Shown: one piece after another, positions 1 through 64,000 of the stretch | Layout of the letters: each line of letters begins with the position of its first letter | How positions within the stretch are numbered: position 1 is the first letter of the stretch | Source of the DNA: Bacteriovoracaceae bacterium | GTDB taxonomy: Bacteria > Bdellovibrionota > Bacteriovoracia > Bacteriovoracales > Bacteriovoracaceae | Direction: 5' to 3' | NCBI GenBank assembly: GCA_048270185.1 | Contig: JBLWTJ010000001.1 | Span: 320,001 to 384,000, forward strand | DNA length: 64,000 nucleotides | Program-made: the position numbers and the translations under genes | Notes under the pieces: generated by a model | What the model saw: only the letters and a program-made list of their open reading frames with translations | Database searches by the model: none | What the model was told of the DNA's origin: nothing

Positions 1-303
1 TATGAGATTGCAAAAGTTAAATCGGATGACGAAACAACTATCTCTCGTGAACGTTATGACTTTGTGCTTGTAATTGAATGTAAAATTCCAGAAGGTGACT
101 TTATGGAAGCGACTGCAGATAATTTTCCTAAATTAGACGTTGTAGGTATAGCAAGACATAAGATTGCTAAATGTATCGGAGATCAATGTCCAACTGACTC
201 GAATGCAAGGAAAAGACCTGCGCGATATAGTCCAGGGAAATTGATTGAGTTTAATATGCCGCAACCTGAGCCAGAAACACCGATAATTTTAAATACGCTA
301 TAA
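1..303 (+). CDS. hypothetical protein, 3' part (5'-truncated by window edge)
   Basis: Frame 1 is open from base 1 (YEIAKVKSDD...) to TAA at 301-303 and is followed by a terminator. Confidence 0.7.
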   Translation, partial: YEIAKVKSDDETTISRERYDFVLVIECKIPEGDFMEATADNFPKLDVVGIARHKIAKCIGDQCPTDSNARKRPARYSPGKLIEFNMPQPEPETPIILNTL

Positions 304-308
304 TATAA

Positions 309-335
309 AAAGGGCCACTTTTGGCCCTTTCTTTT
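309..335. terminator. bidirectional rho-independent terminator
   Basis: AAAGGGCCA-CTTT-TGGCCCTTT hairpin flanked by A/T runs, between convergent genes. Confidence 0.8.
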
Positions 336-1534
336 TATTCAATCCAATCATCACTTGTTTTAATCGTTCTTGGGGTCATGATATCGCCCTTATATTTTAC
401 GACTTCTGCGGCCAAATTATGGCATAGGAAGAATGGCATACTTTCAGTGAAGCCATAAGCACCACATTGAGAAAAGACTAACCAATCACCATAATCACAA
501 TCTTCTGGTAACTCGAAGATTCCAAGCTTATCAAGTGATGTGCACAGAGGCCCATGCACATGAAAGGCCTTAGTCTTATTACTGGTTCTTGCAAGCACAC
601 GACATGGAAAAGCTTGATCTGTTAAAGCTGGACGGGCAATATGATTGATTCCACCGTCTAAGACAAGTATATCTTGACCTCTGACTCGTTTTCGATCAAT
701 GACTTGGCTTAGATAGAGCCCACATTCACCAACGGCGTAGCGACCTAATTCCATCCAGATTTTGCTCAGTTGATACTTGTCCTTAAGTTTCATCAAGATC
801 TTATTAATATCTTTAAAGTCTATACGTGCGCTTTCATTTTGATATGGAATGCCAAGACCTCCACCCAGATCGATGACCTGAGCTTCAATTCCCATATTTT
901 TAGCGAGGGTGTCGATTCGCTTACAAGTGTGATCCCAAATGAGTTCTAAGCGGCTAGCTTCTAGAATATTTCCCCATTGGAAGACGTGAAAGCCAATAAC
1001 TTCTACATTTTGGTACTCACTTAAATTAACTGACTGCCAGCCTTCTTCATCAAGGCCAAAGGCCGTAATATCATCTCCACCCAGAACTGATTTTTCATTT
1101 GAATCCCATTCTAGTTGAACTCTTAGAAGACAGCGCGCTTTAATTCCAAGCTCACTTGCTTGTTCATTTAACCATTTTAATTGATAGATACTCTCGACAA
1201 CGACACAATTAATTTCGTGGTTTAATAGACTTCGAATATAACCCCTAGACTTACTTGGGCCTGTTGAGATGATGTCTTGTGGCTTCACGCCACTTGCCAC
1301 AACTTGCGATAATTCGCCTTTAGAGGCAACATCCACTCCAATCCCTAAGTTTCTAATGAGCTTAAGGATTGAAGAAAGTGGGTTGGCCTTGCAGGCATAG
1401 TAGAGCTTAATACTTTCGTCTTTATTGTCCACAATGTACTTTAGGTGCTCTTCAAGAGCGTCTAGGTCGTAGAAGTAAAAAGATGAATCAAGTCTCTTTG
1501 TTAATTTTTCTAATTCATTTTCGATATTCATCAT
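335..1534 (-). CDS. lysA: PLP-dependent fold-type III decarboxylase (diaminopimelate decarboxylase-like, atypical motifs)
   Basis: YACKAN (PLP lysine), DLGGGLG, ELGRY, GPLCT, GAYG motifs; last gene of the dap operon with TAATG coupling to dapD. Motifs differ from canonical LysA (see findings). Confidence 0.7.
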   Translation of the reverse strand: MMNIENELEKLTKRLDSSFYFYDLDALEEHLKYIVDNKDESIKLYYACKANPLSSILKLIRNLGIGVDVASKGELSQVVASGVKPQDIISTGPSKSRGYIRSLLNHEINCVVVESIYQLKWLNEQASELGIKARCLLRVQLEWDSNEKSVLGGDDITAFGLDEEGWQSVNLSEYQNVEVIGFHVFQWGNILEASRLELIWDHTCKRIDTLAKNMGIEAQVIDLGGGLGIPYQNESARIDFKDINKILMKLKDKYQLSKIWMELGRYAVGECGLYLSQVIDRKRVRGQDILVLDGGINHIARPALTDQAFPCRVLARTSNKTKAFHVHGPLCTSLDKLGIFELPEDCDYGDWLVFSQCGAYGFTESMPFFLCHNLAAEVVKYKGDIMTPRTIKTSDDWIE

Positions 1535-2295
1535 TATCTTAAAAACGCCTCTAGTTCTAATGAAGCATCAGATTTCTCATCGCGGTACTTAACGATCATG
1601 GCACAATTCATTGATAGGCCTTGCTCTTTTGCCCATGAAAGCTTGTCGTTAACTGGACGAGTTCCTGGAACAACGATGGCACCTTCTGGAATTGCTTCAC
1701 CTGGTTCAAGTCGTCTTTCATTTACACAGTCATAAACTGGCACACCCTTTGAAAGAATTACTCCTGGGGCGATAACTGCACGCTTTAGAACTTGGATGCC
1801 TTCTACGATAACAGCTCCGGCACCAATGAAAGCGTCATCTTCAATAATAACTGGTGCAAGACCGATTGGCTCGAGAACACCACCAATTTGAACACCTGCA
1901 CTTAAGTGGACATTCTTTCCAATTTGAGCACATGAGCCAACAAGGGCGTGTGAGTCAACCATTGTTCCTTCGTCAACGTAGGCTCCAATATTGATATAAG
2001 CAGGTGGCATAATGATAACTCCGCTTGCGACATAGGCTCCACGACGAACACTTGAGCCACCTGGGACCATACGTACGCCACGGTCTACTGTGAATTTCTG
2101 TGCTGGAATATTGTGTTTATCAACGAAGCCAGGCCATCCAAATTCATCTTGTTCAACATTCTTTCCTGCTTTAAAAACTTCAAGAATCATCTGCTTTACT
2201 TCGGTATTTGCCTGCCAAACACCATCAATCTTAGATGCTGATCTTAGTGTTCCGCTTTCTAATCCAATTAAAATTTCTTCGACTGTTTTCGTCAT
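1534..2295 (-). CDS. dapD: tetrahydrodipicolinate N-succinyltransferase
   Basis: Hexapeptide repeats; [40 protein letters not shown]; operon context. Confidence 0.92.
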
Positions 2296-3191
2296 TATGC
2301 TTTACTCCATTTTAAAATTTTCTCATTCATATTTCTTACGATACTTTCGCTTTTCATGTCTTTAATTGAAAGAGGAGGTCTTAGGGCCGCTGAGCCAATT
2401 ACTCCTTGCTCCTTCATAAGCCATTTTACTGGAACAGGATTTGAAGCAACAAACATTGAATTACTTGCTTCAACCCACATATTCTTTTCTTCATCACTTA
2501 ACTCATTAGTTAAACAAGCTTTTGTGTAGGCGTGAGTTTGAGTCGGCCATGCATTTGAGGCCACAGAAACAAGACCTTTTGCTCCAAGAGGTGTAAATTC
2601 TGGAAGAAGGGCATCGTCACCGCTGTAAACTCGTCCTTGTGGCCCTGCAGCTTCAACGTACTTTGCAAAGCACTCTGGTGAACCGCTAGCTTCTTTAATG
2701 GCCCAAAAGGCCTTGTGCTTACTAAGTCTTTTAACCGCTTCATAAGAGAGGCTTGCTCCTGCTCGACCTGGCACATTGTAGAGCATAACAGGCTTATTTG
2801 AGACATCCATGAGGGTTTTAAACCACTCGTACTGACCTTCATCACCAGGCTTTGCATAAAGCGGTGTTACGAAAAGATAAGCATCGATAGCAAGCCCATC
2901 TAAGTATGAAACCCATTCACAAGTATCTGTTAAGTTGATGCCACCAACACCGCACATGATAGGTGATTTAAGGCCTAGATCGAGAACGAAATTTAAAATA
3001 TTCTTTCTTTCTTCTAGGTTTAGATTTAGCGCCTCACCAGTTGAGCCAAGAATTAAAATTCCGTTTCCGGCCTCATCTTGATCTCTTAGAATTCTCTCTA
3101 GCGAATCGAGGTCTATGGTTAGGTCTTCGTTTAAAGGTGTAACAACGGCAGTCCACAGGGGAGTTGAGTTGATAAAATCATGATTAGACAT
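2295..3191 (-). CDS. dapA: 4-hydroxy-tetrahydrodipicolinate synthase
   Basis: [30 protein letters not shown] motifs. Confidence 0.95.
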
Positions 3192-3206
3192 ATATTCTCC
3201 TTAAAT

Positions 3207-3905
3207 TTAAATTTCTTCTCTAATAACTTGAATCGCAATATCACTAAAGTCGTGCAGTCCAGGGCTAAGTCCTTTAACACGACGACATGCCCATAGAGCA
3301 CCACTGGCAAAGATGCGACGATCTTTTGCTTCATGCTTTAAAGTGATTAATTCATTTGGTGTATCGATCGTTAGCTCATGAACTCCGATAACATCACCAA
3401 TTCTTTCACTTGTTATTTGTGTTGTCTCGTCATGGCCAAGCCATTCATTCCAGGAAAGGGCAGTTCCACTAGGAGCATCAAGTTTCTTAGTATGGTGAAT
3501 TTCATTAATATGATACTTGATATCTCCTTGGTTAAAGAGAGTGTACGCCTTTGAGGCAATATTAATCATCTCCTTGGCCAAGTTCATGCCTAGACTAAAA
3601 TTAGTGGCCTTGATCCATGCAGCATTTGATGACTTAATTTCTTCTCTCATTTCATTAGTCCATTCAAAACCAGTAGAACCACAAACTACGCAGATTCCTG
3701 AGGTTTTTAATAATTCATAATATGAGTCAAGAAAGACATCACCATTTAGAAAAGAGAGGACGAGATCAAATCCATTAAGAACATCTTTCTTTAAGGGATT
3801 TTTAGAATCAAAAACCGTTAATTCAATATCTGAATTTTCAGCTAATTCACAAAGTTCAATGACCTTTGATCCTGTTTTTCCTTTTCCAAGAAGCGCAATT
3901 TTCAT
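3207..3905 (-). CDS. dapB: 4-hydroxy-tetrahydrodipicolinate reductase
   Basis: N-terminal Rossmann GKGKTG, GSTG, NFSLG, EIHHTKKLDAPSGTA. Confidence 0.95.
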   Translation of the reverse strand: MKIALLGKGKTGSKVIELCELAENSDIELTVFDSKNPLKKDVLNGFDLVLSFLNGDVFLDSYYELLKTSGICVVCGSTGFEWTNEMREEIKSSNAAWIKATNFSLGMNLAKEMINIASKAYTLFNQGDIKYHINEIHHTKKLDAPSGTALSWNEWLGHDETTQITSERIGDVIGVHELTIDTPNELITLKHEAKDRRIFASGALWACRRVKGLSPGLHDFSDIAIQVIREEI

Positions 3906-5281
3906 TAAATAAATTCCTTATGTAATTTTTGAATCACTTCATCAGCATCATTTGCATCCACTAAGAAGCAGAAATTATGCTTACTTGCTCCCAGACAGAT
4001 CATGCGAACATTTGTCCCAGTAATTGAATTAAAAATTCTTTTTGCAATATCTGGTGTGTGATTAATATCATTTCCGATAAGACTTACTAGTGTAAGGCCC
4101 TTTTCTACTTTTACAGAACATAACTCAGATAAACGATCAATCATCTTATTATTTAGAAGTGCTGAATCATCAATTGTTAGTGCAACTGAAATTTCAGATG
4201 TCGTGATTGAGTCAATACTCACTTTGAAATCATTAAATATTTTAAAAATCTCATATAAGAAACCATGCGCTTGTAGCATCTTTGGTGTTGATAATGTCAC
4301 AAGCGATTGTTCACGTCTTAAGGCCATGGCACGGATCATTGGAGCAGAGTTTGTTTCGTTCTTAATCCATGTTCCTGGCTCATCAGGCTCGTAACTTGAG
4401 CCCACAAAGACCTTGATTCCAGCTCTTAATGCCGGAGTCAAGGTCGTTGGGTGAAGTATCTTAGCACCAAAAGTTGCAAGTTCTGCAGCTTCAGAGAATG
4501 TAATTTCATTTAATAATTTTGCTTCTTTTACGATTCTTGGATCTGTCGTGGCTATACCTGCAACATCTGTCCATATTTGAAGTGTATCAGCACCCATTCC
4601 TTCTGCAATAAGGGCCGCTGAATAATCTGATCCACCGCGACCTAGTGTTGTCGTTAATCCTTCTTCAGTTGAGCCAATGAAGCCTTGTGATACATAGACA
4701 ATGTCGCCGTATTTAGCGTTGATTAAGTATTGCTGGGATTGTTTTGAAATTTCTTCAATATTAGGCGTTGCTTGCATAAAGCGATCATCAGTCTTTAAAA
4801 CATTTCTGATATCAAAGAATTCAACTTTCTTATCAGTGTTGGCCTCTTGGTGTATTTTGCCAAGAACTTCGCTGAAAATAAGTGATGAGAGTCTTTCTCC
4901 AAGGCTTACAAGTGAGTCATAGGCCCTATCGGAACACTCTCTTAAAAGGAGCATACCTTGGGCGATCATATTTATTTCACCAAGTAGTTCTGCTACATCA
5001 TTTCTTAATGCTTCCGAGGCATTCATATCATTTAGTATTGAATGATGTTTCTTTGTGATCTCTTCAATTAGTGAATGGACCTCTTCTTTTTTATCTTCAC
5101 CCAATGGAGCAATCTTTGAGATATCTACAAGTAGATTTGTGACTCCATATACGGCCGAGACAATAACCATATTAGCATTCTTGCTTACGCTAATTTGTGC
5201 ACTTCTTATCATGGCCTCAAGATTGGCCATTGATGAACCACCAAATTTCGCAACAATAACTTCATTTGTTGAGTTTTCCAT
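3905..5281 (-). CDS. lysC: lysine-sensitive aspartokinase III
   Basis: KFGGSS, TLGRGGSDYSA, WTDVAGI, FGAKILHP, two ACT domains (TTSEISVALT); downstream of a lysine riboswitch. Confidence 0.95.
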   Translation of the reverse strand: MENSTNEVIVAKFGGSSMANLEAMIRSAQISVSKNANMVIVSAVYGVTNLLVDISKIAPLGEDKKEEVHSLIEEITKKHHSILNDMNASEALRNDVAELLGEINMIAQGMLLLRECSDRAYDSLVSLGERLSSLIFSEVLGKIHQEANTDKKVEFFDIRNVLKTDDRFMQATPNIEEISKQSQQYLINAKYGDIVYVSQGFIGSTEEGLTTTLGRGGSDYSAALIAEGMGADTLQIWTDVAGIATTDPRIVKEAKLLNEITFSEAAELATFGAKILHPTTLTPALRAGIKVFVGSSYEPDEPGTWIKNETNSAPMIRAMALRREQSLVTLSTPKMLQAHGFLYEIFKIFNDFKVSIDSITTSEISVALTIDDSALLNNKMIDRLSELCSVKVEKGLTLVSLIGNDINHTPDIAKRIFNSITGTNVRMICLGASKHNFCFLVDANDADEVIQKLHKEFI

Positions 5282-5395
5282 AAAACCTTTTTCCGTTTAA
5301 AAAAATTAAGACAATTGTATGAGGCGCAGATGATAAATGCAAAAAAAGATTGGCCGACGAATTCACTATGAAATAGGGCATGGCCTTGCATTTAC

Positions 5396-5591
5396 CTGAA
5401 GCGCTCCATCAATAATCTTAATACTTTCTTAAGTTAAAATTATTAATGACAATCCTAAGGCTTCTCCCTTAGTGACCAACAAAGCTCGCTGCACAAACAG
5501 GCTTTGTTTCGGCAAGGCTTCCATGGTGCTGACTGATAACGGATAAGTTGTGCGTCCTCGTCAACATTTACTAAGCAATGCTCCTCTTCAG
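5396..5591 (-). ncRNA. lysine riboswitch (L-box)
   Basis: The minus strand reads CTGAAGAGGAGC...AGTA...GGAAG...TTGCCGAA...TTGGTC...GATTGTCA...TGATGGAGCGCTTCAG, the conserved L-box blocks in order. P1 is CTGAAG/CTTCAG, about 115 nt upstream of lysC. Confidence 0.92.
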
Positions 5592-5676
5592 TTAATAATA
5601 GTAGTGTATAGACACATTGATGTCTATACTTTTATAATTTGTAGCGTAATTTTAATTTCAAAAATCCGGAGTAAAG

Positions 5677-6774
5677 ATGAAGAAAGTAGGAATAGTCGGT
5701 TGGCGTGGAATGGTTGGTTCTGTTCTACTTGAAAGAATGGAAATCGAAGGGGATTTTGCAAAAATCGATCCGTACTTCTTCTCGACTTCACAGGCCGGAC
5801 AAGCTGGTCCACTTATTTATAATGCAACACATACGCTACGAGATGCTAATAGTGTTGAAGAGCTAGCTGATATGGATATTATTATTTCATGTCAGGGTGG
5901 AGATTATACAAAAGACATTCGCCCAAAACTAGAAAGTGTTAATTGGCAAGGTTATTGGATTGATGCTGCTTCAGCTAAGCGCATGGATGATGATTCACTA
6001 ATTATCCTTGATCCAGTCAATAAGAATATTATTGATGAAGCACTAAACAAAGGTATCAAAAACTTTGTGGGTGGAAATTGTACTGTAAGCTTAATGCTTA
6101 TGGGAATCGGTGGCCTCTTTCAGGAAGGTTTAGTTGAATGGATGAGCTCAATGTCTTATCAGGCCGCTTCTGGTGGCGGAGCTAGGCATATGAAAGAGCT
6201 TCTAACTCAAATGAACATTATTGGAAAAATGGCCGAACCGCTAATGGAAGGGCCAATTCTCCAATTAGATTCAACGATTTCAAATCTTCTAAAAAGCGGT
6301 GATCTAAATAGTGATTGCTTTGGAACACCACTTGCGCTTAACCTCATTCCATGGATTGATACTCTTGTTGAAGAAGGACAAACTCGTGAGGAATGGAAGG
6401 CCTTTAGTGAAACAAATAAAATTCTTGGAAGACAAGATAATCCAATTGCCATTGACGGTACTTGCGTTCGTGTTGGGGCCCTTCGTTCACATTCTCAAGC
6501 ACTGACAATTAAGCTTAATAAGTCAGTTGATATTAGAACAATTGAAGACATGATTAAAAACTTCTCTGAGTTTACTGAATTTGTTGAGAACACACCTGAA
6601 GCGACACGTGAGAAATTAAACCCTCGCTACGTTTCAGGAACTCTTAAAACAACAGTTGGTCGCGTTCGTAAAATGAAAATGGGCGATGATTTCTTAAATA
6701 TCTTCACTTCTGGAGATCAGCTTCTATGGGGAGCGGCCGAGCCACTTAGAAGAATGTTAAATATTGTGTTATAA
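5677..6774 (+). CDS. asd: aspartate-semialdehyde dehydrogenase (E. coli-type)
   Basis: VGWRGMVGSVL, CQGGDYT, WIDAAS, GGNCTVSLML, SYQAASGGGA, GDQLLWGAAEP. Confidence 0.97.
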   Translation: MKKVGIVGWRGMVGSVLLERMEIEGDFAKIDPYFFSTSQAGQAGPLIYNATHTLRDANSVEELADMDIIISCQGGDYTKDIRPKLESVNWQGYWIDAASAKRMDDDSLIILDPVNKNIIDEALNKGIKNFVGGNCTVSLMLMGIGGLFQEGLVEWMSSMSYQAASGGGARHMKELLTQMNIIGKMAEPLMEGPILQLDSTISNLLKSGDLNSDCFGTPLALNLIPWIDTLVEEGQTREEWKAFSETNKILGRQDNPIAIDGTCVRVGALRSHSQALTIKLNKSVDIRTIEDMIKNFSEFTEFVENTPEATREKLNPRYVSGTLKTTVGRVRKMKMGDDFLNIFTSGDQLLWGAAEPLRRMLNIVL

Positions 6775-6783
6775 AAGATATAT

Positions 6784-7533
6784 ATGGAATTAGATTATAA
6801 GAAATTAGTAAATGACTTTTATGAGAATGGCTTCTGTATTGTTGAGGGGCTATTCGATCACAATGATATAGAGAAGATAAAGCGCTCTTTTGATAATCTC
6901 TACCAAGCATCGACAACAATTAATGATACACAAATGCTTAAACTTGCTCAATTTGTCTTTGATAAGGAAGCTCTCAATCGCATCGTTTGGTGCGGAGGTT
7001 ATGACGAACATCTCTTAGATGTTGGTGCAGATGCGCGAATTACAAAAATTGTGGCAAGTATCTTAGATTCTGATGAAATGGTTCAATTGATTAATCAGGC
7101 CCACTTCAAGCTGCCTGGTCAAATTGTCGAGTTTAAATGGCATCAAGATAGTGAACACCGTCGCTACGGAACAGATATGTGGGAAGATGTGGATGGACGT
7201 GGAAGCTATGTGCAATCTGTTATGGCCATTGATGATATGAACTCCCTAAATGGGCCACTTAAGTTTATTCCAAAATCACATCGACAAGGACACTTAAACT
7301 ATAAGGAAGATCCAAGTATTATTGAAGATTTACTGGCAAAGATTCCACCAATCGACTTAAAGCTTAAGGCCGGAGATGTTGCCTTCTTTGGCCCATATAC
7401 ATTTCACTCTTCAAGCTTAAATAAAACAGATTCACCAAGACGTGTTCTTATTAATGGTTACGCACAGCCAGGAGCTAATAAGCGCGAGTACCCAGGGGCC
7501 GGACTTGGCCGAAATATAAAAGTCGAAATTTAA
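6784..7533 (+). CDS. phytanoyl-CoA dioxygenase (PhyH)-family 2OG-Fe(II) oxygenase
   Basis: WHQD...H facial triad (WHQDSE, TFHSS), NGPLKFIPKSH, distal R; 9 bp after asd. Confidence 0.85.
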   Translation: MELDYKKLVNDFYENGFCIVEGLFDHNDIEKIKRSFDNLYQASTTINDTQMLKLAQFVFDKEALNRIVWCGGYDEHLLDVGADARITKIVASILDSDEMVQLINQAHFKLPGQIVEFKWHQDSEHRRYGTDMWEDVDGRGSYVQSVMAIDDMNSLNGPLKFIPKSHRQGHLNYKEDPSIIEDLLAKIPPIDLKLKAGDVAFFGPYTFHSSSLNKTDSPRRVLINGYAQPGANKREYPGAGLGRNIKVEI

Positions 7534-7590
7534 GATCAATTCATAAGATTTTTATACTGACTTCGCTATACTCAGAGCAAAGGAGTCATT

Positions 7591-7773
7591 ATGAAATTAC
7601 AGTACTTGGCCATTGCCGTTATTGTCACATGGGTTCTTACGGTAACATATCTTGTAACTAGTAATACGCCGCCTGAACGTGGGCCAGCTTCTAATCCTAT
7701 ACAAGATTCTGAGGCCCTTGAACACGATATTCAAAAGCCTCAAGAGTTTCAGCCAGGCTACGACTTAAGGTAG
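7591..7773 (+). CDS. small hypothetical membrane/secreted protein
   Basis: Strong RBS AAGGAG; hydrophobic N-terminus. Confidence 0.6.
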   Translation: MKLQYLAIAVIVTWVLTVTYLVTSNTPPERGPASNPIQDSEALEHDIQKPQEFQPGYDLR

Positions 7774-9122
7774 CGACTGAAGTATTGGTCTAATTTGTGC
7801 TTAACTTTTGGTGCTAGCCAAATGGTAGCAATCATATTCGGCACCGCCATCAGCGCAAAACCAATATCCATTGCATTAACCATATCATCTGGTGCAGAGA
7901 TTGCTCCCATTAGAACAGTACCGGCATAGAATAGGGCAAAGGTAAGTCTCGCACCAATAATCGGAATTCCCCCAAAGAGAAAATCCCAACACTTCTCACA
8001 GTAGTTTGAAGAGCCAATAACTGTTGAAAGAGCAAAGAGAATGATAGAAATTCCTAATAAGTGTGAGCCCATCATTCCAAAGTTTTTAACAAAGGCCATT
8101 TGGGTAATAAGTACACCATTACTTCCTTGTAACTCACTTGGACTAAGAGAGCTAAGAATTACAATTGAAGTCATGGTACAAACGATAATTGTATCAATAA
8201 ATGGTCCAACCATGGCCACTAGACCTTCTGCAATTGGCTCACTTGTTTTAGCATTTCCGTGTGCCATTGGTGCAGAACCTACACCTGCTTCATTTGAATA
8301 AGTTGCTCTTTTAATCCCTGTTTTAAAAATATGAAGTACAGCAAGTCCTTCAGCACCACCAATGGCAGCTCGTCCATTAAAAGCCTCTTTAAATATTAGG
8401 GCAAATACATCTGCAACATTAGCAAGATTCATAAAGATGATAACAAGGGCACTGCCTACGTAGAGAATACACATGGCCGGAACAAGTTTTGATGTCGCTT
8501 CACCAATGCGCTTAACTCCACCCATAAGGATATAGACAAGGAGACCCGCTGAAATAAGACCAGTTATATAGGTTGGTATTTCATAATTAGACTCAATAAA
8601 TGTCGCCATTTGATTAGTATTGAAAACTCCAAGTGATCCAATTAAACCTGCAAGTGCAAAGAAGTAAGCAAGAAAGTGCATATACTTAGGTAGACCCTCT
8701 AAGATGGTATACATTGGCCCACCTTGAATTTCTCCGTGGTGGTCTTTTCTTCTAAACATGACGGCAAGAGTACATTCAAAGAATTTTGTATTCATCCCAA
8801 GAAGAGCACCTACCCACATCCAAAAGATTGCCCCTGGGCCCCCCTGTGAAATCGCAACTGCAACACCGGCGACATTTCCCATCCCGACTGTTGAGGAGAG
8901 TGCATTTGTCAGTGCCTTAAAGTGAGAAATCTGACCTTGAGATTCGTCATCATGCTTGTGATGAAATTTACCTGAAATAAGTTTGAAGGCATGAATAAAG
9001 CCTCTTAGAGTCTTAAAACGTGAGATGGCAACTAAGTAGAGTCCGCCGCCAAGCAAGAGAATGATTAGGGGTAATCCCCACACAATTTCAACCGTTTCAG
9101 CAAGAAATGCGGAAAGACTCAT
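7758..9122 (-). CDS. alanine/glycine:cation symporter (AGCS family)
   Basis: VGMGNVAGVAVAI..GGPGAIFWMW, GGPMY, SNEAGVGSAPMAH. Start moved to ATG 9122 (RBS AAAGGA). Confidence 0.92.
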   Translation of the reverse strand: MSLSAFLAETVEIVWGLPLIILLLGGGLYLVAISRFKTLRGFIHAFKLISGKFHHKHDDESQGQISHFKALTNALSSTVGMGNVAGVAVAISQGGPGAIFWMWVGALLGMNTKFFECTLAVMFRRKDHHGEIQGGPMYTILEGLPKYMHFLAYFFALAGLIGSLGVFNTNQMATFIESNYEIPTYITGLISAGLLVYILMGGVKRIGEATSKLVPAMCILYVGSALVIIFMNLANVADVFALIFKEAFNGRAAIGGAEGLAVLHIFKTGIKRATYSNEAGVGSAPMAHGNAKTSEPIAEGLVAMVGPFIDTIIVCTMTSIVILSSLSPSELQGSNGVLITQMAFVKNFGMMGSHLLGISIILFALSTVIGSSNYCEKCWDFLFGGIPIIGARLTFALFYAGTVLMGAISAPDDMVNAMDIGFALMAVPNMIATIWLAPKVKHKLDQYFSRYLKS

Positions 9123-9164
9123 GATAATCCTTTGAAAATAGTAATAATTCAAATTTTTCCATAT

Positions 9165-9180
9165 TGGCACTCATGTTGCA
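9165..9180 (+). promoter_or_regulatory. sigma54 (-24/-12) promoter
   Basis: TGGCAC-TCATG-TTGCA matches the consensus TGGCAC-N5-TTGCW; 36 bp upstream of the 1134-aa ORF. Confidence 0.75.
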
Positions 9181-9216
9181 ACTAATATCAATAAGAAGCA
9201 ATGAGAGAGGTATAAG

Positions 9217-12200
9217 GTGTTAAAATCCAGATTTTTACTAGCTATTCTTTTTACACTGTCGATTTTATCGACAGGTATTCACGCAAAAGATCTTCATAGC
9301 GGACCAATCTATGGGCCAGGTGATGAAGAGATCAGTAGCGAAGAAGCTCTAGTATCTGTTAAATGGCCACTTAAGTTCCTTCGCCATGATATCAATGAAG
9401 TTCTCATGGCCGATGGTGGATCATTTAAAGAAATCTCTAAGATTGACCTCGATCCAATTAACCGCACTCTCCATTTTGATGCCACTATTATCATGCCAGA
9501 TTCGATGCTTCTTTCGATGGAAGATAAGGCCGGAGATAAATTATTAAATGAACACAAACTCTCACTTGTTCTAGGATTTCCTCAATATGTAAGAGGACAG
9601 TACATAGAATTAACGATTAGAAAATTTGTTCTTGATGATGTGGATTACTCAGGTGGGATGCATATTATTACAAATGTAGCGGCAGCTCTTTTAAAGAATA
9701 GAAGTCTTATTAACTACTTTATGAATGATGATAAGGCCCCAACAGATTATTCTGATGAAGACCTATCTAAAATGATTAAAGAGTTATTTGATAACGAAGA
9801 TATCGTGATGAAAGATAATCGCATTAGACTGCGTTTTAACTTCACAAAGCTTACAGGGCTGACTCGTTATAAAGAAGTTGAAGATCTTCAAATTTGGTAT
9901 ATTGGCCCAAAGAAGGCCAAAGGGACAAAGCAGGGAGCAACATTTGTTATCGAAGCAGGGATTAAGAACCCTTCAATCAGTTATATTAAGTCAGTAAAAG
10001 ATGAAGGTAAGCTTGCTTCGCAAGAACTGCAAGAACTTAGAGCACAAGAATATATCACTTACGGATATAATAAAGACGTAGACGCTCGTTTAGAGAAAAT
10101 GCAATCAAGACTTCTTGAGGAAAGTGGTATCTTCACTTGGAATGAGAGAGAGCAATTCATTATTAAATATATGCTTCAGACGGCCGTATCAAAGGCCCGT
10201 AAAGCTCTTGATAAGAAAGACCTATACTTTATCGATGAGCCTCAAAAGGCCAATATTGAGTTCTTTAAAGCAGCTGAAGAATTTTTAAGAGTATCAGTTG
10301 CTGACTTAAAGCTGCGTCACGTGGTTGATATGCAAAATCGAAATGGTGGTGTTGTCGGTAGCAATATGCCATTTGTTAATGCTCGTATTTCACAAAATGC
10401 CATTTCTCAATTCACAAATTACTTTCGCGACTTCAAATTAATCGATAAAGAACCACTCTTTAAAGAACTAAATTTTGTTCTGGCCCCACATCTACCAGGT
10501 GTTGTTCTTAAAGGACGCGTAAATCTTGAAATGAACTCACTATTTGAGATGGGACTAGAAGGTGAAGGAATTGATTTCAATAACCCAGATATCAGACTAG
10601 ATAGCAAGACTTATGGAGATTCTGTACCATTTGAAATCTCACTCTATACTTATATGCGAGATAATGGAGTACTAGAGCTTGATATTAAAGATGCCGTTCT
10701 TGGTGAAGGACAGGCAAGAGTTCACCTAACACCAAAGACAGATAAGGGCTACTTCCTTGAAGAGTTCACGAAGCTTACAATTGCCAATATCCTAAAGACT
10801 TATCTTATTAGTGATCCTCTTGCGACAAAAGAAGACGAAACTCAAGATGATCCAGCACAGATTAAGCAAGAGTTAATTGAAAAGCTACAAAAGCTAAAAG
10901 AGAGCTTTAAAATGGCCGACAAGGTTGAGACTGTAGATGAAATTATCGCAGTTAAGAAGCTTGATCTTTCAAGCCCATTCATTTCGATCCCAGAAGAGAT
11001 GACGGAAGATAATCTTGTTGAATTCTTTAATAATATTCTTGGTATGGATAGAGAAACGGGAAGACTTCAAGTTAATCTTGATCCAACAATCTTTAGCGAA
11101 AAGATCCTCTATGCTAAGAATGACGTTCAAGTATGGAATATTGAGCCACTATTCGACAAGCTAATGGATAAGACTTATATCGATCTAGCAGTTGGAAATG
11201 GTGTAAGAACGAAGAAATACCTTGATAAGATTTATAACAGAATTGAAAAGCAAGATAGTCTAAATTTTGCTGGAACAAGCGGGAATATCGATAATGAAGG
11301 GCCTACAGATTACTCAATCAATATTGAACTTCGCCAATTTGAGTCAATGGTTAACTCAATCCTATCGGCTTCTATTGCTCCTCAAGTAAATGCAGCGAAA
11401 GAGCAGTTTAAGAGTTTAGAAGAAGGAAGCGTTAATATCCTTGAAGACCTTGTTCTTAAATCACAAAGTGATAATGAGCTATATCTTAAGATTTCACTAA
11501 ATCAAATGACAAAGAAGAAGCGCTGGTTTGGTGCCCGTATGTGGAACGGAATGTTTAACCGTGAAGACAAGAACTATATTATTGAAAATAACAGATCATC
11601 AATCATGGCAAAAATTAAACTACATGCAGTTGATCTAAAAGATTATAAGAAAGACCTTCTTGAGAAGAATCGAAATGAGATTTTCCTAGGTAACACTCTC
11701 CTTAAGATTGAACTTGAGTCAATCGGACGTACACTTAAGAATCCAGGAATCTTTGGTTCAGTTCTTAACTTCCTAATTGGGGACGTAAACCTTAAAAATG
11801 GAATCGTTGGTGCAAACCTTAAGAAGCTTGTCTTAAAGATTGCAGGACCTATGCTTAACCCAACAGATAGTGAAAATGGAAATGTAACACTTGCTGGTTT
11901 TGCCCTTAATAACTACCTAAAGGTATTTACAACTAAGAAAGATATCCTACTACAACTTAACCCAAGACTTGCAGGACCTGTATGGGATCTACTTCTAGTA
12001 AAAGATCAAAATTTTAAAGGAAGAAAAATTGGTGTGGGGATTAACCACCAAGAAAAGAAGATCAACTTTGACTTTAAGATGGTCTTTAACCCATCAACAG
12101 TTGATAAGCACGAGCTATACCTAATTATGGAAGAAGCTAAGAATATTTCTCTCGCAGTTAAAAAAGGTGAAATTAGCTCTACGGCAGACCTTATTAAGGT

Positions 12201-12621
12201 ATACGACAGACTTTACTACAATAGTGATATCACAAAGCTATCTCTTGTTCACAGACTTAAGAAAGTAATCAATAGCTACGATGCACTAGCACTATTAAAA
12301 GAGGACGATGCTAATCGAGACAATTATTCAACAACTGGTGCAGAGCTTATGCAAATTGCATCTGCTGCCAAGGTTATCAGCGATGCCCTTAGGGAAGTAA
12401 GCGAGCTTTCTCATGAGCAGGCCATTGCAAGCTATGCTTCAAACGCCATGAGAATTCACGATGATCTCGAAGAGAATTATATTGGGCCATTTAAGACTCT
12501 CTATCTTAAGAGATACCAGGCCAATAATAAGAAGATCATTGATGGCGACATCACTGACTGGACTCTCTACATCCTTCCAGACGCACTTTTTGCACAGAAG
12601 GCCTACGAGTTCTTAAACTAG
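9217..12621 (+). CDS. large secreted hypothetical protein (1134 aa)
   Basis: Long ORF, GTG start with GAGG upstream, Sec signal peptide (…TGIHA-K). Confidence 0.85.
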   Translation: MLKSRFLLAILFTLSILSTGIHAKDLHSGPIYGPGDEEISSEEALVSVKWPLKFLRHDINEVLMADGGSFKEISKIDLDPINRTLHFDATIIMPDSMLLSMEDKAGDKLLNEHKLSLVLGFPQYVRGQYIELTIRKFVLDDVDYSGGMHIITNVAAALLKNRSLINYFMNDDKAPTDYSDEDLSKMIKELFDNEDIVMKDNRIRLRFNFTKLTGLTRYKEVEDLQIWYIGPKKAKGTKQGATFVIEAGIKNPSISYIKSVKDEGKLASQELQELRAQEYITYGYNKDVDARLEKMQSRLLEESGIFTWNEREQFIIKYMLQTAVSKARKALDKKDLYFIDEPQKANIEFFKAAEEFLRVSVADLKLRHVVDMQNRNGGVVGSNMPFVNARISQNAISQFTNYFRDFKLIDKEPLFKELNFVLAPHLPGVVLKGRVNLEMNSLFEMGLEGEGIDFNNPDIRLDSKTYGDSVPFEISLYTYMRDNGVLELDIKDAVLGEGQARVHLTPKTDKGYFLEEFTKLTIANILKTYLISDPLATKEDETQDDPAQIKQELIEKLQKLKESFKMADKVETVDEIIAVKKLDLSSPFISIPEEMTEDNLVEFFNNILGMDRETGRLQVNLDPTIFSEKILYAKNDVQVWNIEPLFDKLMDKTYIDLAVGNGVRTKKYLDKIYNRIEKQDSLNFAGTSGNIDNEGPTDYSINIELRQFESMVNSILSASIAPQVNAAKEQFKSLEEGSVNILEDLVLKSQSDNELYLKISLNQMTKKKRWFGARMWNGMFNREDKNYIIENNRSSIMAKIKLHAVDLKDYKKDLLEKNRNEIFLGNTLLKIELESIGRTLKNPGIFGSVLNFLIGDVNLKNGIVGANLKKLVLKIAGPMLNPTDSENGNVTLAGFALNNYLKVFTTKKDILLQLNPRLAGPVWDLLLVKDQNFKGRKIGVGINHQEKKINFDFKMVFNPSTVDKHELYLIMEEAKNISLAVKKGEISSTADLIKVYDRLYYNSDITKLSLVHRLKKVINSYDALALLKEDDANRDNYSTTGAELMQIASAAKVISDALREVSELSHEQAIASYASNAMRIHDDLEENYIGPFKTLYLKRYQANNKKIIDGDITDWTLYILPDALFAQKAYEFLN

Positions 12622-12634
12622 AAAATCCTTGGGC

Positions 12635-13426
12635 CTACTTCATTGTCGAAGGGCCAAGAATATAATTTAATCCTAAGAATAAACTTGAACGATAGCCTCT
12701 TTTTGTTAAGGGGCTATCTTCCACCGCACTCGAATACTTCGTATAAGAATAGAAAGCATTAAGGGCATATTTATCAGCAACAGGGTAGTTAAAGATTAAT
12801 CGTCCACCATACTTATGAGTCGCATTTGGTGTAAACTCTGGGCGATCGGCGCGCGCTTCTTCTGGAGAGACACCAAAGTAATAACGAGACCAATTCTTTG
12901 TATGCTGAGCATAGAAAAGACCTGGCACAATACTAAGCTTTTTGTTCTTCCAAATATTAAATTGAAATGCCTTAGAAACCCCAAAAGAATATTTGATACC
13001 TTCTGAATGACCACTAATGTCTCGCTCAACTGAAAGGTTTGAAATGAAGTACTTACCAGGAATCATGAGAGTTAGGCCCAGATCAAGTGAGCGCTTGCGT
13101 CTAGTTAGGCCTTGATTATATTCACCATCATCGGGATCAACACTATTAAAGTCAGGCTTTAATGTAAGGCGTGTTAAAGGAAGTAGACGAAAACTTGCGG
13201 CCACACCACGAAATGAAAATCTCTTATAATTATAATTAATTGAAGGAACAACTGGGATATCGAAAGTATCGCCTTCTTTGTAGAGAGATGTTGAAAAACT
13301 TGATCCAAATCCAATCTGATTGGTTGGCGTGGGCCTTTTCGCTCTTTGTTTTTCTAAATTTTCTAATTGCTCAGTTCTGCCATTAGCAAAAACAAAGGGC
13401 CCATTTAACAGGGCCCCTATAAGCAT
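12635..13426 (-). CDS. MipA/OmpV-family outer-membrane protein
   Basis: YYFGVSPEEA, SAVEDSPLT and amphipathic beta-strands. Start refined to ATG 13426 (TAATG overlap with the upstream gene). Confidence 0.85.
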   Translation of the reverse strand: MLIGALLNGPFVFANGRTEQLENLEKQRAKRPTPTNQIGFGSSFSTSLYKEGDTFDIPVVPSINYNYKRFSFRGVAASFRLLPLTRLTLKPDFNSVDPDDGEYNQGLTRRKRSLDLGLTLMIPGKYFISNLSVERDISGHSEGIKYSFGVSKAFQFNIWKNKKLSIVPGLFYAQHTKNWSRYYFGVSPEEARADRPEFTPNATHKYGGRLIFNYPVADKYALNAFYSYTKYSSAVEDSPLTKRGYRSSLFLGLNYILGPSTMK

Positions 13427-14550
13427 TATTTTGAAAAGTACTTTTTGATTACTTGGCAAACATATTCGCATTCTTCTTCCGTGATATAAGCGTAACAAGG
13501 TAGGTTTAAAACGGCCTTACTAATGTAGTCCGCATTTCCATTATCAATTTTTCCAACTGAATATGCTGGAGCAGCTTCTTGCATACTCATTGCACCTGGA
13601 TAAATTGTTCCAAAACCAATATTTGCTTCTTTAAGAGCTTCCCCAAGTCCTTCTCTAAGCTCAGGATCAATTAGAGCAACTGAACAGTAACCATTCTCTT
13701 CAACATGTGAAGGAACTGACTGAAGCTTCAGCGGAAGTCCTTGTAGGTTTTCTTTATAGTAATTTACGGCCGCACGACGTGAATCAAGGCGTGCATCAAT
13801 ATGGTCTAGTGACATATTTAGAAATAGTGACTCGTATGCACCAATTCTTGAGTTCCAACCAATGAGGCCATGAGAATAGTGGCTTGTACGTCCATGATTA
13901 ATAAGCGTACGACAAGTATTAATTAGATTTTCATCAGTTGAGAAGATCGCACCAGCGTCTCCTGAAGCACCTAGAACCTTTGCAGGGTAGAAGCTAGTCG
14001 TTGAAATCTTCGCACTTCCAAGAATCGACTTTCCGTTAATTCTTGTTCCAAAGCACTGGGCCCCGTCTTCAATTAACATAACGCCAGCATCTTCTGCGAT
14101 CTTTCTAATTTCCATTGTATCTGGACATGCCCAACCATATAGGTGAACAAGGATGGCCGCTTTTGGCTTAAATTTCTCAATAGCTTCCTTAAAAGTTTCT
14201 TTATCCCAGTGAAGTGTTTCACGGTTTACATCAATTGTTGCAGGATTTGCACCAACGTTAACAACTGCTTCAAATGTTGCCCAAAAAGTCATATCTGGAA
14301 CAAGAACAGTATCGTTCTTCTCAACACCACTTGCACGTAGTGCAATTTGGATGGCATCAGTACCGTTGGCACAGCCAACAACGTGCTTTGCTTCGGCCTT
14401 GGCCTGTAGCTTTTCTTCGAGCATATTGACCTGAGGTCCGCCGATAAATTGTGTGTTATCAAATAATGTTTCGACACCTTTTAAAAATTCATCTCTGAAT
14501 CCATCTTCGAAACGATTTAGGGTAATAAATGGTACGCCGTTTACAGACAT
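13426..14550 (-). CDS. DegT/DnrJ/EryC1/StrS-family sugar aminotransferase
   Basis: ANGTDAI, VHLYG, IEDGAQ, SFYPAKVLGASGDAG, GWNSR. Confidence 0.92.
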   Translation of the reverse strand: MSVNGVPFITLNRFEDGFRDEFLKGVETLFDNTQFIGGPQVNMLEEKLQAKAEAKHVVGCANGTDAIQIALRASGVEKNDTVLVPDMTFWATFEAVVNVGANPATIDVNRETLHWDKETFKEAIEKFKPKAAILVHLYGWACPDTMEIRKIAEDAGVMLIEDGAQCFGTRINGKSILGSAKISTTSFYPAKVLGASGDAGAIFSTDENLINTCRTLINHGRTSHYSHGLIGWNSRIGAYESLFLNMSLDHIDARLDSRRAAVNYYKENLQGLPLKLQSVPSHVEENGYCSVALIDPELREGLGEALKEANIGFGTIYPGAMSMQEAAPAYSVGKIDNGNADYISKAVLNLPCYAYITEEECEYVCQVIKKYFSK

Positions 14551-14744
14551 AATTCCTCGCTTGAGTAAGTGATTTTAGACCATTATATGGGAAATGAGAT
14601 GACTTAGAAATGGAAATTTTACCTACAAATAGGCGAGTAGTTTACTCAATAAATTTCAGGCTACACTATATATAGTTTTGACACCCCAGTTTATTTTTCA
14701 ATAGCGTTCATTCCTGAATAAATTTCTGTTATTTTGGACGCATT

Positions 14745-15710
14745 ATGATGAAAAATAGCCTAAAAACACTCGCTTCAATACTTCTAATTTCTCAATCATT
14801 TGCTTCACAGGCAATCTCAATGGATGCTACAAGCTTTCGTGAGACCATTGAAGGAGTCATTTCACTCTATGATAGTGAATTACCAGCTAATCGCAATATT
14901 GATATTTCATGGGAATCTGAGACTCTAAACGCTTCCGTTGGGCTTGGAAAGAATGGTGTGACAAATTTTAGTTTCCACGGTGGTTTTGCGAGAGAAAATA
15001 ATCTCAATCAAGATGCCTATGCCGTGGTTGTTTGCCATGAAGTCGGCCATATTGTTGGAGGTTATCCGAAGGTGATGCCAACTCAGAAGTACACAAGTGA
15101 GGCCCAGTCAGATTACTTTGCTGCCAATGACTGCTTAAAGAAATTCTTTGCTAGTAAGCCAATCAATTTAGCTCAAATAGATCTTTCCAATATTGATGAA
15201 AAGAAGATCGCCGATTGCCGAGAAGATCAATTATGTCTTAGAGGTCTTGCGGCCATTCGTGATGTATCTGTGATTTATCCGGGCTCAAGTATTAATGCAA
15301 AAGAAAATAAGGTTGCAGAGTTTACTAACTTCAACTCATACCCATCAAATCAATGTCGTGTCGATACACTAGTGGCAGGCCTAATGAGGCATCCAAGGCC
15401 TACTTGTTGGTTTAAGGGTTATCAGAAAGATCGTTATGAGTATGAGCCTGAGTACGAATATGAAGAAGCGCAGATCGTTGCTGAGATCACTACGATTACA
15501 CCGACATTCTATGGTTGCCACCTTACGACAAAATACCCTGACTACTGGCGTACAGGCTACTTTTCGTCATTGACTGAAAGTGATTTAATGACAATTGGGG
15601 CCACGATGGTAGGGGATTGTTCAAAGTATAAAGTAGGCGGGACTCTAAGTGGTGTTCTGACACTCTTTAAAAAGGCATTGTATTTAAATATTGAAGCGAG
15701 AGATATGTAG
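14745..15710 (+). CDS. secreted putative zinc metallopeptidase
   Basis: Signal peptide; CHEVGH...EAQSDYFA; paralogous to 51000-51815. Confidence 0.7.
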   Translation: MMKNSLKTLASILLISQSFASQAISMDATSFRETIEGVISLYDSELPANRNIDISWESETLNASVGLGKNGVTNFSFHGGFARENNLNQDAYAVVVCHEVGHIVGGYPKVMPTQKYTSEAQSDYFAANDCLKKFFASKPINLAQIDLSNIDEKKIADCREDQLCLRGLAAIRDVSVIYPGSSINAKENKVAEFTNFNSYPSNQCRVDTLVAGLMRHPRPTCWFKGYQKDRYEYEPEYEYEEAQIVAEITTITPTFYGCHLTTKYPDYWRTGYFSSLTESDLMTIGATMVGDCSKYKVGGTLSGVLTLFKKALYLNIEARDM

Positions 15711-15803
15711 TCATACCCGATTTTTTTACTTTTTTTTAAGTTTTATTTGCGCACCTTGCCCTCAATAATAATGAAATAATTCATTTAAAAACTTGGGGGC
15801 CAT

Positions 15804-16319
15804 ATGAAATATTTCATTTGTATTTTATTACTTTTTTCTGCGCACGCATCACGTTCAAAATTTGGAACATCATCAAAAATAAGCTTTCGCTGTCAAGTTG
15901 ATATCTTCAATAAGCTAGTTGATCCAACAACATATAAGGCCTATGCAGGTGACTTAGTTAATTCAGTCATGCACGAGCAATATAATAATGTCACAGACCG
16001 TGATCTTAAAAAGCTTGTGGAATTAGATAATGGTAAGAGCTTATTTTCAAATGCATTAATTGGTGGTGCTGGCTATCTTAGATGGTCAGTCATTGAAACA
16101 AATGATGATGGCATCGTCGTTGATCTCGAAAATATCAAGTCACCAATCACGGCCCGTACCATTTACAGTAACCGTGCTCATGATCACGCAAGAAATATGA
16201 AATCAATCGGAGAGTCAGATTCATATCTGTATCGAATTGAATGTTCTAAAGTCGATACAGACGGTAAGGATGTGAAAAAACCGACAATGAATAAAGGTGT
16301 CGCAACATATCCAAACTAG
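15804..16319 (+). CDS. secreted hypothetical protein
   Basis: Signal peptide (…SAHA-S); G-rich RBS. Confidence 0.7.
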   Translation: MKYFICILLLFSAHASRSKFGTSSKISFRCQVDIFNKLVDPTTYKAYAGDLVNSVMHEQYNNVTDRDLKKLVELDNGKSLFSNALIGGAGYLRWSVIETNDDGIVVDLENIKSPITARTIYSNRAHDHARNMKSIGESDSYLYRIECSKVDTDGKDVKKPTMNKGVATYPN

Positions 16320-16336
16320 TGTAAAATAGACCTTAT

Positions 16337-17665
16337 ATGGTCGATGATTTAAATGAGAATAATGTTTATGACTGCATCGTTATTGGTGCAGGGATTGCAG
16401 GCTTAACAGCAGCCTACGAGCTACATAAAGCAGGTCTAAGAGTACTTATCCTTGAGTCCAAGGACTACGTTGGTGGCCGTATCCAAACCATAAGCACAGA
16501 TCAAAAGCATGTTGATACAGGAGCGCAATTCTTTAGCTCTGAGTACCATACAATCCTATCTCTTATTAAAGATTTAAATTTGGAAAATTCGCTAGGGGAG
16601 ACATCCCCAAAAGCGGCCAGCTTAAAAGATAGGAAGCTTCGAATACTTAATAAGAATAATCCTCTGTCCCTTTGGCTAAGTGGTCTTTTTGGTTTCATGG
16701 ACTTTATGAAATTAGGATTATCAATTTTTAAATTACAATCAAAATTAAAGAAAATTCGTCTTGAACGAATAAGTGATTGGCATGAATTTGATAATGAAGA
16801 TGCTGCAAGTTGGTCATTAAAAAACCTTAATAAAAATATCTTGGATTATCTTATCGAGCCTTTTATTTCAGGGTTTACTTACACATCTCCTGAGAAATCT
16901 TCGGCCATGTTAGCGGCGAGAACCCTTGGGCACCTGAGTGCTAATACGGATCTTTTGGCCTTAGAAAATGGCCTCTATATGATAATTGATGCCTTAGCAA
17001 AGAAGCTTGAAATCATTAAAAGCTGTGAAGTTCTTGAGATATCTGAAGGCAAAATATTAACAAATAAAGGGGAGTTTCACGCAGGGAAAATCGTGTGTAC
17101 AACCCCTAGTAAAACCGCCAAAAAATTGGCCTATATGCCCTATCAAAATTTAGAAATTTTTGACCTCAATTATTCGGCCACCATGCATTTATCCTACCTA
17201 ATTGATAAGGATTTGATTCCAAATAAAGATGGGATTTATGGCATGATGATAAGTCATCTGGAGAGTTCGTTAATTAATGTCGTATCTTTTGAAAGTTTTA
17301 AGCATCCAGGACTTGTCACAGATCCTTCAAAAGAATTGATCAATATTATGCTTACAAATTCAGGTGCTATGAAATTATGGGATTTATCTGATGATGAGAT
17401 CCATGATGAAATAATTCGAGAGCTCAAAATCGTTTTTAAGCTTCCTGAAATAAAAGTCCATGCAAAGACCTTAGTAAAATGGGATAAGGCCATACCGTTA
17501 TTTCATCAAGGACATGTTAAAGCGATATGCAAGTATCGTGATGAATTAAGTGCAGATGATACGTTATTCTTTGCAGGAGATTATCTGGGAACGCCGTGTT
17601 CGGAAGGTGCTGCCGAGTCGGCCAAATTCATTGCCGATGTCATCACATCTAAAAGATCATCATAA
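16337..17665 (+). CDS. FAD-dependent oxidoreductase (amine oxidase/protoporphyrinogen oxidase HemY-like superfamily)
   Basis: VIGAGIAGL, E..DYVGGR, DTGAQF, FAGDY...EGA..S. Confidence 0.85.
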   Translation: MVDDLNENNVYDCIVIGAGIAGLTAAYELHKAGLRVLILESKDYVGGRIQTISTDQKHVDTGAQFFSSEYHTILSLIKDLNLENSLGETSPKAASLKDRKLRILNKNNPLSLWLSGLFGFMDFMKLGLSIFKLQSKLKKIRLERISDWHEFDNEDAASWSLKNLNKNILDYLIEPFISGFTYTSPEKSSAMLAARTLGHLSANTDLLALENGLYMIIDALAKKLEIIKSCEVLEISEGKILTNKGEFHAGKIVCTTPSKTAKKLAYMPYQNLEIFDLNYSATMHLSYLIDKDLIPNKDGIYGMMISHLESSLINVVSFESFKHPGLVTDPSKELINIMLTNSGAMKLWDLSDDEIHDEIIRELKIVFKLPEIKVHAKTLVKWDKAIPLFHQGHVKAICKYRDELSADDTLFFAGDYLGTPCSEGAAESAKFIADVITSKRSS

Positions 17666-17739
17666 GGGTTAATATTGCCTTATATGTCACATGGGATATT
17701 TAGGCTAAAATAAGAAGATATTGATTTCATATACGCCTT

Positions 17740-17767
17740 ACCCCATATAACGAATATTATATGGGGT
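17740..17767. other. perfect 11-6-11 inverted repeat, dif-like recombination-site candidate (site A)
   Basis: ACCCCATATAA-CGAATA-TTATATGGGGT; 28 bp, intergenic between convergent genes. Confidence 0.55.
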
Positions 17768-17829
17768 GATTTGTTTTCCCCCTCTATCACATATCCCAGA
17801 TCATTTAATTCAAATTATCGACTAATTGC

Positions 17830-18321
17830 TTAGCCAATAATTCGAATCACTGGGTCCATAAATTTCGAATTCTTTGAAATTCGTCCAGGTACTGCAAAGA
17901 AGAAAATCATCATAAGATAATTCACTATTGGTAGTATCATTAAAACGACTGCAATAAACACATAACGAAATTTCAAGCTTCCAAAAATATCTCTTAGTCT
18001 CTTTAAATGAAAAAGAATAATTCGATAGACATAAAGAATTGAAATCATCAAAAGCCATACTGAACATAAGAGATTCCCCATCGGAGATGGCCTTATCCCT
18101 GCACGAAGGGTTTCATTAAATAATAGATCGACATTTAAGCTTAAAGTTCCAAAGTCAAACAGGCCATATGCTATTGAGTAAACCTTGAAAGTATCTGTTC
18201 CATAGATAAAAAATAGCCCAGATAAACTTAGAATAAAGAGCAATACGTTTGTAAGTACAAAACCTTGAAGTAGAAAATTAGAGCGACTTGATACACCCTT
18301 CCAGCTGCTGAATAATTTCAT
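17830..18321 (-). CDS. membrane protein, DUF805-like
   Basis: FSSWKG..SRSNF start, KRLRD motif and 3 TM segments, the DUF805 layout. Confidence 0.6.
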   Translation of the reverse strand: MKLFSSWKGVSSRSNFLLQGFVLTNVLLFILSLSGLFFIYGTDTFKVYSIAYGLFDFGTLSLNVDLLFNETLRAGIRPSPMGNLLCSVWLLMISILYVYRIILFHLKRLRDIFGSLKFRYVFIAVVLMILPIVNYLMMIFFFAVPGRISKNSKFMDPVIRIIG

Positions 18322-18479
18322 CGAATACTCTCCTAAATATTTATCTTCAAGAACTATACTATGAAATCACAAGAGCATTCATTCATTTTATATACACACC
18401 CTATAGATTATACAACATATTATATTTGCACAGGGTTTCCTGATATATTCAAAAAAACTTATATTATGAGGAGCCAGTT

Positions 18480-18917
18480 ATGATCAAAATATTATTTGCA
18501 ATAATCGCTTTAAACTTCTCTGTAATGGCCTCAGAAGAGTTAGTCCTTGAAGGTCAGTCTGGATATTTGCCTAAAGGTGAAGTTGAATTTGAACTAATAG
18601 ATGAATCATGTGGATTAGTCCTTGTAGATGGTAAGCACTTTGGAGCCTTCTTAGGTGATCAGCAATACTATTTCACAGATGTAAAGACAATAACTCCACA
18701 ACAAAATCCAAACTTAAAGAGCCCTGTATATATAGGTTCATTTGAAATTGAAGCCAACGATGATTCAAGGCCAGTAAAAACTGTAAAAATCATGGTTAGA
18801 ACTTACGGCAATACACTTGATCCAATCAGAAATATTAATGCTTTTCGAATAGAGCTTTTCGATAAACATAAGAAGTCTTTGGCGGCAGCTCTTTGCGTTG
18901 ATGTAAGCAAGAAGTAA
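18480..18917 (+). CDS. secreted hypothetical protein
   Basis: RBS GAGGAG; signal peptide (…SVMA-S). Confidence 0.75.
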   Translation: MIKILFAIIALNFSVMASEELVLEGQSGYLPKGEVEFELIDESCGLVLVDGKHFGAFLGDQQYYFTDVKTITPQQNPNLKSPVYIGSFEIEANDDSRPVKTVKIMVRTYGNTLDPIRNINAFRIELFDKHKKSLAAALCVDVSKK

Positions 18918-18922
18918 AAAGC

Positions 18923-19483
18923 CTAGGCAATAAGTCCAATTTTTCGCTCAACACTCTTGTCGTGTAGAAAGAACTTAACTTGCTGCTTATAGAAATCACA
19001 AATAGTTTTTTCCATTTCACTATAGACCTGCTTTTCTAAGTAGGTCTCATACTCTCCTGCTTTAATCTGCATGTCTGTCTTATCTTGGATATATTTAAAG
19101 TAAATCGTGTCTTCAACTTTCTTATAACTAATATCAAATTTAATATTTTCAGCAGGCTGAAGTGTCTTATTAGCGTCGATATGAAGTCGTAAGAGAATTG
19201 AAAAAACCCAGTAACCATTATCAGCAAGTTTTACGGCACCGTGAGGAGTGTACGAAATATCCTCGTCAATTGGTGTATAGAGCTCTTCCTCGCCTTCTAA
19301 TAGCTCAGGATCAACATGGATCGTTTGCACAAGCTTAATAAGATCGTATTCATTTTCTTTTAGGCCTAAGTACTTCTTAAAACCATGGAATAAGACACTT
19401 GCAAATGTCGTGGCATCTTCATGGGCCTTAAAGAAGAGTTCTCGTGATTTCTTATATTCATTACATAGATTGAGGTATGACAT
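18923..19483 (-). CDS. hypothetical protein
   Basis: Intact ORF; ATG 19483 preferred over TTG 19510. Confidence 0.65.
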   Translation of the reverse strand: MSYLNLCNEYKKSRELFFKAHEDATTFASVLFHGFKKYLGLKENEYDLIKLVQTIHVDPELLEGEEELYTPIDEDISYTPHGAVKLADNGYWVFSILLRLHIDANKTLQPAENIKFDISYKKVEDTIYFKYIQDKTDMQIKAGEYETYLEKQVYSEMEKTICDFYKQQVKFFLHDKSVERKIGLIA

Positions 19484-19571
19484 AAGGAATAGTTCGGAAT
19501 ACTTACACAAATCAAAAGTTATGATTTCTAAAATAAATCTTTAAGTAGCACAGGTGACGAATAAGAAATTG

Positions 19572-20006
19572 CTATGCAAAAGTGATTGCTAAAACAAAAA
19601 TCAAGATCAAACCAATGACAATCGCTTCAAAGACGTACGTCTTGTTTGTTTCCGGTGCTTTAAACTCACCTGTTAAGCGAAAGTGTGAATCATTAATGTT
19701 ATTTATCACGTATTGAATTTTTCCAAGAGGTGTAAGTCCTGTGAAGTCATAGAGAACTTCTCGATTCTCACAAATGGCCGTGTAAGGAACTCCACGAACA
19801 CCAAAGTTGTCCGCAATCTCAGGACTCTCCATGGTATTGACTTCATAAACATTTATATCGGGATTATTTTCACTTAAGGCCTCAAAGACAGGGGCCATTG
19901 TTTTGCATGGGCCACAAGTATCAGAGTAAAACTTGATAACGAATACACCTTTTTCACTAGATGCAATCGATTCAAAGTTTTCGTTATTCATTTTTTTAAT
20001 ATTCAT
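19572..20006 (-). CDS. thioredoxin-family protein with C-terminal transmembrane anchor
   Basis: FYSDTCGPCK, FGVRGVP cis-Pro loop, hydrophobic C-terminus; ATGA overlap with the recombinase. Confidence 0.85.
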   Translation of the reverse strand: MNIKKMNNENFESIASSEKGVFVIKFYSDTCGPCKTMAPVFEALSENNPDINVYEVNTMESPEIADNFGVRGVPYTAICENREVLYDFTGLTPLGKIQYVINNINDSHFRLTGEFKAPETNKTYVFEAIVIGLILIFVLAITFA

Positions 20007-21019
20007 TCGACTTCCTTATCTTCCTTATCTCCCTGATCTTCACCAAGATAATTCACAATATTTGCAATCTCATTAATCTTCTCTTTACGGCGCTTGTTAT
20101 AGAGAAAGGTCATACGAGGGTCTGAGTGCCTGGCATAAGTCGCTTGATCCTCAAGGCTTGCGCCATTCTCATAGAGGTTTCCAATCCCTGTAGCACGAGA
20201 TGAGTGCGGTGAGATTCTGTGTTTGATTCCTGCAAGCTTAGCATATTTTTGAAAGATCTGGTCAATTGTGTTTCGGTTTAAAGGCCCAAGCTCATGTGAC
20301 TTTCGACCTGATGTAAAGAGAGGCTCACTCTGCGCAAACTCACGCCTTAAACTAAAGACTTCAATGTAGAATTTAATATCGTTAAAAGTCTCATCAGAGA
20401 GATAGACCTTTTGCTTCTTTCCACCCTTACTTTTTACATGCAGGTAATTGCCAATATTATCGCTGGCGAAGTCCCCTACTTTAAGGCCAATAATTTCAGA
20501 CTTTCTCAGTAAGGTATGGAACATGACTTTTAGAATCGTTAAGTGAAGCACGCCACTTAGATTATAGCTGCCATCCTTATTATGGAGAGTGACACTCTCA
20601 AACATATCCACAACCTCAGAGGCCGAAAGATCATTGGTCTTAACTTCCATAACGACCTTAGGCCTAAAGACACCTGTGGCCGGATTCTTATAGCAAAGCT
20701 CCTTTTCCACTAGGAAATCAAAGAAGCGCTTAATAGAAGAAAGATGCCTTGCTACTGTCGCATCCTTAAGCTCTTCATTCTTTAAAAGATGGTCACGGTA
20801 GGCCGAGATATGGCGTTGGGAAACGTCTGATAGGTTTGAGAAGGTCTCAAATCCCTTTAAAAACGTTAGAAACTTCTTTAGGTCTCTCTTATAAGCATCT
20901 CTGGTATGGATGGAATTGGACTTAGTTAAGAAGTCCTCAAAGATATCATTAATGCGCGCACTTGAACGCCTAGGGCCTACGGCACGAGATCCATTTCTGG
21001 CGTAGCTTACTTCAACCAT
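20003..21019 (-). CDS. tyrosine recombinase (Xer/integrase family), recombinase 1
   Basis: N-terminal core-binding domain (TRDAYKRDL, TVARHLSSIKRFF) and a full catalytic set: R (LRKSE), K (KSKGGK), HxxR (HSSR), H (ARH), Y (TFLY). Confidence 0.93.
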   Translation of the reverse strand: MVEVSYARNGSRAVGPRRSSARINDIFEDFLTKSNSIHTRDAYKRDLKKFLTFLKGFETFSNLSDVSQRHISAYRDHLLKNEELKDATVARHLSSIKRFFDFLVEKELCYKNPATGVFRPKVVMEVKTNDLSASEVVDMFESVTLHNKDGSYNLSGVLHLTILKVMFHTLLRKSEIIGLKVGDFASDNIGNYLHVKSKGGKKQKVYLSDETFNDIKFYIEVFSLRREFAQSEPLFTSGRKSHELGPLNRNTIDQIFQKYAKLAGIKHRISPHSSRATGIGNLYENGASLEDQATYARHSDPRMTFLYNKRRKEKINEIANIVNYLGEDQGDKEDKEVE

Positions 21020-21630
21020 TACTGGAAAGCCTTTGTGTCACTTGTGTGCTTTAAGCTCTTAGACCATGAATCAAGGGCATCTAATAAGTTCTCCTTAGGC
21101 GAGATAACCCAAGTATTAATCTGTGTGATTTCGGACTTTGTGAATGCCTCTAATAAGTCCTCTTCATCAAACATGAATTCAAAGTGGAGGCGCTTAAAGA
21201 TATGGCGCCCTTTTAAGACACGGGCCTGATAGTGATCAGCTTGCCCAATACGCCCATGTTTCTTATTTGATATAAGTAATTCCGTATCGGCGATAATTTG
21301 ATCAAAGAGATTTCTAAGCTTTGTAAGAAGCCTCTTTTTGCGAATTAACTCCTTATCATAGTTTTCAACTAGGGCCTTGAGGATGGTTCCAAGCCCTGGC
21401 TTCTTACGTGTTATCTTTGAGGCCACAAGATCATAGGCCCATGATAGATACTTATTCTTAATCATAAGGGTCTTATGGATAACATTATCATCTATGTGTT
21501 TACTTGCGTATTCACTCACAGAGCTTCCCTGAGAGAGAATAATCATATCGTATTCGTCGTACTTAGGTGCTTCAATTAATGGTGTGGATGCTTGAGATGT
21601 CCTTCCAGACAGTGATCTAAGCTGTGTCAT
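21019..21630 (-). CDS. hypothetical protein, possible ribbon-helix-helix DNA-binding protein
   Basis: ATG 21630 has RBS AAGGAG (alternative start 21675); TAATG coupling to the recombinase; RHH-like pattern KTLMI-helix-GLGTILKALVENY. Confidence 0.7.
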   Translation of the reverse strand: MTQLRSLSGRTSQASTPLIEAPKYDEYDMIILSQGSSVSEYASKHIDDNVIHKTLMIKNKYLSWAYDLVASKITRKKPGLGTILKALVENYDKELIRKKRLLTKLRNLFDQIIADTELLISNKKHGRIGQADHYQARVLKGRHIFKRLHFEFMFDEEDLLEAFTKSEITQINTWVISPKENLLDALDSWSKSLKHTSDTKAFQ

Positions 21631-21652
21631 AACCGCTCCTTGGTTATATATT

Positions 21653-21682
21653 ATTTTATCAAACACATGGGTCATTTATCAA
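21653..21682 (-). promoter_or_regulatory. sigma70-type promoter of the recombinase-1 operon
   Basis: TTGATA-N18-TAAAAT with an extended -10 TG. Confidence 0.5.
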
Positions 21683-21711
21683 TTTTTCCCCACGTAAGAT
21701 TTTAAAAATTA

Positions 21712-21745
21712 ATATCTAGGCATAACTCCAATTATGCCTAGATAT
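21712..21745. other. perfect 14-6-14 inverted repeat, dif-like recombination-site candidate (site B)
   Basis: ATATCTAGGCATAA-CTCCAA-TTATGCCTAGATAT; the core GCATAA-N6-TTATG equals the core of E. coli dif. Confidence 0.55.
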
Positions 21746-21795
21746 ATTATATGTTAGTTATAAAATGAAAACATGTCATGTTTTTAAGAGTGAAA

Positions 21796-22311
21796 TTAAG
21801 CGGACATATCTAAGTCATTTACTTCAATTTCATTTAGTGATTGTTTCTCATAGGCATCAAAAGTCATTTCAATACTTTTTTCACTTAATCGATCAAGTCT
21901 TGGATGAAGAAAGGCTGTCAGGCCAATACTTGCTAAGTATGAAACCACAAAGAGTTCGACAGAAATTCCATTAGCGATATAGCCCATGAAGCCTAAGATA
22001 ATCACGGCCTGAGCAAAGGCCCATGATGAAACCCAGCCAGTAAAGACTTCATTGCGATAGACTTCATAAGAGCGGCCATATTTAAGAGTTTTAGTAACGA
22101 TTCTTTCGTCATTGAATAAAATAAAAAAGTAAACAAGTGAAAGAGACGCTGGAGCAAGACTTAGGATTTGAAAATTTGCTGTGATATCGGGATTATTTCC
22201 ACCTTCGATAATTCCACCGACAACCATGTAGAAGAGAAATGTTTGGGTAATTAGCATCGAGGCATATACAAGCTTAGTCATAAATTTCACGTGTCCAATA
22301 TTTCCATTCAT
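21796..22311 (-). CDS. hypothetical membrane protein (about 4 TM)
   Basis: Hydrophobic segments; G-rich RBS (GGGAGAG). Confidence 0.7.
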   Translation of the reverse strand: MNGNIGHVKFMTKLVYASMLITQTFLFYMVVGGIIEGGNNPDITANFQILSLAPASLSLVYFFILFNDERIVTKTLKYGRSYEVYRNEVFTGWVSSWAFAQAVIILGFMGYIANGISVELFVVSYLASIGLTAFLHPRLDRLSEKSIEMTFDAYEKQSLNEIEVNDLDMSA

Positions 22312-22477
22312 TCGTCTCTCCCCCGCCTTTATTGTTTCGTGTTCATCAACAATTATTAGGGAGAGTCTAGGTTATCTCCTAGTAAAATGATTATTCATTA
22401 ATTCCAGTGACTTATCTCTGCAATCTTTAGTTGATCAAAGATAGTGGATATTACCTTTTAAAAACAAATACTTAGCT

Positions 22478-22504
22478 TAAGAAAACCTTAACAATTTCCG
22501 ATAA
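22478..22504 (+). promoter_or_regulatory. sigma28 (FliA)-like promoter
   Basis: TAAG-N15-TCCGATAA upstream of the DUF285 lipoprotein. Confidence 0.55.
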
Positions 22505-22629
22505 TTAAGCTGAGGTCAATAAAATATAATGCCTCATATAATTGCTACTTTATAAGTTAGCTCTCCCTTTAAATTATTGATATAGGGCCAAGTTAACTTT
22601 CTTTCGATTACCGGGGATATGATTTGAGA

Positions 22630-24723
22630 ATGACGAGGATATTACTTTTAATTTCAACATTATTTCTAATTACTGCTTGCGGAAAGAAGGCTTCAACTAA
22701 TGCAACGATCAGCATCGTTTCGGGCCTTTCAAGTGTAACGACTCTCTTTGCCGGTGGCGCTCATCTCTTTGCCACAAATTCTGATACTGGTGTTAAGCGA
22801 TCGATTGAGTTAACTGATACGACAATGGATATCGAATTTGATAACGGGACTTGGGATTTATCTTTCTATGCGTGGGATGATCCGAATATGGGAAGTATGC
22901 CATATTGTAATAAGATGACAGGTGTTGTTCTTGATGGAGCGGCAATTGAGCTAAGTGTTTCGATGCTTCAAGATGCTTCTTGTCAGCTAACAAGTAATAT
23001 CAATCTTCACTCTCCAGTTATGGGTGCAACAATTCCAATTGTTATGCCGGCCTCATCGATTAAGGTACATCTTCTAAATTACGATTCAGCTCCAAAGCAT
23101 AGTTTTGGAATGAAGCCGGGCCTAAATTTTTCAAGTCACAATATCTGCGTTGGTGACACTGGACTTACAGTAAACGATCCTCTAGATGTTGGAACTTATC
23201 TTCAAAATATTCCAGAAGAAAATGCTCCTTTCTACATTGAGGTCTTTGACGGTGTAGCCGATTGTTCTGGCTCAACAACTCGTGAATACTTCTCTCCAAC
23301 AGGTATATATACCGTAGCCGGCGACCTTACGGCAGATCTTTACCAGATTCCGCTTACTGACTTTATCTTTACTGTAAAAGTTCTTGTTGGGGGAAATTCA
23401 TTTGTCGCTCCAGTTAAGTCTGGTGGGACATATAACTTCACGATTGATTATGGTGATGGCTCAGCAAGTGAGACTATCGTCTCAGATGCTCCAGCGGGAC
23501 ATACTTACTCTGCGACAGGACAGCATCTCGTTCGAATCTCTGGGGAAATGAGTGGAGTTGAAGTTGCAGATAATGCAAATATGTATGTTGAGAATGTTAT
23601 GAACCTTGGGGACACCAAAACTCAGGATTATTCTGGTGCATTTCATGGACTATCCAATTCGGGAGTAAATCTTAATAGTATAGCAGGCGGATTCACTTCC
23701 TCAGCAACAGATATGTCAATATTTCTCCGCTTTCTTGGCCTTCTGACAAGGGTCGATTTGTCTAGTTTTGATACTTCAAATGTGACTTCAATGAGCGGCA
23801 TGTTTGCATCATCAAACGCTATCACACACTTAAACCTTAAAAACTTTAACACTAGTAAAGTTACAGACATGACTTCGATGTTCAATTATTGTCAATCACT
23901 AGAAGAAATAAACGTAAGCTCATTTGATACTACAAATGTAACAAATATGACCAATATGTTTAAGGATACGGTTAGCCTGACAAGCCTGGATCTTAGTTCC
24001 TTTAAAACACCAAATTTAACGTCAATGCATTACATGTTTAGAAATACAACTAGTTTAACTGATTTAGACATTAGTAACTTTGAAACTTCCAGTGTTACAA
24101 GTATGCTTGGTGCATTTGAGCAAGCAACAAGTCTAACAAGCCTAGACTTAAGTCACTTCGATACTTCAAGTCTTACAAATATGAGTGGTATGTTTTCCGG
24201 AGCGACTAATTTAACGAATCTGAATATAAGCAGCTTTGATACATCTAATGTGACAATTATGACTAGTTTGTTTGCTGGTACATCTTCATTAACAAGCCTT
24301 GATCTTAGTCATTTCAATACTTCAAATGTTACAACAATGGCGTCTATGTTCAAAGATATGACTAATTTAACAAGCTTGAATGTTAGTAGCTTTGATACTT
24401 CATTAGTAACAAATATGGCTTATATGTTTTCAGGGGCACAAAGCTTAACATTTCTAAATACACCTTTTGATACAACTAATGTAACTAATATGGCCTATAT
24501 GTTTAGCGATATGACTTCCTTAAATGCAATCGATTTTTCTTCATTTGATTACTCAAGCGTTACGGATATGTCATACTTTCTAAGTGGATCTCCTGTTACT
24601 ACAATCCAAGATTCCGGAACAAATTATAATGCTCCAGTTCTTATGAGTTCAACTTCGCTAATAGACAGTGGAACATGTACATATGATTATACATATCCAA
24701 CGCTGACATTTTCCTGTCCTTAG
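22630..24723 (+). CDS. BspA/DUF285-type repeat surface lipoprotein with a PKD-like domain
   Basis: Lipobox LITA-C; IDYGDG..HTY PKD-like segment; 11 repeats of about 26 aa (LDLSSFDTSNVTxMxxMF). Confidence 0.88.
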   Translation: MTRILLLISTLFLITACGKKASTNATISIVSGLSSVTTLFAGGAHLFATNSDTGVKRSIELTDTTMDIEFDNGTWDLSFYAWDDPNMGSMPYCNKMTGVVLDGAAIELSVSMLQDASCQLTSNINLHSPVMGATIPIVMPASSIKVHLLNYDSAPKHSFGMKPGLNFSSHNICVGDTGLTVNDPLDVGTYLQNIPEENAPFYIEVFDGVADCSGSTTREYFSPTGIYTVAGDLTADLYQIPLTDFIFTVKVLVGGNSFVAPVKSGGTYNFTIDYGDGSASETIVSDAPAGHTYSATGQHLVRISGEMSGVEVADNANMYVENVMNLGDTKTQDYSGAFHGLSNSGVNLNSIAGGFTSSATDMSIFLRFLGLLTRVDLSSFDTSNVTSMSGMFASSNAITHLNLKNFNTSKVTDMTSMFNYCQSLEEINVSSFDTTNVTNMTNMFKDTVSLTSLDLSSFKTPNLTSMHYMFRNTTSLTDLDISNFETSSVTSMLGAFEQATSLTSLDLSHFDTSSLTNMSGMFSGATNLTNLNISSFDTSNVTIMTSLFAGTSSLTSLDLSHFNTSNVTTMASMFKDMTNLTSLNVSSFDTSLVTNMAYMFSGAQSLTFLNTPFDTTNVTNMAYMFSDMTSLNAIDFSSFDYSSVTDMSYFLSGSPVTTIQDSGTNYNAPVLMSSTSLIDSGTCTYDYTYPTLTFSCP
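23752..24600 (+). repeat. 11 tandem coding repeats of about 78 bp (26 aa)
   Basis: Repeated xDxSxFxTSxVTxMxxMF units in the translation. Confidence 0.85.
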
Positions 24724-24732
24724 GCGTGCCTA

Positions 24733-25281
24733 TCAAACATCCTGATCACTCGGAATCGACAAAACCTGCGACTCAAAGGGATCACTGATATTGATAAAGT
24801 AGTAGCACTTATTATTATCAAGCATAAATCCATGAGGTGATTTTTCAGACATCTGAATACGCCATCCTGATGCTAATATCGGCACATCAACTTTAAAGAG
24901 ATTTTCTTCTAGGTCATAGTAGAAATTCACAAGTGTCACCTTGAGGTAGCGTTGATCGCGGGAGAGTTCACTAACATGGGCAATACTGAAAGAATAGATC
25001 GTTCCCATGGGCTGCACCCCCTTTAAAAGGGCCGAATGCTCTGGGATAGCATGGTAGTAGAAGGCCCGCTCAAAATCCTTAATACACTTAAAAGATGTAG
25101 AATTGCGCTGTCCTATATTATCAAGATTCTCCTTGGCCTTAATGCCGCGCTCGTGCCACTGGTCAGATAAAGCTGCTGACTTTGAAGATGGATTACGTGC
25201 TTCTTTGGACTTGTCATTACTTGAACAAGAGAACGCACTGAAAATAAAAATCGTAAATAGAATGAAGAGGGCCTTAAGCAT
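24733..25281 (-). CDS. hypothetical lipoprotein
   Basis: Hydrophobic N-terminus ending SAFS-C. Confidence 0.65.
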   Translation of the reverse strand: MLKALFILFTIFIFSAFSCSSNDKSKEARNPSSKSAALSDQWHERGIKAKENLDNIGQRNSTSFKCIKDFERAFYYHAIPEHSALLKGVQPMGTIYSFSIAHVSELSRDQRYLKVTLVNFYYDLEENLFKVDVPILASGWRIQMSEKSPHGFMLDNNKCYYFINISDPFESQVLSIPSDQDV

Positions 25282-25342
25282 AGAAGACTTCTCGGTGAGA
25301 AATTCTATCTTCTGGACTGGCTTAGGCCCTTCTTAAGAAAAC

Positions 25343-25726
25343 TTAATAAACTGAGCTAAAACATGAAAGCTCAAATGAGCGAGTGTAATTATCGCTTAAG
25401 CGAGTAAGTACAAGCTCAACTGGTAAGTAACTTGTCGCCTTACCAATGAATTCAGTTGGAATATTAATTAATTCTCTAATTGGCCCTTCCTTTGTTTCAT
25501 AAGTATGAACTTCATCATTCACACCAACAAAGAAGAGATCTTTTAAAATTCTGTGCTCATCAGGAAGATGCACACCATTAGTTGCAAAGTAAGTTGAATC
25601 ATCACCATTTAAATTGATAACAAAACCGTTTGTTGAATAAGAATCTGCTTCAGAACATTGAATATACTGACGTGCGCTTACAGACACAGAAAGTAGAAGT
25701 CCTAGAACGACTAAGATATTTCTCAT
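25343..25726 (-). CDS. secreted hypothetical protein
   Basis: Signal peptide (…SVSA-R); RBS GGGGGA; terminal Cys pair. Confidence 0.75.
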   Translation of the reverse strand: MRNILVVLGLLLSVSVSARQYIQCSEADSYSTNGFVINLNGDDSTYFATNGVHLPDEHRILKDLFFVGVNDEVHTYETKEGPIRELINIPTEFIGKATSYLPVELVLTRLSDNYTRSFELSCFSSVY

Positions 25727-25794
25727 ATAAATTCCCCCTATCGAATTTAAAATTAAAAAATCCTATGAGGGAGAGTTTGATATGTCAAACTAAA

Positions 25795-27411
25795 TTATAA
25801 TTCTTTGGTCAGATCCCACAACTTGGCACGACGTGAAATATACTTATTATCCTTATCGAGATGATCATTGAGATAGAGGTCTGTCACTAAGGCCTTAATT
25901 GCATCCTTAACATTGTCCGCGTAGTAGTCATTGTACTCGTCCTTATCAAGTCTTTTAGCTCTAAGACTATCAATCGTTTTAGGAAGCTCATTTTCAAGGT
26001 TCTTAAGTGTTAATTCAAGATCTCTTACTACATAGGCATCATAGATTGCCGAAGCAATGAAGCGCCCCTCAGGAAGTTTACGATATTCTTCGCTACTTTT
26101 TAAATCCTTGTCATTATCAACATCATTAAGCATTTTGTTAACCTTTGTAATCTTAGGGTCTTCTTCGTCAATTCCGACTTTAATCATCGATGCAATATGA
26201 TGCCCAATAGGATTAAAATAAGAAGAATTAGTCATGGCAATATAAGCATGGCCCACTTGATTTTCAGGATTTTCATTATTAAATTCAGTTACAGCGGCTC
26301 GAAAATTCTTAGATAAATAGGCCTTACCAGTATAGTCTCGTAGAACTTCAAGGTAGTCTTCTGTAATACCGCCAATATGTTCAGTATCACATGCACGACA
26401 AGCGGCCTTAACACGTTCCTCTTCCTTCTTATCATCTTCACTAGGATCATCATAAGATAGACAACAATCCTCACAAGGATAAGCATATTCAACTCCGTGA
26501 TAATGAACATGCCCTAAATTGTGAATTTGCTCATGAAAGAGTGTTTTTCTTAGTTCTTGCTTTCGCTGCTTAACTTCATCTTTTGATAGACCGCTTGCTG
26601 GGTCTCCAGGATTAACAGAGATATAGGGATGAGAAACTTTTCCATCTAAGATCTTTTCAGAGTCAGGGCCTGCAGATGCATGCGCATATACACCAGTCCA
26701 TGACAGATAGTCTGTTTCAGAACAAACAACTGTAACATTGTTTTTACTCAAGAGACTTTCTAGATCATGGGCCAAAGTCTTTGCACCATTACCTTTCAGA
26801 TTTTTAAGACATGAGATTCCAGTAAAGATTGACTCTTTTAGGAATTCTGGAAAATTCGCTCCCCAATTATTTATACATTGAGGGTCAATTTCATAACCGA
26901 AGCTTGTTGGAATAAAGCCACCTACAGCATTAGCAGCAATCGAAGACATCAGAATTGAAAACTTATCAATAGACTCTGTTCCAAATGAATATTCCTTATG
27001 AGTACAGTCACTATTTTGAATCAAGTCATAATGGTTCTTATATTCGATTTCATATTTCCCATCGTGATCCTTATCTATCTGGATCTTTACTTGTACTTTT
27101 TGTTTATCTCGTATTGATAACTTATGAGTTTCAATGCGATCAAATTTTTTATCACTATTTGTATCAACATAGATTCTCTTAATGGTTCCAGGAATTTTAT
27201 ACTTTGTAATTCTCTCAAAATATCCATCAACATTGCGATCTTCATGCAATTCAAAAAGCGTCTTATGCTCTTTATCAAGATAGACTTCAATTCGATCAGC
27301 TTTACCATCCTTATTGATATCGATATTTTTACGAAATAACTTACGTGGAGACTCTCCAAAAGAAGAGAGGGCAAAGCTTGAGATGAGAAATAATGGAATG
27401 AACGATTTCAT
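25795..27411 (-). CDS. secreted metzincin-like metallopeptidase with Ca-binding Dx[DN]xDG repeats
   Basis: Signal peptide; DINKDGK, DRNVDGY, DTNSDKK, DKDHDGK; HEQIHNLGHVH = HExxHxxGxxH. Confidence 0.72.
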   Translation of the reverse strand: MKSFIPLFLISSFALSSFGESPRKLFRKNIDINKDGKADRIEVYLDKEHKTLFELHEDRNVDGYFERITKYKIPGTIKRIYVDTNSDKKFDRIETHKLSIRDKQKVQVKIQIDKDHDGKYEIEYKNHYDLIQNSDCTHKEYSFGTESIDKFSILMSSIAANAVGGFIPTSFGYEIDPQCINNWGANFPEFLKESIFTGISCLKNLKGNGAKTLAHDLESLLSKNNVTVVCSETDYLSWTGVYAHASAGPDSEKILDGKVSHPYISVNPGDPASGLSKDEVKQRKQELRKTLFHEQIHNLGHVHYHGVEYAYPCEDCCLSYDDPSEDDKKEEERVKAACRACDTEHIGGITEDYLEVLRDYTGKAYLSKNFRAAVTEFNNENPENQVGHAYIAMTNSSYFNPIGHHIASMIKVGIDEEDPKITKVNKMLNDVDNDKDLKSSEEYRKLPEGRFIASAIYDAYVVRDLELTLKNLENELPKTIDSLRAKRLDKDEYNDYYADNVKDAIKALVTDLYLNDHLDKDNKYISRRAKLWDLTKEL

Positions 27412-27517
27412 TTCAATAGTTTAGCATAATTATTATACCTAGAAGCTTGGGCAGAAATGTTCAAACAATGGAATTTCAGAAGCTTATGCTATAATTTTCT
27501 TAAAGGATAGGAATATA

Positions 27518-28192
27518 GTGTACTTACTTTTAGAAGAAGAGATCCATAACTTAAATTTTTCTCATTATGAATATGAGAAGAAGTATCTTTTCACAAAATC
27601 TCAGTGGCAATATATTCAGTCAGTCTTTGACCATCAATTCCTTGAGGCCCCAGAATTTAGTGCAAATCGAGTTCACTCACTCTACTTTGATACCATCTCC
27701 CTCGAATCGGCCATGCAAGTTGATTCCGGAGAAGAAAGGAAGGAGAAATTTCGTATCCGCTATTATACGACACAAAATAAGCTATCTCCTACTGCATTTG
27801 AAGAAATAAAAATCAAGCGCAATCAAAAGCGTAGCAAGAAAAGAAAGGAGATGGTCATTACTCAAGAGGCCATCAATCAGCTTAGACAAAACGATTATCC
27901 ACTCGAAGATATTTTTAAGAGACTTTTGCCCATTGTGGATCTTAGTTATTCAAGAAAGCGCTTCATTTCAAAGGACGGGCAAATTAAGGCCAATATCGAC
28001 TATGATTTAAGTATTGATTGGACCTCGACATTATTCCCACCAAATAAGGCACAATTTTTTAATAACGATTTAATTATTATTGAGTTAAAATCTAATAATC
28101 TTAGAGTTATTGAAGAGTTTACAAAGAGAAATCCTGAATTTCATGAGTCGAGCTTCTCTAAGTATTACTATTGGGCCCAAAGAATAAGATAG
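27518..28192 (+). CDS. VTC-domain (polyphosphate polymerase/CYTH-like) protein
   Basis: ExK at the N-terminus, SLYFDT, KFRIRYY, EIK, IELK, FSKY. Confidence 0.85.
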   Translation: MYLLLEEEIHNLNFSHYEYEKKYLFTKSQWQYIQSVFDHQFLEAPEFSANRVHSLYFDTISLESAMQVDSGEERKEKFRIRYYTTQNKLSPTAFEEIKIKRNQKRSKKRKEMVITQEAINQLRQNDYPLEDIFKRLLPIVDLSYSRKRFISKDGQIKANIDYDLSIDWTSTLFPPNKAQFFNNDLIIIELKSNNLRVIEEFTKRNPEFHESSFSKYYYWAQRIR

Positions 28193-28198
28193 GTTACT

Positions 28199-28870
28199 AT
28201 GGAAGAACAATTACAAAAATTACTACAACTTGATCAAGTAAAAGTACAAAGCATTTTGTCTTATATCGTCGCACTTATTTACAGTTTATATGGAACTATG
28301 TGCTTAGTTGTGATTTTTAAGAAGTTTAAGAAACGTGCTGCTATTATAGATGAAACCTTCATTAACACGATTTACTTTCTGGCCATTGGCTCGACAGCGA
28401 TCTTTATTTCACTACAAAACTCTCTGGCCCTTTCTATCGGTCTAATCGGATCTCTATCAATAATTAGATTTAGAACCCCAATAAAAGACCCTCTACAAAT
28501 GGCCCTAATTTTCTTAACGATTGCAATTTCTCTGCTCTCAGTTATTGGAAATATTTTCTTTATTCTAGTCTTTATCGGCTTTGTTGTGATGGCGCTCTTT
28601 CTTAATGGAGAAAATTCAATCTTTAACTTCTTTAAAAATAATAATCTTCACTCAGGAAAAGTTGTCGTCTCAATTGATAAGACAAAGAATATCAAGGATT
28701 TCTTTGGTGAAGAACAAGCAAAGTTTCTCCAAGTTGAATCCATTGATTCAGGCTTTGAAGAATTGAGTGTTGTGACATTTAAGTTCTCTAACCTTGAACT
28801 TACGACAATTGAAGATCTTAAATCTCAATTTGAAGATAAGGCCAAGAATGTTTCATTCTATATGTATTAA
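28199..28870 (+). CDS. DUF4956-family membrane protein
   Basis: SLALSIGLIGSLSIIRFRTPIKD; adjacent to the VTC gene. Confidence 0.85.
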   Translation: MEEQLQKLLQLDQVKVQSILSYIVALIYSLYGTMCLVVIFKKFKKRAAIIDETFINTIYFLAIGSTAIFISLQNSLALSIGLIGSLSIIRFRTPIKDPLQMALIFLTIAISLLSVIGNIFFILVFIGFVVMALFLNGENSIFNFFKNNNLHSGKVVVSIDKTKNIKDFFGEEQAKFLQVESIDSGFEELSVVTFKFSNLELTTIEDLKSQFEDKAKNVSFYMY

Positions 28871-29851
28871 TTATTTTAAAAGATCTTTAATCATTCGGTA
28901 AACAAGCTCCACTTGTGGGCCCGTGCTTAATTGGTAATCAAATCCAGTGTATCCCCACCAGTCCCAACAACCATTTGGATTAGAACCTAATTTTGAAGAT
29001 CTTATCGCCTGAGGAAAGAGAACCACGACATCATAAAGATCAGCAGCTTGAGTAATCTGAGTCTCAGTCATAAAACTCGTCCCAATATCTGAAATAGTCT
29101 GAGCACAACCATGAAAGGCCACATGAAGTGAACACCTCTTACCTTTTGCACATCGGGCCGGAATATAGAGATAGGCCAATTCTCCCATCATCGGGTTTAA
29201 AAGATAGAAACTTCTTCGATAATCATCTTGCGATATTTTCTTAAATTTACCTTTTCTCGTTAAACGATGGGCCTTCTTGTCAGGGTATAACCACTTCATT
29301 GACTCAATTGCACCACTATATGAGCAATTTCCAATATAAGGACTTACTGAACTTTCACAATCCACACCATTTTTTTGTGTCGGATAAGTGTGGCCTGCAG
29401 AAATATCATTTACATACTTAACATCATTAACACCTAAGCGCCCATAGAGGTCATTTAACTCATTTGAGACATATGGAGAAACAACGCTATCTTCCTTACC
29501 AGAAAAGATAAAGACACGATCATCTGAAAGGTTTGAAGGAGTTGGCAAAATACCAAAAGAACTTACCCAGCGAATTGCGGCATTTGATCTGGCCCCTTGT
29601 CCAAAAACACCAGCACCCTTCATGCAAATATTCATCGCGATAAGAGCATCTCCCCCAGCACAACCATAAGGTCCAGCTGCAAAAATCGCAGCACCTTCGA
29701 CTAATTCACTATGAATAATATGGAATTGATGGGCGAAATAACCACCAGAAGAAATACCAGAGACAGTAATTTTCTTTTCAAGCTTTAGCTCAAAATTTTG
29801 GCCCCAAGTATTTAGGCCCAGAAATAATATGATAATTACTTTTTTAATCAT
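28871..29851 (-). CDS. secreted polyhydroxybutyrate depolymerase-like esterase
   Basis: SGISSGG lipase box, AGPYGCA, LHVAFHGC, NPNGCWDWWGY. Confidence 0.85.
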   Translation of the reverse strand: MIKKVIIILFLGLNTWGQNFELKLEKKITVSGISSGGYFAHQFHIIHSELVEGAAIFAAGPYGCAGGDALIAMNICMKGAGVFGQGARSNAAIRWVSSFGILPTPSNLSDDRVFIFSGKEDSVVSPYVSNELNDLYGRLGVNDVKYVNDISAGHTYPTQKNGVDCESSVSPYIGNCSYSGAIESMKWLYPDKKAHRLTRKGKFKKISQDDYRRSFYLLNPMMGELAYLYIPARCAKGKRCSLHVAFHGCAQTISDIGTSFMTETQITQAADLYDVVVLFPQAIRSSKLGSNPNGCWDWWGYTGFDYQLSTGPQVELVYRMIKDLLK

Positions 29852-30048
29852 AACTCTTGGTTGTGTTCACAAGCAATGCCAGTGATTTCTACTTCTAGCG
29901 TATTGGTTAATATTATCTTTAAACTTTCAGGAGTCTAGAAGTACGCGAGTGAAATGTCTTAGGAATTGTAATTTTTTCTCTGATAATATTTAGTAAATAC
30001 CGTTATTTAGATAACTTAGATAAATTTTACGCAAACGATCCTTTGCCT

Positions 30049-31395
30049 CTAGCGTCTGGTAAAAGTGAGTTTTATTTTCTTATCACTACTAAAGACAAAC
30101 TTCTGTTTTGGCGCTATCTGGTCGAAATCACATGCTGGAGAAATTTTAAAATGAGTTAAAAGATAGTGTGCAATAAGTTTAATCTCAACAGTTGCCATCT
30201 CTCGCCCCAGGCACATTCGTGTACCCATACCGTAAGGTATATATGCTTTACGTTGCTCGCTAGATAATTCTACAAATCGTTCAGGCCTAAATCCTTTGTG
30301 ATCATCACCCCAGACTTGTGAGTTACTTAGAATATCACCTAGGAGAGCGAAGACAATACTACCTTTTTTAATTGAAACTTCACCGGTACTGACAGAATTT
30401 ATTGAAGTATCTTGGCATGCTTCACGAAATAACATAGGAAAGGCCGGCCTAAGCCTTAAGGTCTCACTTAGATAGCGATCGAGTAACTCACAATCAAGGA
30501 TTGCCTTTGTGTTATTAGAGTCAATTTCACTAAGCTTCTGATAAAGTTCTTCTTGCTTTTGCTCTCCTTGCTGACAGATGAAGTATAAAAGCCACGTCAA
30601 AGAAACAGCAGTTGATTCAAATGAAGCACCAACAAGCCCGTAAACATGACCTATAATTTCTTCGTCATTAAGCCCTAATGCTTTTAAGTGGGGAATTAAA
30701 GGGGCAGATTCCCCCGTGTGATTTTGAATTATATTACGGACAAATTCCTTACCTTCTTTTGTGAATTTTCTAAATTTAATATTAGAAATCGTAGGAATGT
30801 ATTTATATAAAGGGCCAAACTGCATACGCTTTGTTAGTTCTTCAATAAGAAATTTTTGGAAGTAAAAGAATTTATCAATACTAACACTAGAATCATAAAA
30901 TTCTTTTTTTGAAAGTTGGAATTGATGCCCAATAAAGAACTCACTTGTCATCGATAAGGCAATTTTCCCCATCAATGTTTCAAGATCATCAGTTGTCGTC
31001 TTATCATCCATCATCTCAACGTATAACTTCATCTTAGAATGAACTATCGGGTGTAATTTCTCAAGATTTGCAGGCGTAAAGAATGAGCTTAACTCCCCTC
31101 TTAGCTTTTGCCATTGTGGACCATCGGCATCAAGTATTGAAGCACGACCTTTATTAATGGCCTTAACCTCATTTAGGGTGCTACCTTTTAAGAAAATATC
31201 GCGATCTTTAACAATAACCTGCTTATAGAGTTCTAAATTTGAAATAACAACAATATTTTTTGTAAGAAGTTTAAAACCATAAGCATCTCCAAGATTCTTA
31301 CTAAATTGGCTCAATTGAGCGTATAGACATCTTTTCAAATCGATTAAATGTAGACTTCCAATAAGTGGAAATGAATTTAGCTTAGGTAGAGTCAT
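30049..31395 (-). CDS. cytochrome P450
   Basis: I-helix ASFEST, ETLR, FRPERF, heme motif YGMGTRMCLG. Confidence 0.93.
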   Translation of the reverse strand: MTLPKLNSFPLIGSLHLIDLKRCLYAQLSQFSKNLGDAYGFKLLTKNIVVISNLELYKQVIVKDRDIFLKGSTLNEVKAINKGRASILDADGPQWQKLRGELSSFFTPANLEKLHPIVHSKMKLYVEMMDDKTTTDDLETLMGKIALSMTSEFFIGHQFQLSKKEFYDSSVSIDKFFYFQKFLIEELTKRMQFGPLYKYIPTISNIKFRKFTKEGKEFVRNIIQNHTGESAPLIPHLKALGLNDEEIIGHVYGLVGASFESTAVSLTWLLYFICQQGEQKQEELYQKLSEIDSNNTKAILDCELLDRYLSETLRLRPAFPMLFREACQDTSINSVSTGEVSIKKGSIVFALLGDILSNSQVWGDDHKGFRPERFVELSSEQRKAYIPYGMGTRMCLGREMATVEIKLIAHYLLTHFKISPACDFDQIAPKQKFVFSSDKKIKLTFTRR

Positions 31396-31466
31396 GAATA
31401 AAATTATCCTCAATGAGCTTTAATTGTTTCTTGATTAAATCAATATATCTTATATAATTTTAACAT

Positions 31467-32477
31467 ATGAAATTTAAGTTTCTCTACCTTATCGACAAGT
31501 ATGTTGGTAATCTGTTGCTTTTTCTAATAAAAATTCTAGTTCCAGCAACAAGTTCGAACTCACATGCACAAAGAGGTAGGGCCATTATTAAAATCGGTGA
31601 AATTGGCGCTCTGGCCATTCTCTTTAAAGACTGCCAAATCAAAGCTGATGATTCATTCATTGTCCTCGAAGAACAAGTAGAATTCCTAAAGTCTCAAGGG
31701 ATTCACGATGATCGAATCTTTTATTGTAACAAGAAAAGTATGGGATCAATGGCCTCTTCAATCTTGAAAATGATCAGTGAAATTAGAAGCAAACAATTTT
31801 ATGAAGTAGTTAACCTCGATCCAGTTGTTAACTTCTCTAAGATTATTTCGGCCCTAATAAAGGCCCCTATAAAAAAGTCACTTAAACTCGATTTGGCCGA
31901 TACAAAGCATATATCTAGTTACTATTTGAATTTCTTTGAACATACAGCTCCGTATAAGACAGATACAAAGAGAGAAAATATTATTCTCATAAACGCCAAT
32001 CCAAATGATGAAATTACTCTACGACGCTGGCCAATGGAAAGCTTTAGACAGGTCATTGAAAATATTTTGAAATTAACAAATGCACAAATCTATTTAATTG
32101 GCCTGCCAAAAGATCATCACGACCTAAATCATCTAATTGTCGATGAGAGTCGTGTAACAAATTTGGCCGGACAAACGACATTCGACCAGCTCTACGATTA
32201 TATTGCAAAAGCGCGCTGCCTTATCTCTACTGACTCAGGCCCAGCACATATAGCTGCATTACTTCAGACACCCACAATAACAATTTACGGACCAGAAACA
32301 CCTGCATACTTTGGAGTAAAGTCAAAACATGCAATTAACCTATACAAGAATATTGAATGCTCCCCTTGCTTTATTCCGTCTTCAGGCTGTATTTCCAGCT
32401 GTAGAGACAATAGATGTACAAAGCTAATTACACCGAATGAAGTTATCGCAGCCTTTAATGAGGTAACGAGTATATGA
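31467..32477 (+). CDS. glycosyltransferase family 9 (heptosyltransferase-like)
   Basis: RRWP, NLAGQT, STDSGPAHIA, TIYGPE and a C-terminal Cys cluster. Confidence 0.85.
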   Translation: MKFKFLYLIDKYVGNLLLFLIKILVPATSSNSHAQRGRAIIKIGEIGALAILFKDCQIKADDSFIVLEEQVEFLKSQGIHDDRIFYCNKKSMGSMASSILKMISEIRSKQFYEVVNLDPVVNFSKIISALIKAPIKKSLKLDLADTKHISSYYLNFFEHTAPYKTDTKRENIILINANPNDEITLRRWPMESFRQVIENILKLTNAQIYLIGLPKDHHDLNHLIVDESRVTNLAGQTTFDQLYDYIAKARCLISTDSGPAHIAALLQTPTITIYGPETPAYFGVKSKHAINLYKNIECSPCFIPSSGCISSCRDNRCTKLITPNEVIAAFNEVTSI

Positions 32478-33640
32478 TTGCAAGAAAGTATTACAAGGTT
32501 TATATCAAAGATATTCTTTCATTTTATCTAAGAGCAAGTAAGTCCATCGACTACCTAACAGTATTTCAAGATAAAATCAAAAATACAACGAAGTTTAAAA
32601 AGGCGATTGCCTTAAGAAACGGTCGAAGTGCTATTATCTTAGCTCTTAGAAATATTAGACAAGAAAATCCCGATAAGAATGAAATCATCACCTCGGCCTA
32701 CAATCTAGGAGAGCTTATCCCTCTTCTTGAAAATGAGAATTTCAAAGTTAAATTAGTGGATGTTAATCCTAAGACTTGGCTTCCAACATCGACAACGATT
32801 AAGGAAGCAATCAGTGAAAATACTTGTGCTATTCTTATTCCACAAATCTATGGTAACTCACAGGGTTGCACTGAAATCGCAACTTTGATTAAAAATGATT
32901 ATCCTGAGATTAAATATATTAATGATTGTGCCCATGTTTTTGGAACTTCTCATATGAATATTGGCGATTATACAATCCTTAGTTTCCAGCATAATAAGCC
33001 GCTAAGTTGCGGAGGCGGTGGAATGCTCTTAACTAGTGAAGAAATCGAGTTGGCCTCATTGGTAAAAACTGAAAATATAGAAGACCTTAAAACTTTAATA
33101 AAGCAACTCATTGAGAAAGCACTCATCAATACATATCTCTATCGCTTTATTAGGCCAATACTCTTTTCTAAAACACTATCTGAAAAAATACAAGGCCTCT
33201 ATCGCAGAACTAATAACTCACCATCAATCAAGGTCATCGCTCGTCTATCACAACTTAAAGCATATCTTGGACTAAAAGAATTAGAATCTTATACTATCCA
33301 ACAAGAAACTTTGAAGAATAACTTTAAAGCTCTAAAAGGACTTTTAAACGATCAGTATATTTTTCAGCAAAGAGACGAAGATAATAATTTCTATAATGCC
33401 GTCGTTCTAACACAAGAAGACCCTGACTTATTGAGAGAGAAGTTGGCCCAACATGGATTTGATATCGGAGTAAAGACAGAAGTGATGGATGATTGTTTAA
33501 AAGTAGAAGATAGCGTAAGCTCAAAACTTGCAAAAAAGAATATACTTCTTCCGATACATATTAAAACGAATCTAAACGATATTGAGAAACTTGCAAAAAT
33601 TCTAAACGAATGTAGTCCTCGCCTGGGAAACAAAGAATGA
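32474..33640 (+). CDS. DegT-like PLP-dependent aminotransferase
   Basis: NGRSAI, DCAH, SFQHNKPLSCGGGG, LLPIH; ATGA overlap. Confidence 0.78.
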   Translation: MIARKYYKVYIKDILSFYLRASKSIDYLTVFQDKIKNTTKFKKAIALRNGRSAIILALRNIRQENPDKNEIITSAYNLGELIPLLENENFKVKLVDVNPKTWLPTSTTIKEAISENTCAILIPQIYGNSQGCTEIATLIKNDYPEIKYINDCAHVFGTSHMNIGDYTILSFQHNKPLSCGGGGMLLTSEEIELASLVKTENIEDLKTLIKQLIEKALINTYLYRFIRPILFSKTLSEKIQGLYRRTNNSPSIKVIARLSQLKAYLGLKELESYTIQQETLKNNFKALKGLLNDQYIFQQRDEDNNFYNAVVLTQEDPDLLREKLAQHGFDIGVKTEVMDDCLKVEDSVSSKLAKKNILLPIHIKTNLNDIEKLAKILNECSPRLGNKE

Positions 33641-34998
33641 AAGTATTGATTATAAGATGCGACTATCATGCTTCCCAAAAACAGATGCATCCAAGACATC
33701 TTCATCCCCCCTTAGATATTATTTATGTTTTAAATGCAAACTTAGATCATGAAATAGATTTTCACGATGAATGGACAGATGGAATATTGGGCAAAAACAC
33801 TAATAAAGACTATGATCTGGTTATTATTAAAGGGAGCTCATATTGCCTTGAGGAAGTCTTTAAAACTGCTTCACACTTTAAAGACAAAGAAACTCCGTGT
33901 TGGGTAATGGGTCAAGTGACATCACATTACAAGAAAACTGAAGACAAAAAGAAATGGCATGATAATTTTTCAAAAATATTTCTAGGTGAATTTGAGACTG
34001 CTCTTGAAGAGGAACTAAGAGGGCCTTCTTTGGAAAATATTATCACCAAAGCAACGCTGCCACAAAATTTAGCGACACCGACACTGACAAAAGAACAAAT
34101 GAAGAAATACCGTTTTCCGTTTCCAATAAGGGGGCATTCGATAAAATATTGGGGCTATGTTATGAGTGCATGGGGTTGCCCTTACATGAATCTTTGTACC
34201 TTCTGCTCCCCTATTGTTAGAAAGTCTGATGGACAGGCCCTGAGAAAACGTGGCACACAACTCGTTGTCGAAGATATTAAGGCCCAAATAGCTAATGGTG
34301 CGCAGGCAATATGTTTTGAAGATGATACATTAATTACTAATAAAAAATATGCCAATGAATTTCTTGATAGGATGATTGAAGAAGAAATCAAAATCCCATG
34401 GATGGCATCCTTAAGGGTTAATGAACTAGACGAAGAAATAATTAAGAAGATGGCCAAAACCGGTGCAAAACTTTTAAAATTAGGAATCGAAACAGGATCT
34501 CCAAGAATAATTGAAAAGTTAGGTAAATCACGCAGCGGTGATAAATACCTTAATCATTTAATCGACATTAAGAAGGTACTCGATAAATATGATATCGGAA
34601 TTATCGGTTTATTCATGGTGGGAAATCCCGATGAAAATCTAGCAGATATCGAAATGACCAAATCGATTATCAAACAAATCAAACCGGACTATATTCAGAT
34701 CCAAATTCTTACTCCGTACCCTGATTCGCCACTATATGAAAAATATAAAGATAAAATGCCTGTTGATTCAAATCTATACCACTACAAGAGTAATGATTTT
34801 AAATTATCACAAATTGAACATCACGACCTTCTAAATGTTCAAAAGGATATCTACAAGAAATACTATCTGGCACCGGCCTATATTATAAATCATTTCTTTA
34901 GACATATTAGACACTACCTAACACCATCAACTATGCTTTATTCAATTAAACTTAACAGTCGAATTATTAAGAATTATCTACTGCCTAATTCAAAGTAA
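33637..34998 (+). CDS. B12-binding-type radical SAM protein
   Basis: GCPYMNLCTFC (CX5CX2C variant), FEDDT, GIETGS, FMVGNPDE, TPYPDS; N-terminal PPL motif of cobalamin-binding domains. Confidence 0.85.
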   Translation: MKVLIIRCDYHASQKQMHPRHLHPPLDIIYVLNANLDHEIDFHDEWTDGILGKNTNKDYDLVIIKGSSYCLEEVFKTASHFKDKETPCWVMGQVTSHYKKTEDKKKWHDNFSKIFLGEFETALEEELRGPSLENIITKATLPQNLATPTLTKEQMKKYRFPFPIRGHSIKYWGYVMSAWGCPYMNLCTFCSPIVRKSDGQALRKRGTQLVVEDIKAQIANGAQAICFEDDTLITNKKYANEFLDRMIEEEIKIPWMASLRVNELDEEIIKKMAKTGAKLLKLGIETGSPRIIEKLGKSRSGDKYLNHLIDIKKVLDKYDIGIIGLFMVGNPDENLADIEMTKSIIKQIKPDYIQIQILTPYPDSPLYEKYKDKMPVDSNLYHYKSNDFKLSQIEHHDLLNVQKDIYKKYYLAPAYIINHFFRHIRHYLTPSTMLYSIKLNSRIIKNYLLPNSK

Positions 34999-36479
34999 AT
35001 AAACTTCTGTGCCTTTGTCTCAGATTGATAAACCTTCATATCAACGAGACGATTTGAACTCATTAAATTATCAATCGTAAGCTTATCGATTAAAGCAATT
35101 CTTGATTGGCTTCCGTAAGTTGTGTTAACAAAGTAATGCCCAGCAGGAAGATCATCAATTTCTTTATAACCACTACGCTCGGCCGATTTTACCTGTAAGT
35201 TTCCTTCTGATAAGAACATGATCTTTGCGGCCTCGTAATCACGAAATGCAATTATATCAAGGCCCTTTCCTTTAAAATCTTCTATAAAGGAACGATAGGT
35301 AATTACCCCATTTTCATTATAATGACGATATTCAAAAATATGAAATCTTTGAGCAAAAAAACTACTTACTAATAGAGTTCCGATCAAAATAATTTTTTGA
35401 TATGGTCTTTTCAAAAATTTTAATAGGCCAAGTAGAGTAAAGCTATAAATGAAAATAACGTAAATAATCGTTGGCTGGTAATAAGTTGAATACTCTGCTT
35501 CTTTGTGCATAAAAAGTGCGACAAGAGCAATAAGATAACAAGCAATAGCGCGGTAATATGGAATAACTCGGTATCTAACATCTTTTACACATAGGCCAAT
35601 TATCAATAATGGAAAAACAAGATAAGGCATGTCACTACCGATAAAGTCAACATATTGAGTAAATAGCGGAATTAAATGATTTGAAAGTCGATACAGTAGG
35701 CCACTATTGGTACTCACTACATTTGATGTAAATGAAGACAAGTGCAGATAAATATTAAAATATAAAAAAGGGATTAGTGAAATAATAGTAACAACAACAA
35801 AATTTAAAATATTCTTCTTAGAGAGATACTCCTTTCTTACTAAACCAAATAACGAAAAAGCCTCCCATATAAAATTGGCCTTTACTAGAAATGGAACGAG
35901 GCCAATTGTAACTCCAAGGCTTTTAAACTTTTTCTGATATAAGAATATAAGTGACAACATTAAACCGATACCAAGTAGAGATTCAGTTGTGTCATTCATA
36001 TTTAAAAAATTTAAGCGCGTATTAGTCCCTGCAACAAAGAGAACAAAGAGTCTTTCATAATACTTTAGGCCAAGTACCTTCATATAATAGAATATCAGAA
36101 GTAGAATAATCAAAATAACGGATGATTTATAAATAGCAAGAGCAGCTATTGGGCCAAAAAGAGATGATAATGATCGAATAATATTATAGGAAAGGGCCCC
36201 ATGATAATTCGAAAAAACAATAGGAATATCATTTAATGTAATCGTAGGAGATGCGCCATACTTTCGAAAAGGACCAACTTCTTCAAAATGTAATTCATGG
36301 CCAATAACACCATGTACTCTGTATTGACTTAAGGCCAAAGGGCCGTCATCTCTCAACATGGGGTCGTGTAAAATTGTAAGACTCTGAATATTTAAGAATA
36401 TTCCTAGAACAAGAAAAAAGAGGATATATTTAATTGATTTCTTATGAAAATCAATCTTAAAAAATGGATTATTATGCAC
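34974..36479 (-). CDS. multi-pass membrane protein, GT-C-fold glycosyltransferase-like
   Basis: About 10 TM segments, acidic RDD after TM1, soluble C-terminus; very AT-rich. Confidence 0.55.
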   Translation of the reverse strand: MHNNPFFKIDFHKKSIKYILFFLVLGIFLNIQSLTILHDPMLRDDGPLALSQYRVHGVIGHELHFEEVGPFRKYGASPTITLNDIPIVFSNYHGALSYNIIRSLSSLFGPIAALAIYKSSVILIILLLIFYYMKVLGLKYYERLFVLFVAGTNTRLNFLNMNDTTESLLGIGLMLSLIFLYQKKFKSLGVTIGLVPFLVKANFIWEAFSLFGLVRKEYLSKKNILNFVVVTIISLIPFLYFNIYLHLSSFTSNVVSTNSGLLYRLSNHLIPLFTQYVDFIGSDMPYLVFPLLIIGLCVKDVRYRVIPYYRAIACYLIALVALFMHKEAEYSTYYQPTIIYVIFIYSFTLLGLLKFLKRPYQKIILIGTLLVSSFFAQRFHIFEYRHYNENGVITYRSFIEDFKGKGLDIIAFRDYEAAKIMFLSEGNLQVKSAERSGYKEIDDLPAGHYFVNTTYGSQSRIALIDKLTIDNLMSSNRLVDMKVYQSETKAQKFIYFELGSR

Positions 36480-36533
36480 ATAATAATTTTATCATAATAC
36501 TAAATGTTTTCTAAATTTATTTATGAAAAGATA

Positions 36534-36558
36534 TAGGGGTCTCCTCACAAGACCCCTA
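36534..36558 (-). terminator. hairpin/terminator after the 36609-37055 gene
   Basis: TAGGGGTCT-N7-AGACCCCTA followed by TATCTTTT on the minus strand. Confidence 0.5.
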
Positions 36559-36608
36559 AATTGATAGCCGAGAAGATCCCCAAGTCTCTTCTCAAACTGC
36601 TACGAATA

Positions 36609-37055
36609 TTATTCAACAACTAGGAAGTTGAATTCGCAAATATAGCGCTTTTTAGCTAAAAATCCTGCTTTGTAGAATTTAACATCGCCAAACACATAGC
36701 CAACAGTTGAGTTTACAATCCTATTTCTCAACTTCATACACTCAGTATATGATTTATCGTGGCTTGAAGTCAGTTTTTCCTTTATCTTTTTCTTTGATAA
36801 AACTGTGCTATAGCTATCTAGTGTTGTTTTAACTACACAAGAAAAGTCTTTCTTATCTTTTTGAACGACAAATTCAAATCCAATACCTTCAACTTTTACA
36901 TCTTTTAATTCATCATATTCAACTTCGGCTTCTAGACAAGCTGCCTTAGCAATATCTTCTTTCGATGAAGTCGCTAAGACAAGATCGACTTCTTGAATAT
37001 TCGCTAGTGTTGATACTGATAATGTTGCACATAAAATTAGAAATAATTTTCTCAT
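36609..37055 (-). CDS. secreted hypothetical protein
   Basis: Signal peptide (…STLA-N); RBS GGGAGAG. Confidence 0.75.
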   Translation of the reverse strand: MRKLFLILCATLSVSTLANIQEVDLVLATSSKEDIAKAACLEAEVEYDELKDVKVEGIGFEFVVQKDKKDFSCVVKTTLDSYSTVLSKKKIKEKLTSSHDKSYTECMKLRNRIVNSTVGYVFGDVKFYKAGFLAKKRYICEFNFLVVE

Positions 37056-37159
37056 AAGTTCTCTCCCGATTAATTTTTGGTTGAGAACTTATATCGACAA
37101 ATACTATTATGGTCAGTTAAAGAAAGGTAAATTACTTTCTTAACCTTGAATTAACATTT

Positions 37160-38557
37160 TTAACTTATCTTCCTTTGGAAGCCAAGAATAACGAGGCCAA
37201 GACAAAATATGGCAAAGCCGAAGATTTTTATATACCTTACCGGATCATAGAGAAGACTCATTTTTACAATGGAAGATGTCCCTTCATCTTGGGCTGCATT
37301 GACTGAATCAAGATAAATGCTCCACCCGTGTACATTCAATGGAGAATTAAGTTCAATAAAGTGATCTGACTCAGTCTCATTATCTTTAATGGTTACGCTG
37401 GCCTTATAATCCAAGAGTGAAATACCATTTTTAGACTCACTCGTTTGAAGCTCATTTAGGTAGAGACTAAATGGTAATTTAATACTCTGATGCCTAAATG
37501 AAAAATCGTAAACCTTTCCTTCTTTATCGACGATCTCCTTTGATTCATTCACAAAAATAGTCGATAGCCTTCCAACATCACCTTTAACCTGATATTTGAC
37601 CACATCATTCTTAGAATTCTTATAGTCAGTTGAAGCCTTAAAATCACGCTTAAATTGTTTATTGCGATAGAATGCATCGAGACTTACTTCTTCAGCATCA
37701 AGAGTGATTGATTTCTTAAAAGTATTTAATTTGCAATCATCAGCAAGTGAAAAAATTCCTTCTTCAGTTAGCAAATAAGCATTTGAATGACATAAGTCTT
37801 CTTTTACTTTTGTCAGCGAACGGCGAACAAGCACGGGAGCACAGCTAGCATTAACGGCCCTCAAGTCCTTAATGCAATCAAGCATCTTAGAATTTAGAAG
37901 AATAAATTCTCTATCACCTTTCTTGTAAAAGCTTCGATAATCAAGGCTATTAGTGGATAGATAAAATTGCTGAGGTTTTAAATTCTTAGAGGAACTGGAG
38001 CGTACCGTAATAACTGCACTATTTTCTCCATCCATTTCAACAAGATCATTACTTATTTGAGAATAAGGTAAGTAAGAAATTAAATAAATTGGGCCAGTAT
38101 CAAGGTTCAAGCCTTGGGGGCGAATTGAAAAATCCAAATCGATATATTGACCAAGTCCCGTTACCTTCTCCGTCACTGAAATTTGATACTTATCAGAATA
38201 GGCTTTATTAACAAATGAGCGTGGCGCCAATTGTATTGAGCCTCTGTGGGAAATAAAGCCTGAAAACATCATTGATACAAATAGAATAATAAGACCTATA
38301 TGAATTGTATAAAGTCCAATGAGTCTTTTTTTAAACGGTAGTCGTTTAAATAAACTAAGAGTTAAGGATAGAGTTACCAGACCAAGCAAGAAAGCAAAGA
38401 ATGGCCCATTAAAGATCACTGTTTGAGCAACCTTAGCTCCATAAAAATAGTCCACAATATTTCCAACAGCAAGATAACAAACGAAGAAAATCAGTAGAGA
38501 TATAGCACCATAAACACTGCTCAATGAGCGATCAATTTTTTTTATTACTTTTCTCAT
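37160..38557 (-). CDS. ResB/CcsB-like cytochrome c biogenesis membrane protein
   Basis: Three N-terminal TMs with HIGLIIL, LPFSLYL, ELNSPL..GW.IY, DP plus a C-terminal TM; ATG 38557 preferred. Confidence 0.65.
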   Translation of the reverse strand: MRKVIKKIDRSLSSVYGAISLLIFFVCYLAVGNIVDYFYGAKVAQTVIFNGPFFAFLLGLVTLSLTLSLFKRLPFKKRLIGLYTIHIGLIILFVSMMFSGFISHRGSIQLAPRSFVNKAYSDKYQISVTEKVTGLGQYIDLDFSIRPQGLNLDTGPIYLISYLPYSQISNDLVEMDGENSAVITVRSSSSKNLKPQQFYLSTNSLDYRSFYKKGDREFILLNSKMLDCIKDLRAVNASCAPVLVRRSLTKVKEDLCHSNAYLLTEEGIFSLADDCKLNTFKKSITLDAEEVSLDAFYRNKQFKRDFKASTDYKNSKNDVVKYQVKGDVGRLSTIFVNESKEIVDKEGKVYDFSFRHQSIKLPFSLYLNELQTSESKNGISLLDYKASVTIKDNETESDHFIELNSPLNVHGWSIYLDSVNAAQDEGTSSIVKMSLLYDPVRYIKIFGFAIFCLGLVILGFQRKIS

Positions 38558-38606
38558 GTAAATAGAATATCGTGGGCCAATATTCGTGTCCAATGAATAA
38601 ATGATA

Positions 38607-38633
38607 TTAATTATTACCTTAACTTACCGATAA
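38607..38633 (+). promoter_or_regulatory. sigma28-like promoter
   Basis: TTAA-N15-ACCGATAA, 8 bp before ATG 38642. Confidence 0.45.
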
Positions 38634-38641
38634 GATTATTA

Positions 38642-39124
38642 ATGAAAACTGTTATTTTAAGTATTATCTATTCAATTTTTTACTCCCATCTCGTCTATGC
38701 TACTTCTAGTAATCAAGAATGGGTTCATGACTTTAGCTTCGATAATATTCAAGTGTGGAAGAAAGGCAGAATGCGACTAACGGTTGAGGTAAAAACTCAA
38801 GTAAATAAATTATCTAATTATAATAAAGACAATATTGAAGAATATTTAAAATCGCGAAATTCCATACTTAAATTTGCCGATTTTCGAAACTTTAAAACTA
38901 CTCCTGCGAGTTTTAAGAAAAATGAGAAAGAAATAATAATCGACAAAAACGGTCAGTATACGAATTCAAGAAATAAGACGATAAATTTTAAAGAGCGTCA
39001 TATTCTCTACCCAAAAATGAGTATCATTTCGATGATTTCATCCAATAAAGAACTAACTAAAGAAGATATTAAAGACTTTGATGAAAAGCTCGCCTATGTC
39101 ATGGAGCAATCTCATGACAAGTAA
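38642..39124 (+). CDS. secreted hypothetical protein
   Basis: Signal-peptide-like N-terminus (…LVYA-T). Confidence 0.7.
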   Translation: MKTVILSIIYSIFYSHLVYATSSNQEWVHDFSFDNIQVWKKGRMRLTVEVKTQVNKLSNYNKDNIEEYLKSRNSILKFADFRNFKTTPASFKKNEKEIIIDKNGQYTNSRNKTINFKERHILYPKMSIISMISSNKELTKEDIKDFDEKLAYVMEQSHDK

Positions 39125-41492
39125 GCTAATTCTCACAATTACACTTGTTTTTAGTCTTTCAATAAGCGCCTTTGTACCAACAAGTAATTTCGAACTCGAC
39201 CAAAGTGTCATCACAAATCAGTGTTTAAATACTGATGGTATCGACATTTTAGATGAAAAGAATTCTAGGGCCCTTTGTGAAATCGTAACAAACTCCCCTG
39301 CTTGTGAAAATGTCGAATATATTAAGAAGAGACAATGCGATCCGAGAAATCAGATCGAAGCAGGCGTACAAGTAGAGTTTATCTCATGCTTAAAAGGTAT
39401 CTGGGGATCGGCCGTTGAATTTATGAAATTCATTGGCTCTATCATTGATTATATTATTGATTCTGATACTCGTACAAAGAAAAATAAAGAATTAAAAGAT
39501 ACCTATAATTCGGCCAAGCACTTTCTTGCAATGGAGTGGTCTCGTGCCATGGATGAAACTGATGGTTGGGGACCAATGCATTATTATAATGCGGCAAAGG
39601 ATTTTTCGAAAACTATCGGCGATATAATTTATAATATGCTACAAGAGACTTATTATACAACCCAGGCCAATTATGCTTGTCTAAATCCTGTTGCAAGAAC
39701 GCAGGCCATTTGTCAGTTTGCAGGTGCAGTACTTATTCCTCCAACAATTGTCATGGCAAAGATCGCTAAATACCTAATAAAGTCGGGAGTTAAAGCGACA
39801 AAGCTTCTTAAAGTAAATATTGATACTAAATTATCGCAAAGAAAACTTTTAGATGCAGATGAATTAGCAAAAAATAAGGAAGACCTCGACATTGAGAAAC
39901 TGAATCAAGCAGAAGATTTTGATAAGGCCAGTACTCGTCATGAACTTGCGGCCCAAACGAACCTCTTAGAACGACTTGATCTTGCCATGGCGAAAGTTCC
40001 AAATGATAAACCAGAAAATCTTATTAAATTCTCTAATCTAAGCACAGATTCAATGAAGGATATGCTCGACAAATTGGGAGTTCCAAGCAGTCCTGCCAAT
40101 ATTATGAAAGATGGTATTGAAGTAAAGAGGCTTCACATTACAAAAGAAGACCTAGCAAAATCAAGTACTCCTATGGCCCAACGTATGCTTAAATTTCTTG
40201 AAGGATCAAATAATAAATCACTTGTCATTTCTCCTTATGAAATGAAGAAACTGGAAAAATATGGTCATACTCAGGACAATATCGCCTATGCTTCGGCCAA
40301 AGGTCTCTCATATATTTTTGACAAAACAGATGCGAAGAAATTAGCAGCGCAAAAGCCAAGTGCACACACTTTACAAATGATTAGTAAAAACTATAGTGAT
40401 CGATCAGTTGAAAGACTTGCTAAACAACTTAACGAAGAGGGATTTGCAGTTCGCGTGATCGAGAGAAAATCAAAAGATCCTGAAACTAAAGAAGTAAAAG
40501 TCGTTAAAGGATTACAATTTAATCGTTATGCAGCAGATAATAATAACCCTGCAGTGACAAGGCTTGAGAAGTTTAGAAATAAAGACTTCAGACAAAAAAT
40601 TGTCTTCTATCCAAATAGTCATTCAAGAGCATCAGGCTCCTCTAACAGAGACACTCGAACTGTTTCTTTTAACTTTGACAATCTTGAAGAACTCATCAAT
40701 GGAGGTCATACAAATACTGTCCCCCATGAATTTAGACATGCGAAATTTGAATATAATCGCTCTAAAGGTAAAGAGTCTCTATATGACTACCGAGTAACAG
40801 CACTTAAAGAAGATAGCGTACTTCACAGTGGTCGTACCTATACAAAGTACTTCTCAATGGAAGAAGTCTACAATCATTCACAAGATATATATAAAGTAGC
40901 AAGGAAACTAGATAAAGATCCAGAAATTAAGAAATCACTTGGTACTCTCTTTGGTAAATTAGATACCATCGAAAATATCTCAAAAGGTTTTAAAGCGCAA
41001 AATGAAGCACTTGACTTTAATTTCATGAGTAATATCAACGCTCAAAATCTTAAAGTAACAACATCAAGAGGAGCTAAGGTAATCAAGGTAGCAAAAGACA
41101 GTAATATATCGGTTGTTGTCGAAAAGAATGGTTACTACACAGTTCAAGTAGTTAATGGCGATGTTCATCACGCTATTCCAATCAGTTCACAACAAGGAAA
41201 AGCTGCTTTAGAAAAAATCTTTAAAAATATCGATATTGCAGATAGACAAGGAAACTTAGAAGAAGTGGCCAAGCAGACACGCTATATTACAGACATGATT
41301 AGAAATCGTAACAAGCAAAGAGAAAGACTAGTTGATGGCCTTGCTCCAAAGATTCAAGAATTAAAACATAAGATTCAAACGACAAGCTATTCAGATAAGA
41401 GCCTTGCCGAGATTAAAGAATTATCACGGCATATTTCTCAAATGGCCAAGGGACGCAACCCTACTTCAATGCCTCAACCGCCTGGTAAATAG
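39114..41492 (+). CDS. large secreted hypothetical protein with Cys-rich N-terminus and HExxH motif
   Basis: ATG 39114 with RBS GGAG; signal peptide; PHEFRH...EE. Confidence 0.75.
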   Translation: MTSKLILTITLVFSLSISAFVPTSNFELDQSVITNQCLNTDGIDILDEKNSRALCEIVTNSPACENVEYIKKRQCDPRNQIEAGVQVEFISCLKGIWGSAVEFMKFIGSIIDYIIDSDTRTKKNKELKDTYNSAKHFLAMEWSRAMDETDGWGPMHYYNAAKDFSKTIGDIIYNMLQETYYTTQANYACLNPVARTQAICQFAGAVLIPPTIVMAKIAKYLIKSGVKATKLLKVNIDTKLSQRKLLDADELAKNKEDLDIEKLNQAEDFDKASTRHELAAQTNLLERLDLAMAKVPNDKPENLIKFSNLSTDSMKDMLDKLGVPSSPANIMKDGIEVKRLHITKEDLAKSSTPMAQRMLKFLEGSNNKSLVISPYEMKKLEKYGHTQDNIAYASAKGLSYIFDKTDAKKLAAQKPSAHTLQMISKNYSDRSVERLAKQLNEEGFAVRVIERKSKDPETKEVKVVKGLQFNRYAADNNNPAVTRLEKFRNKDFRQKIVFYPNSHSRASGSSNRDTRTVSFNFDNLEELINGGHTNTVPHEFRHAKFEYNRSKGKESLYDYRVTALKEDSVLHSGRTYTKYFSMEEVYNHSQDIYKVARKLDKDPEIKKSLGTLFGKLDTIENISKGFKAQNEALDFNFMSNINAQNLKVTTSRGAKVIKVAKDSNISVVVEKNGYYTVQVVNGDVHHAIPISSQQGKAALEKIFKNIDIADRQGNLEEVAKQTRYITDMIRNRNKQRERLVDGLAPKIQELKHKIQTTSYSDKSLAEIKELSRHISQMAKGRNPTSMPQPPGK

Positions 41493-43080
41493 CTTCTGGA
41501 TTAATAATACCACCACTTTCACATGGAAGTTTTCCACTTGAAGGTATATAAGCTGTATCCATTATAATCTTTTTTAACTCCATTGGAGTAAGTTTAGGAT
41601 TTATTGCATGGGCCTTTAGAATGACATTTGTTACAAAAGGTGCGGCCATTGAAGTTCCATTTAGTGCGATCTCACCACCACCAGATTGTGCAGCAAGGAC
41701 ACCAGTACCAGGTGCAAAGATTTGAACTTTCTTCTTCCCATATTTAGAAAAGCTAGCAGGTCTATAAGTATCATACTTTCCTTCTTCTAGTGTTGCCGTA
41801 TTAAGCGCACCTACTTTAATCATATTCTCATAAGTATAGCTTGCCGGAAAATTATCATTTCCCTTTTGGTCTAAATCAAGATCACCACGGGCATTCCCCG
41901 CAGCAACGATAAAAAGTGTATCGGGATTATCAGTAAATACTTTTTCTAAGAAATGAAAAGAATCTCTAGGTGCCGACATTGGTGCACCAGGAAAGCCTAT
42001 AGCAAAACTCATATTGACAAATTTTACTTTCTTATTTGAAATGTACTCACCTGCTTTTTGCAGATGATCGGAAATAGCAACATCACCAGCAAAGCCAACA
42101 AGTCCATAATTATCAAGGTCACGAAGGGCAAGTGAGGCAACATGTGTTCCATGTGATACTGGATACGGTGTGTGAACAAGAGAATGTGTTTCACGGATAT
42201 TGCGATCATCACGAAGAAGACTTAAGCCTGCATCATCTTGTCTTTGCCAACCCCAAGAGTCATCAACTCGTCCATTACCATCGTTATCAATACCATCATT
42301 AGGATTATCGTATGGAGAATTATAGAGCTTATGCGTAAGCTCTGGGTGCATAATATCGAAACCAGTATCAATAATGACAACTGGTTCGCGATCTTTATTA
42401 TTAAAGACGGCCAAACGTCTTTTGTATTCATTTTGAGATAAATTGAATTTTTTTAATTGTGAAGCCACATCAAAATCACCATTCTCATGATACTCACCAA
42501 TTTTTAGACCTTCAAGAGTATAGGCCTTAAACTCAGTCACAAGATTTGCCATTGGTGCATCAAGATTATATTTTACTTCATAGTATTTTAAGATTTTTCC
42601 ATCGTTACTAAGAACATCAATTCGATAAGGCTTATACTCATCTTCTCGATAGTGACGTATCCCTTGTTGTTTTAGAGAAGATTGAGAAATGACCCAATCT
42701 TTTAAAATGATGGGATCATCAAAGTCACCAGCTAATTCTTGCTTGGCCTCAAGTTTTCCTGCAAGCTCACCATTAGTTCTAAATTGTTCTTTGATGAAAT
42801 GACCGTTATCTAAATACTGATATGTCGCATGAAAGGTATGAATACCATCAACGCTCCAAGAGTCTTCGATAATAATTCGGCCTTGAGAGTCAAAGCGATC
42901 TGAACCAGTAAGCGCACCTGTCTTTATATAGTATTCCTTGGCCGCAAAAAGATTAGCATCACGACATTCATAATGTGTTCGCCAACTCCCACTTGTTTCA
43001 ATAAGTTGGTCAGGACATTTTGCAGCAAGAGAAAGGAAAGGCACAAGTGCCATAAGAAGTATTTTAGGTGCTTTATTCAT
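41461..43080 (-). CDS. secreted subtilisin-like (S8) serine peptidase
   Basis: IIDTG, HGTHVA, AAGN, GTSMAAP; DGIDNDGNG.VDD Ca insert. Confidence 0.92.
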   Translation of the reverse strand: MNKAPKILLMALVPFLSLAAKCPDQLIETSGSWRTHYECRDANLFAAKEYYIKTGALTGSDRFDSQGRIIIEDSWSVDGIHTFHATYQYLDNGHFIKEQFRTNGELAGKLEAKQELAGDFDDPIILKDWVISQSSLKQQGIRHYREDEYKPYRIDVLSNDGKILKYYEVKYNLDAPMANLVTEFKAYTLEGLKIGEYHENGDFDVASQLKKFNLSQNEYKRRLAVFNNKDREPVVIIDTGFDIMHPELTHKLYNSPYDNPNDGIDNDGNGRVDDSWGWQRQDDAGLSLLRDDRNIRETHSLVHTPYPVSHGTHVASLALRDLDNYGLVGFAGDVAISDHLQKAGEYISNKKVKFVNMSFAIGFPGAPMSAPRDSFHFLEKVFTDNPDTLFIVAAGNARGDLDLDQKGNDNFPASYTYENMIKVGALNTATLEEGKYDTYRPASFSKYGKKKVQIFAPGTGVLAAQSGGGEIALNGTSMAAPFVTNVILKAHAINPKLTPMELKKIIMDTAYIPSSGKLPCESGGIINPEAIYQAVEALK

Positions 43081-43154
43081 GGAAGAAATATAGCATTTTA
43101 CATAATTTGATAGGGCCTAATTGAAAGCATTACAAGCAGTGATCAATAATTAGA

Positions 43155-46100
43155 CTAGCCTTTTATATCGTTTAACTCTCTGATTTTACTTTCATATTCT
43201 TCAAGAAGCTCACTTGAACCTGTCTGTTCAAATTGTTTGGCAAGCTTTTCCATTGAGTATTTAATAAGATTTTTCTTATCATAAACAGATGCCGTTGAGC
43301 GGGCAACAAGAACAGGCCCAAGAATCGCTCTCACATCATCGGCAAGACGTGGATCGCGAATTGATTTAATTTCGTGATTTCTTATATCTGAAATGAAATT
43401 AATCGTTTGCTCATCAACTTCAGAGTTTTCGATATCAAATAGAGCACGTTTAAGTGCATTTCTTATTTTTTCAATATTCTTAGCGTCTTTGTAATGTGTT
43501 TCTAATTGTGCAATTTCGAAATTAAGTTCATCAACTGCCCCTTTGATTGTAGGGCCATCAAAATTTATTGGAGGTTTTGGGCGATACTCTGGCATATGAT
43601 TAATAATCTTCATGGTATCACTTGCAAGTCTCTTAATTTTTTTACGACTCTTTCCACCGCCAAAAGTTGCAGTATAGCTAATACAAAATGCAGGGTCTTT
43701 AAAATCATTATTTGCACCGAAAGAAAGTGATAGTCTTGAGTTATCACTTATTTTCTTACTGTATGCAAAAGATGCACCTAGGCGTCCAGGACTTCTCCCT
43801 CCATTATAGTAAGCGGCATCTGATCTTAATGCCTCTTGGTCAATTGCATATGAAGTGGTATCAACAGAGAGCCCTCCGTAGAAACTATCACCATCTGCAT
43901 AATCCTTCTTTAAGTAGAGATTCACAGTCCCAGGAATACGTCCATTCTTTGCCATATCAACACCAAAAACTTTTAATACACCTCGGCCATTTGTTTGATA
44001 ACTGTATTCAGAGTCGCCTGAAAGCATGAGACCCACTGACGTACGATCACCCTTATCGCTCTCATAGAAAAGACCTGCACCAAAAGTCTTTGCTTTATCA
44101 CGACTTCCCCCAAGTCCTAGATGATAACCTGGATCAAAGAAGTCCTGATCTTGATACATCATTTCAATACCAACTCCAGCAAGATTTGGAGTACGAGCGA
44201 TAATCATTCCACCATTACTAATATCAAGCCATGATGTAATCTCATTGGCAGAAACAACACTTGAGATGATTTCAAGGTGGTTCATATAATTTTGACCTTT
44301 TGGTGTTACCATTAATTCAGCAACAGCATCATCACCTTCTTTCTTTGATTCAAGAGTGAATGGAAAGAGTTTTACTTTTACTTTATCACCTTCAATAAAC
44401 TCGGCCCTTACAAAATATGTTCCATTTTCTTTATCTTGCTGAAATGAAAAAGATAATTTCTTACCACCATTCTCAGAACCCTTGGCCTCAAATGAAATAG
44501 CATCTTTTAGAAAACTTGGACCGGCCTTGAATTCGACGTTATCGATTCGCCCTTTATTTCCATTTGGCCCGTCAACGGTACCAATTTCAAAATAGTGACT
44601 GACTGTTTTTCCATCATTACTGACTCGTGACTGAGAACCTGCCACCATATTCTTCCCTTTTAAGGCAAAGCTTGCTTCAGCGGCAACTGGAGACTTTGTT
44701 TTATCTATATTGACGCGTCCACGTAGGTCGGCATTTAGAATGATATTTGATCCACTGTCTTTATCTTGCAGAAACTCTAAGACACCCACATTGATATTTG
44801 CCTTAATACCATTAGTTGGATCTTCTGCTTTAATGACAGATTTATCAACAAGTAGGTACGTTTGATCTTTACTTTGGATCGCGACAATTTTATCAGCATT
44901 GATACTTGCACTGATCTGACTATTTAGATCCTGAATATTTACATTATTTAAATCATCAACTTGGATACTCTTAAGGTTTTGACTATCAATAAGACTAATA
45001 TTACCAGCTTGCCCTGATGCCTTCACCATACTGTCGTAGTTGATGGCCACTACGTCGAGATCCTTACCTTGAAATAACGTTGTCGTCTCACCTTTTGTAT
45101 TGGTAATTTGAGCAAGATCGGCCTTCGAGAAGGCCAGCGATGCATCGTTGCTCTTATCGATATAATTAATTTTTCCATCTGCTGCTGAGACTAATTTATA
45201 CTTACCATCAAGGGACTCGATTGAAGAGATTGATGCAATATTGAAATTTGCAAGAGCATTGCTTTCAGGATTAAAGCCTGTGACTTGCCCATCGATATTT
45301 TTCGCAAGCACACTTCTAAAGTCTTCATTTTGAAAGTAATTCACAGAATCAAGTAACACATTAGCATGGACATTATTTTTGTCTTTACCGTCTAGTTCAA
45401 CTCGACTTCCATCTTTGGCGTATATATTATAATTCTTATTAATTCCATCATCATAAATTTGAATTGAATACTGCCCTTCATTGCCATTTGCATCTTTTGC
45501 GGTAATATTGACGACAAAATCATCATTAGTAACACTTGTCTTTCCAAGATCTCCTTGAGCAATCGTGACACCTGTATCAGAGTTGTTATAGACGCTTATA
45601 TTAGAGTCACCTAAATCAAATTTTGTTCCACTACTATGAGTTGCACTTATATTTCCACCAGTAATTTGGGCCGCACTGGTAGCGCCTTGACTAGCAAAGT
45701 TTAAATTTGAAAAATTCCCATTGGCATTTATGTCAGAATTAACATAGTTGATATGACCATTAGAGACACTCGCAGCACTGGTATTTCCATTTTTTATATA
45801 AAGCGCATTTTCAGCGCTAATATTGGCAACTTCACCAGTACCAATTGACGTTAATTTCAACCTACCATCACTTAATTCAAAGTATTTATATTTGCCATCG
45901 ATCGATTCAACGCCCTCAATTCTTGCGACGTTAAACTCCGCAAGCTCTCCAGAGTCGCCTTTTACCTCACTCAATTCACCATTTACATTTGATGCCAGAA
46001 AAGATTTAAAATTATCATTTTGGAAATACTCAATAGATTCAAACAGGGCCTTTGCGTGGCGGTTATCTTTGTCCGAACCACTAAGTTCAACTCGACTGCC

Positions 46101-48269
46101 ATCTTCAGCAAAGACTTTATAACTTTGATTAACACCATCATCAAAAAAGAAAATTTTAAATTTCCCCTCAACACCATTCTCATCTTTTGCGATTATATTA
46201 ACACTGTAATTAACTTCTTGCGCTTGAATCTTTCCTAGTTCGGCCTGTGCACTTGTTACACCTTCTTTCTTATCATTATAAAAAACAACATTTGCACTTT
46301 CGATTTGAAAATTCTTATTTCCTTGTTGCGCTTTAATTGTTTTTGCATCAACTTCACCATATTTAATACTTCCGGCATCAACAACGCTTGTATTAATACT
46401 ATCATTACTTAAGTCAAGGCCATTTCCACTATACTTAATACCATTTGAAGAATGATCAAAGCGATAGATACTCCCTTCTTCATTTGTGCCAAGAAATTGT
46501 TTTGATGTTGTCGAACTCTCAACCTGAGCATGGTGTCCACTTCCTGAAATACTAGCTTTATTAATTGCTATTTCTTGATAAAGAACTTTTCCATTTTTGT
46601 CGGTTTCATTAACTGCACCAAAACCTTCATTAATATCTACTTTGTAGTCACCTGTTTTAATACTGCCTTTTTGACCTGAAGCAGTTGAGATCTGACCACC
46701 ATCGTAGAATTTCATATTTCGGATGACGACACCACCATCAACACTTGCTTCGCTATCTGAGTTCTTAATTGTTGCATTATTTCCTATGGCAATTGTATCT
46801 TCTTTAATCGAGCGGCCATTAAACTTTTCGGCACTGGCCTCATCCTTAGAAGACGTATGCATAGCTGCAATATCATTTAACTCTAACTCAACCTCTCCAT
46901 TGCTAAAATAAGCATGGGATGACATTGCTTGATATTTTGCACTCTTATCATCTTCTTGCATTGCAAGTCTTAAATCATTAGCACTAATTTTTTGACCACC
47001 ACTTGTCGTTGCCGAAACATTATCAGCGCGAAGTAAGGCATTGCCTTCTTTCTTACTCTTATCATAAACTCCAACAGCATAGAGACCTGTAAGACTCGTT
47101 GTGTTTGTCTTACCATCTTTTGAAGTCGATTTAACTTCAAGAGATTCACTTCCAACTTCAAAGTTCACAGCTCCATATGGGTCAACTTTATTATTTTCTT
47201 TATCAACAACAACGCCCTGTGAAACATTCAAAAATGTTTGACCAGTTGAAGAAATTTCTGTTGTCTGGTTAGGGTCTCTCTTATCAATGATTGATACTTG
47301 AGATTTCTTTCCATTATTATCAACAGGAGCAATTGCTAGAGAAAGGCTAGCTCGACTTTCATCAAGACTAAAGTTCGCTCCCATAGCAGACGTTGTATCC
47401 ACAATAAGACTATTATCACTATAAGGATCAGAATTATAAGTAATACCACTCGTTGTCGCTGCTCCAATATTAAGATTCATTTGCTCGTCATTCTTGAAAG
47501 TTATATGTGAAGCGACGCCACCATCTTTAACTGCAAATTTCACACGTGAATCATTAGGATCGCTAGGATTTGTTACAGTATGAGTTAGTTTTGAAGTACC
47601 AAGTGTGATGGCAACATTCTTACTATCATTAAAACTCTTTGGTATATCTGGGCCGAATTTAGTCTTGTTGTTGCTTTCTTTTCCAATAGAAACTTGAAAT
47701 GTTGTATCCCCTGCATCAGTTTCAGCAGTCGTAAAATTAGTTTCAGAATCTTTAGAAGTGATTTTTAGATCTGATGCCTGTCCTGTCGCAATATTTAGAT
47801 TCTTCCCTTGTGTATAATCAAAAGTTAGTTTTTCAGAAGAAACAATCTTTCCACCAACCATCGTAACGAATGGTTCAATTGTACAAGTTCCCTTCTTCTT
47901 ATTTTTTACCTCACAAGTAACATTGCTCGATCCATCAATCTGCTCAGGTGTAAGTTGGAAATTATAACTTCCATCTTCATTTTCAATAATTGAGTACTCA
48001 CCACTACCTGGTATAGTAATTGTGTTCTTGTCATCTTCTTGCGAGTAGCTAATATCAATTAAGTCGTATCCACCCTCATCGTTTTTGACAGGAACTTGAA
48101 TTGTTACATCTTCATTTGATTTGTTCTTATCTTCTTTTTTAGCTTTTTCAATAATGACTTCTTTCTTCTCATCACTTAAATCTGGAATAACAAAAATGGC
48201 CACGGAAGACTTGGATTGGGCCATGACAAATGAATGCAATAAAAGTATTGAAATTAGGATCTTCCTCAC
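43155..48269 (-). CDS. giant secreted beta-rich hypothetical protein (1704 aa)
   Basis: GTG start, signal peptide, uninterrupted ORF, internal duplication. Confidence 0.85.
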   Translation of the reverse strand: MRKILISILLLHSFVMAQSKSSVAIFVIPDLSDEKKEVIIEKAKKEDKNKSNEDVTIQVPVKNDEGGYDLIDISYSQEDDKNTITIPGSGEYSIIENEDGSYNFQLTPEQIDGSSNVTCEVKNKKKGTCTIEPFVTMVGGKIVSSEKLTFDYTQGKNLNIATGQASDLKITSKDSETNFTTAETDAGDTTFQVSIGKESNNKTKFGPDIPKSFNDSKNVAITLGTSKLTHTVTNPSDPNDSRVKFAVKDGGVASHITFKNDEQMNLNIGAATTSGITYNSDPYSDNSLIVDTTSAMGANFSLDESRASLSLAIAPVDNNGKKSQVSIIDKRDPNQTTEISSTGQTFLNVSQGVVVDKENNKVDPYGAVNFEVGSESLEVKSTSKDGKTNTTSLTGLYAVGVYDKSKKEGNALLRADNVSATTSGGQKISANDLRLAMQEDDKSAKYQAMSSHAYFSNGEVELELNDIAAMHTSSKDEASAEKFNGRSIKEDTIAIGNNATIKNSDSEASVDGGVVIRNMKFYDGGQISTASGQKGSIKTGDYKVDINEGFGAVNETDKNGKVLYQEIAINKASISGSGHHAQVESSTTSKQFLGTNEEGSIYRFDHSSNGIKYSGNGLDLSNDSINTSVVDAGSIKYGEVDAKTIKAQQGNKNFQIESANVVFYNDKKEGVTSAQAELGKIQAQEVNYSVNIIAKDENGVEGKFKIFFFDDGVNQSYKVFAEDGSRVELSGSDKDNRHAKALFESIEYFQNDNFKSFLASNVNGELSEVKGDSGELAEFNVARIEGVESIDGKYKYFELSDGRLKLTSIGTGEVANISAENALYIKNGNTSAASVSNGHINYVNSDINANGNFSNLNFASQGATSAAQITGGNISATHSSGTKFDLGDSNISVYNNSDTGVTIAQGDLGKTSVTNDDFVVNITAKDANGNEGQYSIQIYDDGINKNYNIYAKDGSRVELDGKDKNNVHANVLLDSVNYFQNEDFRSVLAKNIDGQVTGFNPESNALANFNIASISSIESLDGKYKLVSAADGKINYIDKSNDASLAFSKADLAQITNTKGETTTLFQGKDLDVVAINYDSMVKASGQAGNISLIDSQNLKSIQVDDLNNVNIQDLNSQISASINADKIVAIQSKDQTYLLVDKSVIKAEDPTNGIKANINVGVLEFLQDKDSGSNIILNADLRGRVNIDKTKSPVAAEASFALKGKNMVAGSQSRVSNDGKTVSHYFEIGTVDGPNGNKGRIDNVEFKAGPSFLKDAISFEAKGSENGGKKLSFSFQQDKENGTYFVRAEFIEGDKVKVKLFPFTLESKKEGDDAVAELMVTPKGQNYMNHLEIISSVVSANEITSWLDISNGGMIIARTPNLAGVGIEMMYQDQDFFDPGYHLGLGGSRDKAKTFGAGLFYESDKGDRTSVGLMLSGDSEYSYQTNGRGVLKVFGVDMAKNGRIPGTVNLYLKKDYADGDSFYGGLSVDTTSYAIDQEALRSDAAYYNGGRSPGRLGASFAYSKKISDNSRLSLSFGANNDFKDPAFCISYTATFGGGKSRKKIKRLASDTMKIINHMPEYRPKPPINFDGPTIKGAVDELNFEIAQLETHYKDAKNIEKIRNALKRALFDIENSEVDEQTINFISDIRNHEIKSIRDPRLADDVRAILGPVLVARSTASVYDKKNLIKYSMEKLAKQFEQTGSSELLEEYESKIRELNDIKG

Positions 48270-48275
48270 AATTAT

Positions 48276-48302
48276 TTATCGGAATGAGTAAGCCTAATCT
48301 TG
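48276..48302 (-). promoter_or_regulatory. sigma28-like promoter
   Basis: CAAG-N15-TCCGATAA, 6 bp before GTG 48269. Confidence 0.55.
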
Positions 48303-48332
48303 AGTATTTAAGTCGGTGTATTGATTAAAAAG

Positions 48333-49238
48333 TTATCGAGGGCCACATTTGAGAAAGATATTGCGAATGACGTGAATATTTTGACGAGCATAATTAGCTA
48401 AGTGTTTAAGATTATATTTAACCTGCTTCTTACGAGCACTGGCCTTTGTATTATCAGAGGGTGCATTAGTCCAATTGAAAATAAGGCCATGCTGGCGATT
48501 CAGATTCTTACTAGTAATATAGCTGCCACCGTAAACGAATTCAGGTCGATCACCTCCGCCGTAAGATCTAAGACCTCTAAGGTAATTTTTAACCTTTGCT
48601 ATGACCTCAGTCTTTGTTCCCTCGAAGCGATACCCATCTCTAAATTCATCACCATATGAAGTTACAGTAAAAACAATTTTAGCGTCCTTAGGAAGATCTT
48701 GATAGATATAGTCGATATTGGCCAAGAGCTTAGAGATGTTCTTACCCTGACTCTGGGTTGTATCCACGGCCAGGCCTAGGCCATAAATATTTAAAAGATC
48801 TGGCCTAGTACGGTTAACATCGGCACGCATTTGTTTAATTAGATCGTCGATATTACAGCCACGAGAGCTCTTCATAGAATAATCTTTAGCACCAGAGGCA
48901 GGAAAGCCTGGAACACGCCAAGTATCAAGTTGAACAGTACCTATTTTCATGATCTCTTCAACATTCTTACTTAAAGCATCAGCAACATCTGAAGAACTAG
49001 GATTTGCTCCGCAGGATTGAATGGCCATTTCTTGGAGTTTATCGACCTTGATTGTAATCTTTGACTTTACATTGAATTGACGTAAGTAATTTTGAATTTC
49101 AGCTGTTGAACTTGTCGCCTGCAGGCCTTTCTTTTTAAGACAATTATCAAGATCTTCAATACTTCTAATTGAGTTCTGGCATGAGTTTGCTTTTGACGTA
49201 ATTGAAAATAGAATCGACAGTAGAATGAATGCCTTCAT
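48333..49238 (-). CDS. secreted vWA-domain protein
   Basis: LAVDTTQS (MIDAS-like), GGGDRPE, W/TN strand; start refined to MKAFILL. Confidence 0.7.
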   Translation of the reverse strand: MKAFILLSILFSITSKANSCQNSIRSIEDLDNCLKKKGLQATSSTAEIQNYLRQFNVKSKITIKVDKLQEMAIQSCGANPSSSDVADALSKNVEEIMKIGTVQLDTWRVPGFPASGAKDYSMKSSRGCNIDDLIKQMRADVNRTRPDLLNIYGLGLAVDTTQSQGKNISKLLANIDYIYQDLPKDAKIVFTVTSYGDEFRDGYRFEGTKTEVIAKVKNYLRGLRSYGGGDRPEFVYGGSYITSKNLNRQHGLIFNWTNAPSDNTKASARKKQVKYNLKHLANYARQNIHVIRNIFLKCGPR

Positions 49239-49347
49239 ATGAACAATCATAACACAAATATGTCCACAATCGGCCAATCGTTTTAAAGACCGACTTCTTC
49301 CTCATTGTTTATATTGGTCAGTATGAATGAAATCGGTTTAGAAGAAG

Positions 49348-49623
49348 TCACCCAATGAGAAACTCCTTGTAATTCGAATTAGCAGGCTCTTCAATTAATC
49401 TCAAGTTTTCAACTATGGCCGTTTCTGGACCTACTTTTAAAAACTCTTCGAGATTAGTAATATCTTCTAACTCTCCACTAGCAAGAACTTCTACTGTTCC
49501 GTCTTTCATATTCTTTACGTAACCAGTTAATCTTGGCAAGTGCTTATGGACGTACTCGAAAGTACTCTTGCGAAACCATACACCTTGAACGACGCCCTCG
49601 ACGCGATATCTTCGATTTATCAT
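49348..49623 (-). CDS. acyP: acylphosphatase
   Basis: GVVQGVWFR, GYVKN..DGTVE. Confidence 0.92.
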   Translation of the reverse strand: MINRRYRVEGVVQGVWFRKSTFEYVHKHLPRLTGYVKNMKDGTVEVLASGELEDITNLEEFLKVGPETAIVENLRLIEEPANSNYKEFLIG

Positions 49624-49683
49624 GGATCTATTTTAACATGAGCTGAATATTTTCAGTGGGTAAATTTATGTTAAAATGTGCTC

Positions 49684-50412
49684 ATGTGTTTTTCAATTGA
49701 GGCCCAATCTAATTTAAAGAAATTGTCTAAAGACTTAGGTATCGGTCTTAATAAGACTGCCTATGAAAGTTTTAAAATGATGCAAGAGCTTGAATCATCT
49801 ATCGAACAGGATCAAATTAAGAAAATTTTAGGACTCAAGAGAAAACCACAATCCGATATCTTTCGTACGCCAGAAAATGATGGAAGAGTTTTTCCCAACT
49901 ACTTTACCAACGTCGTAAGCCTTCATAATGGGGTAAAAGAGTTTGGTCCGATGAGATACCGAGTTCGCCCAGCTCATTCAAGTGAAGAGATTCCTACAAA
50001 GTTTAATGTCTTTAACGCACGCTTGGACTCGCTAGAAAAAAGGCAAACCTGGGCGCCATTGTTTATGCGCAAGCATGGAGTGATCCCATTTAATGCATTC
50101 TATGAGTGGGTTATTAAAGATGGAAAAAAAAGTCTCATTAAGTTTGCACCAACTTCCTCTGACACCATGTGGGCACCTTGTCTCTGGGATGAATGGAAGA
50201 GTAACGATGGGCTCATAAGCTTTAAATCCTTTGCAATTATAACAACCGATCCACCAAAAGAAATCGAAGTCATGGGACACGACCGCTGCCCTATTTTTAT
50301 ACAAGATCAATTTATTGATAGTTGGCTTAATCCAAAAGACTTAAATCCAGAAGATGCTTATGAGATTCTAACCCATCCAAAGAACGAAAAGTATCGATAC
50401 GAATGGGCCTAA
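49684..50412 (+). CDS. SOS response-associated peptidase (SRAP/YedK/HMCES family)
   Basis: Start refined to give Met-Cys; FNAR, FYEW, FAIITT, HDRCP. Confidence 0.9.
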   Translation: MCFSIEAQSNLKKLSKDLGIGLNKTAYESFKMMQELESSIEQDQIKKILGLKRKPQSDIFRTPENDGRVFPNYFTNVVSLHNGVKEFGPMRYRVRPAHSSEEIPTKFNVFNARLDSLEKRQTWAPLFMRKHGVIPFNAFYEWVIKDGKKSLIKFAPTSSDTMWAPCLWDEWKSNDGLISFKSFAIITTDPPKEIEVMGHDRCPIFIQDQFIDSWLNPKDLNPEDAYEILTHPKNEKYRYEWA

Positions 50413-50428
50413 AAGAATAAAGTTGAAA

Positions 50429-50914
50429 TTACGAAATCGAGATAACTTCGTACTCACGAGTGATATCACCAGTCTCAACTTCAAAGAAGTCTCCGACTTC
50501 CATTCCTAGAGCTTCATTACCGATTGGTGAGAAAACAGAAATCACTAAAAGTGGTTTTCCATCGAGGTTTAGCATAGTACCACCGGCCGTTGGCGTAATG
50601 AAGTAATGTCTAACCTGATTATTAAATTTTAATTCGACTAACGAGCCGAGTGCAATCTTGTCACCTTTTGGTAACTCTTCAGAGAGCTCTTTAATCATAT
50701 TCACATCAATTTCTAATTCATCAACACGCTTTTTTTGAGCTCCAGCAAGATAGCCTGCTTCAATAGCACGCGTATCATACTTACCTTCCTGGGCCATATC
50801 TTTTTCCCCAGTCATTGTACGAGTTGTTTCAAAAGCTTGCTTGGCCTTTTCAAGGTCTGATTCTAGGTTAGCAATAAGTGTTTGTGCAATTTTTAATTTA
50901 TCCATGAGATCCAT
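50429..50914 (-). CDS. GreA/GreB-family elongation factor-like protein
   Basis: N-terminal coiled coil (KYDTRAIEAGYL), LGSLV, SPIGNEALG..VGD. Confidence 0.8.
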   Translation of the reverse strand: MDLMDKLKIAQTLIANLESDLEKAKQAFETTRTMTGEKDMAQEGKYDTRAIEAGYLAGAQKKRVDELEIDVNMIKELSEELPKGDKIALGSLVELKFNNQVRHYFITPTAGGTMLNLDGKPLLVISVFSPIGNEALGMEVGDFFEVETGDITREYEVISIS

Positions 50915-50999
50915 AATATCGGATATTTGGCCGATCCAAAAGAGTGTATAATTTTCATCTAGACTATATCAAAAAAGCGCTTTGGTCTATAAAGACGGC

Positions 51000-51815
51000 A
51001 TGAAGTTTCTCATTGCAATTCTAACTCTATTTAGTGCTCTTGCTCACACACATGTGACTAAGTCTCAAAATAGTCAAAACTACCAGATTCTACCTCACGA
51101 AAATCTTGGATCAGAAGTAAATGAGAAAAGCTTTAATTTTATTGCAAAGGAAGCCTACCGCTTATATTTGACTGAAGCCGCTCGTCAAAAGCGTCCAATG
51201 ATTATTAAAACTCTCGACTGGCAGACATCCTACTTCAGTGCCTGGGCCAACCACGACGCGAAGACAGGTCTGTATGAAATTAACTTCTGGGGTGGTTTTG
51301 CAAGACTACCAGATATGACAAAGAGGGCCTTTATCTTTACGGCCTGTCATGAATTAGGACACCTACTTGGTGGTACACCACGAATTACAATAAAAGGCAT
51401 GACTCAAATGAGTACCGAAGGACAATCGGATCTCTTTGCGGCAGCAAGTTGTTACAAGACTTTTATCTTAAACAATCCTGACTACGTTGAAGCACCGACG
51501 CAGCTTAATCCTCATGCGGCGGCCATGTGTTTTGAGAAGTTTAGAGATGATGATTTTAATCAAAACCTTTGTATGGATACCATGCAAGCGGCCCGTGACT
51601 TTACGATAGCTATTAACTACGTCAATCGTAATGAGGATCGACCTCACTTTGATACGCCAGATCCAAGAGTCGTAGAAAGGACCCTTGATAGTTACCCAAG
51701 CCTTCAATGCCGTATGGATATCGCAATGAATGGTGCTTTGATGACATATATGGGCACGATTATCTCAATAAAAGACCTAGAGGATAGAAAGCCTTGCTGG
51801 TTTAAGGCCGAGTAA
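51000..51815 (+). CDS. secreted putative zinc metallopeptidase
   Basis: CHELGH..GG, EGQSDLFA, YPSLQCR, PCWF; paralog of 14745-15710. Confidence 0.7.
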   Translation: MKFLIAILTLFSALAHTHVTKSQNSQNYQILPHENLGSEVNEKSFNFIAKEAYRLYLTEAARQKRPMIIKTLDWQTSYFSAWANHDAKTGLYEINFWGGFARLPDMTKRAFIFTACHELGHLLGGTPRITIKGMTQMSTEGQSDLFAAASCYKTFILNNPDYVEAPTQLNPHAAAMCFEKFRDDDFNQNLCMDTMQAARDFTIAINYVNRNEDRPHFDTPDPRVVERTLDSYPSLQCRMDIAMNGALMTYMGTIISIKDLEDRKPCWFKAE

Positions 51816-51898
51816 TTTTGACGCTTTAGCAAGAATAATGGTCTAGAGAAAAAGTTAACCTACCTACATATAATCTTAACTTCTGCTATAATTTTAAT

Positions 51899-52531
51899 AT
51901 GCATGAACGTAATGGTGAACTCTATTCTAAATTTGAAGAAGTAATAAACTCAATGACACATAGTCTTGGAATTATCCTTGGCGTCGTTGGTACAATCATG
52001 ATGGTCATGAAGGCAAAGAGCGGAATGCATACATTTGCCTATTCTGTTTTTGGACTCTCCATTACTTTTCTCTATACAATGTCGACTCTCTACCACGGGA
52101 CTGGACACAAGAAGTTAAAACATATCTTTAGAAAGATGGACCATATTGGAATCTATCTCTTAATCGCTGGATCTTATACTCCATTTCTCCTACTCGCTAT
52201 TCGCGGTGAAACGGGAATGTGGATGATGATTAATATTTGGGCCATGGCCTTTATTGGTATTCTGATTAAATTATTTGCTTTTAATAAGTCTGAAATTCTC
52301 ACAATTATCCTGTGCCTCGTTATGGGTTGGATGGTTTTAGTCATTCGTCCAGAGCTACAAAACAGCCTAAGCTTTGATTGCCTAAAATGGATTGTCATCG
52401 GTGGCGCCTGTTACATGAGTGGAGTTCTCTTCTATCTTCGTGAAAGTCTCTACCTAGGTCATGCTATTTGGCACGTCTTTGTACTGCTAGGCACAACGTC
52501 TCATTTTTACGCGGTGTATGCATACGTCTAA
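51899..52531 (+). CDS. hemolysin III/PAQR-family membrane protein
   Basis: EE..NS.TH, STLYH, DHIGIYLLIAGSYTP, HAIWHVFV. Confidence 0.92.
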   Translation: MHERNGELYSKFEEVINSMTHSLGIILGVVGTIMMVMKAKSGMHTFAYSVFGLSITFLYTMSTLYHGTGHKKLKHIFRKMDHIGIYLLIAGSYTPFLLLAIRGETGMWMMINIWAMAFIGILIKLFAFNKSEILTIILCLVMGWMVLVIRPELQNSLSFDCLKWIVIGGACYMSGVLFYLRESLYLGHAIWHVFVLLGTTSHFYAVYAYV

Positions 52532-52632
52532 CCTTAATTTCAATAGAAATTGACTATCATATGACATAGATTCTTCATTGGATTCGTATAATTATTATTG
52601 TTATACTGAACGCAATTAATAAAGGAGAAGGT

Positions 52633-53067
52633 ATGAATACAATCAATCAATTAAAACTTATTCAAGCTGATGCACAAGTTTATTTCATGAAGCTTCACAA
52701 TATCCACTGGAATGTGACAGGAATGATGTTTCTTCCAGTCCACCAATTGACTGAAACTCTCTATAATGAATTTGCCGTCATCTTTGATGATCTAGCAGAA
52801 CGTCAACTACAACTTGGTCAAAAACCAGTTCTAACAATGGCAAATGCCCTTGAGATTAGCCGTATCAAAGAAACAAATGAATCATCATTTACAAGCAAGC
52901 AAGCTCTTGAGCTAATCCTTGCAGATAATGAGTACTTCTTAAGTGCATTCAAAGATCTGGCTTCAACAGCAGATGAGTCTAATGATGCTACAACAGTAGC
53001 TTATGCAGATGAAAAAGTAGCTTGGTTAGAAAAAGAAATTTGGCAACTAAAGGCCATGCTAGAGTAA
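52633..53067 (+). CDS. dps: DNA-binding ferritin-like protein Dps
   Basis: KLHNIHWNVTG..F..H, DDLAER, LEKEIW.L. Confidence 0.93.
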   Translation: MNTINQLKLIQADAQVYFMKLHNIHWNVTGMMFLPVHQLTETLYNEFAVIFDDLAERQLQLGQKPVLTMANALEISRIKETNESSFTSKQALELILADNEYFLSAFKDLASTADESNDATTVAYADEKVAWLEKEIWQLKAMLE

Positions 53068-53092
53068 GACATCCTAAAATTTTTCAATACGA

Positions 53093-53698
53093 TTAGAGCC
53101 GGAAATCACCTTTCCGGCTTTTTTTTACTCGCTCAACAAAGACCTTAAAAATTTCCATCATATGATCTTTCACACCATTGCCTTCAAGAGCTTCGAGGGC
53201 ATGGGCGATGGCCTCATAGGTACAAAGGAAGTTTTCTCCAGGAGAGCGGCGAAGCTCGTAGATACTCTCACCAACATCAATTAAATGATACTTTGGCATC
53301 TGTCCGAGAATCTCCTCACGCTTATGGAATTTTTTGGCCTTCGACCATGATCCATCAGGAACGACTAAGCAAGTTGGTAGATCACTTGGTGTGAAATCTT
53401 TAAGAGGCAATGAATCCTCTGTTGGAAATAAGTATATATAATTATACTTTGAAAAATCAAAAGCTTCAGGATTGAATGGGGCACGGGCATTTCCACGTTC
53501 CATGATTTCACAACTCTCAAGAGTCTGTGTTGCGAAATAGGCAGTATTACTAGTAAGCCATCTCTCGGTATAATGCATTGGAATAATAACCTTAGTTCGG
53601 TTATTAAACTTTTTTAAGTAGTCACAGAAGCACCAATGAGTATTAATACGACATTTGGGGCAGCGTGATTCTCGTGTATCTCGACGTGACTTTGCCAT
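53093..53698 (-). CDS. DTW-domain tRNA-uridine aminocarboxypropyltransferase (TapT/YfiP-like)
   Basis: CxxC..C.C, H..E...SNT, LFP, VPDGSW, LCTYEA. Confidence 0.88.
   Translation of the reverse strand: MAKSRRDTRESRCPKCRINTHWCFCDYLKKFNNRTKVIIPMHYTERWLTSNTAYFATQTLESCEIMERGNARAPFNPEAFDFSKYNYIYLFPTEDSLPLKDFTPSDLPTCLVVPDGSWSKAKKFHKREEILGQMPKYHLIDVGESIYELRRSPGENFLCTYEAIAHALEALEGNGVKDHMMEIFKVFVERVKKSRKGDFRL
53097..53126 (+). terminator. rho-independent terminator of dps
   Basis: AGCCGGAAA-TCACC-TTTCCGGCT followed by a T run. Confidence 0.7.
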
Positions 53699-53761
53699 TT
53701 GATTGATTTATCATATTTGGTGCAAATAATACAATAACATAGCTTAAACATAGGACAAAAA

Positions 53762-55522
53762 ATGAACTACTTTAGTGATGAGCCAGAATGGAAATGGATG
53801 TTAGAAAATGCGATTGATTGGAAAACAATCATTCCACTTTACTACAAAGACTTCCCTACTGAAGATGGATTCGATAATCAAGAAGAAGTACTTAGCTTCA
53901 TGGAAGAGCTAATGACTCAAACAGGTAGTTGGGCAGCAGATGCTGTTTATAATCGTGCAGAGGCCATTGATGTCAATGGCGCCGGAGAAATCGTTGATGG
54001 TCGAACTGTTCCTGGCCCTGAGCTAAGTGCATTTTACCAAGAGGCCATTGAGCTTGGAGCTTTTGGTATTTGTGTTCCAACTGAGTTTGGTGGAATGGGA
54101 CTGCCAGCAGTTTCTCTTATGGTGTTGCTAGAGCAACTATCACGCGCCTGTAATTCACAGTGTACACAACTTGCATTCTTCACTTCAATTGCTGATATGG
54201 TTCACCGCTTTTGTGACCACGATACGGCAGAAAGAATTATTCCTAAAATTGTAGCTGGAGAACTTTCAGGATCAATGAATCTAACTGAGCCAGGTTGTGG
54301 ATCAGATCTAGGAATGATTAAAACTTCGGCAACTCCAGTTGGAGATGGAACATACAAACTAAATGGATCAAAGATTTTCATCACTAATGGTGGCGGAGGA
54401 ATAGGCTTTGTTCTTGCACGTATAAAAGGTGCCCCTGAAGGACTTGGTGGAATATCAATGTTTATTTGCGAGCAAGATGAGCCTGGTGTTGAAGGACCAA
54501 ATTACATTGTTGCAAAGAATGAGCATAAAATGGGAATGCATGGATCATTTACATGTGAAATCGTTTATGAAAACTCGATAGCCAGACTTATTGGTGAAGA
54601 AGGACAAGGCTTCAAGTATATGCTTCACCTCATGAATGAAGCACGTATTGCTGTTGGAATGCAGGCCCTAGGCGGAATCGAAGGTTGTATTGGTTATGCA
54701 AGAAAGTATGCGGATGAGCGCGTACAATTTGATAGGCCAATTTCAGAACTTCCACTAATGAAGAGAAATCTCAGTGATTTCGAAACAGAAAGAGATGCTC
54801 TTAGAGCGCTTTTAGTTGATACAATCTCTTCTTATGATATTTTCCAAAAGCTCGATCTTAAAAAGAATGAAATTGGTAGTCTATCAAAAGAAGAAGAGGC
54901 TACATTTAAGAATGCTTCAATATGGACAAGAAAGAGAACACCACTTGTAAAATACTACGCGTGTGAAACTTATACTTACCTTTCAACTAAGGCCATCCAA
55001 GTACTTGGTGGATACGGATTTATGGAAGAATATCCAGTAAGTCGCTATCACAGAGACTCATTTGGTCCACTCCTCTATGAAGGAACAAGTCAGATTCAGG
55101 CCCTTATGGCCCTTAAAGATATGATTAAGTATGCGGCCAAGAATCCTAAGAAGTACTTTTCGAATCTATTTATTAAGCATCCTGCATTTGCATGGGTTAA
55201 TAGTGACGGTCTAGGACAAAAAGAATTAACTACGACTCAATATACATTCAAGAAGAATCTCGTAAAGCTAATCATGAGCTGCCTCAAACCTAAGAAGCTA
55301 TCAGATCTTACAAATCCAAAAGCATGGATGAATGAAGAGAATATCGACAAGCTTATGATTCATGCCGAAACGATTTGTCAGGGACTCTCTTACCTTGAAA
55401 CGCTAAGAGTTTTGGCAAACCACGCTTCAATGGATAAGTCACGTCATGACCTATTTAAGCGCTATCACACTCTTGTGACTCCGAGATTAACTGGTATTTA
55501 TAAAGATTGGGAAATTAGATAA
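53762..55522 (+). CDS. acyl-CoA dehydrogenase
   Basis: MNLTEPGCGSDL, NGSKIFITNG, EHKMG, MNEAR, RVQF, AIQVLGGYG, YEGTSQIQ. Confidence 0.93.
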   Translation: MNYFSDEPEWKWMLENAIDWKTIIPLYYKDFPTEDGFDNQEEVLSFMEELMTQTGSWAADAVYNRAEAIDVNGAGEIVDGRTVPGPELSAFYQEAIELGAFGICVPTEFGGMGLPAVSLMVLLEQLSRACNSQCTQLAFFTSIADMVHRFCDHDTAERIIPKIVAGELSGSMNLTEPGCGSDLGMIKTSATPVGDGTYKLNGSKIFITNGGGGIGFVLARIKGAPEGLGGISMFICEQDEPGVEGPNYIVAKNEHKMGMHGSFTCEIVYENSIARLIGEEGQGFKYMLHLMNEARIAVGMQALGGIEGCIGYARKYADERVQFDRPISELPLMKRNLSDFETERDALRALLVDTISSYDIFQKLDLKKNEIGSLSKEEEATFKNASIWTRKRTPLVKYYACETYTYLSTKAIQVLGGYGFMEEYPVSRYHRDSFGPLLYEGTSQIQALMALKDMIKYAAKNPKKYFSNLFIKHPAFAWVNSDGLGQKELTTTQYTFKKNLVKLIMSCLKPKKLSDLTNPKAWMNEENIDKLMIHAETICQGLSYLETLRVLANHASMDKSRHDLFKRYHTLVTPRLTGIYKDWEIR

Positions 55523-55534
55523 CCGAGTTTATAG

Positions 55535-55558
55535 AAGGCGGCGAAAGTCGCCTTTTTT
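55535..55558 (+). terminator. rho-independent terminator
   Basis: AAGGCGGC-GAAA-GTCGCCTT followed by a T run. Confidence 0.8.
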
Positions 55559-55565
55559 ATTTGTA

Positions 55566-56246
55566 CTATTGAAGAATATATTCTTCGACAAATTGAGTAC
55601 TGACCTGAGAATTTCCATTACTACATAACGATTGGTATTCTGCCTTTTCAACCAGAGCATTACGAGTTTGACCAGCATTGGCTTCAATTGTCAGTATCGC
55701 TTTTTCAATAAGTTTATTAGTTCCATTTTCAACAACAATCATACCTTTCTCAACGATATTTGAAGACGGAAAAGAATAAACAAATCCAGAATTAATATGA
55801 TTCGTATACACTGTATTAAGGTCATCTCCATTACTATTGGCAACACAGTAATCGGCCATAATACCATTCATATCAGTTTCAATATTTGTTGTAATTAAGA
55901 AACCTCTAGTAAGATTAAGATATGAAGTCCCTGAGTAAGGTGATTGAATAGTTGCTTCAGAGTTATACGTTTTAGAAGAAGCCGAACATGTACCTTGAAC
56001 AACAGTATAGCGTACTGATGCGATATCATTTGTACTTCTAATATCCATTCGCATAACACCCAGACGAGAGCAAATTGATCGAATATTAGAAATTGCAAAT
56101 TCATCTAAACTTGCTTGAACTTCGACAGAGTCACCAACGCTATAACTTGATAGCGAGGCGCCCCCTTTTCCATACTCACCACAAGACACGAGAGAGACAA
56201 GAAAGCCTAAAATAAGAATAAATTTTAAATTTCTAAAATTACTCAT
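55566..56246 (-). CDS. hypothetical lipoprotein
   Basis: Lipobox LVS-C. Confidence 0.75.
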   Translation of the reverse strand: MSNFRNLKFILILGFLVSLVSCGEYGKGGASLSSYSVGDSVEVQASLDEFAISNIRSICSRLGVMRMDIRSTNDIASVRYTVVQGTCSASSKTYNSEATIQSPYSGTSYLNLTRGFLITTNIETDMNGIMADYCVANSNGDDLNTVYTNHINSGFVYSFPSSNIVEKGMIVVENGTNKLIEKAILTIEANAGQTRNALVEKAEYQSLCSNGNSQVSTQFVEEYILQ

Positions 56247-56254
56247 CCTTATGT

Positions 56255-56281
56255 TTATCGACTTAAAACTTAAGAAACTTA
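56255..56281 (-). promoter_or_regulatory. sigma28-like promoter
   Basis: TAAG-N15-GTCGATAA, 8 bp before ATG 56246. Confidence 0.55.
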
Positions 56282-56324
56282 AATTGCTATGGCCGTGTAA
56301 TTGTCACGATGTTAAATTTTACCT

Positions 56325-57080
56325 ATGAATTTCAAAACAAATCTTGGTGAATATAGGCCAATTCAGACTGAAGACGGCCAAATTACTTTATATAGCTCTC
56401 TCTATGATGAGAATTGTCACTCAACATCAGGGGCCCTTGAAGAAACGCTCTATAATTATATTCAAGGTTGTGATGTTATTAACAGAGCAAATATATCACC
56501 TATCACGATTCTTGAAATAGGACTTGGAGTAGGCCTAGGCGTTCTATGTACATTTGAACAAACAAGAAATTGCCATTTTCCTATCAAGTTCATTTCAACC
56601 GAAATTGATCCAGGCCTTGTTAAGTGGGTTTTTGAACAAGAACAATTTAAGGCCATCAAGTCTGACGAAGTGATGACTAATGAATCATACAGAGCGAAAC
56701 TTGGCGATAATTTTGAAATTGAAGTCTTAATTGGTGATGCTCGCAAAACCTTAAAGAATATAGACTTAGAGGATAAGATTGACTGTATTTTTCAAGATGC
56801 ATTTTCTCCGCAAAAAAACGGCTCTCTTTGGACAAAAGAATGGTTCAAGAATCTGCGAAGTTTATGTGGTAATAATTCTGTCATGACAACTTATAGCGCG
56901 GCCGTAAAAATAAGAAAGGCCATGTTGGATGCTGGTTTCTTTGTTACTAATATGAAAGGTTTTGGAAATAAGCGAAGTGCAACCCGTGCCTATACAAATA
57001 TCGAATTTAGAGACCTTGAGCTTGAAGACACTTTAACTCGCTCAAAGACACCTCCACTATCAGATAAGGATTTAGAATGA
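56325..57080 (+). CDS. mnmD: tRNA mnm5s2U34 methyltransferase (stand-alone MnmC methyltransferase domain)
   Basis: TEDG.TLYS..YDE.CHS..GA.EE, LEIGLG, DAFSP, TYSA. Confidence 0.8.
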   Translation: MNFKTNLGEYRPIQTEDGQITLYSSLYDENCHSTSGALEETLYNYIQGCDVINRANISPITILEIGLGVGLGVLCTFEQTRNCHFPIKFISTEIDPGLVKWVFEQEQFKAIKSDEVMTNESYRAKLGDNFEIEVLIGDARKTLKNIDLEDKIDCIFQDAFSPQKNGSLWTKEWFKNLRSLCGNNSVMTTYSAAVKIRKAMLDAGFFVTNMKGFGNKRSATRAYTNIEFRDLELEDTLTRSKTPPLSDKDLE

Positions 57081-58003
57081 ATATAAGAACTCAAGGCAAA
57101 ACAATCTGTGACCTCTTTAATATTGAGTACCCAATTATTCAAGGTGGTATGGTTTGGGTCTCAGGCGCAAAGCTTGCTGCGGCCGTAAGTAATGCCGGAG
57201 GCCTGGGCCTTGTTGGTGCAGGTTCAATGAAACCAGATTTACTTCGCACTCATCTGCAAAAAGCAAAGTCACTTTTAAATGACGGCAAACAAGTTGGTGT
57301 AAATATTCCACTTCTCTATCACCTCGTTGAAGAGCAAATTAATGTCGCCCTTGAAGAAGGAATCAAAATCTTCTTTACTTCAGCTGGCTCTCCAAAGAAA
57401 TATACAAAGTTTTTAAAAGACCAAGGATGCACTGTAGTTCACGTCACATCAAGTCCGGCACTTGCAAAGAAATGCGAAGATGCAGGAGTTGATGCTATTG
57501 TTGCCGAAGGCTTTGAGGCCGGAGGACATAATGGCCGCGAAGAGATCACAACAATGTGCCTTATCCCACAAGTTTGCGACACAGTTAAAATCCCAGTCAT
57601 TGCTGCTGGTGGTATTTACGATTCAAGAACAATTAAGGCCGCATTCTGTTTAGGAGCAAGTGGTGTGCAATTAGGTTCTCGCTTTCTTATGACACAAGAA
57701 AGCTCCGCTCATCAAAATTATAAAGAGATGATTGCCAAGGCAGGTCCAGGTGACACCCTTCTACAAATGAAGTCCTACGTTCCCGTAAGACTTCTTAGAA
57801 ATAAATTTGCCATCGAATCATTAGAGCTTGAAAAGAAATGTGCAAGCGTTGATGAAATCGTTGCCCACCTTGGAAAGGGCCGCGCCAAACAAGGCATGCT
57901 TGATGGTGATCTTGACGAAGGCGAATTAGAAGTTGGCCAAGTCTCTGGTGCGATAAGTGATCTCCCAACTGTTGCTGAACTTTTTAAAGAGCTTACAAAG
58001 TAA
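57077..58003 (+). CDS. nitronate monooxygenase/enoyl-ACP reductase FabK-family flavoprotein
   Basis: PIIQGGM, AVSNAGGLG, EGFEAGGH, IAAGGI, GQVSG. Confidence 0.9.
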   Translation: MNIRTQGKTICDLFNIEYPIIQGGMVWVSGAKLAAAVSNAGGLGLVGAGSMKPDLLRTHLQKAKSLLNDGKQVGVNIPLLYHLVEEQINVALEEGIKIFFTSAGSPKKYTKFLKDQGCTVVHVTSSPALAKKCEDAGVDAIVAEGFEAGGHNGREEITTMCLIPQVCDTVKIPVIAAGGIYDSRTIKAAFCLGASGVQLGSRFLMTQESSAHQNYKEMIAKAGPGDTLLQMKSYVPVRLLRNKFAIESLELEKKCASVDEIVAHLGKGRAKQGMLDGDLDEGELEVGQVSGAISDLPTVAELFKELTK

Positions 58004-58107
58004 TATTTTGTGGCGCCGCTCTGATCCTGATCATTTTTGACAGTTACTTTCTGACGTTCTTTTGCGCGTTAATTCCGACCAAAAGCGTATAAAAACGGCC
58101 ACTTAGT

Positions 58108-58123
58108 TGGCACGCCTCTTGCT
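58108..58123 (+). promoter_or_regulatory. sigma54 promoter
   Basis: TGGCAC-GCCTC-TTGCT matches the consensus. Confidence 0.75.
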
Positions 58124-58205
58124 TTATTTAATAGTGAGGAGGTTAAGATCTAAAACACACAACACACACGCACACAACACAGACATTTTGACGGAGGTCA
58201 CTGCA

Positions 58206-58760
58206 ATGAATGCATTAGGTTTATCGATAAACTTCTATCGTGAATTAATGATGACACTAGTATGGTACATCGGCTCACTCTCGTTAATGTTATCGCTCTT
58301 TGTTTTTGTCATTAGGCCAAAAATAAAAATACCAGAAGTAGAGCAAGCTGATATTAGAACACAAATGGAGATTGCAAAATTTATCCACACAAGAAAGTCA
58401 CAAGTGACTTTTGGGAATGAAAAAAATTGGAAGTACTTAAGAAAGCAGGTTTTTAGAATACAAGGGACGAAATGCCTCAAATGTGGAATCGAACACGACA
58501 ATATGCACATTGATCATATTAAACCCAAATCGATTCACCCACATTTAGAGTTTATGATTGATAATCTACAAGTGCTTTGTCCAACATGTAATCGCGAGAA
58601 GTCTAACAAGGAAGAAGTGGACTATAGAAAGTCACATCACTTAATGGCACTTGTGAATACAATTAAAGAAAATAAATTATTAAGAGAGCGCTACACTTAT
58701 GACTTTGAAGCTTTGACAAAAATTACAAAGGAAAAAATGAGATTTGAATTAGCTGCCTAA
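58206..58760 (+). CDS. HNH endonuclease with N-terminal TM segment
   Basis: RBS GGAGG; TM helix; W..LR..V, CLKCG, HIDHIKP, NLQVLCPTCNREK. Confidence 0.85.
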   Translation: MNALGLSINFYRELMMTLVWYIGSLSLMLSLFVFVIRPKIKIPEVEQADIRTQMEIAKFIHTRKSQVTFGNEKNWKYLRKQVFRIQGTKCLKCGIEHDNMHIDHIKPKSIHPHLEFMIDNLQVLCPTCNREKSNKEEVDYRKSHHLMALVNTIKENKLLRERYTYDFEALTKITKEKMRFELAA

Positions 58761-58777
58761 AAAATAAATTGAAATAA

Positions 58778-58806
58778 AAGGCCCTTGCTAATAAAGGGCC
58801 TTCTTT
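58778..58806. terminator. rho-independent terminator
   Basis: AAGGCCCTT-N7-AAGGGCCTT with A/T flanks. Confidence 0.7.
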
Positions 58807-58927
58807 GAAATTCGGAATTTAATTAATGTTATTCTACGTAAAATTATTCTTTGCTCGCCACCAAAATCAAGCCTACCTAATTGAAGACCTATTATCTCTA
58901 GTGGATTATATTTTCAATTTTATAAGC

Positions 58928-59392
58928 TTAAAGATATGATACATCTCTTAACTTTAAAAGAATCGCATCCCCTTCTGTATCAATAAGGATCTCTTCAGAA
59001 GTTGGCAGTGGTTTAGAGTTACCATAGTAAAGAACAAGTAATCCTGCATCTGTCACTAAGTCAGGATAATCAATTGCTTTTAAGATTTTAGATACAAGTC
59101 CATTTGAACCACTTAGGTAATGTTTAGTGAATGCCTTATTTCTCTCGTAGCTATAACCAAGAGTTGCGCTTACATTCTTAATGCTAACTAGTTGTTGGCC
59201 ATTGATTAGGCATTTAAAAACATTGATACCATTTTGCCATTCAAGAACTTGTGTTACTTCACAATCAACACGGGCAATACGCTCATCAGTCATAAGGTTT
59301 GTTAAATTAAAATCTAAATTAAATCGCGCAGTTGAAGTTGCGTTTGCATTTAGTGTCATTAGACATAGAAAAGTTAAGATAATTTGTTTCAT
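58928..59392 (-). CDS. secreted hypothetical protein
   Basis: Signal peptide (…NANA-T); RBS GGGAG. Confidence 0.75.
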   Translation of the reverse strand: MKQIILTFLCLMTLNANATSTARFNLDFNLTNLMTDERIARVDCEVTQVLEWQNGINVFKCLINGQQLVSIKNVSATLGYSYERNKAFTKHYLSGSNGLVSKILKAIDYPDLVTDAGLLVLYYGNSKPLPTSEEILIDTEGDAILLKLRDVSYL

Positions 59393-59517
59393 AAAAATCT
59401 CCCTATAGAATTTAGAGAGAATTTATCGAATCAACTGCAGAACTTAAACAAAACAGCGCGCAGCGACACAAGAAAATATCCCTAATTTTGAAACAATATT
59501 AACAAAACCAGAGAGTA

Positions 59518-60498
59518 TTACTTATCCTGGCCATCATCGCCAGTGGCAAACATATTGAAATTTAAGACGAGAGGAATCTGCTCTTCTTCCTGACTGGCCT
59601 TAGCAACAATACTCTTAAAATCTTCAAAGAATCTTAGATATAATGAGATGATTTCATCACGAGCTCCTTGAGTAGTCGTGAATACAACAGAACCAAAAGC
59701 ATCACGATTTGTGCGATCATCAAGTTTTTCAAGTGCGCGCTTCAACCAAAACTTACGACTCAACTTCATCTGCTCAGGAGTGCCGCGATCACTTATACGC
59801 ATACTACCAGCGACATAAAGTCCCTTATCGTTTTGCTCAATAAGGCCATTATTAAGGGCCATCTCTAAGATCTCGTGAACTTCATTTATTTCAAGTCCAG
59901 AAACCGTCGCAAGGAAGCTATCTTGATGAAAGCTTAATTTTTTATAACCAGGTAAATCGAGACAAATTAAGATGAGTCCGATATTTGGATTAGCAAAGTA
60001 GTTTTTAGCTATCGCCACTCTCTTTTCATTATGTGAGTCTAAGTGAGGAATCGATGCTCCTTTATTCATTTCATAAACAAGGGCCAATGAATCCATATCA
60101 TCAAGGCCAAAAGTGATTTGTAAGAAATCATTTAAAGTTAAGGCCGTATCATTCTTTTTTAAGCGACGAAGTTTTGTAACAGCTATTCCACATGAGTTAG
60201 AAATATCCGAAAGTTTTTTTGAACTAAAGAAATGTGAAAGTAATTTTTCAGTGTTTGATAATTCAAGATCATAACGGAAATAAGATATGAATATCTGTGC
60301 TAGATCAATTCTAAAGATATTACACAGACTAATGAAATCGTGCCAAGATGCCTTGGCATGGCCTTTTTCCCAGCGATGGACAACATTTGAAGAAGAGTTA
60401 AGCCGTTGGTTGACCCATTCTTGACTCTTGTCGGCCCTAATTGAACGAACTAATTCTTGTGCAAGTAAGTCGTAATCAATTTCTTTTGCGATCCCCAT
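59518..60498 (-). CDS. HTH-containing DUF4423/TIGR02147-like regulator
   Basis: N-terminal XRE-like HTH (SQ..V...L...VHRWEKG), a winged-helix region and a C-terminal 'LNFNMF' as in this family. Confidence 0.65.
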   Translation of the reverse strand: MGIAKEIDYDLLAQELVRSIRADKSQEWVNQRLNSSSNVVHRWEKGHAKASWHDFISLCNIFRIDLAQIFISYFRYDLELSNTEKLLSHFFSSKKLSDISNSCGIAVTKLRRLKKNDTALTLNDFLQITFGLDDMDSLALVYEMNKGASIPHLDSHNEKRVAIAKNYFANPNIGLILICLDLPGYKKLSFHQDSFLATVSGLEINEVHEILEMALNNGLIEQNDKGLYVAGSMRISDRGTPEQMKLSRKFWLKRALEKLDDRTNRDAFGSVVFTTTQGARDEIISLYLRFFEDFKSIVAKASQEEEQIPLVLNFNMFATGDDGQDK

Positions 60499-60503
60499 AT
60501 TTA

Positions 60504-62048
60504 CTATGCCCCTGTTTTATATGATGGGTATATATCTTCATAGGAGTGAATTCCATGATTGGAGTCTCTTTTGTATATATCCTTTCTTTTAAGTCCATTT
60601 ACATTATCGTAACCTGCGGCCGCAACAATTTCCCTTACTGCCTCAAGAGTAGCGTGATGGAAGTTTGCAACTCTCCTTGATTTTTGTTCGACATTAAGGC
60701 CTTTAATCAAGTCATTACTCTGAGTAGCTATCCCAGCTGGGCAGTGATTAGTATTACAAATCAATGCCTGAATACAACCAAGAGCTAGCATCATTGAGCG
60801 GGCACCGTAGCATGCATCAGCACCAAGGGCCAAGGCCTTGACGATATCAAATCCAGTAAAGATCTTCCCTGATGCGATAAGTTTAATCTCATCTTTAAGT
60901 CCATACTCTTCTAAAATATTTTTTGCACTAGTAAGGCCTTCAACTAATGGTGTTCCGATTGAATCAGAAAATTCAAGAGGAGCAGCTCCTGTTCCTCCTT
61001 CACCACCATCAATAGCAATAAAGTCAGGGTAATTATCTCTGTCTTTAAAGACTTGTACCATTTCAATAAACTCATCTCTTCGGCCATAACAAAGCTTAAT
61101 TCCAATAGGCTTTCCACCAGAAAGTTCACGAAGTTTAATGATGAAATCAACCATCTCATCAGCATTCTTAAATTCTTTATGAGAAGGAGGTGAAGCGACT
61201 TCAGTTCCAGCTTTGATATCACGAATACGGGCTATCTCTTCAGTATTCTTTCCAGCAGGAAGGATACCGCCATGACCAGGCTTGGCCCCTTGAGAAAGTT
61301 TAACTTCAATCATCTTAACTTGATCATCACAGGCCTTTTGTTTAAAAGTCTCAGGATTGAAGGTTCCATCGTGATTTCTCGCGCCAAAATATCCTGTCCC
61401 GATTTGCCAAATTAGATCCCCTCCACCGGCACGATGGTGATCACTGATTCCACCTTCTCCAGTGTTATGGGCGAAATTATCAAGCTTTGCGCCTTTGTTA
61501 AGAGCGTGAATAGCGCGTCCACTTAGGGCCCCAAAGCTCATGGCCGAAATATTAAAAATTGAAGCATCGTATTTCTTTGTACAATGTTTACTTCCAATTA
61601 AAACTCTAAGATCTTTACTGACCTCATCGAACTCTTTCGGGTACATTGAATGGTTTATCCATTCGTAACCAGTTGCATAGACGTCTTTTTGTGTTCCAAA
61701 TGGTTTTGTACTAAGTGCAAGCTTTGCTCTTTGATAAATGACATTACGAGATGTTCTTGGAATAGGAGTTCCATCAGTATCACTTTCAATAAAGTATTGA
61801 TAAATTTTTGGACGTAGGTCCTCCATAATATAGCGAAAACGACCAACCACAGGGAAGTTACTCTTTAATGTATGTTCCGTTTGCATTAAATCAAAGAATC
61901 CAAGAAGATAAATTGGAACTAAAATCAAATATTGATAGTAGAAGAATTTAGCAAATAATTCTCCAGCGAAAATTGTGGCAATATTTGTGATTATAAAAAA
62001 TATCCAAAAAATTTTTCTAGGACTTGCATCGCGACCAAGATAGGCCAT
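60504..62048 (-). CDS. FMN-binding glutamate synthase family protein
   Basis: ISAMSFGALS, NTGEGG, WQIGTGYFG, IEVKLSQGAKPGHGG, DGGEGGTGAAP, CX5CX4C; start 62048 with RBS GAGGTG. Confidence 0.92.
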   Translation of the reverse strand: MAYLGRDASPRKIFWIFFIITNIATIFAGELFAKFFYYQYLILVPIYLLGFFDLMQTEHTLKSNFPVVGRFRYIMEDLRPKIYQYFIESDTDGTPIPRTSRNVIYQRAKLALSTKPFGTQKDVYATGYEWINHSMYPKEFDEVSKDLRVLIGSKHCTKKYDASIFNISAMSFGALSGRAIHALNKGAKLDNFAHNTGEGGISDHHRAGGGDLIWQIGTGYFGARNHDGTFNPETFKQKACDDQVKMIEVKLSQGAKPGHGGILPAGKNTEEIARIRDIKAGTEVASPPSHKEFKNADEMVDFIIKLRELSGGKPIGIKLCYGRRDEFIEMVQVFKDRDNYPDFIAIDGGEGGTGAAPLEFSDSIGTPLVEGLTSAKNILEEYGLKDEIKLIASGKIFTGFDIVKALALGADACYGARSMMLALGCIQALICNTNHCPAGIATQSNDLIKGLNVEQKSRRVANFHHATLEAVREIVAAAGYDNVNGLKRKDIYKRDSNHGIHSYEDIYPSYKTGA

Positions 62049-62101
62049 ATTCACCTCGCATAATAAATAATTTGCATTGTATTTCTCATTATATACCCTA
62101 C

Positions 62102-62128
62102 TTATCGTCAACATTTACATTTGTTTTA
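62102..62128 (-). promoter_or_regulatory. sigma28-like promoter
   Basis: TAAA-N15-GACGATAA. Confidence 0.4.
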
Positions 62129-62196
62129 CAATGATCTTGTTTCGGCCTTGCTAAAATTTAATAAGAAATTATTAACGCCACACAAGCGAGACTTTT

Positions 62197-63060
62197 ATGT
62201 GTAACAAGAGCTATTCACTAAAGAATTTAAATAAAACAAACACGGCCTTCATCCTTCTAACACCGGTTGTAGCAATTGCAGGGACACTTGCATGGCTTAA
62301 AGTTGACGGTTTTGATTGGAAGATCATGGCCCTTGCCCTTGCCTTCAATATTGCAACGGGACTGGGAATTACAATGGGCTATCACCGCCTATTCTCACAC
62401 CGTTCTTATCAAGCAAGTTGGCCAGTAAGACTAATCCTGCTTATTTTTGGAGCAGGTGCCGTTCAGAATTCGGCCCTAAAATGGTGTAACGATCACAGAG
62501 TTCATCATGGAAAAGTTGATACAGAACTTGACCCTTATAATATTAATGAAGGATTCTTCTATGCACACATGGGTTGGATTCTTTTGGCAGAAGAAGTAAA
62601 GGACTATAAGTACTCAAAGGATCTCTTAAAAGACCCAATGGTTTTATTCCAGCACAAATTCTATCTACCAATTGTTATCCTATTTAGCTTCCTTCTACCA
62701 GCGTATTTAGGACATGTTATTGCAGGTTCTTGGCTGGGCGGACTATTTGTTGCAGGATTTGCAAGAGTTGTCTTTGTCCACCACTGCACATTCTTTATCA
62801 ATTCACTATGCCACGTTATCGGTAATCGTCCATACGATAAGAAACAAACAGCACGTGATAGCTGGATTATGGCCATCTTCACATTTGGAGAGGGTTACCA
62901 TAATTTTCACCACACTTTCCAAGCAGATTACCGCAATGGAATAAAATGGTACCACTTTGATCCAGGCAAGTGGCTAATCAGAACACTAAGCTTTACTGGA
63001 CTTGCGTGGAATTTAAAGCGTACAAGACCAGAATTGATTAGGGCAAAACTCCAGGCCTAA
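62197..63060 (+). CDS. acyl-CoA delta-9 desaturase
   Basis: His boxes HRLFSH, HRVHH, HNFHH; INSLCH; GEGYHN. Confidence 0.93.
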   Translation: MCNKSYSLKNLNKTNTAFILLTPVVAIAGTLAWLKVDGFDWKIMALALAFNIATGLGITMGYHRLFSHRSYQASWPVRLILLIFGAGAVQNSALKWCNDHRVHHGKVDTELDPYNINEGFFYAHMGWILLAEEVKDYKYSKDLLKDPMVLFQHKFYLPIVILFSFLLPAYLGHVIAGSWLGGLFVAGFARVVFVHHCTFFINSLCHVIGNRPYDKKQTARDSWIMAIFTFGEGYHNFHHTFQADYRNGIKWYHFDPGKWLIRTLSFTGLAWNLKRTRPELIRAKLQA

Positions 63061-63075
63061 TTCCTAATAAACACT

Positions 63076-63108
63076 AAGGCGTGCCTGTTTGCGAGCACGC
63101 CTTTTTTT
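63076..63108 (+). terminator. rho-independent terminator
   Basis: AAGGCGTGC-N10-GCACGCCTT followed by a T run. Confidence 0.8.
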
Positions 63109-63150
63109 CCTCATCTTACCCCCTATAAAATTCTAAGTTAAAATGAATTC

Positions 63151-64000
63151 ATGTTTTTACTTAAGCAAGAAGACTGTGGACATAGTTTTAATCTGGATGA
63201 AGAATTCTTTGAAAACTTCACCTCAATTCATACACGCAAGTCCTATTTGAATGATATCAATCAATTCTTAGCTTGGATTGAAGACTATTATAAAATTAAC
63301 GCATTTGACGATATTGAAAGAATCCATGTCATCAAGTATCGAAACTACTTAAGTGAGTTTGGAGGCCATAATCAAAATGCTTCCACTCCAAAAACAATTA
63401 ACCGAAAACTTGCAAGTCTTAGTGCTTTTTTTAAATACCTTGTTGAAAAAAATCATCTTAAGGCCAACCCTGTATCCAGTGTTAGACGTCCACGTAGTGA
63501 GGTTAAATCCCCAACAAATGCCTTAAATAAAGAACAAGTGTTGGATCTCTTCTATCACATGGGGCAAAACCAAAATAGCAAGTATCTTCACCTTGCCCTC
63601 TTTGTTACTTTCTTTACAACAGGACTAAGAAAGAGCGAGATTTTAAATTTACGTTTTAAAGATTACCAAAAGCAAGGTGCAAATATGGTTTTGCAATATC
63701 GTGCCAAGGGTGGAAAGCTTGGAAAGAAGTTTTTAAATCCAGTAGCAGTTAAGGCCATCGAAGAATATATTGATTGGATGAATGAGAATAAACGTGAAAC
63801 CGGAGATAACGATTGGCTATTCCAACCAACACGTAATCCAAGTGATCCCCAAAATTTAAATAAACCACTTAATCCAAGAACAATTAACGAACTCCTTGAT
63901 CGTTATGCAAAGAAAGCTGGTATAGGCTTTAAAATCACTCCTCACTCTGCCAGAGCAACTTTCATTGGCGAGCTTCTTGAAATCGGTGTTGATATATACA
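63151..64000 (+). CDS. tyrosine recombinase 2 (3'-truncated; absent from the ORF track)
   Basis: Manual translation: MFLLKQEDCG...SIHTRKSYLNDI...TINRKLASLSAFFKYL...GLRKSEI...RAKGGK...ITPHSARATFIGELL; open to the window end. Confidence 0.92.
   Translation, partial: MFLLKQEDCGHSFNLDEEFFENFTSIHTRKSYLNDINQFLAWIEDYYKINAFDDIERIHVIKYRNYLSEFGGHNQNASTPKTINRKLASLSAFFKYLVEKNHLKANPVSSVRRPRSEVKSPTNALNKEQVLDLFYHMGQNQNSKYLHLALFVTFFTTGLRKSEILNLRFKDYQKQGANMVLQYRAKGGKLGKKFLNPVAVKAIEEYIDWMNENKRETGDNDWLFQPTRNPSDPQNLNKPLNPRTINELLDRYAKKAGIGFKITPHSARATFIGELLEIGVDIY

Follow-up and report, generated by a model that had tools for sequence, protein, structure and literature searches.

Two perfect palindromes enclosing a tyrosine recombinase gene raise the question of whether this locus carries a site for chromosome dimer resolution (dif) and, if so, which enzyme acts on it. 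The window (the whole 64,000-nucleotide stretch analysed, from a Bacteriovoracaceae bacterium) contains site A at 17738..17769, whose 28-bp core (17740-17767) reads ACCCCATATAA-CGAATA-TTATATGGGGT (11-6-11), and site B at 21712..21745, which reads ATATCTAGGCATAA-CTCCAA-TTATGCCTAGATAT (14-6-14), neither being assigned to a strand. Both sequences and coordinates are exactly those described in the initial annotation, as is the presence of an intact recombinase between them: the gene (20003-21019, minus strand) encodes a 338-aa Xer-like tyrosine recombinase with a complete R-K-HxxR-H-Y set, hereafter Xer-1.

Short motifs of this kind can be compared with chance expectation. CATAA-N6-TTATG occurs once in the window versus 0.19 expected (at least one match in 17 of 100 shuffles), and ATATAA-N6-TTATAT, which is also the core of archaeal dif, once versus 0.04 (4 of 100 shuffles). 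The 3.35-Mb assembly as a whole contains 67 perfect palindromes in which arms of 10 bp or more enclose a 6-nt spacer, most of them of the terminator type AAAAGCC...GGCTTTT, and only sites A and B have ATAA/TTAT adjoining the spacer. Each is single-copy in the assembly at up to three substitutions, the only exception being a sequence on contig C9 that is unrelated but matches the B core with three mismatches. The two sites are, thus, real, single-copy, and not products of chance.

The initial annotation had suggested that one of the two could be the chromosomal dif, in which case GC skew and polar motifs should switch nearby. Both do switch at 17.7-21.7 kb, and they point to site A. On contig C1, the cumulative skew is highest along a plateau from 318 to 346 kb (window -2 to +26 kb), and site A lies on it. 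The 7-mer GGAGAGT is polar at 332:0 outside one 20-kb zone (C1, 221:0 outside 328-348 kb; C2, 0:60; C3, 51:0) and converges on site A. The nearest copies (16209..19830; genome coordinates are window coordinates plus 320000) come in the order forward (16209), forward (17260), site A, and then three times reverse (18327, 19051, and 19824). Within about 10 kb of site A in both directions, copies of either orientation occur, and placing the switch at A instead of B improves the fit only modestly (misoriented copies, counted by hand, A versus B: 6/8, 9/13, 9/9, 5/8, and 9/11). In six out of six relatives, GGAGAGT flips around site A, and the skew maximum lies 0.8 kb from the copy of site A in G083, 15.6 kb from it on a plateau in G015, and at -3.8 (G011), +0.9 (G008), +5.6 (G004), and -19.6 kb (G009) relative to it in the others. 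An FtsK with a gamma domain is encoded in the genome.

The arms of site A are found as one copy in 10 of the 12 other genomes of the genus, the right outer arm being degenerate in G009 and G011; at up to three mismatches, the site was not found in G002 (99% complete) and G012 (73% complete). At the same tolerance, the pattern matched in 18 of 60 other genera, versus three genomes with a reversed-pattern control, and 14 of these genera were accepted as carriers after reading the flanks. The unit conserved across genera is TACCCC-NN-ATAA, a 6-bp spacer, and TTAT-NN-GGGGTA; the spacer always measures 6 bp while its sequence varies, and the flanks are unrelated between genomes.

Could both palindromes be mere terminators or insulator hairpins at gene ends, their resemblance to dif being coincidental? 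Both do score as terminator-like hairpins, among nine such sites in the window (6.8 +/- 2.3 expected), and their folds are stable (z-scores of -4.0 and of -4.2 to -4.9). Site A lies between convergent genes, 74 nt past the stop codon of the plus-strand gene 16337-17665, and is followed by TTTGTTTT; site B lies 50 nt past the stop codon of the minus-strand gene 21796-22311, ahead of an operon promoter, and its pairing in seven sequences includes two pairs with compensatory changes, a weak symmetric covariation that a hairpin would produce as well. Nevertheless, the arms of site A persist across 14 genera next to unrelated genes, and their changes are uncompensated. Over 20 sequences and 12 pairs, 91.3% of the cells are paired, which is the shuffle level (reached by 313 of 500 shuffles), with 21 cells unpaired and both sides changed in only one pair. 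As an Rfam search also found nothing, site A is not an RNA hairpin; it is conserved with a constant spacer and no compensatory changes, as the recombination site proposed in the initial annotation should be. Site A furthermore tracks the terminus and the Xer-2 recombinase described below, and serves as a precise insertion point in G008. Ordinary terminators of this genome are GC-rich stems with flanking A and T runs, whereas A and B alone among the 67 palindromes close their loop with four A-T pairs, and B remains attached to the Xer-1 module although the gene on its "terminated" outer side changes from genome to genome. Plain terminators are, therefore, a very improbable explanation.

The insertion in the sister species G008 is an 8.6-kb element placed exactly in site A, with duplication of the spacer and right arm, so that it is bordered by one full site and one copy keeping the spacer and one arm; G004 provides the empty counterpart. 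No integrase was recognized among the 11 ORFs of this insert that were tested. Beside a related insert in G083, a tyrosine recombinase gene lies 40 nt outside the second junction, and such elements may, therefore, not depend on the host Xer alone.

Identifying the enzyme begins with the usual pair. The XerD-model scan of 10 genomes of the family revealed no canonical XerC/XerD ortholog, addressing a point raised in the initial annotation: all 10 gave scores of 125-165 bits only, while 70 of 71 genomes from other families of the phylum have matches at E<=1.6e-53, usually two strong ones. Judging from these scores, the family appears to have lost canonical XerC/XerD.

The best candidate in their place is Xer-2, a 318-aa Xer-like recombinase encoded on the plus strand (63151..64000, where the window end cuts the gene, which runs on to G000:C1:384107). 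It is catalytically canonical, occurs in 56 of 60 genera, and gives exactly one match in 40 of 61 genomes. Its NCBIfam scores (XerC, 145 bits; XerD, 128; XerA, 116; XerS, 86) are all under the cut-offs, and in the tree it forms a clade of its own; Xer-1 and Xer-2 both fall outside the XerC/XerD clade (SH-aLRT 98-99). The gene lies 45 kb from site A in this genome and 1.3-45 kb from it wherever one contig holds both. Site A and Xer-2 similarity coincide completely: a genus has the site if, and only if, its Xer-2 reaches 54% identity or more, which holds for 14 genera. In the more distant genera G071, G046, and G044, variant perfect palindromes occur 1-6 kb from Xer-2; the G071 variant sits at the skew maximum and was found again in 4 of 22 metagenome loci, and in G044, G046, G068, and G071 a dif site lies directly beside the Xer-2 gene. 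A dif-arm-like half-site, TACCCCCTATAA (63117..63128, plus strand), precedes the Xer-2 start codon by 34 nt. It has counterparts in G002 (TACCCAATATAA, at the same place) and, upstream of Xer-2, in G008 and G009 (TTACCCCAGATAA). An examination of 11 other genera did not reveal it, and it has been seen only within the genus; it may be an autoregulatory site. Taken together, Xer-2 is the probable dif recombinase of the family.

The initial annotation had proposed a single-recombinase system. The lack of canonical XerCD agrees with this, but a second Xer-like protein encoded outside the window, Xer-3, is as widespread as Xer-2 (57 of 60 genera), though nearly all of 13 orthologs have substitutions at the catalytic Arg and at two His. 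Because the family thus also retains a paralog whose active site has degenerated, the term "single recombinase" needs a caveat, and Xer-3 might still have a role at dif.

The enclosed recombinase itself, implied as the acting enzyme by the title of the initial annotation, is a poorer candidate. As an accessory gene confined to some genomes of the genus (orthologs in 6 of the 12 others), Xer-1 is unlikely to be the dif enzyme, a role that the family-wide Xer-2 fits. That Xer-1 acts on site A in this genome, by itself or jointly with Xer-2, would accord with its intact active site, its position as the sister clade of Xer-2, and its location 3.4-16 kb from A, on a constant side and in a constant orientation, in six out of six genomes. 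However, G003, G005, G006, and G007, as well as 14 other genera, have site A without Xer-1, which shares only about 35% identity with Xer-2 and accompanies a different palindrome, so that this option is improbable.

Xer-1 rather belongs to a module of its own. The protein combines the Pfam Phage_integrase and SAM-like domains, reaches 126 bits on the NCBIfam XerD model (cut-off 330), forms its own clade, and has relatives in only 16 clusters at E<=1e-20 among 5.8 billion proteins. The first gene of its operon (21019..21675, minus strand) is a 218-aa frame, more likely 203 aa from 21630. Pfam and NCBIfam searches with this protein were without match, an Atlas search gave nothing, and only five clusters contain it, with Halobacteriovorax source names and one Oceanospirillum label; its model is helical and of low confidence (pLDDT 58). 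A thioredoxin-domain membrane protein (19572..20006, minus strand; Pfam Thioredoxin, 8e-20) overlaps the Xer-1 stop codon, but its gene is located elsewhere in relatives (G011, G009, G008, and G004) and is, therefore, not a fixed part of the module. Upstream of the operon, the conserved block TTTTTCCCCACG (21683..21694, no strand), invariant at T15-C22 in seven out of seven aligned sequences, lies between site B and the operon, and the predicted -35 box TTGATA (21682-21677, minus strand) is directly downstream of it. The outer edge of the module carries a second conserved palindrome, AAACATG-T-CATGTTT (21769..21783, no strand), kept in all seven sequences except for the centre base; as a centre of 1 nt leaves no room for an RNA loop, this is probably a protein-binding site. 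Similarity to relatives stops at about 21797.

Site B accompanies this module in all six Xer-1 carrying genomes and occurs only together with Xer-1 (6 of 12 other genomes of the genus); beyond the genus, nothing rose above the noise of the reversed-pattern control. Its conserved core is TAGGCATAA-CT(C/G)CAA-TTAT(G/A)CCTA. From the arrangement and co-occurrence, site B most likely serves Xer-1 as its own recognition site. A possible but less likely alternative, with A still being dif, is that B acts as an operator of Xer-1 or of the 203/218-aa protein, or as a hairpin insulating the operon, rather than as a crossover site. About 45 nt separate the centre of B from the predicted -35 box downstream, the whole region upstream of the operon is conserved, including the two further motifs, and the half-site before Xer-2 suggests autoregulation of these enzymes through their own sites. 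In five genomes, the surroundings of B contained neither another copy of it nor a hybrid, no insertion was seen at B, and viral contigs contained no exact match. Nevertheless, the geometry of B is entirely that of dif, its inner ATAA-N6-TTAT and asymmetric spacer persist even where the orthologs are 60% identical, it resembles dif variants of other genera, and XerS/difSL offers a reported precedent for a dif directly upstream of its recombinase gene (PMC2731167). Crossover at site B would be plausible, which we infer from these features.

It is far less conceivable that A and B are the attL and attR of a 4-kb island excised or inverted by Xer-1. They do bracket a recombinase, with cargo ranging from 3.4 to 16 kb among genomes, but their arms and spacers are completely different, each is a perfect palindrome and no hybrid of two parents, and many genomes have A without B, so that the distributions contradict an island. 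The initial annotation had argued against this possibility and in favour of two separate site/recombinase pairs, and the differing distributions of A and B bear it out on both points. Overall, its observation is confirmed and its interpretation partly supported.

The reading that we consider likely is that A is a dif resolved by one enzyme, probably Xer-2, and that B and Xer-1 form a second, genus-limited module. For site A, it draws on position, conservation, co-distribution, and natural insertion; which protein acts on which site, and the dependence on FtsK, we infer. Site A is very probably the dimer resolution site of this bacterium and of a large part of its family, which comprises Halobacteriovorax and relatives within the Bdellovibrionota. 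Once replication is complete, both near-identical arms would be occupied by copies of a single recombinase (outer CCCC, inner ATAA), and strand exchange across the 6-bp spacer would convert chromosome dimers to monomers. The enzyme would most likely be the family-wide Xer-2, encoded 45 kb away and probably directed to dif by FtsK reading the strictly polar GGAGAGT. The second module would comprise site B, the 203/218-aa protein, and Xer-1, 3.4-16 kb from dif. If true, the family of this predatory marine bacterium uses one active recombinase at the terminus and not the usual two. A published description of the dif/Xer system of this lineage was not found in the literature.

Among known systems, XerA/dif of Thermococcales, as presented by Cortez et al. 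2010 (PMC2958812), is similar in its single recombinase, terminus site, short polar words, and gene that is not necessarily adjacent. The best solved-structure match of Xer-2 is P. abyssi XerA (4a8e, E 4.6e-15). Nevertheless, Xer-2 is bacterial and scores only 116 bits on the XerA model (cut-off 220), and the genome encodes an FtsK with a gamma domain, whereas archaea are described as lacking FtsK (PMC2958812).

XerH/difH (Campylobacterota) and XerS/difSL (streptococci, lactococci) are reported as single-recombinase replacements of XerCD, each confined to one bacterial lineage (PMC2731167, PMC5357621), with dif at the terminus and sometimes beside the gene, as in G044, G046, G068, and G071. 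Xer-2 reaches 86 bits on the XerS model, far from its cut-off of 267, and among solved structures no XerH chain matched it at E<=1e-5. According to a review, difSL is only relatively symmetric, with biased binding (PMC5357621), while the arms here are perfectly symmetric in many genomes. Helicobacter XerT, described as a second Xer paralog linked to mobile elements (PMC8138268), offers a parallel to Xer-1.

Integrative mobile elements exploiting Xer (IMEX) include the CTX, VGJ, and TLC phages, as reviewed in PMC5357621. The G008 insert resembles them in lacking an integrase gene and lying exactly in site A; the related G083 insert differs by the tyrosine recombinase gene just outside one junction. 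Lacking hybrid sites, the A-B interval of the window is not an IMEX-type element.

Canonical XerCD/dif, as outlined in PMC2731167 and PMC11318664, shares the 28-bp 11-6-11 format, inner ATAA-N6-TTAT, low G+C content, intergenic position, location at the skew maximum, converging polar motifs, and use by integrating elements. Unlike E. coli, this genome has no XerC/XerD ortholog, and its outer arms are identical, not specific for two proteins. XerCD is retained in the other families of the phylum, in contrast to this one, and Carnoy and Roten 2009 predicted a XerCD/dif system for Bdellovibrio bacteriovorus HD100 (PMC2731167).

The two palindromes described in the initial annotation lie exactly where it placed them: site A, ACCCCATATAA-CGAATA-TTATATGGGGT, occupies positions 17740-17767 of the window, and site B, ATATCTAGGCATAA-CTCCAA-TTATGCCTAGATAT, positions 21712-21745. 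Six open reading frames (ORFs) separate them, among which a minus-strand operon encodes an unknown protein of 218 (or 203) amino acids (aa), the tyrosine recombinase Xer-1 (338 aa, 20003-21019), and a protein with a thioredoxin domain. Of the 67 perfect palindromes in the whole 3.35-Mb assembly that have a 6-nt spacer and arms of 10 bp or more, nearly all are of the AAAAGCC...GGCTTTT terminator type; A and B, both single copy, are alone in carrying ATAA/TTAT next to the spacer (core matches observed vs. expected: 1 vs. 0.19 for A, 1 vs. 0.04 for B). Site A has the geometry of dif, the chromosome dimer resolution site, with two inverted arms of ~11 bp, a 6-bp spacer, and an inner ATAA/TTAT core. 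A GGGGAAAA-like motif near both sites was dropped, its order relative to the site differing between the two. Both A and B also score as terminator-like hairpins and sit just 3' of stop codons, so that the terminator reading called for testing rather than dismissal.

The distribution of site A was determined with the pattern CCCCATATAA-N6-TTATATGGGG, allowing up to 3 mismatches. One copy each is found in 10 of the 12 other genomes of the genus, with a degenerate right outer arm in two of them (G009 and G011); at this threshold, G002 (99% complete) and G012 (73% complete) gave no match. Outside the genus, the pattern occurs in 18 of 60 other sampled genera, vs. 3 genomes for the reversed-pattern control. 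The matches in G016, G073, and G087, and one of the two in G056, were attributed to chance from their flanks, leaving 14 genera in which the site was accepted. The conserved unit is TACCCC-NN-ATAA / 6 bp / TTAT-NN-GGGGTA, surrounded by flanks that are unrelated from genome to genome. In all 20 aligned homologs the spacer measures 6 bp, with a variable sequence. Paired cells make up 91.3%, which is the level of shuffled alignments (313 of 500 shuffles were as high) and indicates no covariation; one pair changed on both sides, and the 21 unpaired cells are mostly at the two NN positions. No Rfam match was obtained in 15000-25000. An intrinsic terminator, for which site A does have the hairpin geometry, is unlikely, since the alignment shows sequence rather than pairing to be kept. 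The pattern that the initial annotation had named as speaking against a recombination site, conservation only as a hairpin with compensatory changes and a loop of variable length, is not what site A displays. Metagenome contigs of near-identical strains (DNA runs X1 and X3) carry a C>A change at 17742, in the left arm.

Site A lies at the replication terminus. On contig C1, which contains the window, the cumulative G-C count peaks between 318 and 346 kb (window -2 to +26 kb), on a plateau with site A inside it. In a de novo search for skewed 8-mers, all those containing the polar 7-mer GGAGAGT lie on the leading strand only (e.g., 137:0, 126:0). Strand counts of the 7-mer are 221:0 on C1 outside 328-348 kb, 0:60 on C2, and 51:0 on C3, i.e., 332 copies along the replication direction and 0 against it outside a 20-kb zone around A; composition predicts ~123 per strand. 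The origin-bearing contig C4 (286 kb) has a count of 0:1, and C5 of 0:0; with distance from the terminus, density drops from ~15-20 to ~9 copies per 100 kb. Copies in the window include those at 8895, 16209, and 17260 on the plus strand and at 18327, 19051, 19824, 27351, and 49470 on the minus strand, and the nearest ones (forward at 16209 and 17260; reverse at 18327, 19051, and 19824) converge on A. Orientation is mixed up to ~10 kb on either side of A, and by hand count a switch placed at A leaves 6 misoriented copies vs. 8 for a switch at B, which makes A only slightly better.

The same polarity flip around site A is seen in all six relatives considered (G015, G083, G011, G008, G004, and G009), with counts within 100 kb on either side of 45:5 in G015 and 36:6 in G083. 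In local windows of 80-200 kb, the skew maximum is 0.8 kb from site A in G083 and 15.6 kb from it, on a plateau, in G015, where the site stands at 0.50 of a 3.44-Mb contig; relative to site A, the maxima lie at -3.8 kb (G011), +0.9 kb (G008), +5.6 kb (G004), and -19.6 kb (G009). The skew and polarity analysis proposed for 17.7-21.7 kb, therefore, came out in favor of a terminus: the skew plateau includes A, and GGAGAGT converges on it. Single copy, intergenic, located at the skew maximum between converging polar motifs, and conserved together with a Xer recombinase, site A is very probably the chromosomal dif; the earlier suggestion that one of the two sites might be dif is borne out for A by its terminus position and conservation. 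GGAGAGT may be the FtsK guide motif.

The zone of mixed polarity extends over window positions 8900-27400 (C1:328.9-347.4 kb), and the same zone is present in G011, G008, G004, and G009. Gene content also varies between species within ~10-20 kb of dif. Taken together, mixed polarity and differing gene content suggest that the DNA around dif is often inserted into or rearranged.

The candidate enzyme for site A is Xer-2, a family-wide recombinase whose gene starts at 63151 and runs beyond the window end. Matches to it at E <= 1e-10 are found in 56 of 60 other genera. The 14 genera with site A are exactly the 14 in which Xer-2 is at least 54% identical, and the two lie 1.3-45 kb apart wherever both are on one contig. 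Xer-1 and Xer-2 both have an intact active site (R, K, HxxR, H, and Y). Xer-2 is probably the enzyme of site A. More distant genera have variant palindromes close to the same gene. A perfect one in G071, CTACCCGATAA-TACCAA-TTATCGGGTAG, is 5.6 kb from Xer-2 and ~0.1 kb from the skew maximum of the 80-kb region analyzed; a one-mismatch version is 1.9 kb from Xer-2 in G046, and G044 has another perfect palindrome, CTTCCCTATAA-CTTCCA-TTATAGGGAAG, at 1.0 kb. Among 22 metagenome loci, 4 have the G071 variant with different spacers, placed 1.7-2.3 kb upstream of the recombinase. No variant palindrome was found within 40 kb on either side of Xer-2 in G047 and G062. In the window, a dif-arm-like half-site, TACCCCCTATAA, lies at 63117-63128, 34 nt before the Xer-2 start; comparable half-sites are present at the same place in G002 and upstream of Xer-2 in G008 and G009, and none was seen in 11 other genera examined.

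Two further observations concern the surroundings of Xer-2. G002 lacks site A at up to 3 mismatches, although its Xer-2 is 85% identical to that of the window; it has a candidate dif, AAAAATAGTAA-TGGTAA-TTACTATCTTT, ~15 kb from Xer-2. A further tyrosine recombinase family, with intact active sites and an insertion in the N-terminal domain, is encoded 7-20 kb from Xer-2 in several genera (L109, i.e., G046:C3:163358-164511; G044:C6:141287-143917; G071:C1:1686877-1687863). A palindrome with the core ATATAA-N6-TTATAT accompanies this gene at 0.1-1.7 kb in G046 and G044; given its A/T-run flanks, the G046 one may be a plain terminator.

Canonical xerC and xerD, for which the initial annotation had proposed to look, are absent from the source genome above NCBIfam cut-offs, and three Xer-like genes are present. 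Xer-1 and Xer-2 reach 114-145 bits vs. cut-offs of 330-335. For Xer-2, the profiles give 145 bits for XerC, 128 for XerD, 116 for XerA (cut-off 220), and 86 for XerS (cut-off 267), none of them close to its cut-off. Among solved structures, Pyrococcus abyssi XerA is the best match of Xer-2, and no XerH chain was retrieved at E <= 1e-5 in a PDB search; Xer-2 thus falls outside XerS and XerA by profile cut-off, and outside XerH by the PDB search. The XerD model was also run on 81 genomes of the phylum, 10 of this family and 71 of 17 other families. All 10 family genomes score only 125-165 bits, while 70 of the 71 others have matches at E <= 1.6e-53, typically two strong ones; the curated XerD cut-off is exceeded in 31 of the 81. 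By these scores, the Bacteriovoracaceae appear to have lost XerCD. In quick maximum-likelihood trees (LG+G4, with SH-aLRT support only, and with XerH, XerS, and XerA references left out), Escherichia coli XerC/XerD and those of the phylum form one side (98), and the other side (98-99) is formed by Xer-2 (99-100), its sister Xer-1 (100), and the third paralogs of other families.

Two identical arms mean that one binding specificity suffices, and Xer-2 is the sole match in 40 of 61 genomes. The question of a single recombinase must also take into account Xer-3, a degenerate paralog encoded outside the window next to rnc (C1:123334-124326; L003:1444-2439, minus strand) and carried once by 57 of 60 genera of the family. 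The active site reads K/K/V for R/H/H: an alignment of 13 orthologs shows Lys in place of the first catalytic Arg (Arg in G071, Asn in G013), mostly Lys for the HxxR histidine, and Val, Leu, or Met for the last His, with the Tyr retained. Xer-3 forms its own long-stemmed clade in the tree. It looks like a conserved pseudo-recombinase, which may take part at dif. The extra recombinases near Xer-2 in G071 and G046 were considered as Xer-3 orthologs and rejected, as the true orthologs sit elsewhere.

Indirect evidence that a recombinase acts at site A comes from a natural insertion exactly in it. In G008, the full site is followed 8.6 kb further on by a copy with the same spacer and right arm and a foreign left arm (insert L091:10000-18631, i.e., G008:C1:674409-683040). 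G004 has a single site, whose right flank aligns at 92% to the DNA after the second G008 copy and whose left edge aligns to the first copy; since the G004 flanks match the outer sides of both copies, the G008 insert sits exactly in site A. Its genes, all on one strand, encode a replication-initiator-like winged-helix protein, a weakly terminase-like P-loop protein, an SLT transglycosylase, and unknown proteins; no integrase was found among the 11 ORFs tested. The replication protein was not found in 61 sampled family genomes, a sample that excludes G008 itself and thus has no positive control. G083, of another genus, has the same arrangement, with a second copy (same spacer and right arm) 8.5 kb away, and its insert (L072:1-8535) is colinear with and related to that of G008. 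The G008 pattern is the signature of elements exploiting Xer. Nevertheless, a gene for a 346-aa tyrosine recombinase lies 40 nt outside the second G083 junction, so the element's reliance on the host enzyme is not certain.

These inserts also present the true hybrid-junction pattern that is missing from the A/B pair. As the initial annotation had argued, A and B are not an attL/attR (or IMEX junction) pair, since their arms and spacers differ and each is self-symmetric; no A-B joint occurs in the contigs of four DNA runs, which carries little weight, since contigs drop rare forms. Among other sequences, two IMG/VR viral contigs (L179 and L180) hold exact ACCCCATATAA-N6-TTATATGGGGT with other spacers, in one case 136 nt short of the end of its 10.7-kb contig; they may be prophage calls including the host dif, or elements with a dif-like attP. 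In run X6, a 205-nt contig (depth 2.7) breaks off precisely at 17737, the left edge of A, and goes on into different DNA, and in run X3 a 334-nt contig holds only site A (17733-17767) between foreign flanks. Both are no more than weak hints.

Site B belongs to a much narrower module. Xer-1 orthologs occur in only 6 of the 12 other genomes of the genus, with identities of 87-89% in G004, G008, G009, and G011, and of 60-61% in G001 and G010. The family is tiny (16 clusters at E <= 1e-20), and a metagenome scan with the Xer-1 alignment gave no relative above 34% identity. Site B accompanies Xer-1 in all six genomes, and in every case the module lies on the same side of A, at 3.4-16 kb, and is oriented toward it. 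The core TAGGCATAA-CT(C/G)CAA-TTAT(G/A)CCTA is kept at 60% protein identity, and B resembles variant dif sites seen in other genera. The seven sequences differ at outer arm positions and show two compensatory pairs and 7 unpaired cells, a pattern compatible with either a hairpin or a symmetric protein site. The conserved block extends from inside the Xer-1 gene to ~21797 and includes, besides B, a TTTTTCCCCACG block adjoining a predicted -35 box and the palindrome AAACATG-N-CATGTTT; the gene beyond it differs among genomes. Neither a second copy of B nor a hybrid was found nearby in 5 genomes, no insertion at B was seen, and a search of viral contigs gave no B-like site. Across the family at 3 mismatches, the reversed-pattern control is equally frequent, which makes that search uninformative. 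Site B is probably the cognate site of Xer-1, and the odds that recombination takes place at it are about even, the main alternative being an operator or insulator. The 203-aa operon protein gave a poor structure prediction (pLDDT 58) and no Atlas lead (best score 0.77). Directly beyond the module, an ORF on the plus strand (22624-24723) encodes a lipoprotein-like product of 699 aa, in which DUF285 is repeated five times (Pfam E 3.5e-86).

Overall, the observation is confirmed and the initial interpretation stands in part: it holds for A and B not being the two ends of one element and for one of them, A, as the very probable dif, and a recombination role of site B stays evenly balanced. A broader proposal, for now speculative and rather unlikely, is that XerCD gave way to a system of three parts, different from XerS, XerH, and XerA. 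Xer-2, as the lone active and family-wide recombinase, would act on a perfectly symmetric dif, steered by GGAGAGT (332:0), which is missing from ~290 kb around the origin. At the terminus, the orthogonal, genus-limited Xer-1/site B pair would act as a reserve resolution system or give mobile DNA a docking site of its own, and Xer-3, conserved and catalytically dead, would be a non-catalytic partner or regulator. The main reading, one active enzyme at a symmetric dif, would in itself add one more single-enzyme lineage, a predatory family whose sister families in the phylum keep XerCD, so that the switch could be dated and studied within one phylum. Perfect site symmetry raises the question of what sets strand-exchange order and directionality, with the asymmetric spacer and the loading of FtsK as the first to consider, and the strictly polar GGAGAGT offers itself as a candidate guide sequence for FtsK. 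The system would be open to testing in Halobacteriovorax strains that can be cultured. In practice, site A serves as a marker of the terminus in these genomes and of a hot spot for integration.

A literature search returned no paper on Xer or dif in Bacteriovorax or Halobacteriovorax, and a 2017 Xer review (PMC5357621) mentions neither genus. Published studies report a classical XerCD/dif in Bdellovibrio bacteriovorus (PMC2731167, PMC11318664), and likewise document single-enzyme replacement of XerCD by XerS in streptococci and lactococci, XerH in Campylobacterota, and XerA in archaea (PMC2731167, PMC5357621, PMC2958812). The closest analogues are, therefore, XerS/difSL, XerH/difH, and XerA/dif, all of which rely on a single recombinase; by the tests that define membership, Xer-2 belongs to none of them, nor to XerC/XerD. 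The system is another lineage-specific variant of the single-enzyme Xer/dif kind, distinguished by its XerCD-bearing sister families, the perfect symmetry of its arms, an absolutely polar 7-mer, a neighboring second module, and a conserved degenerate paralog.
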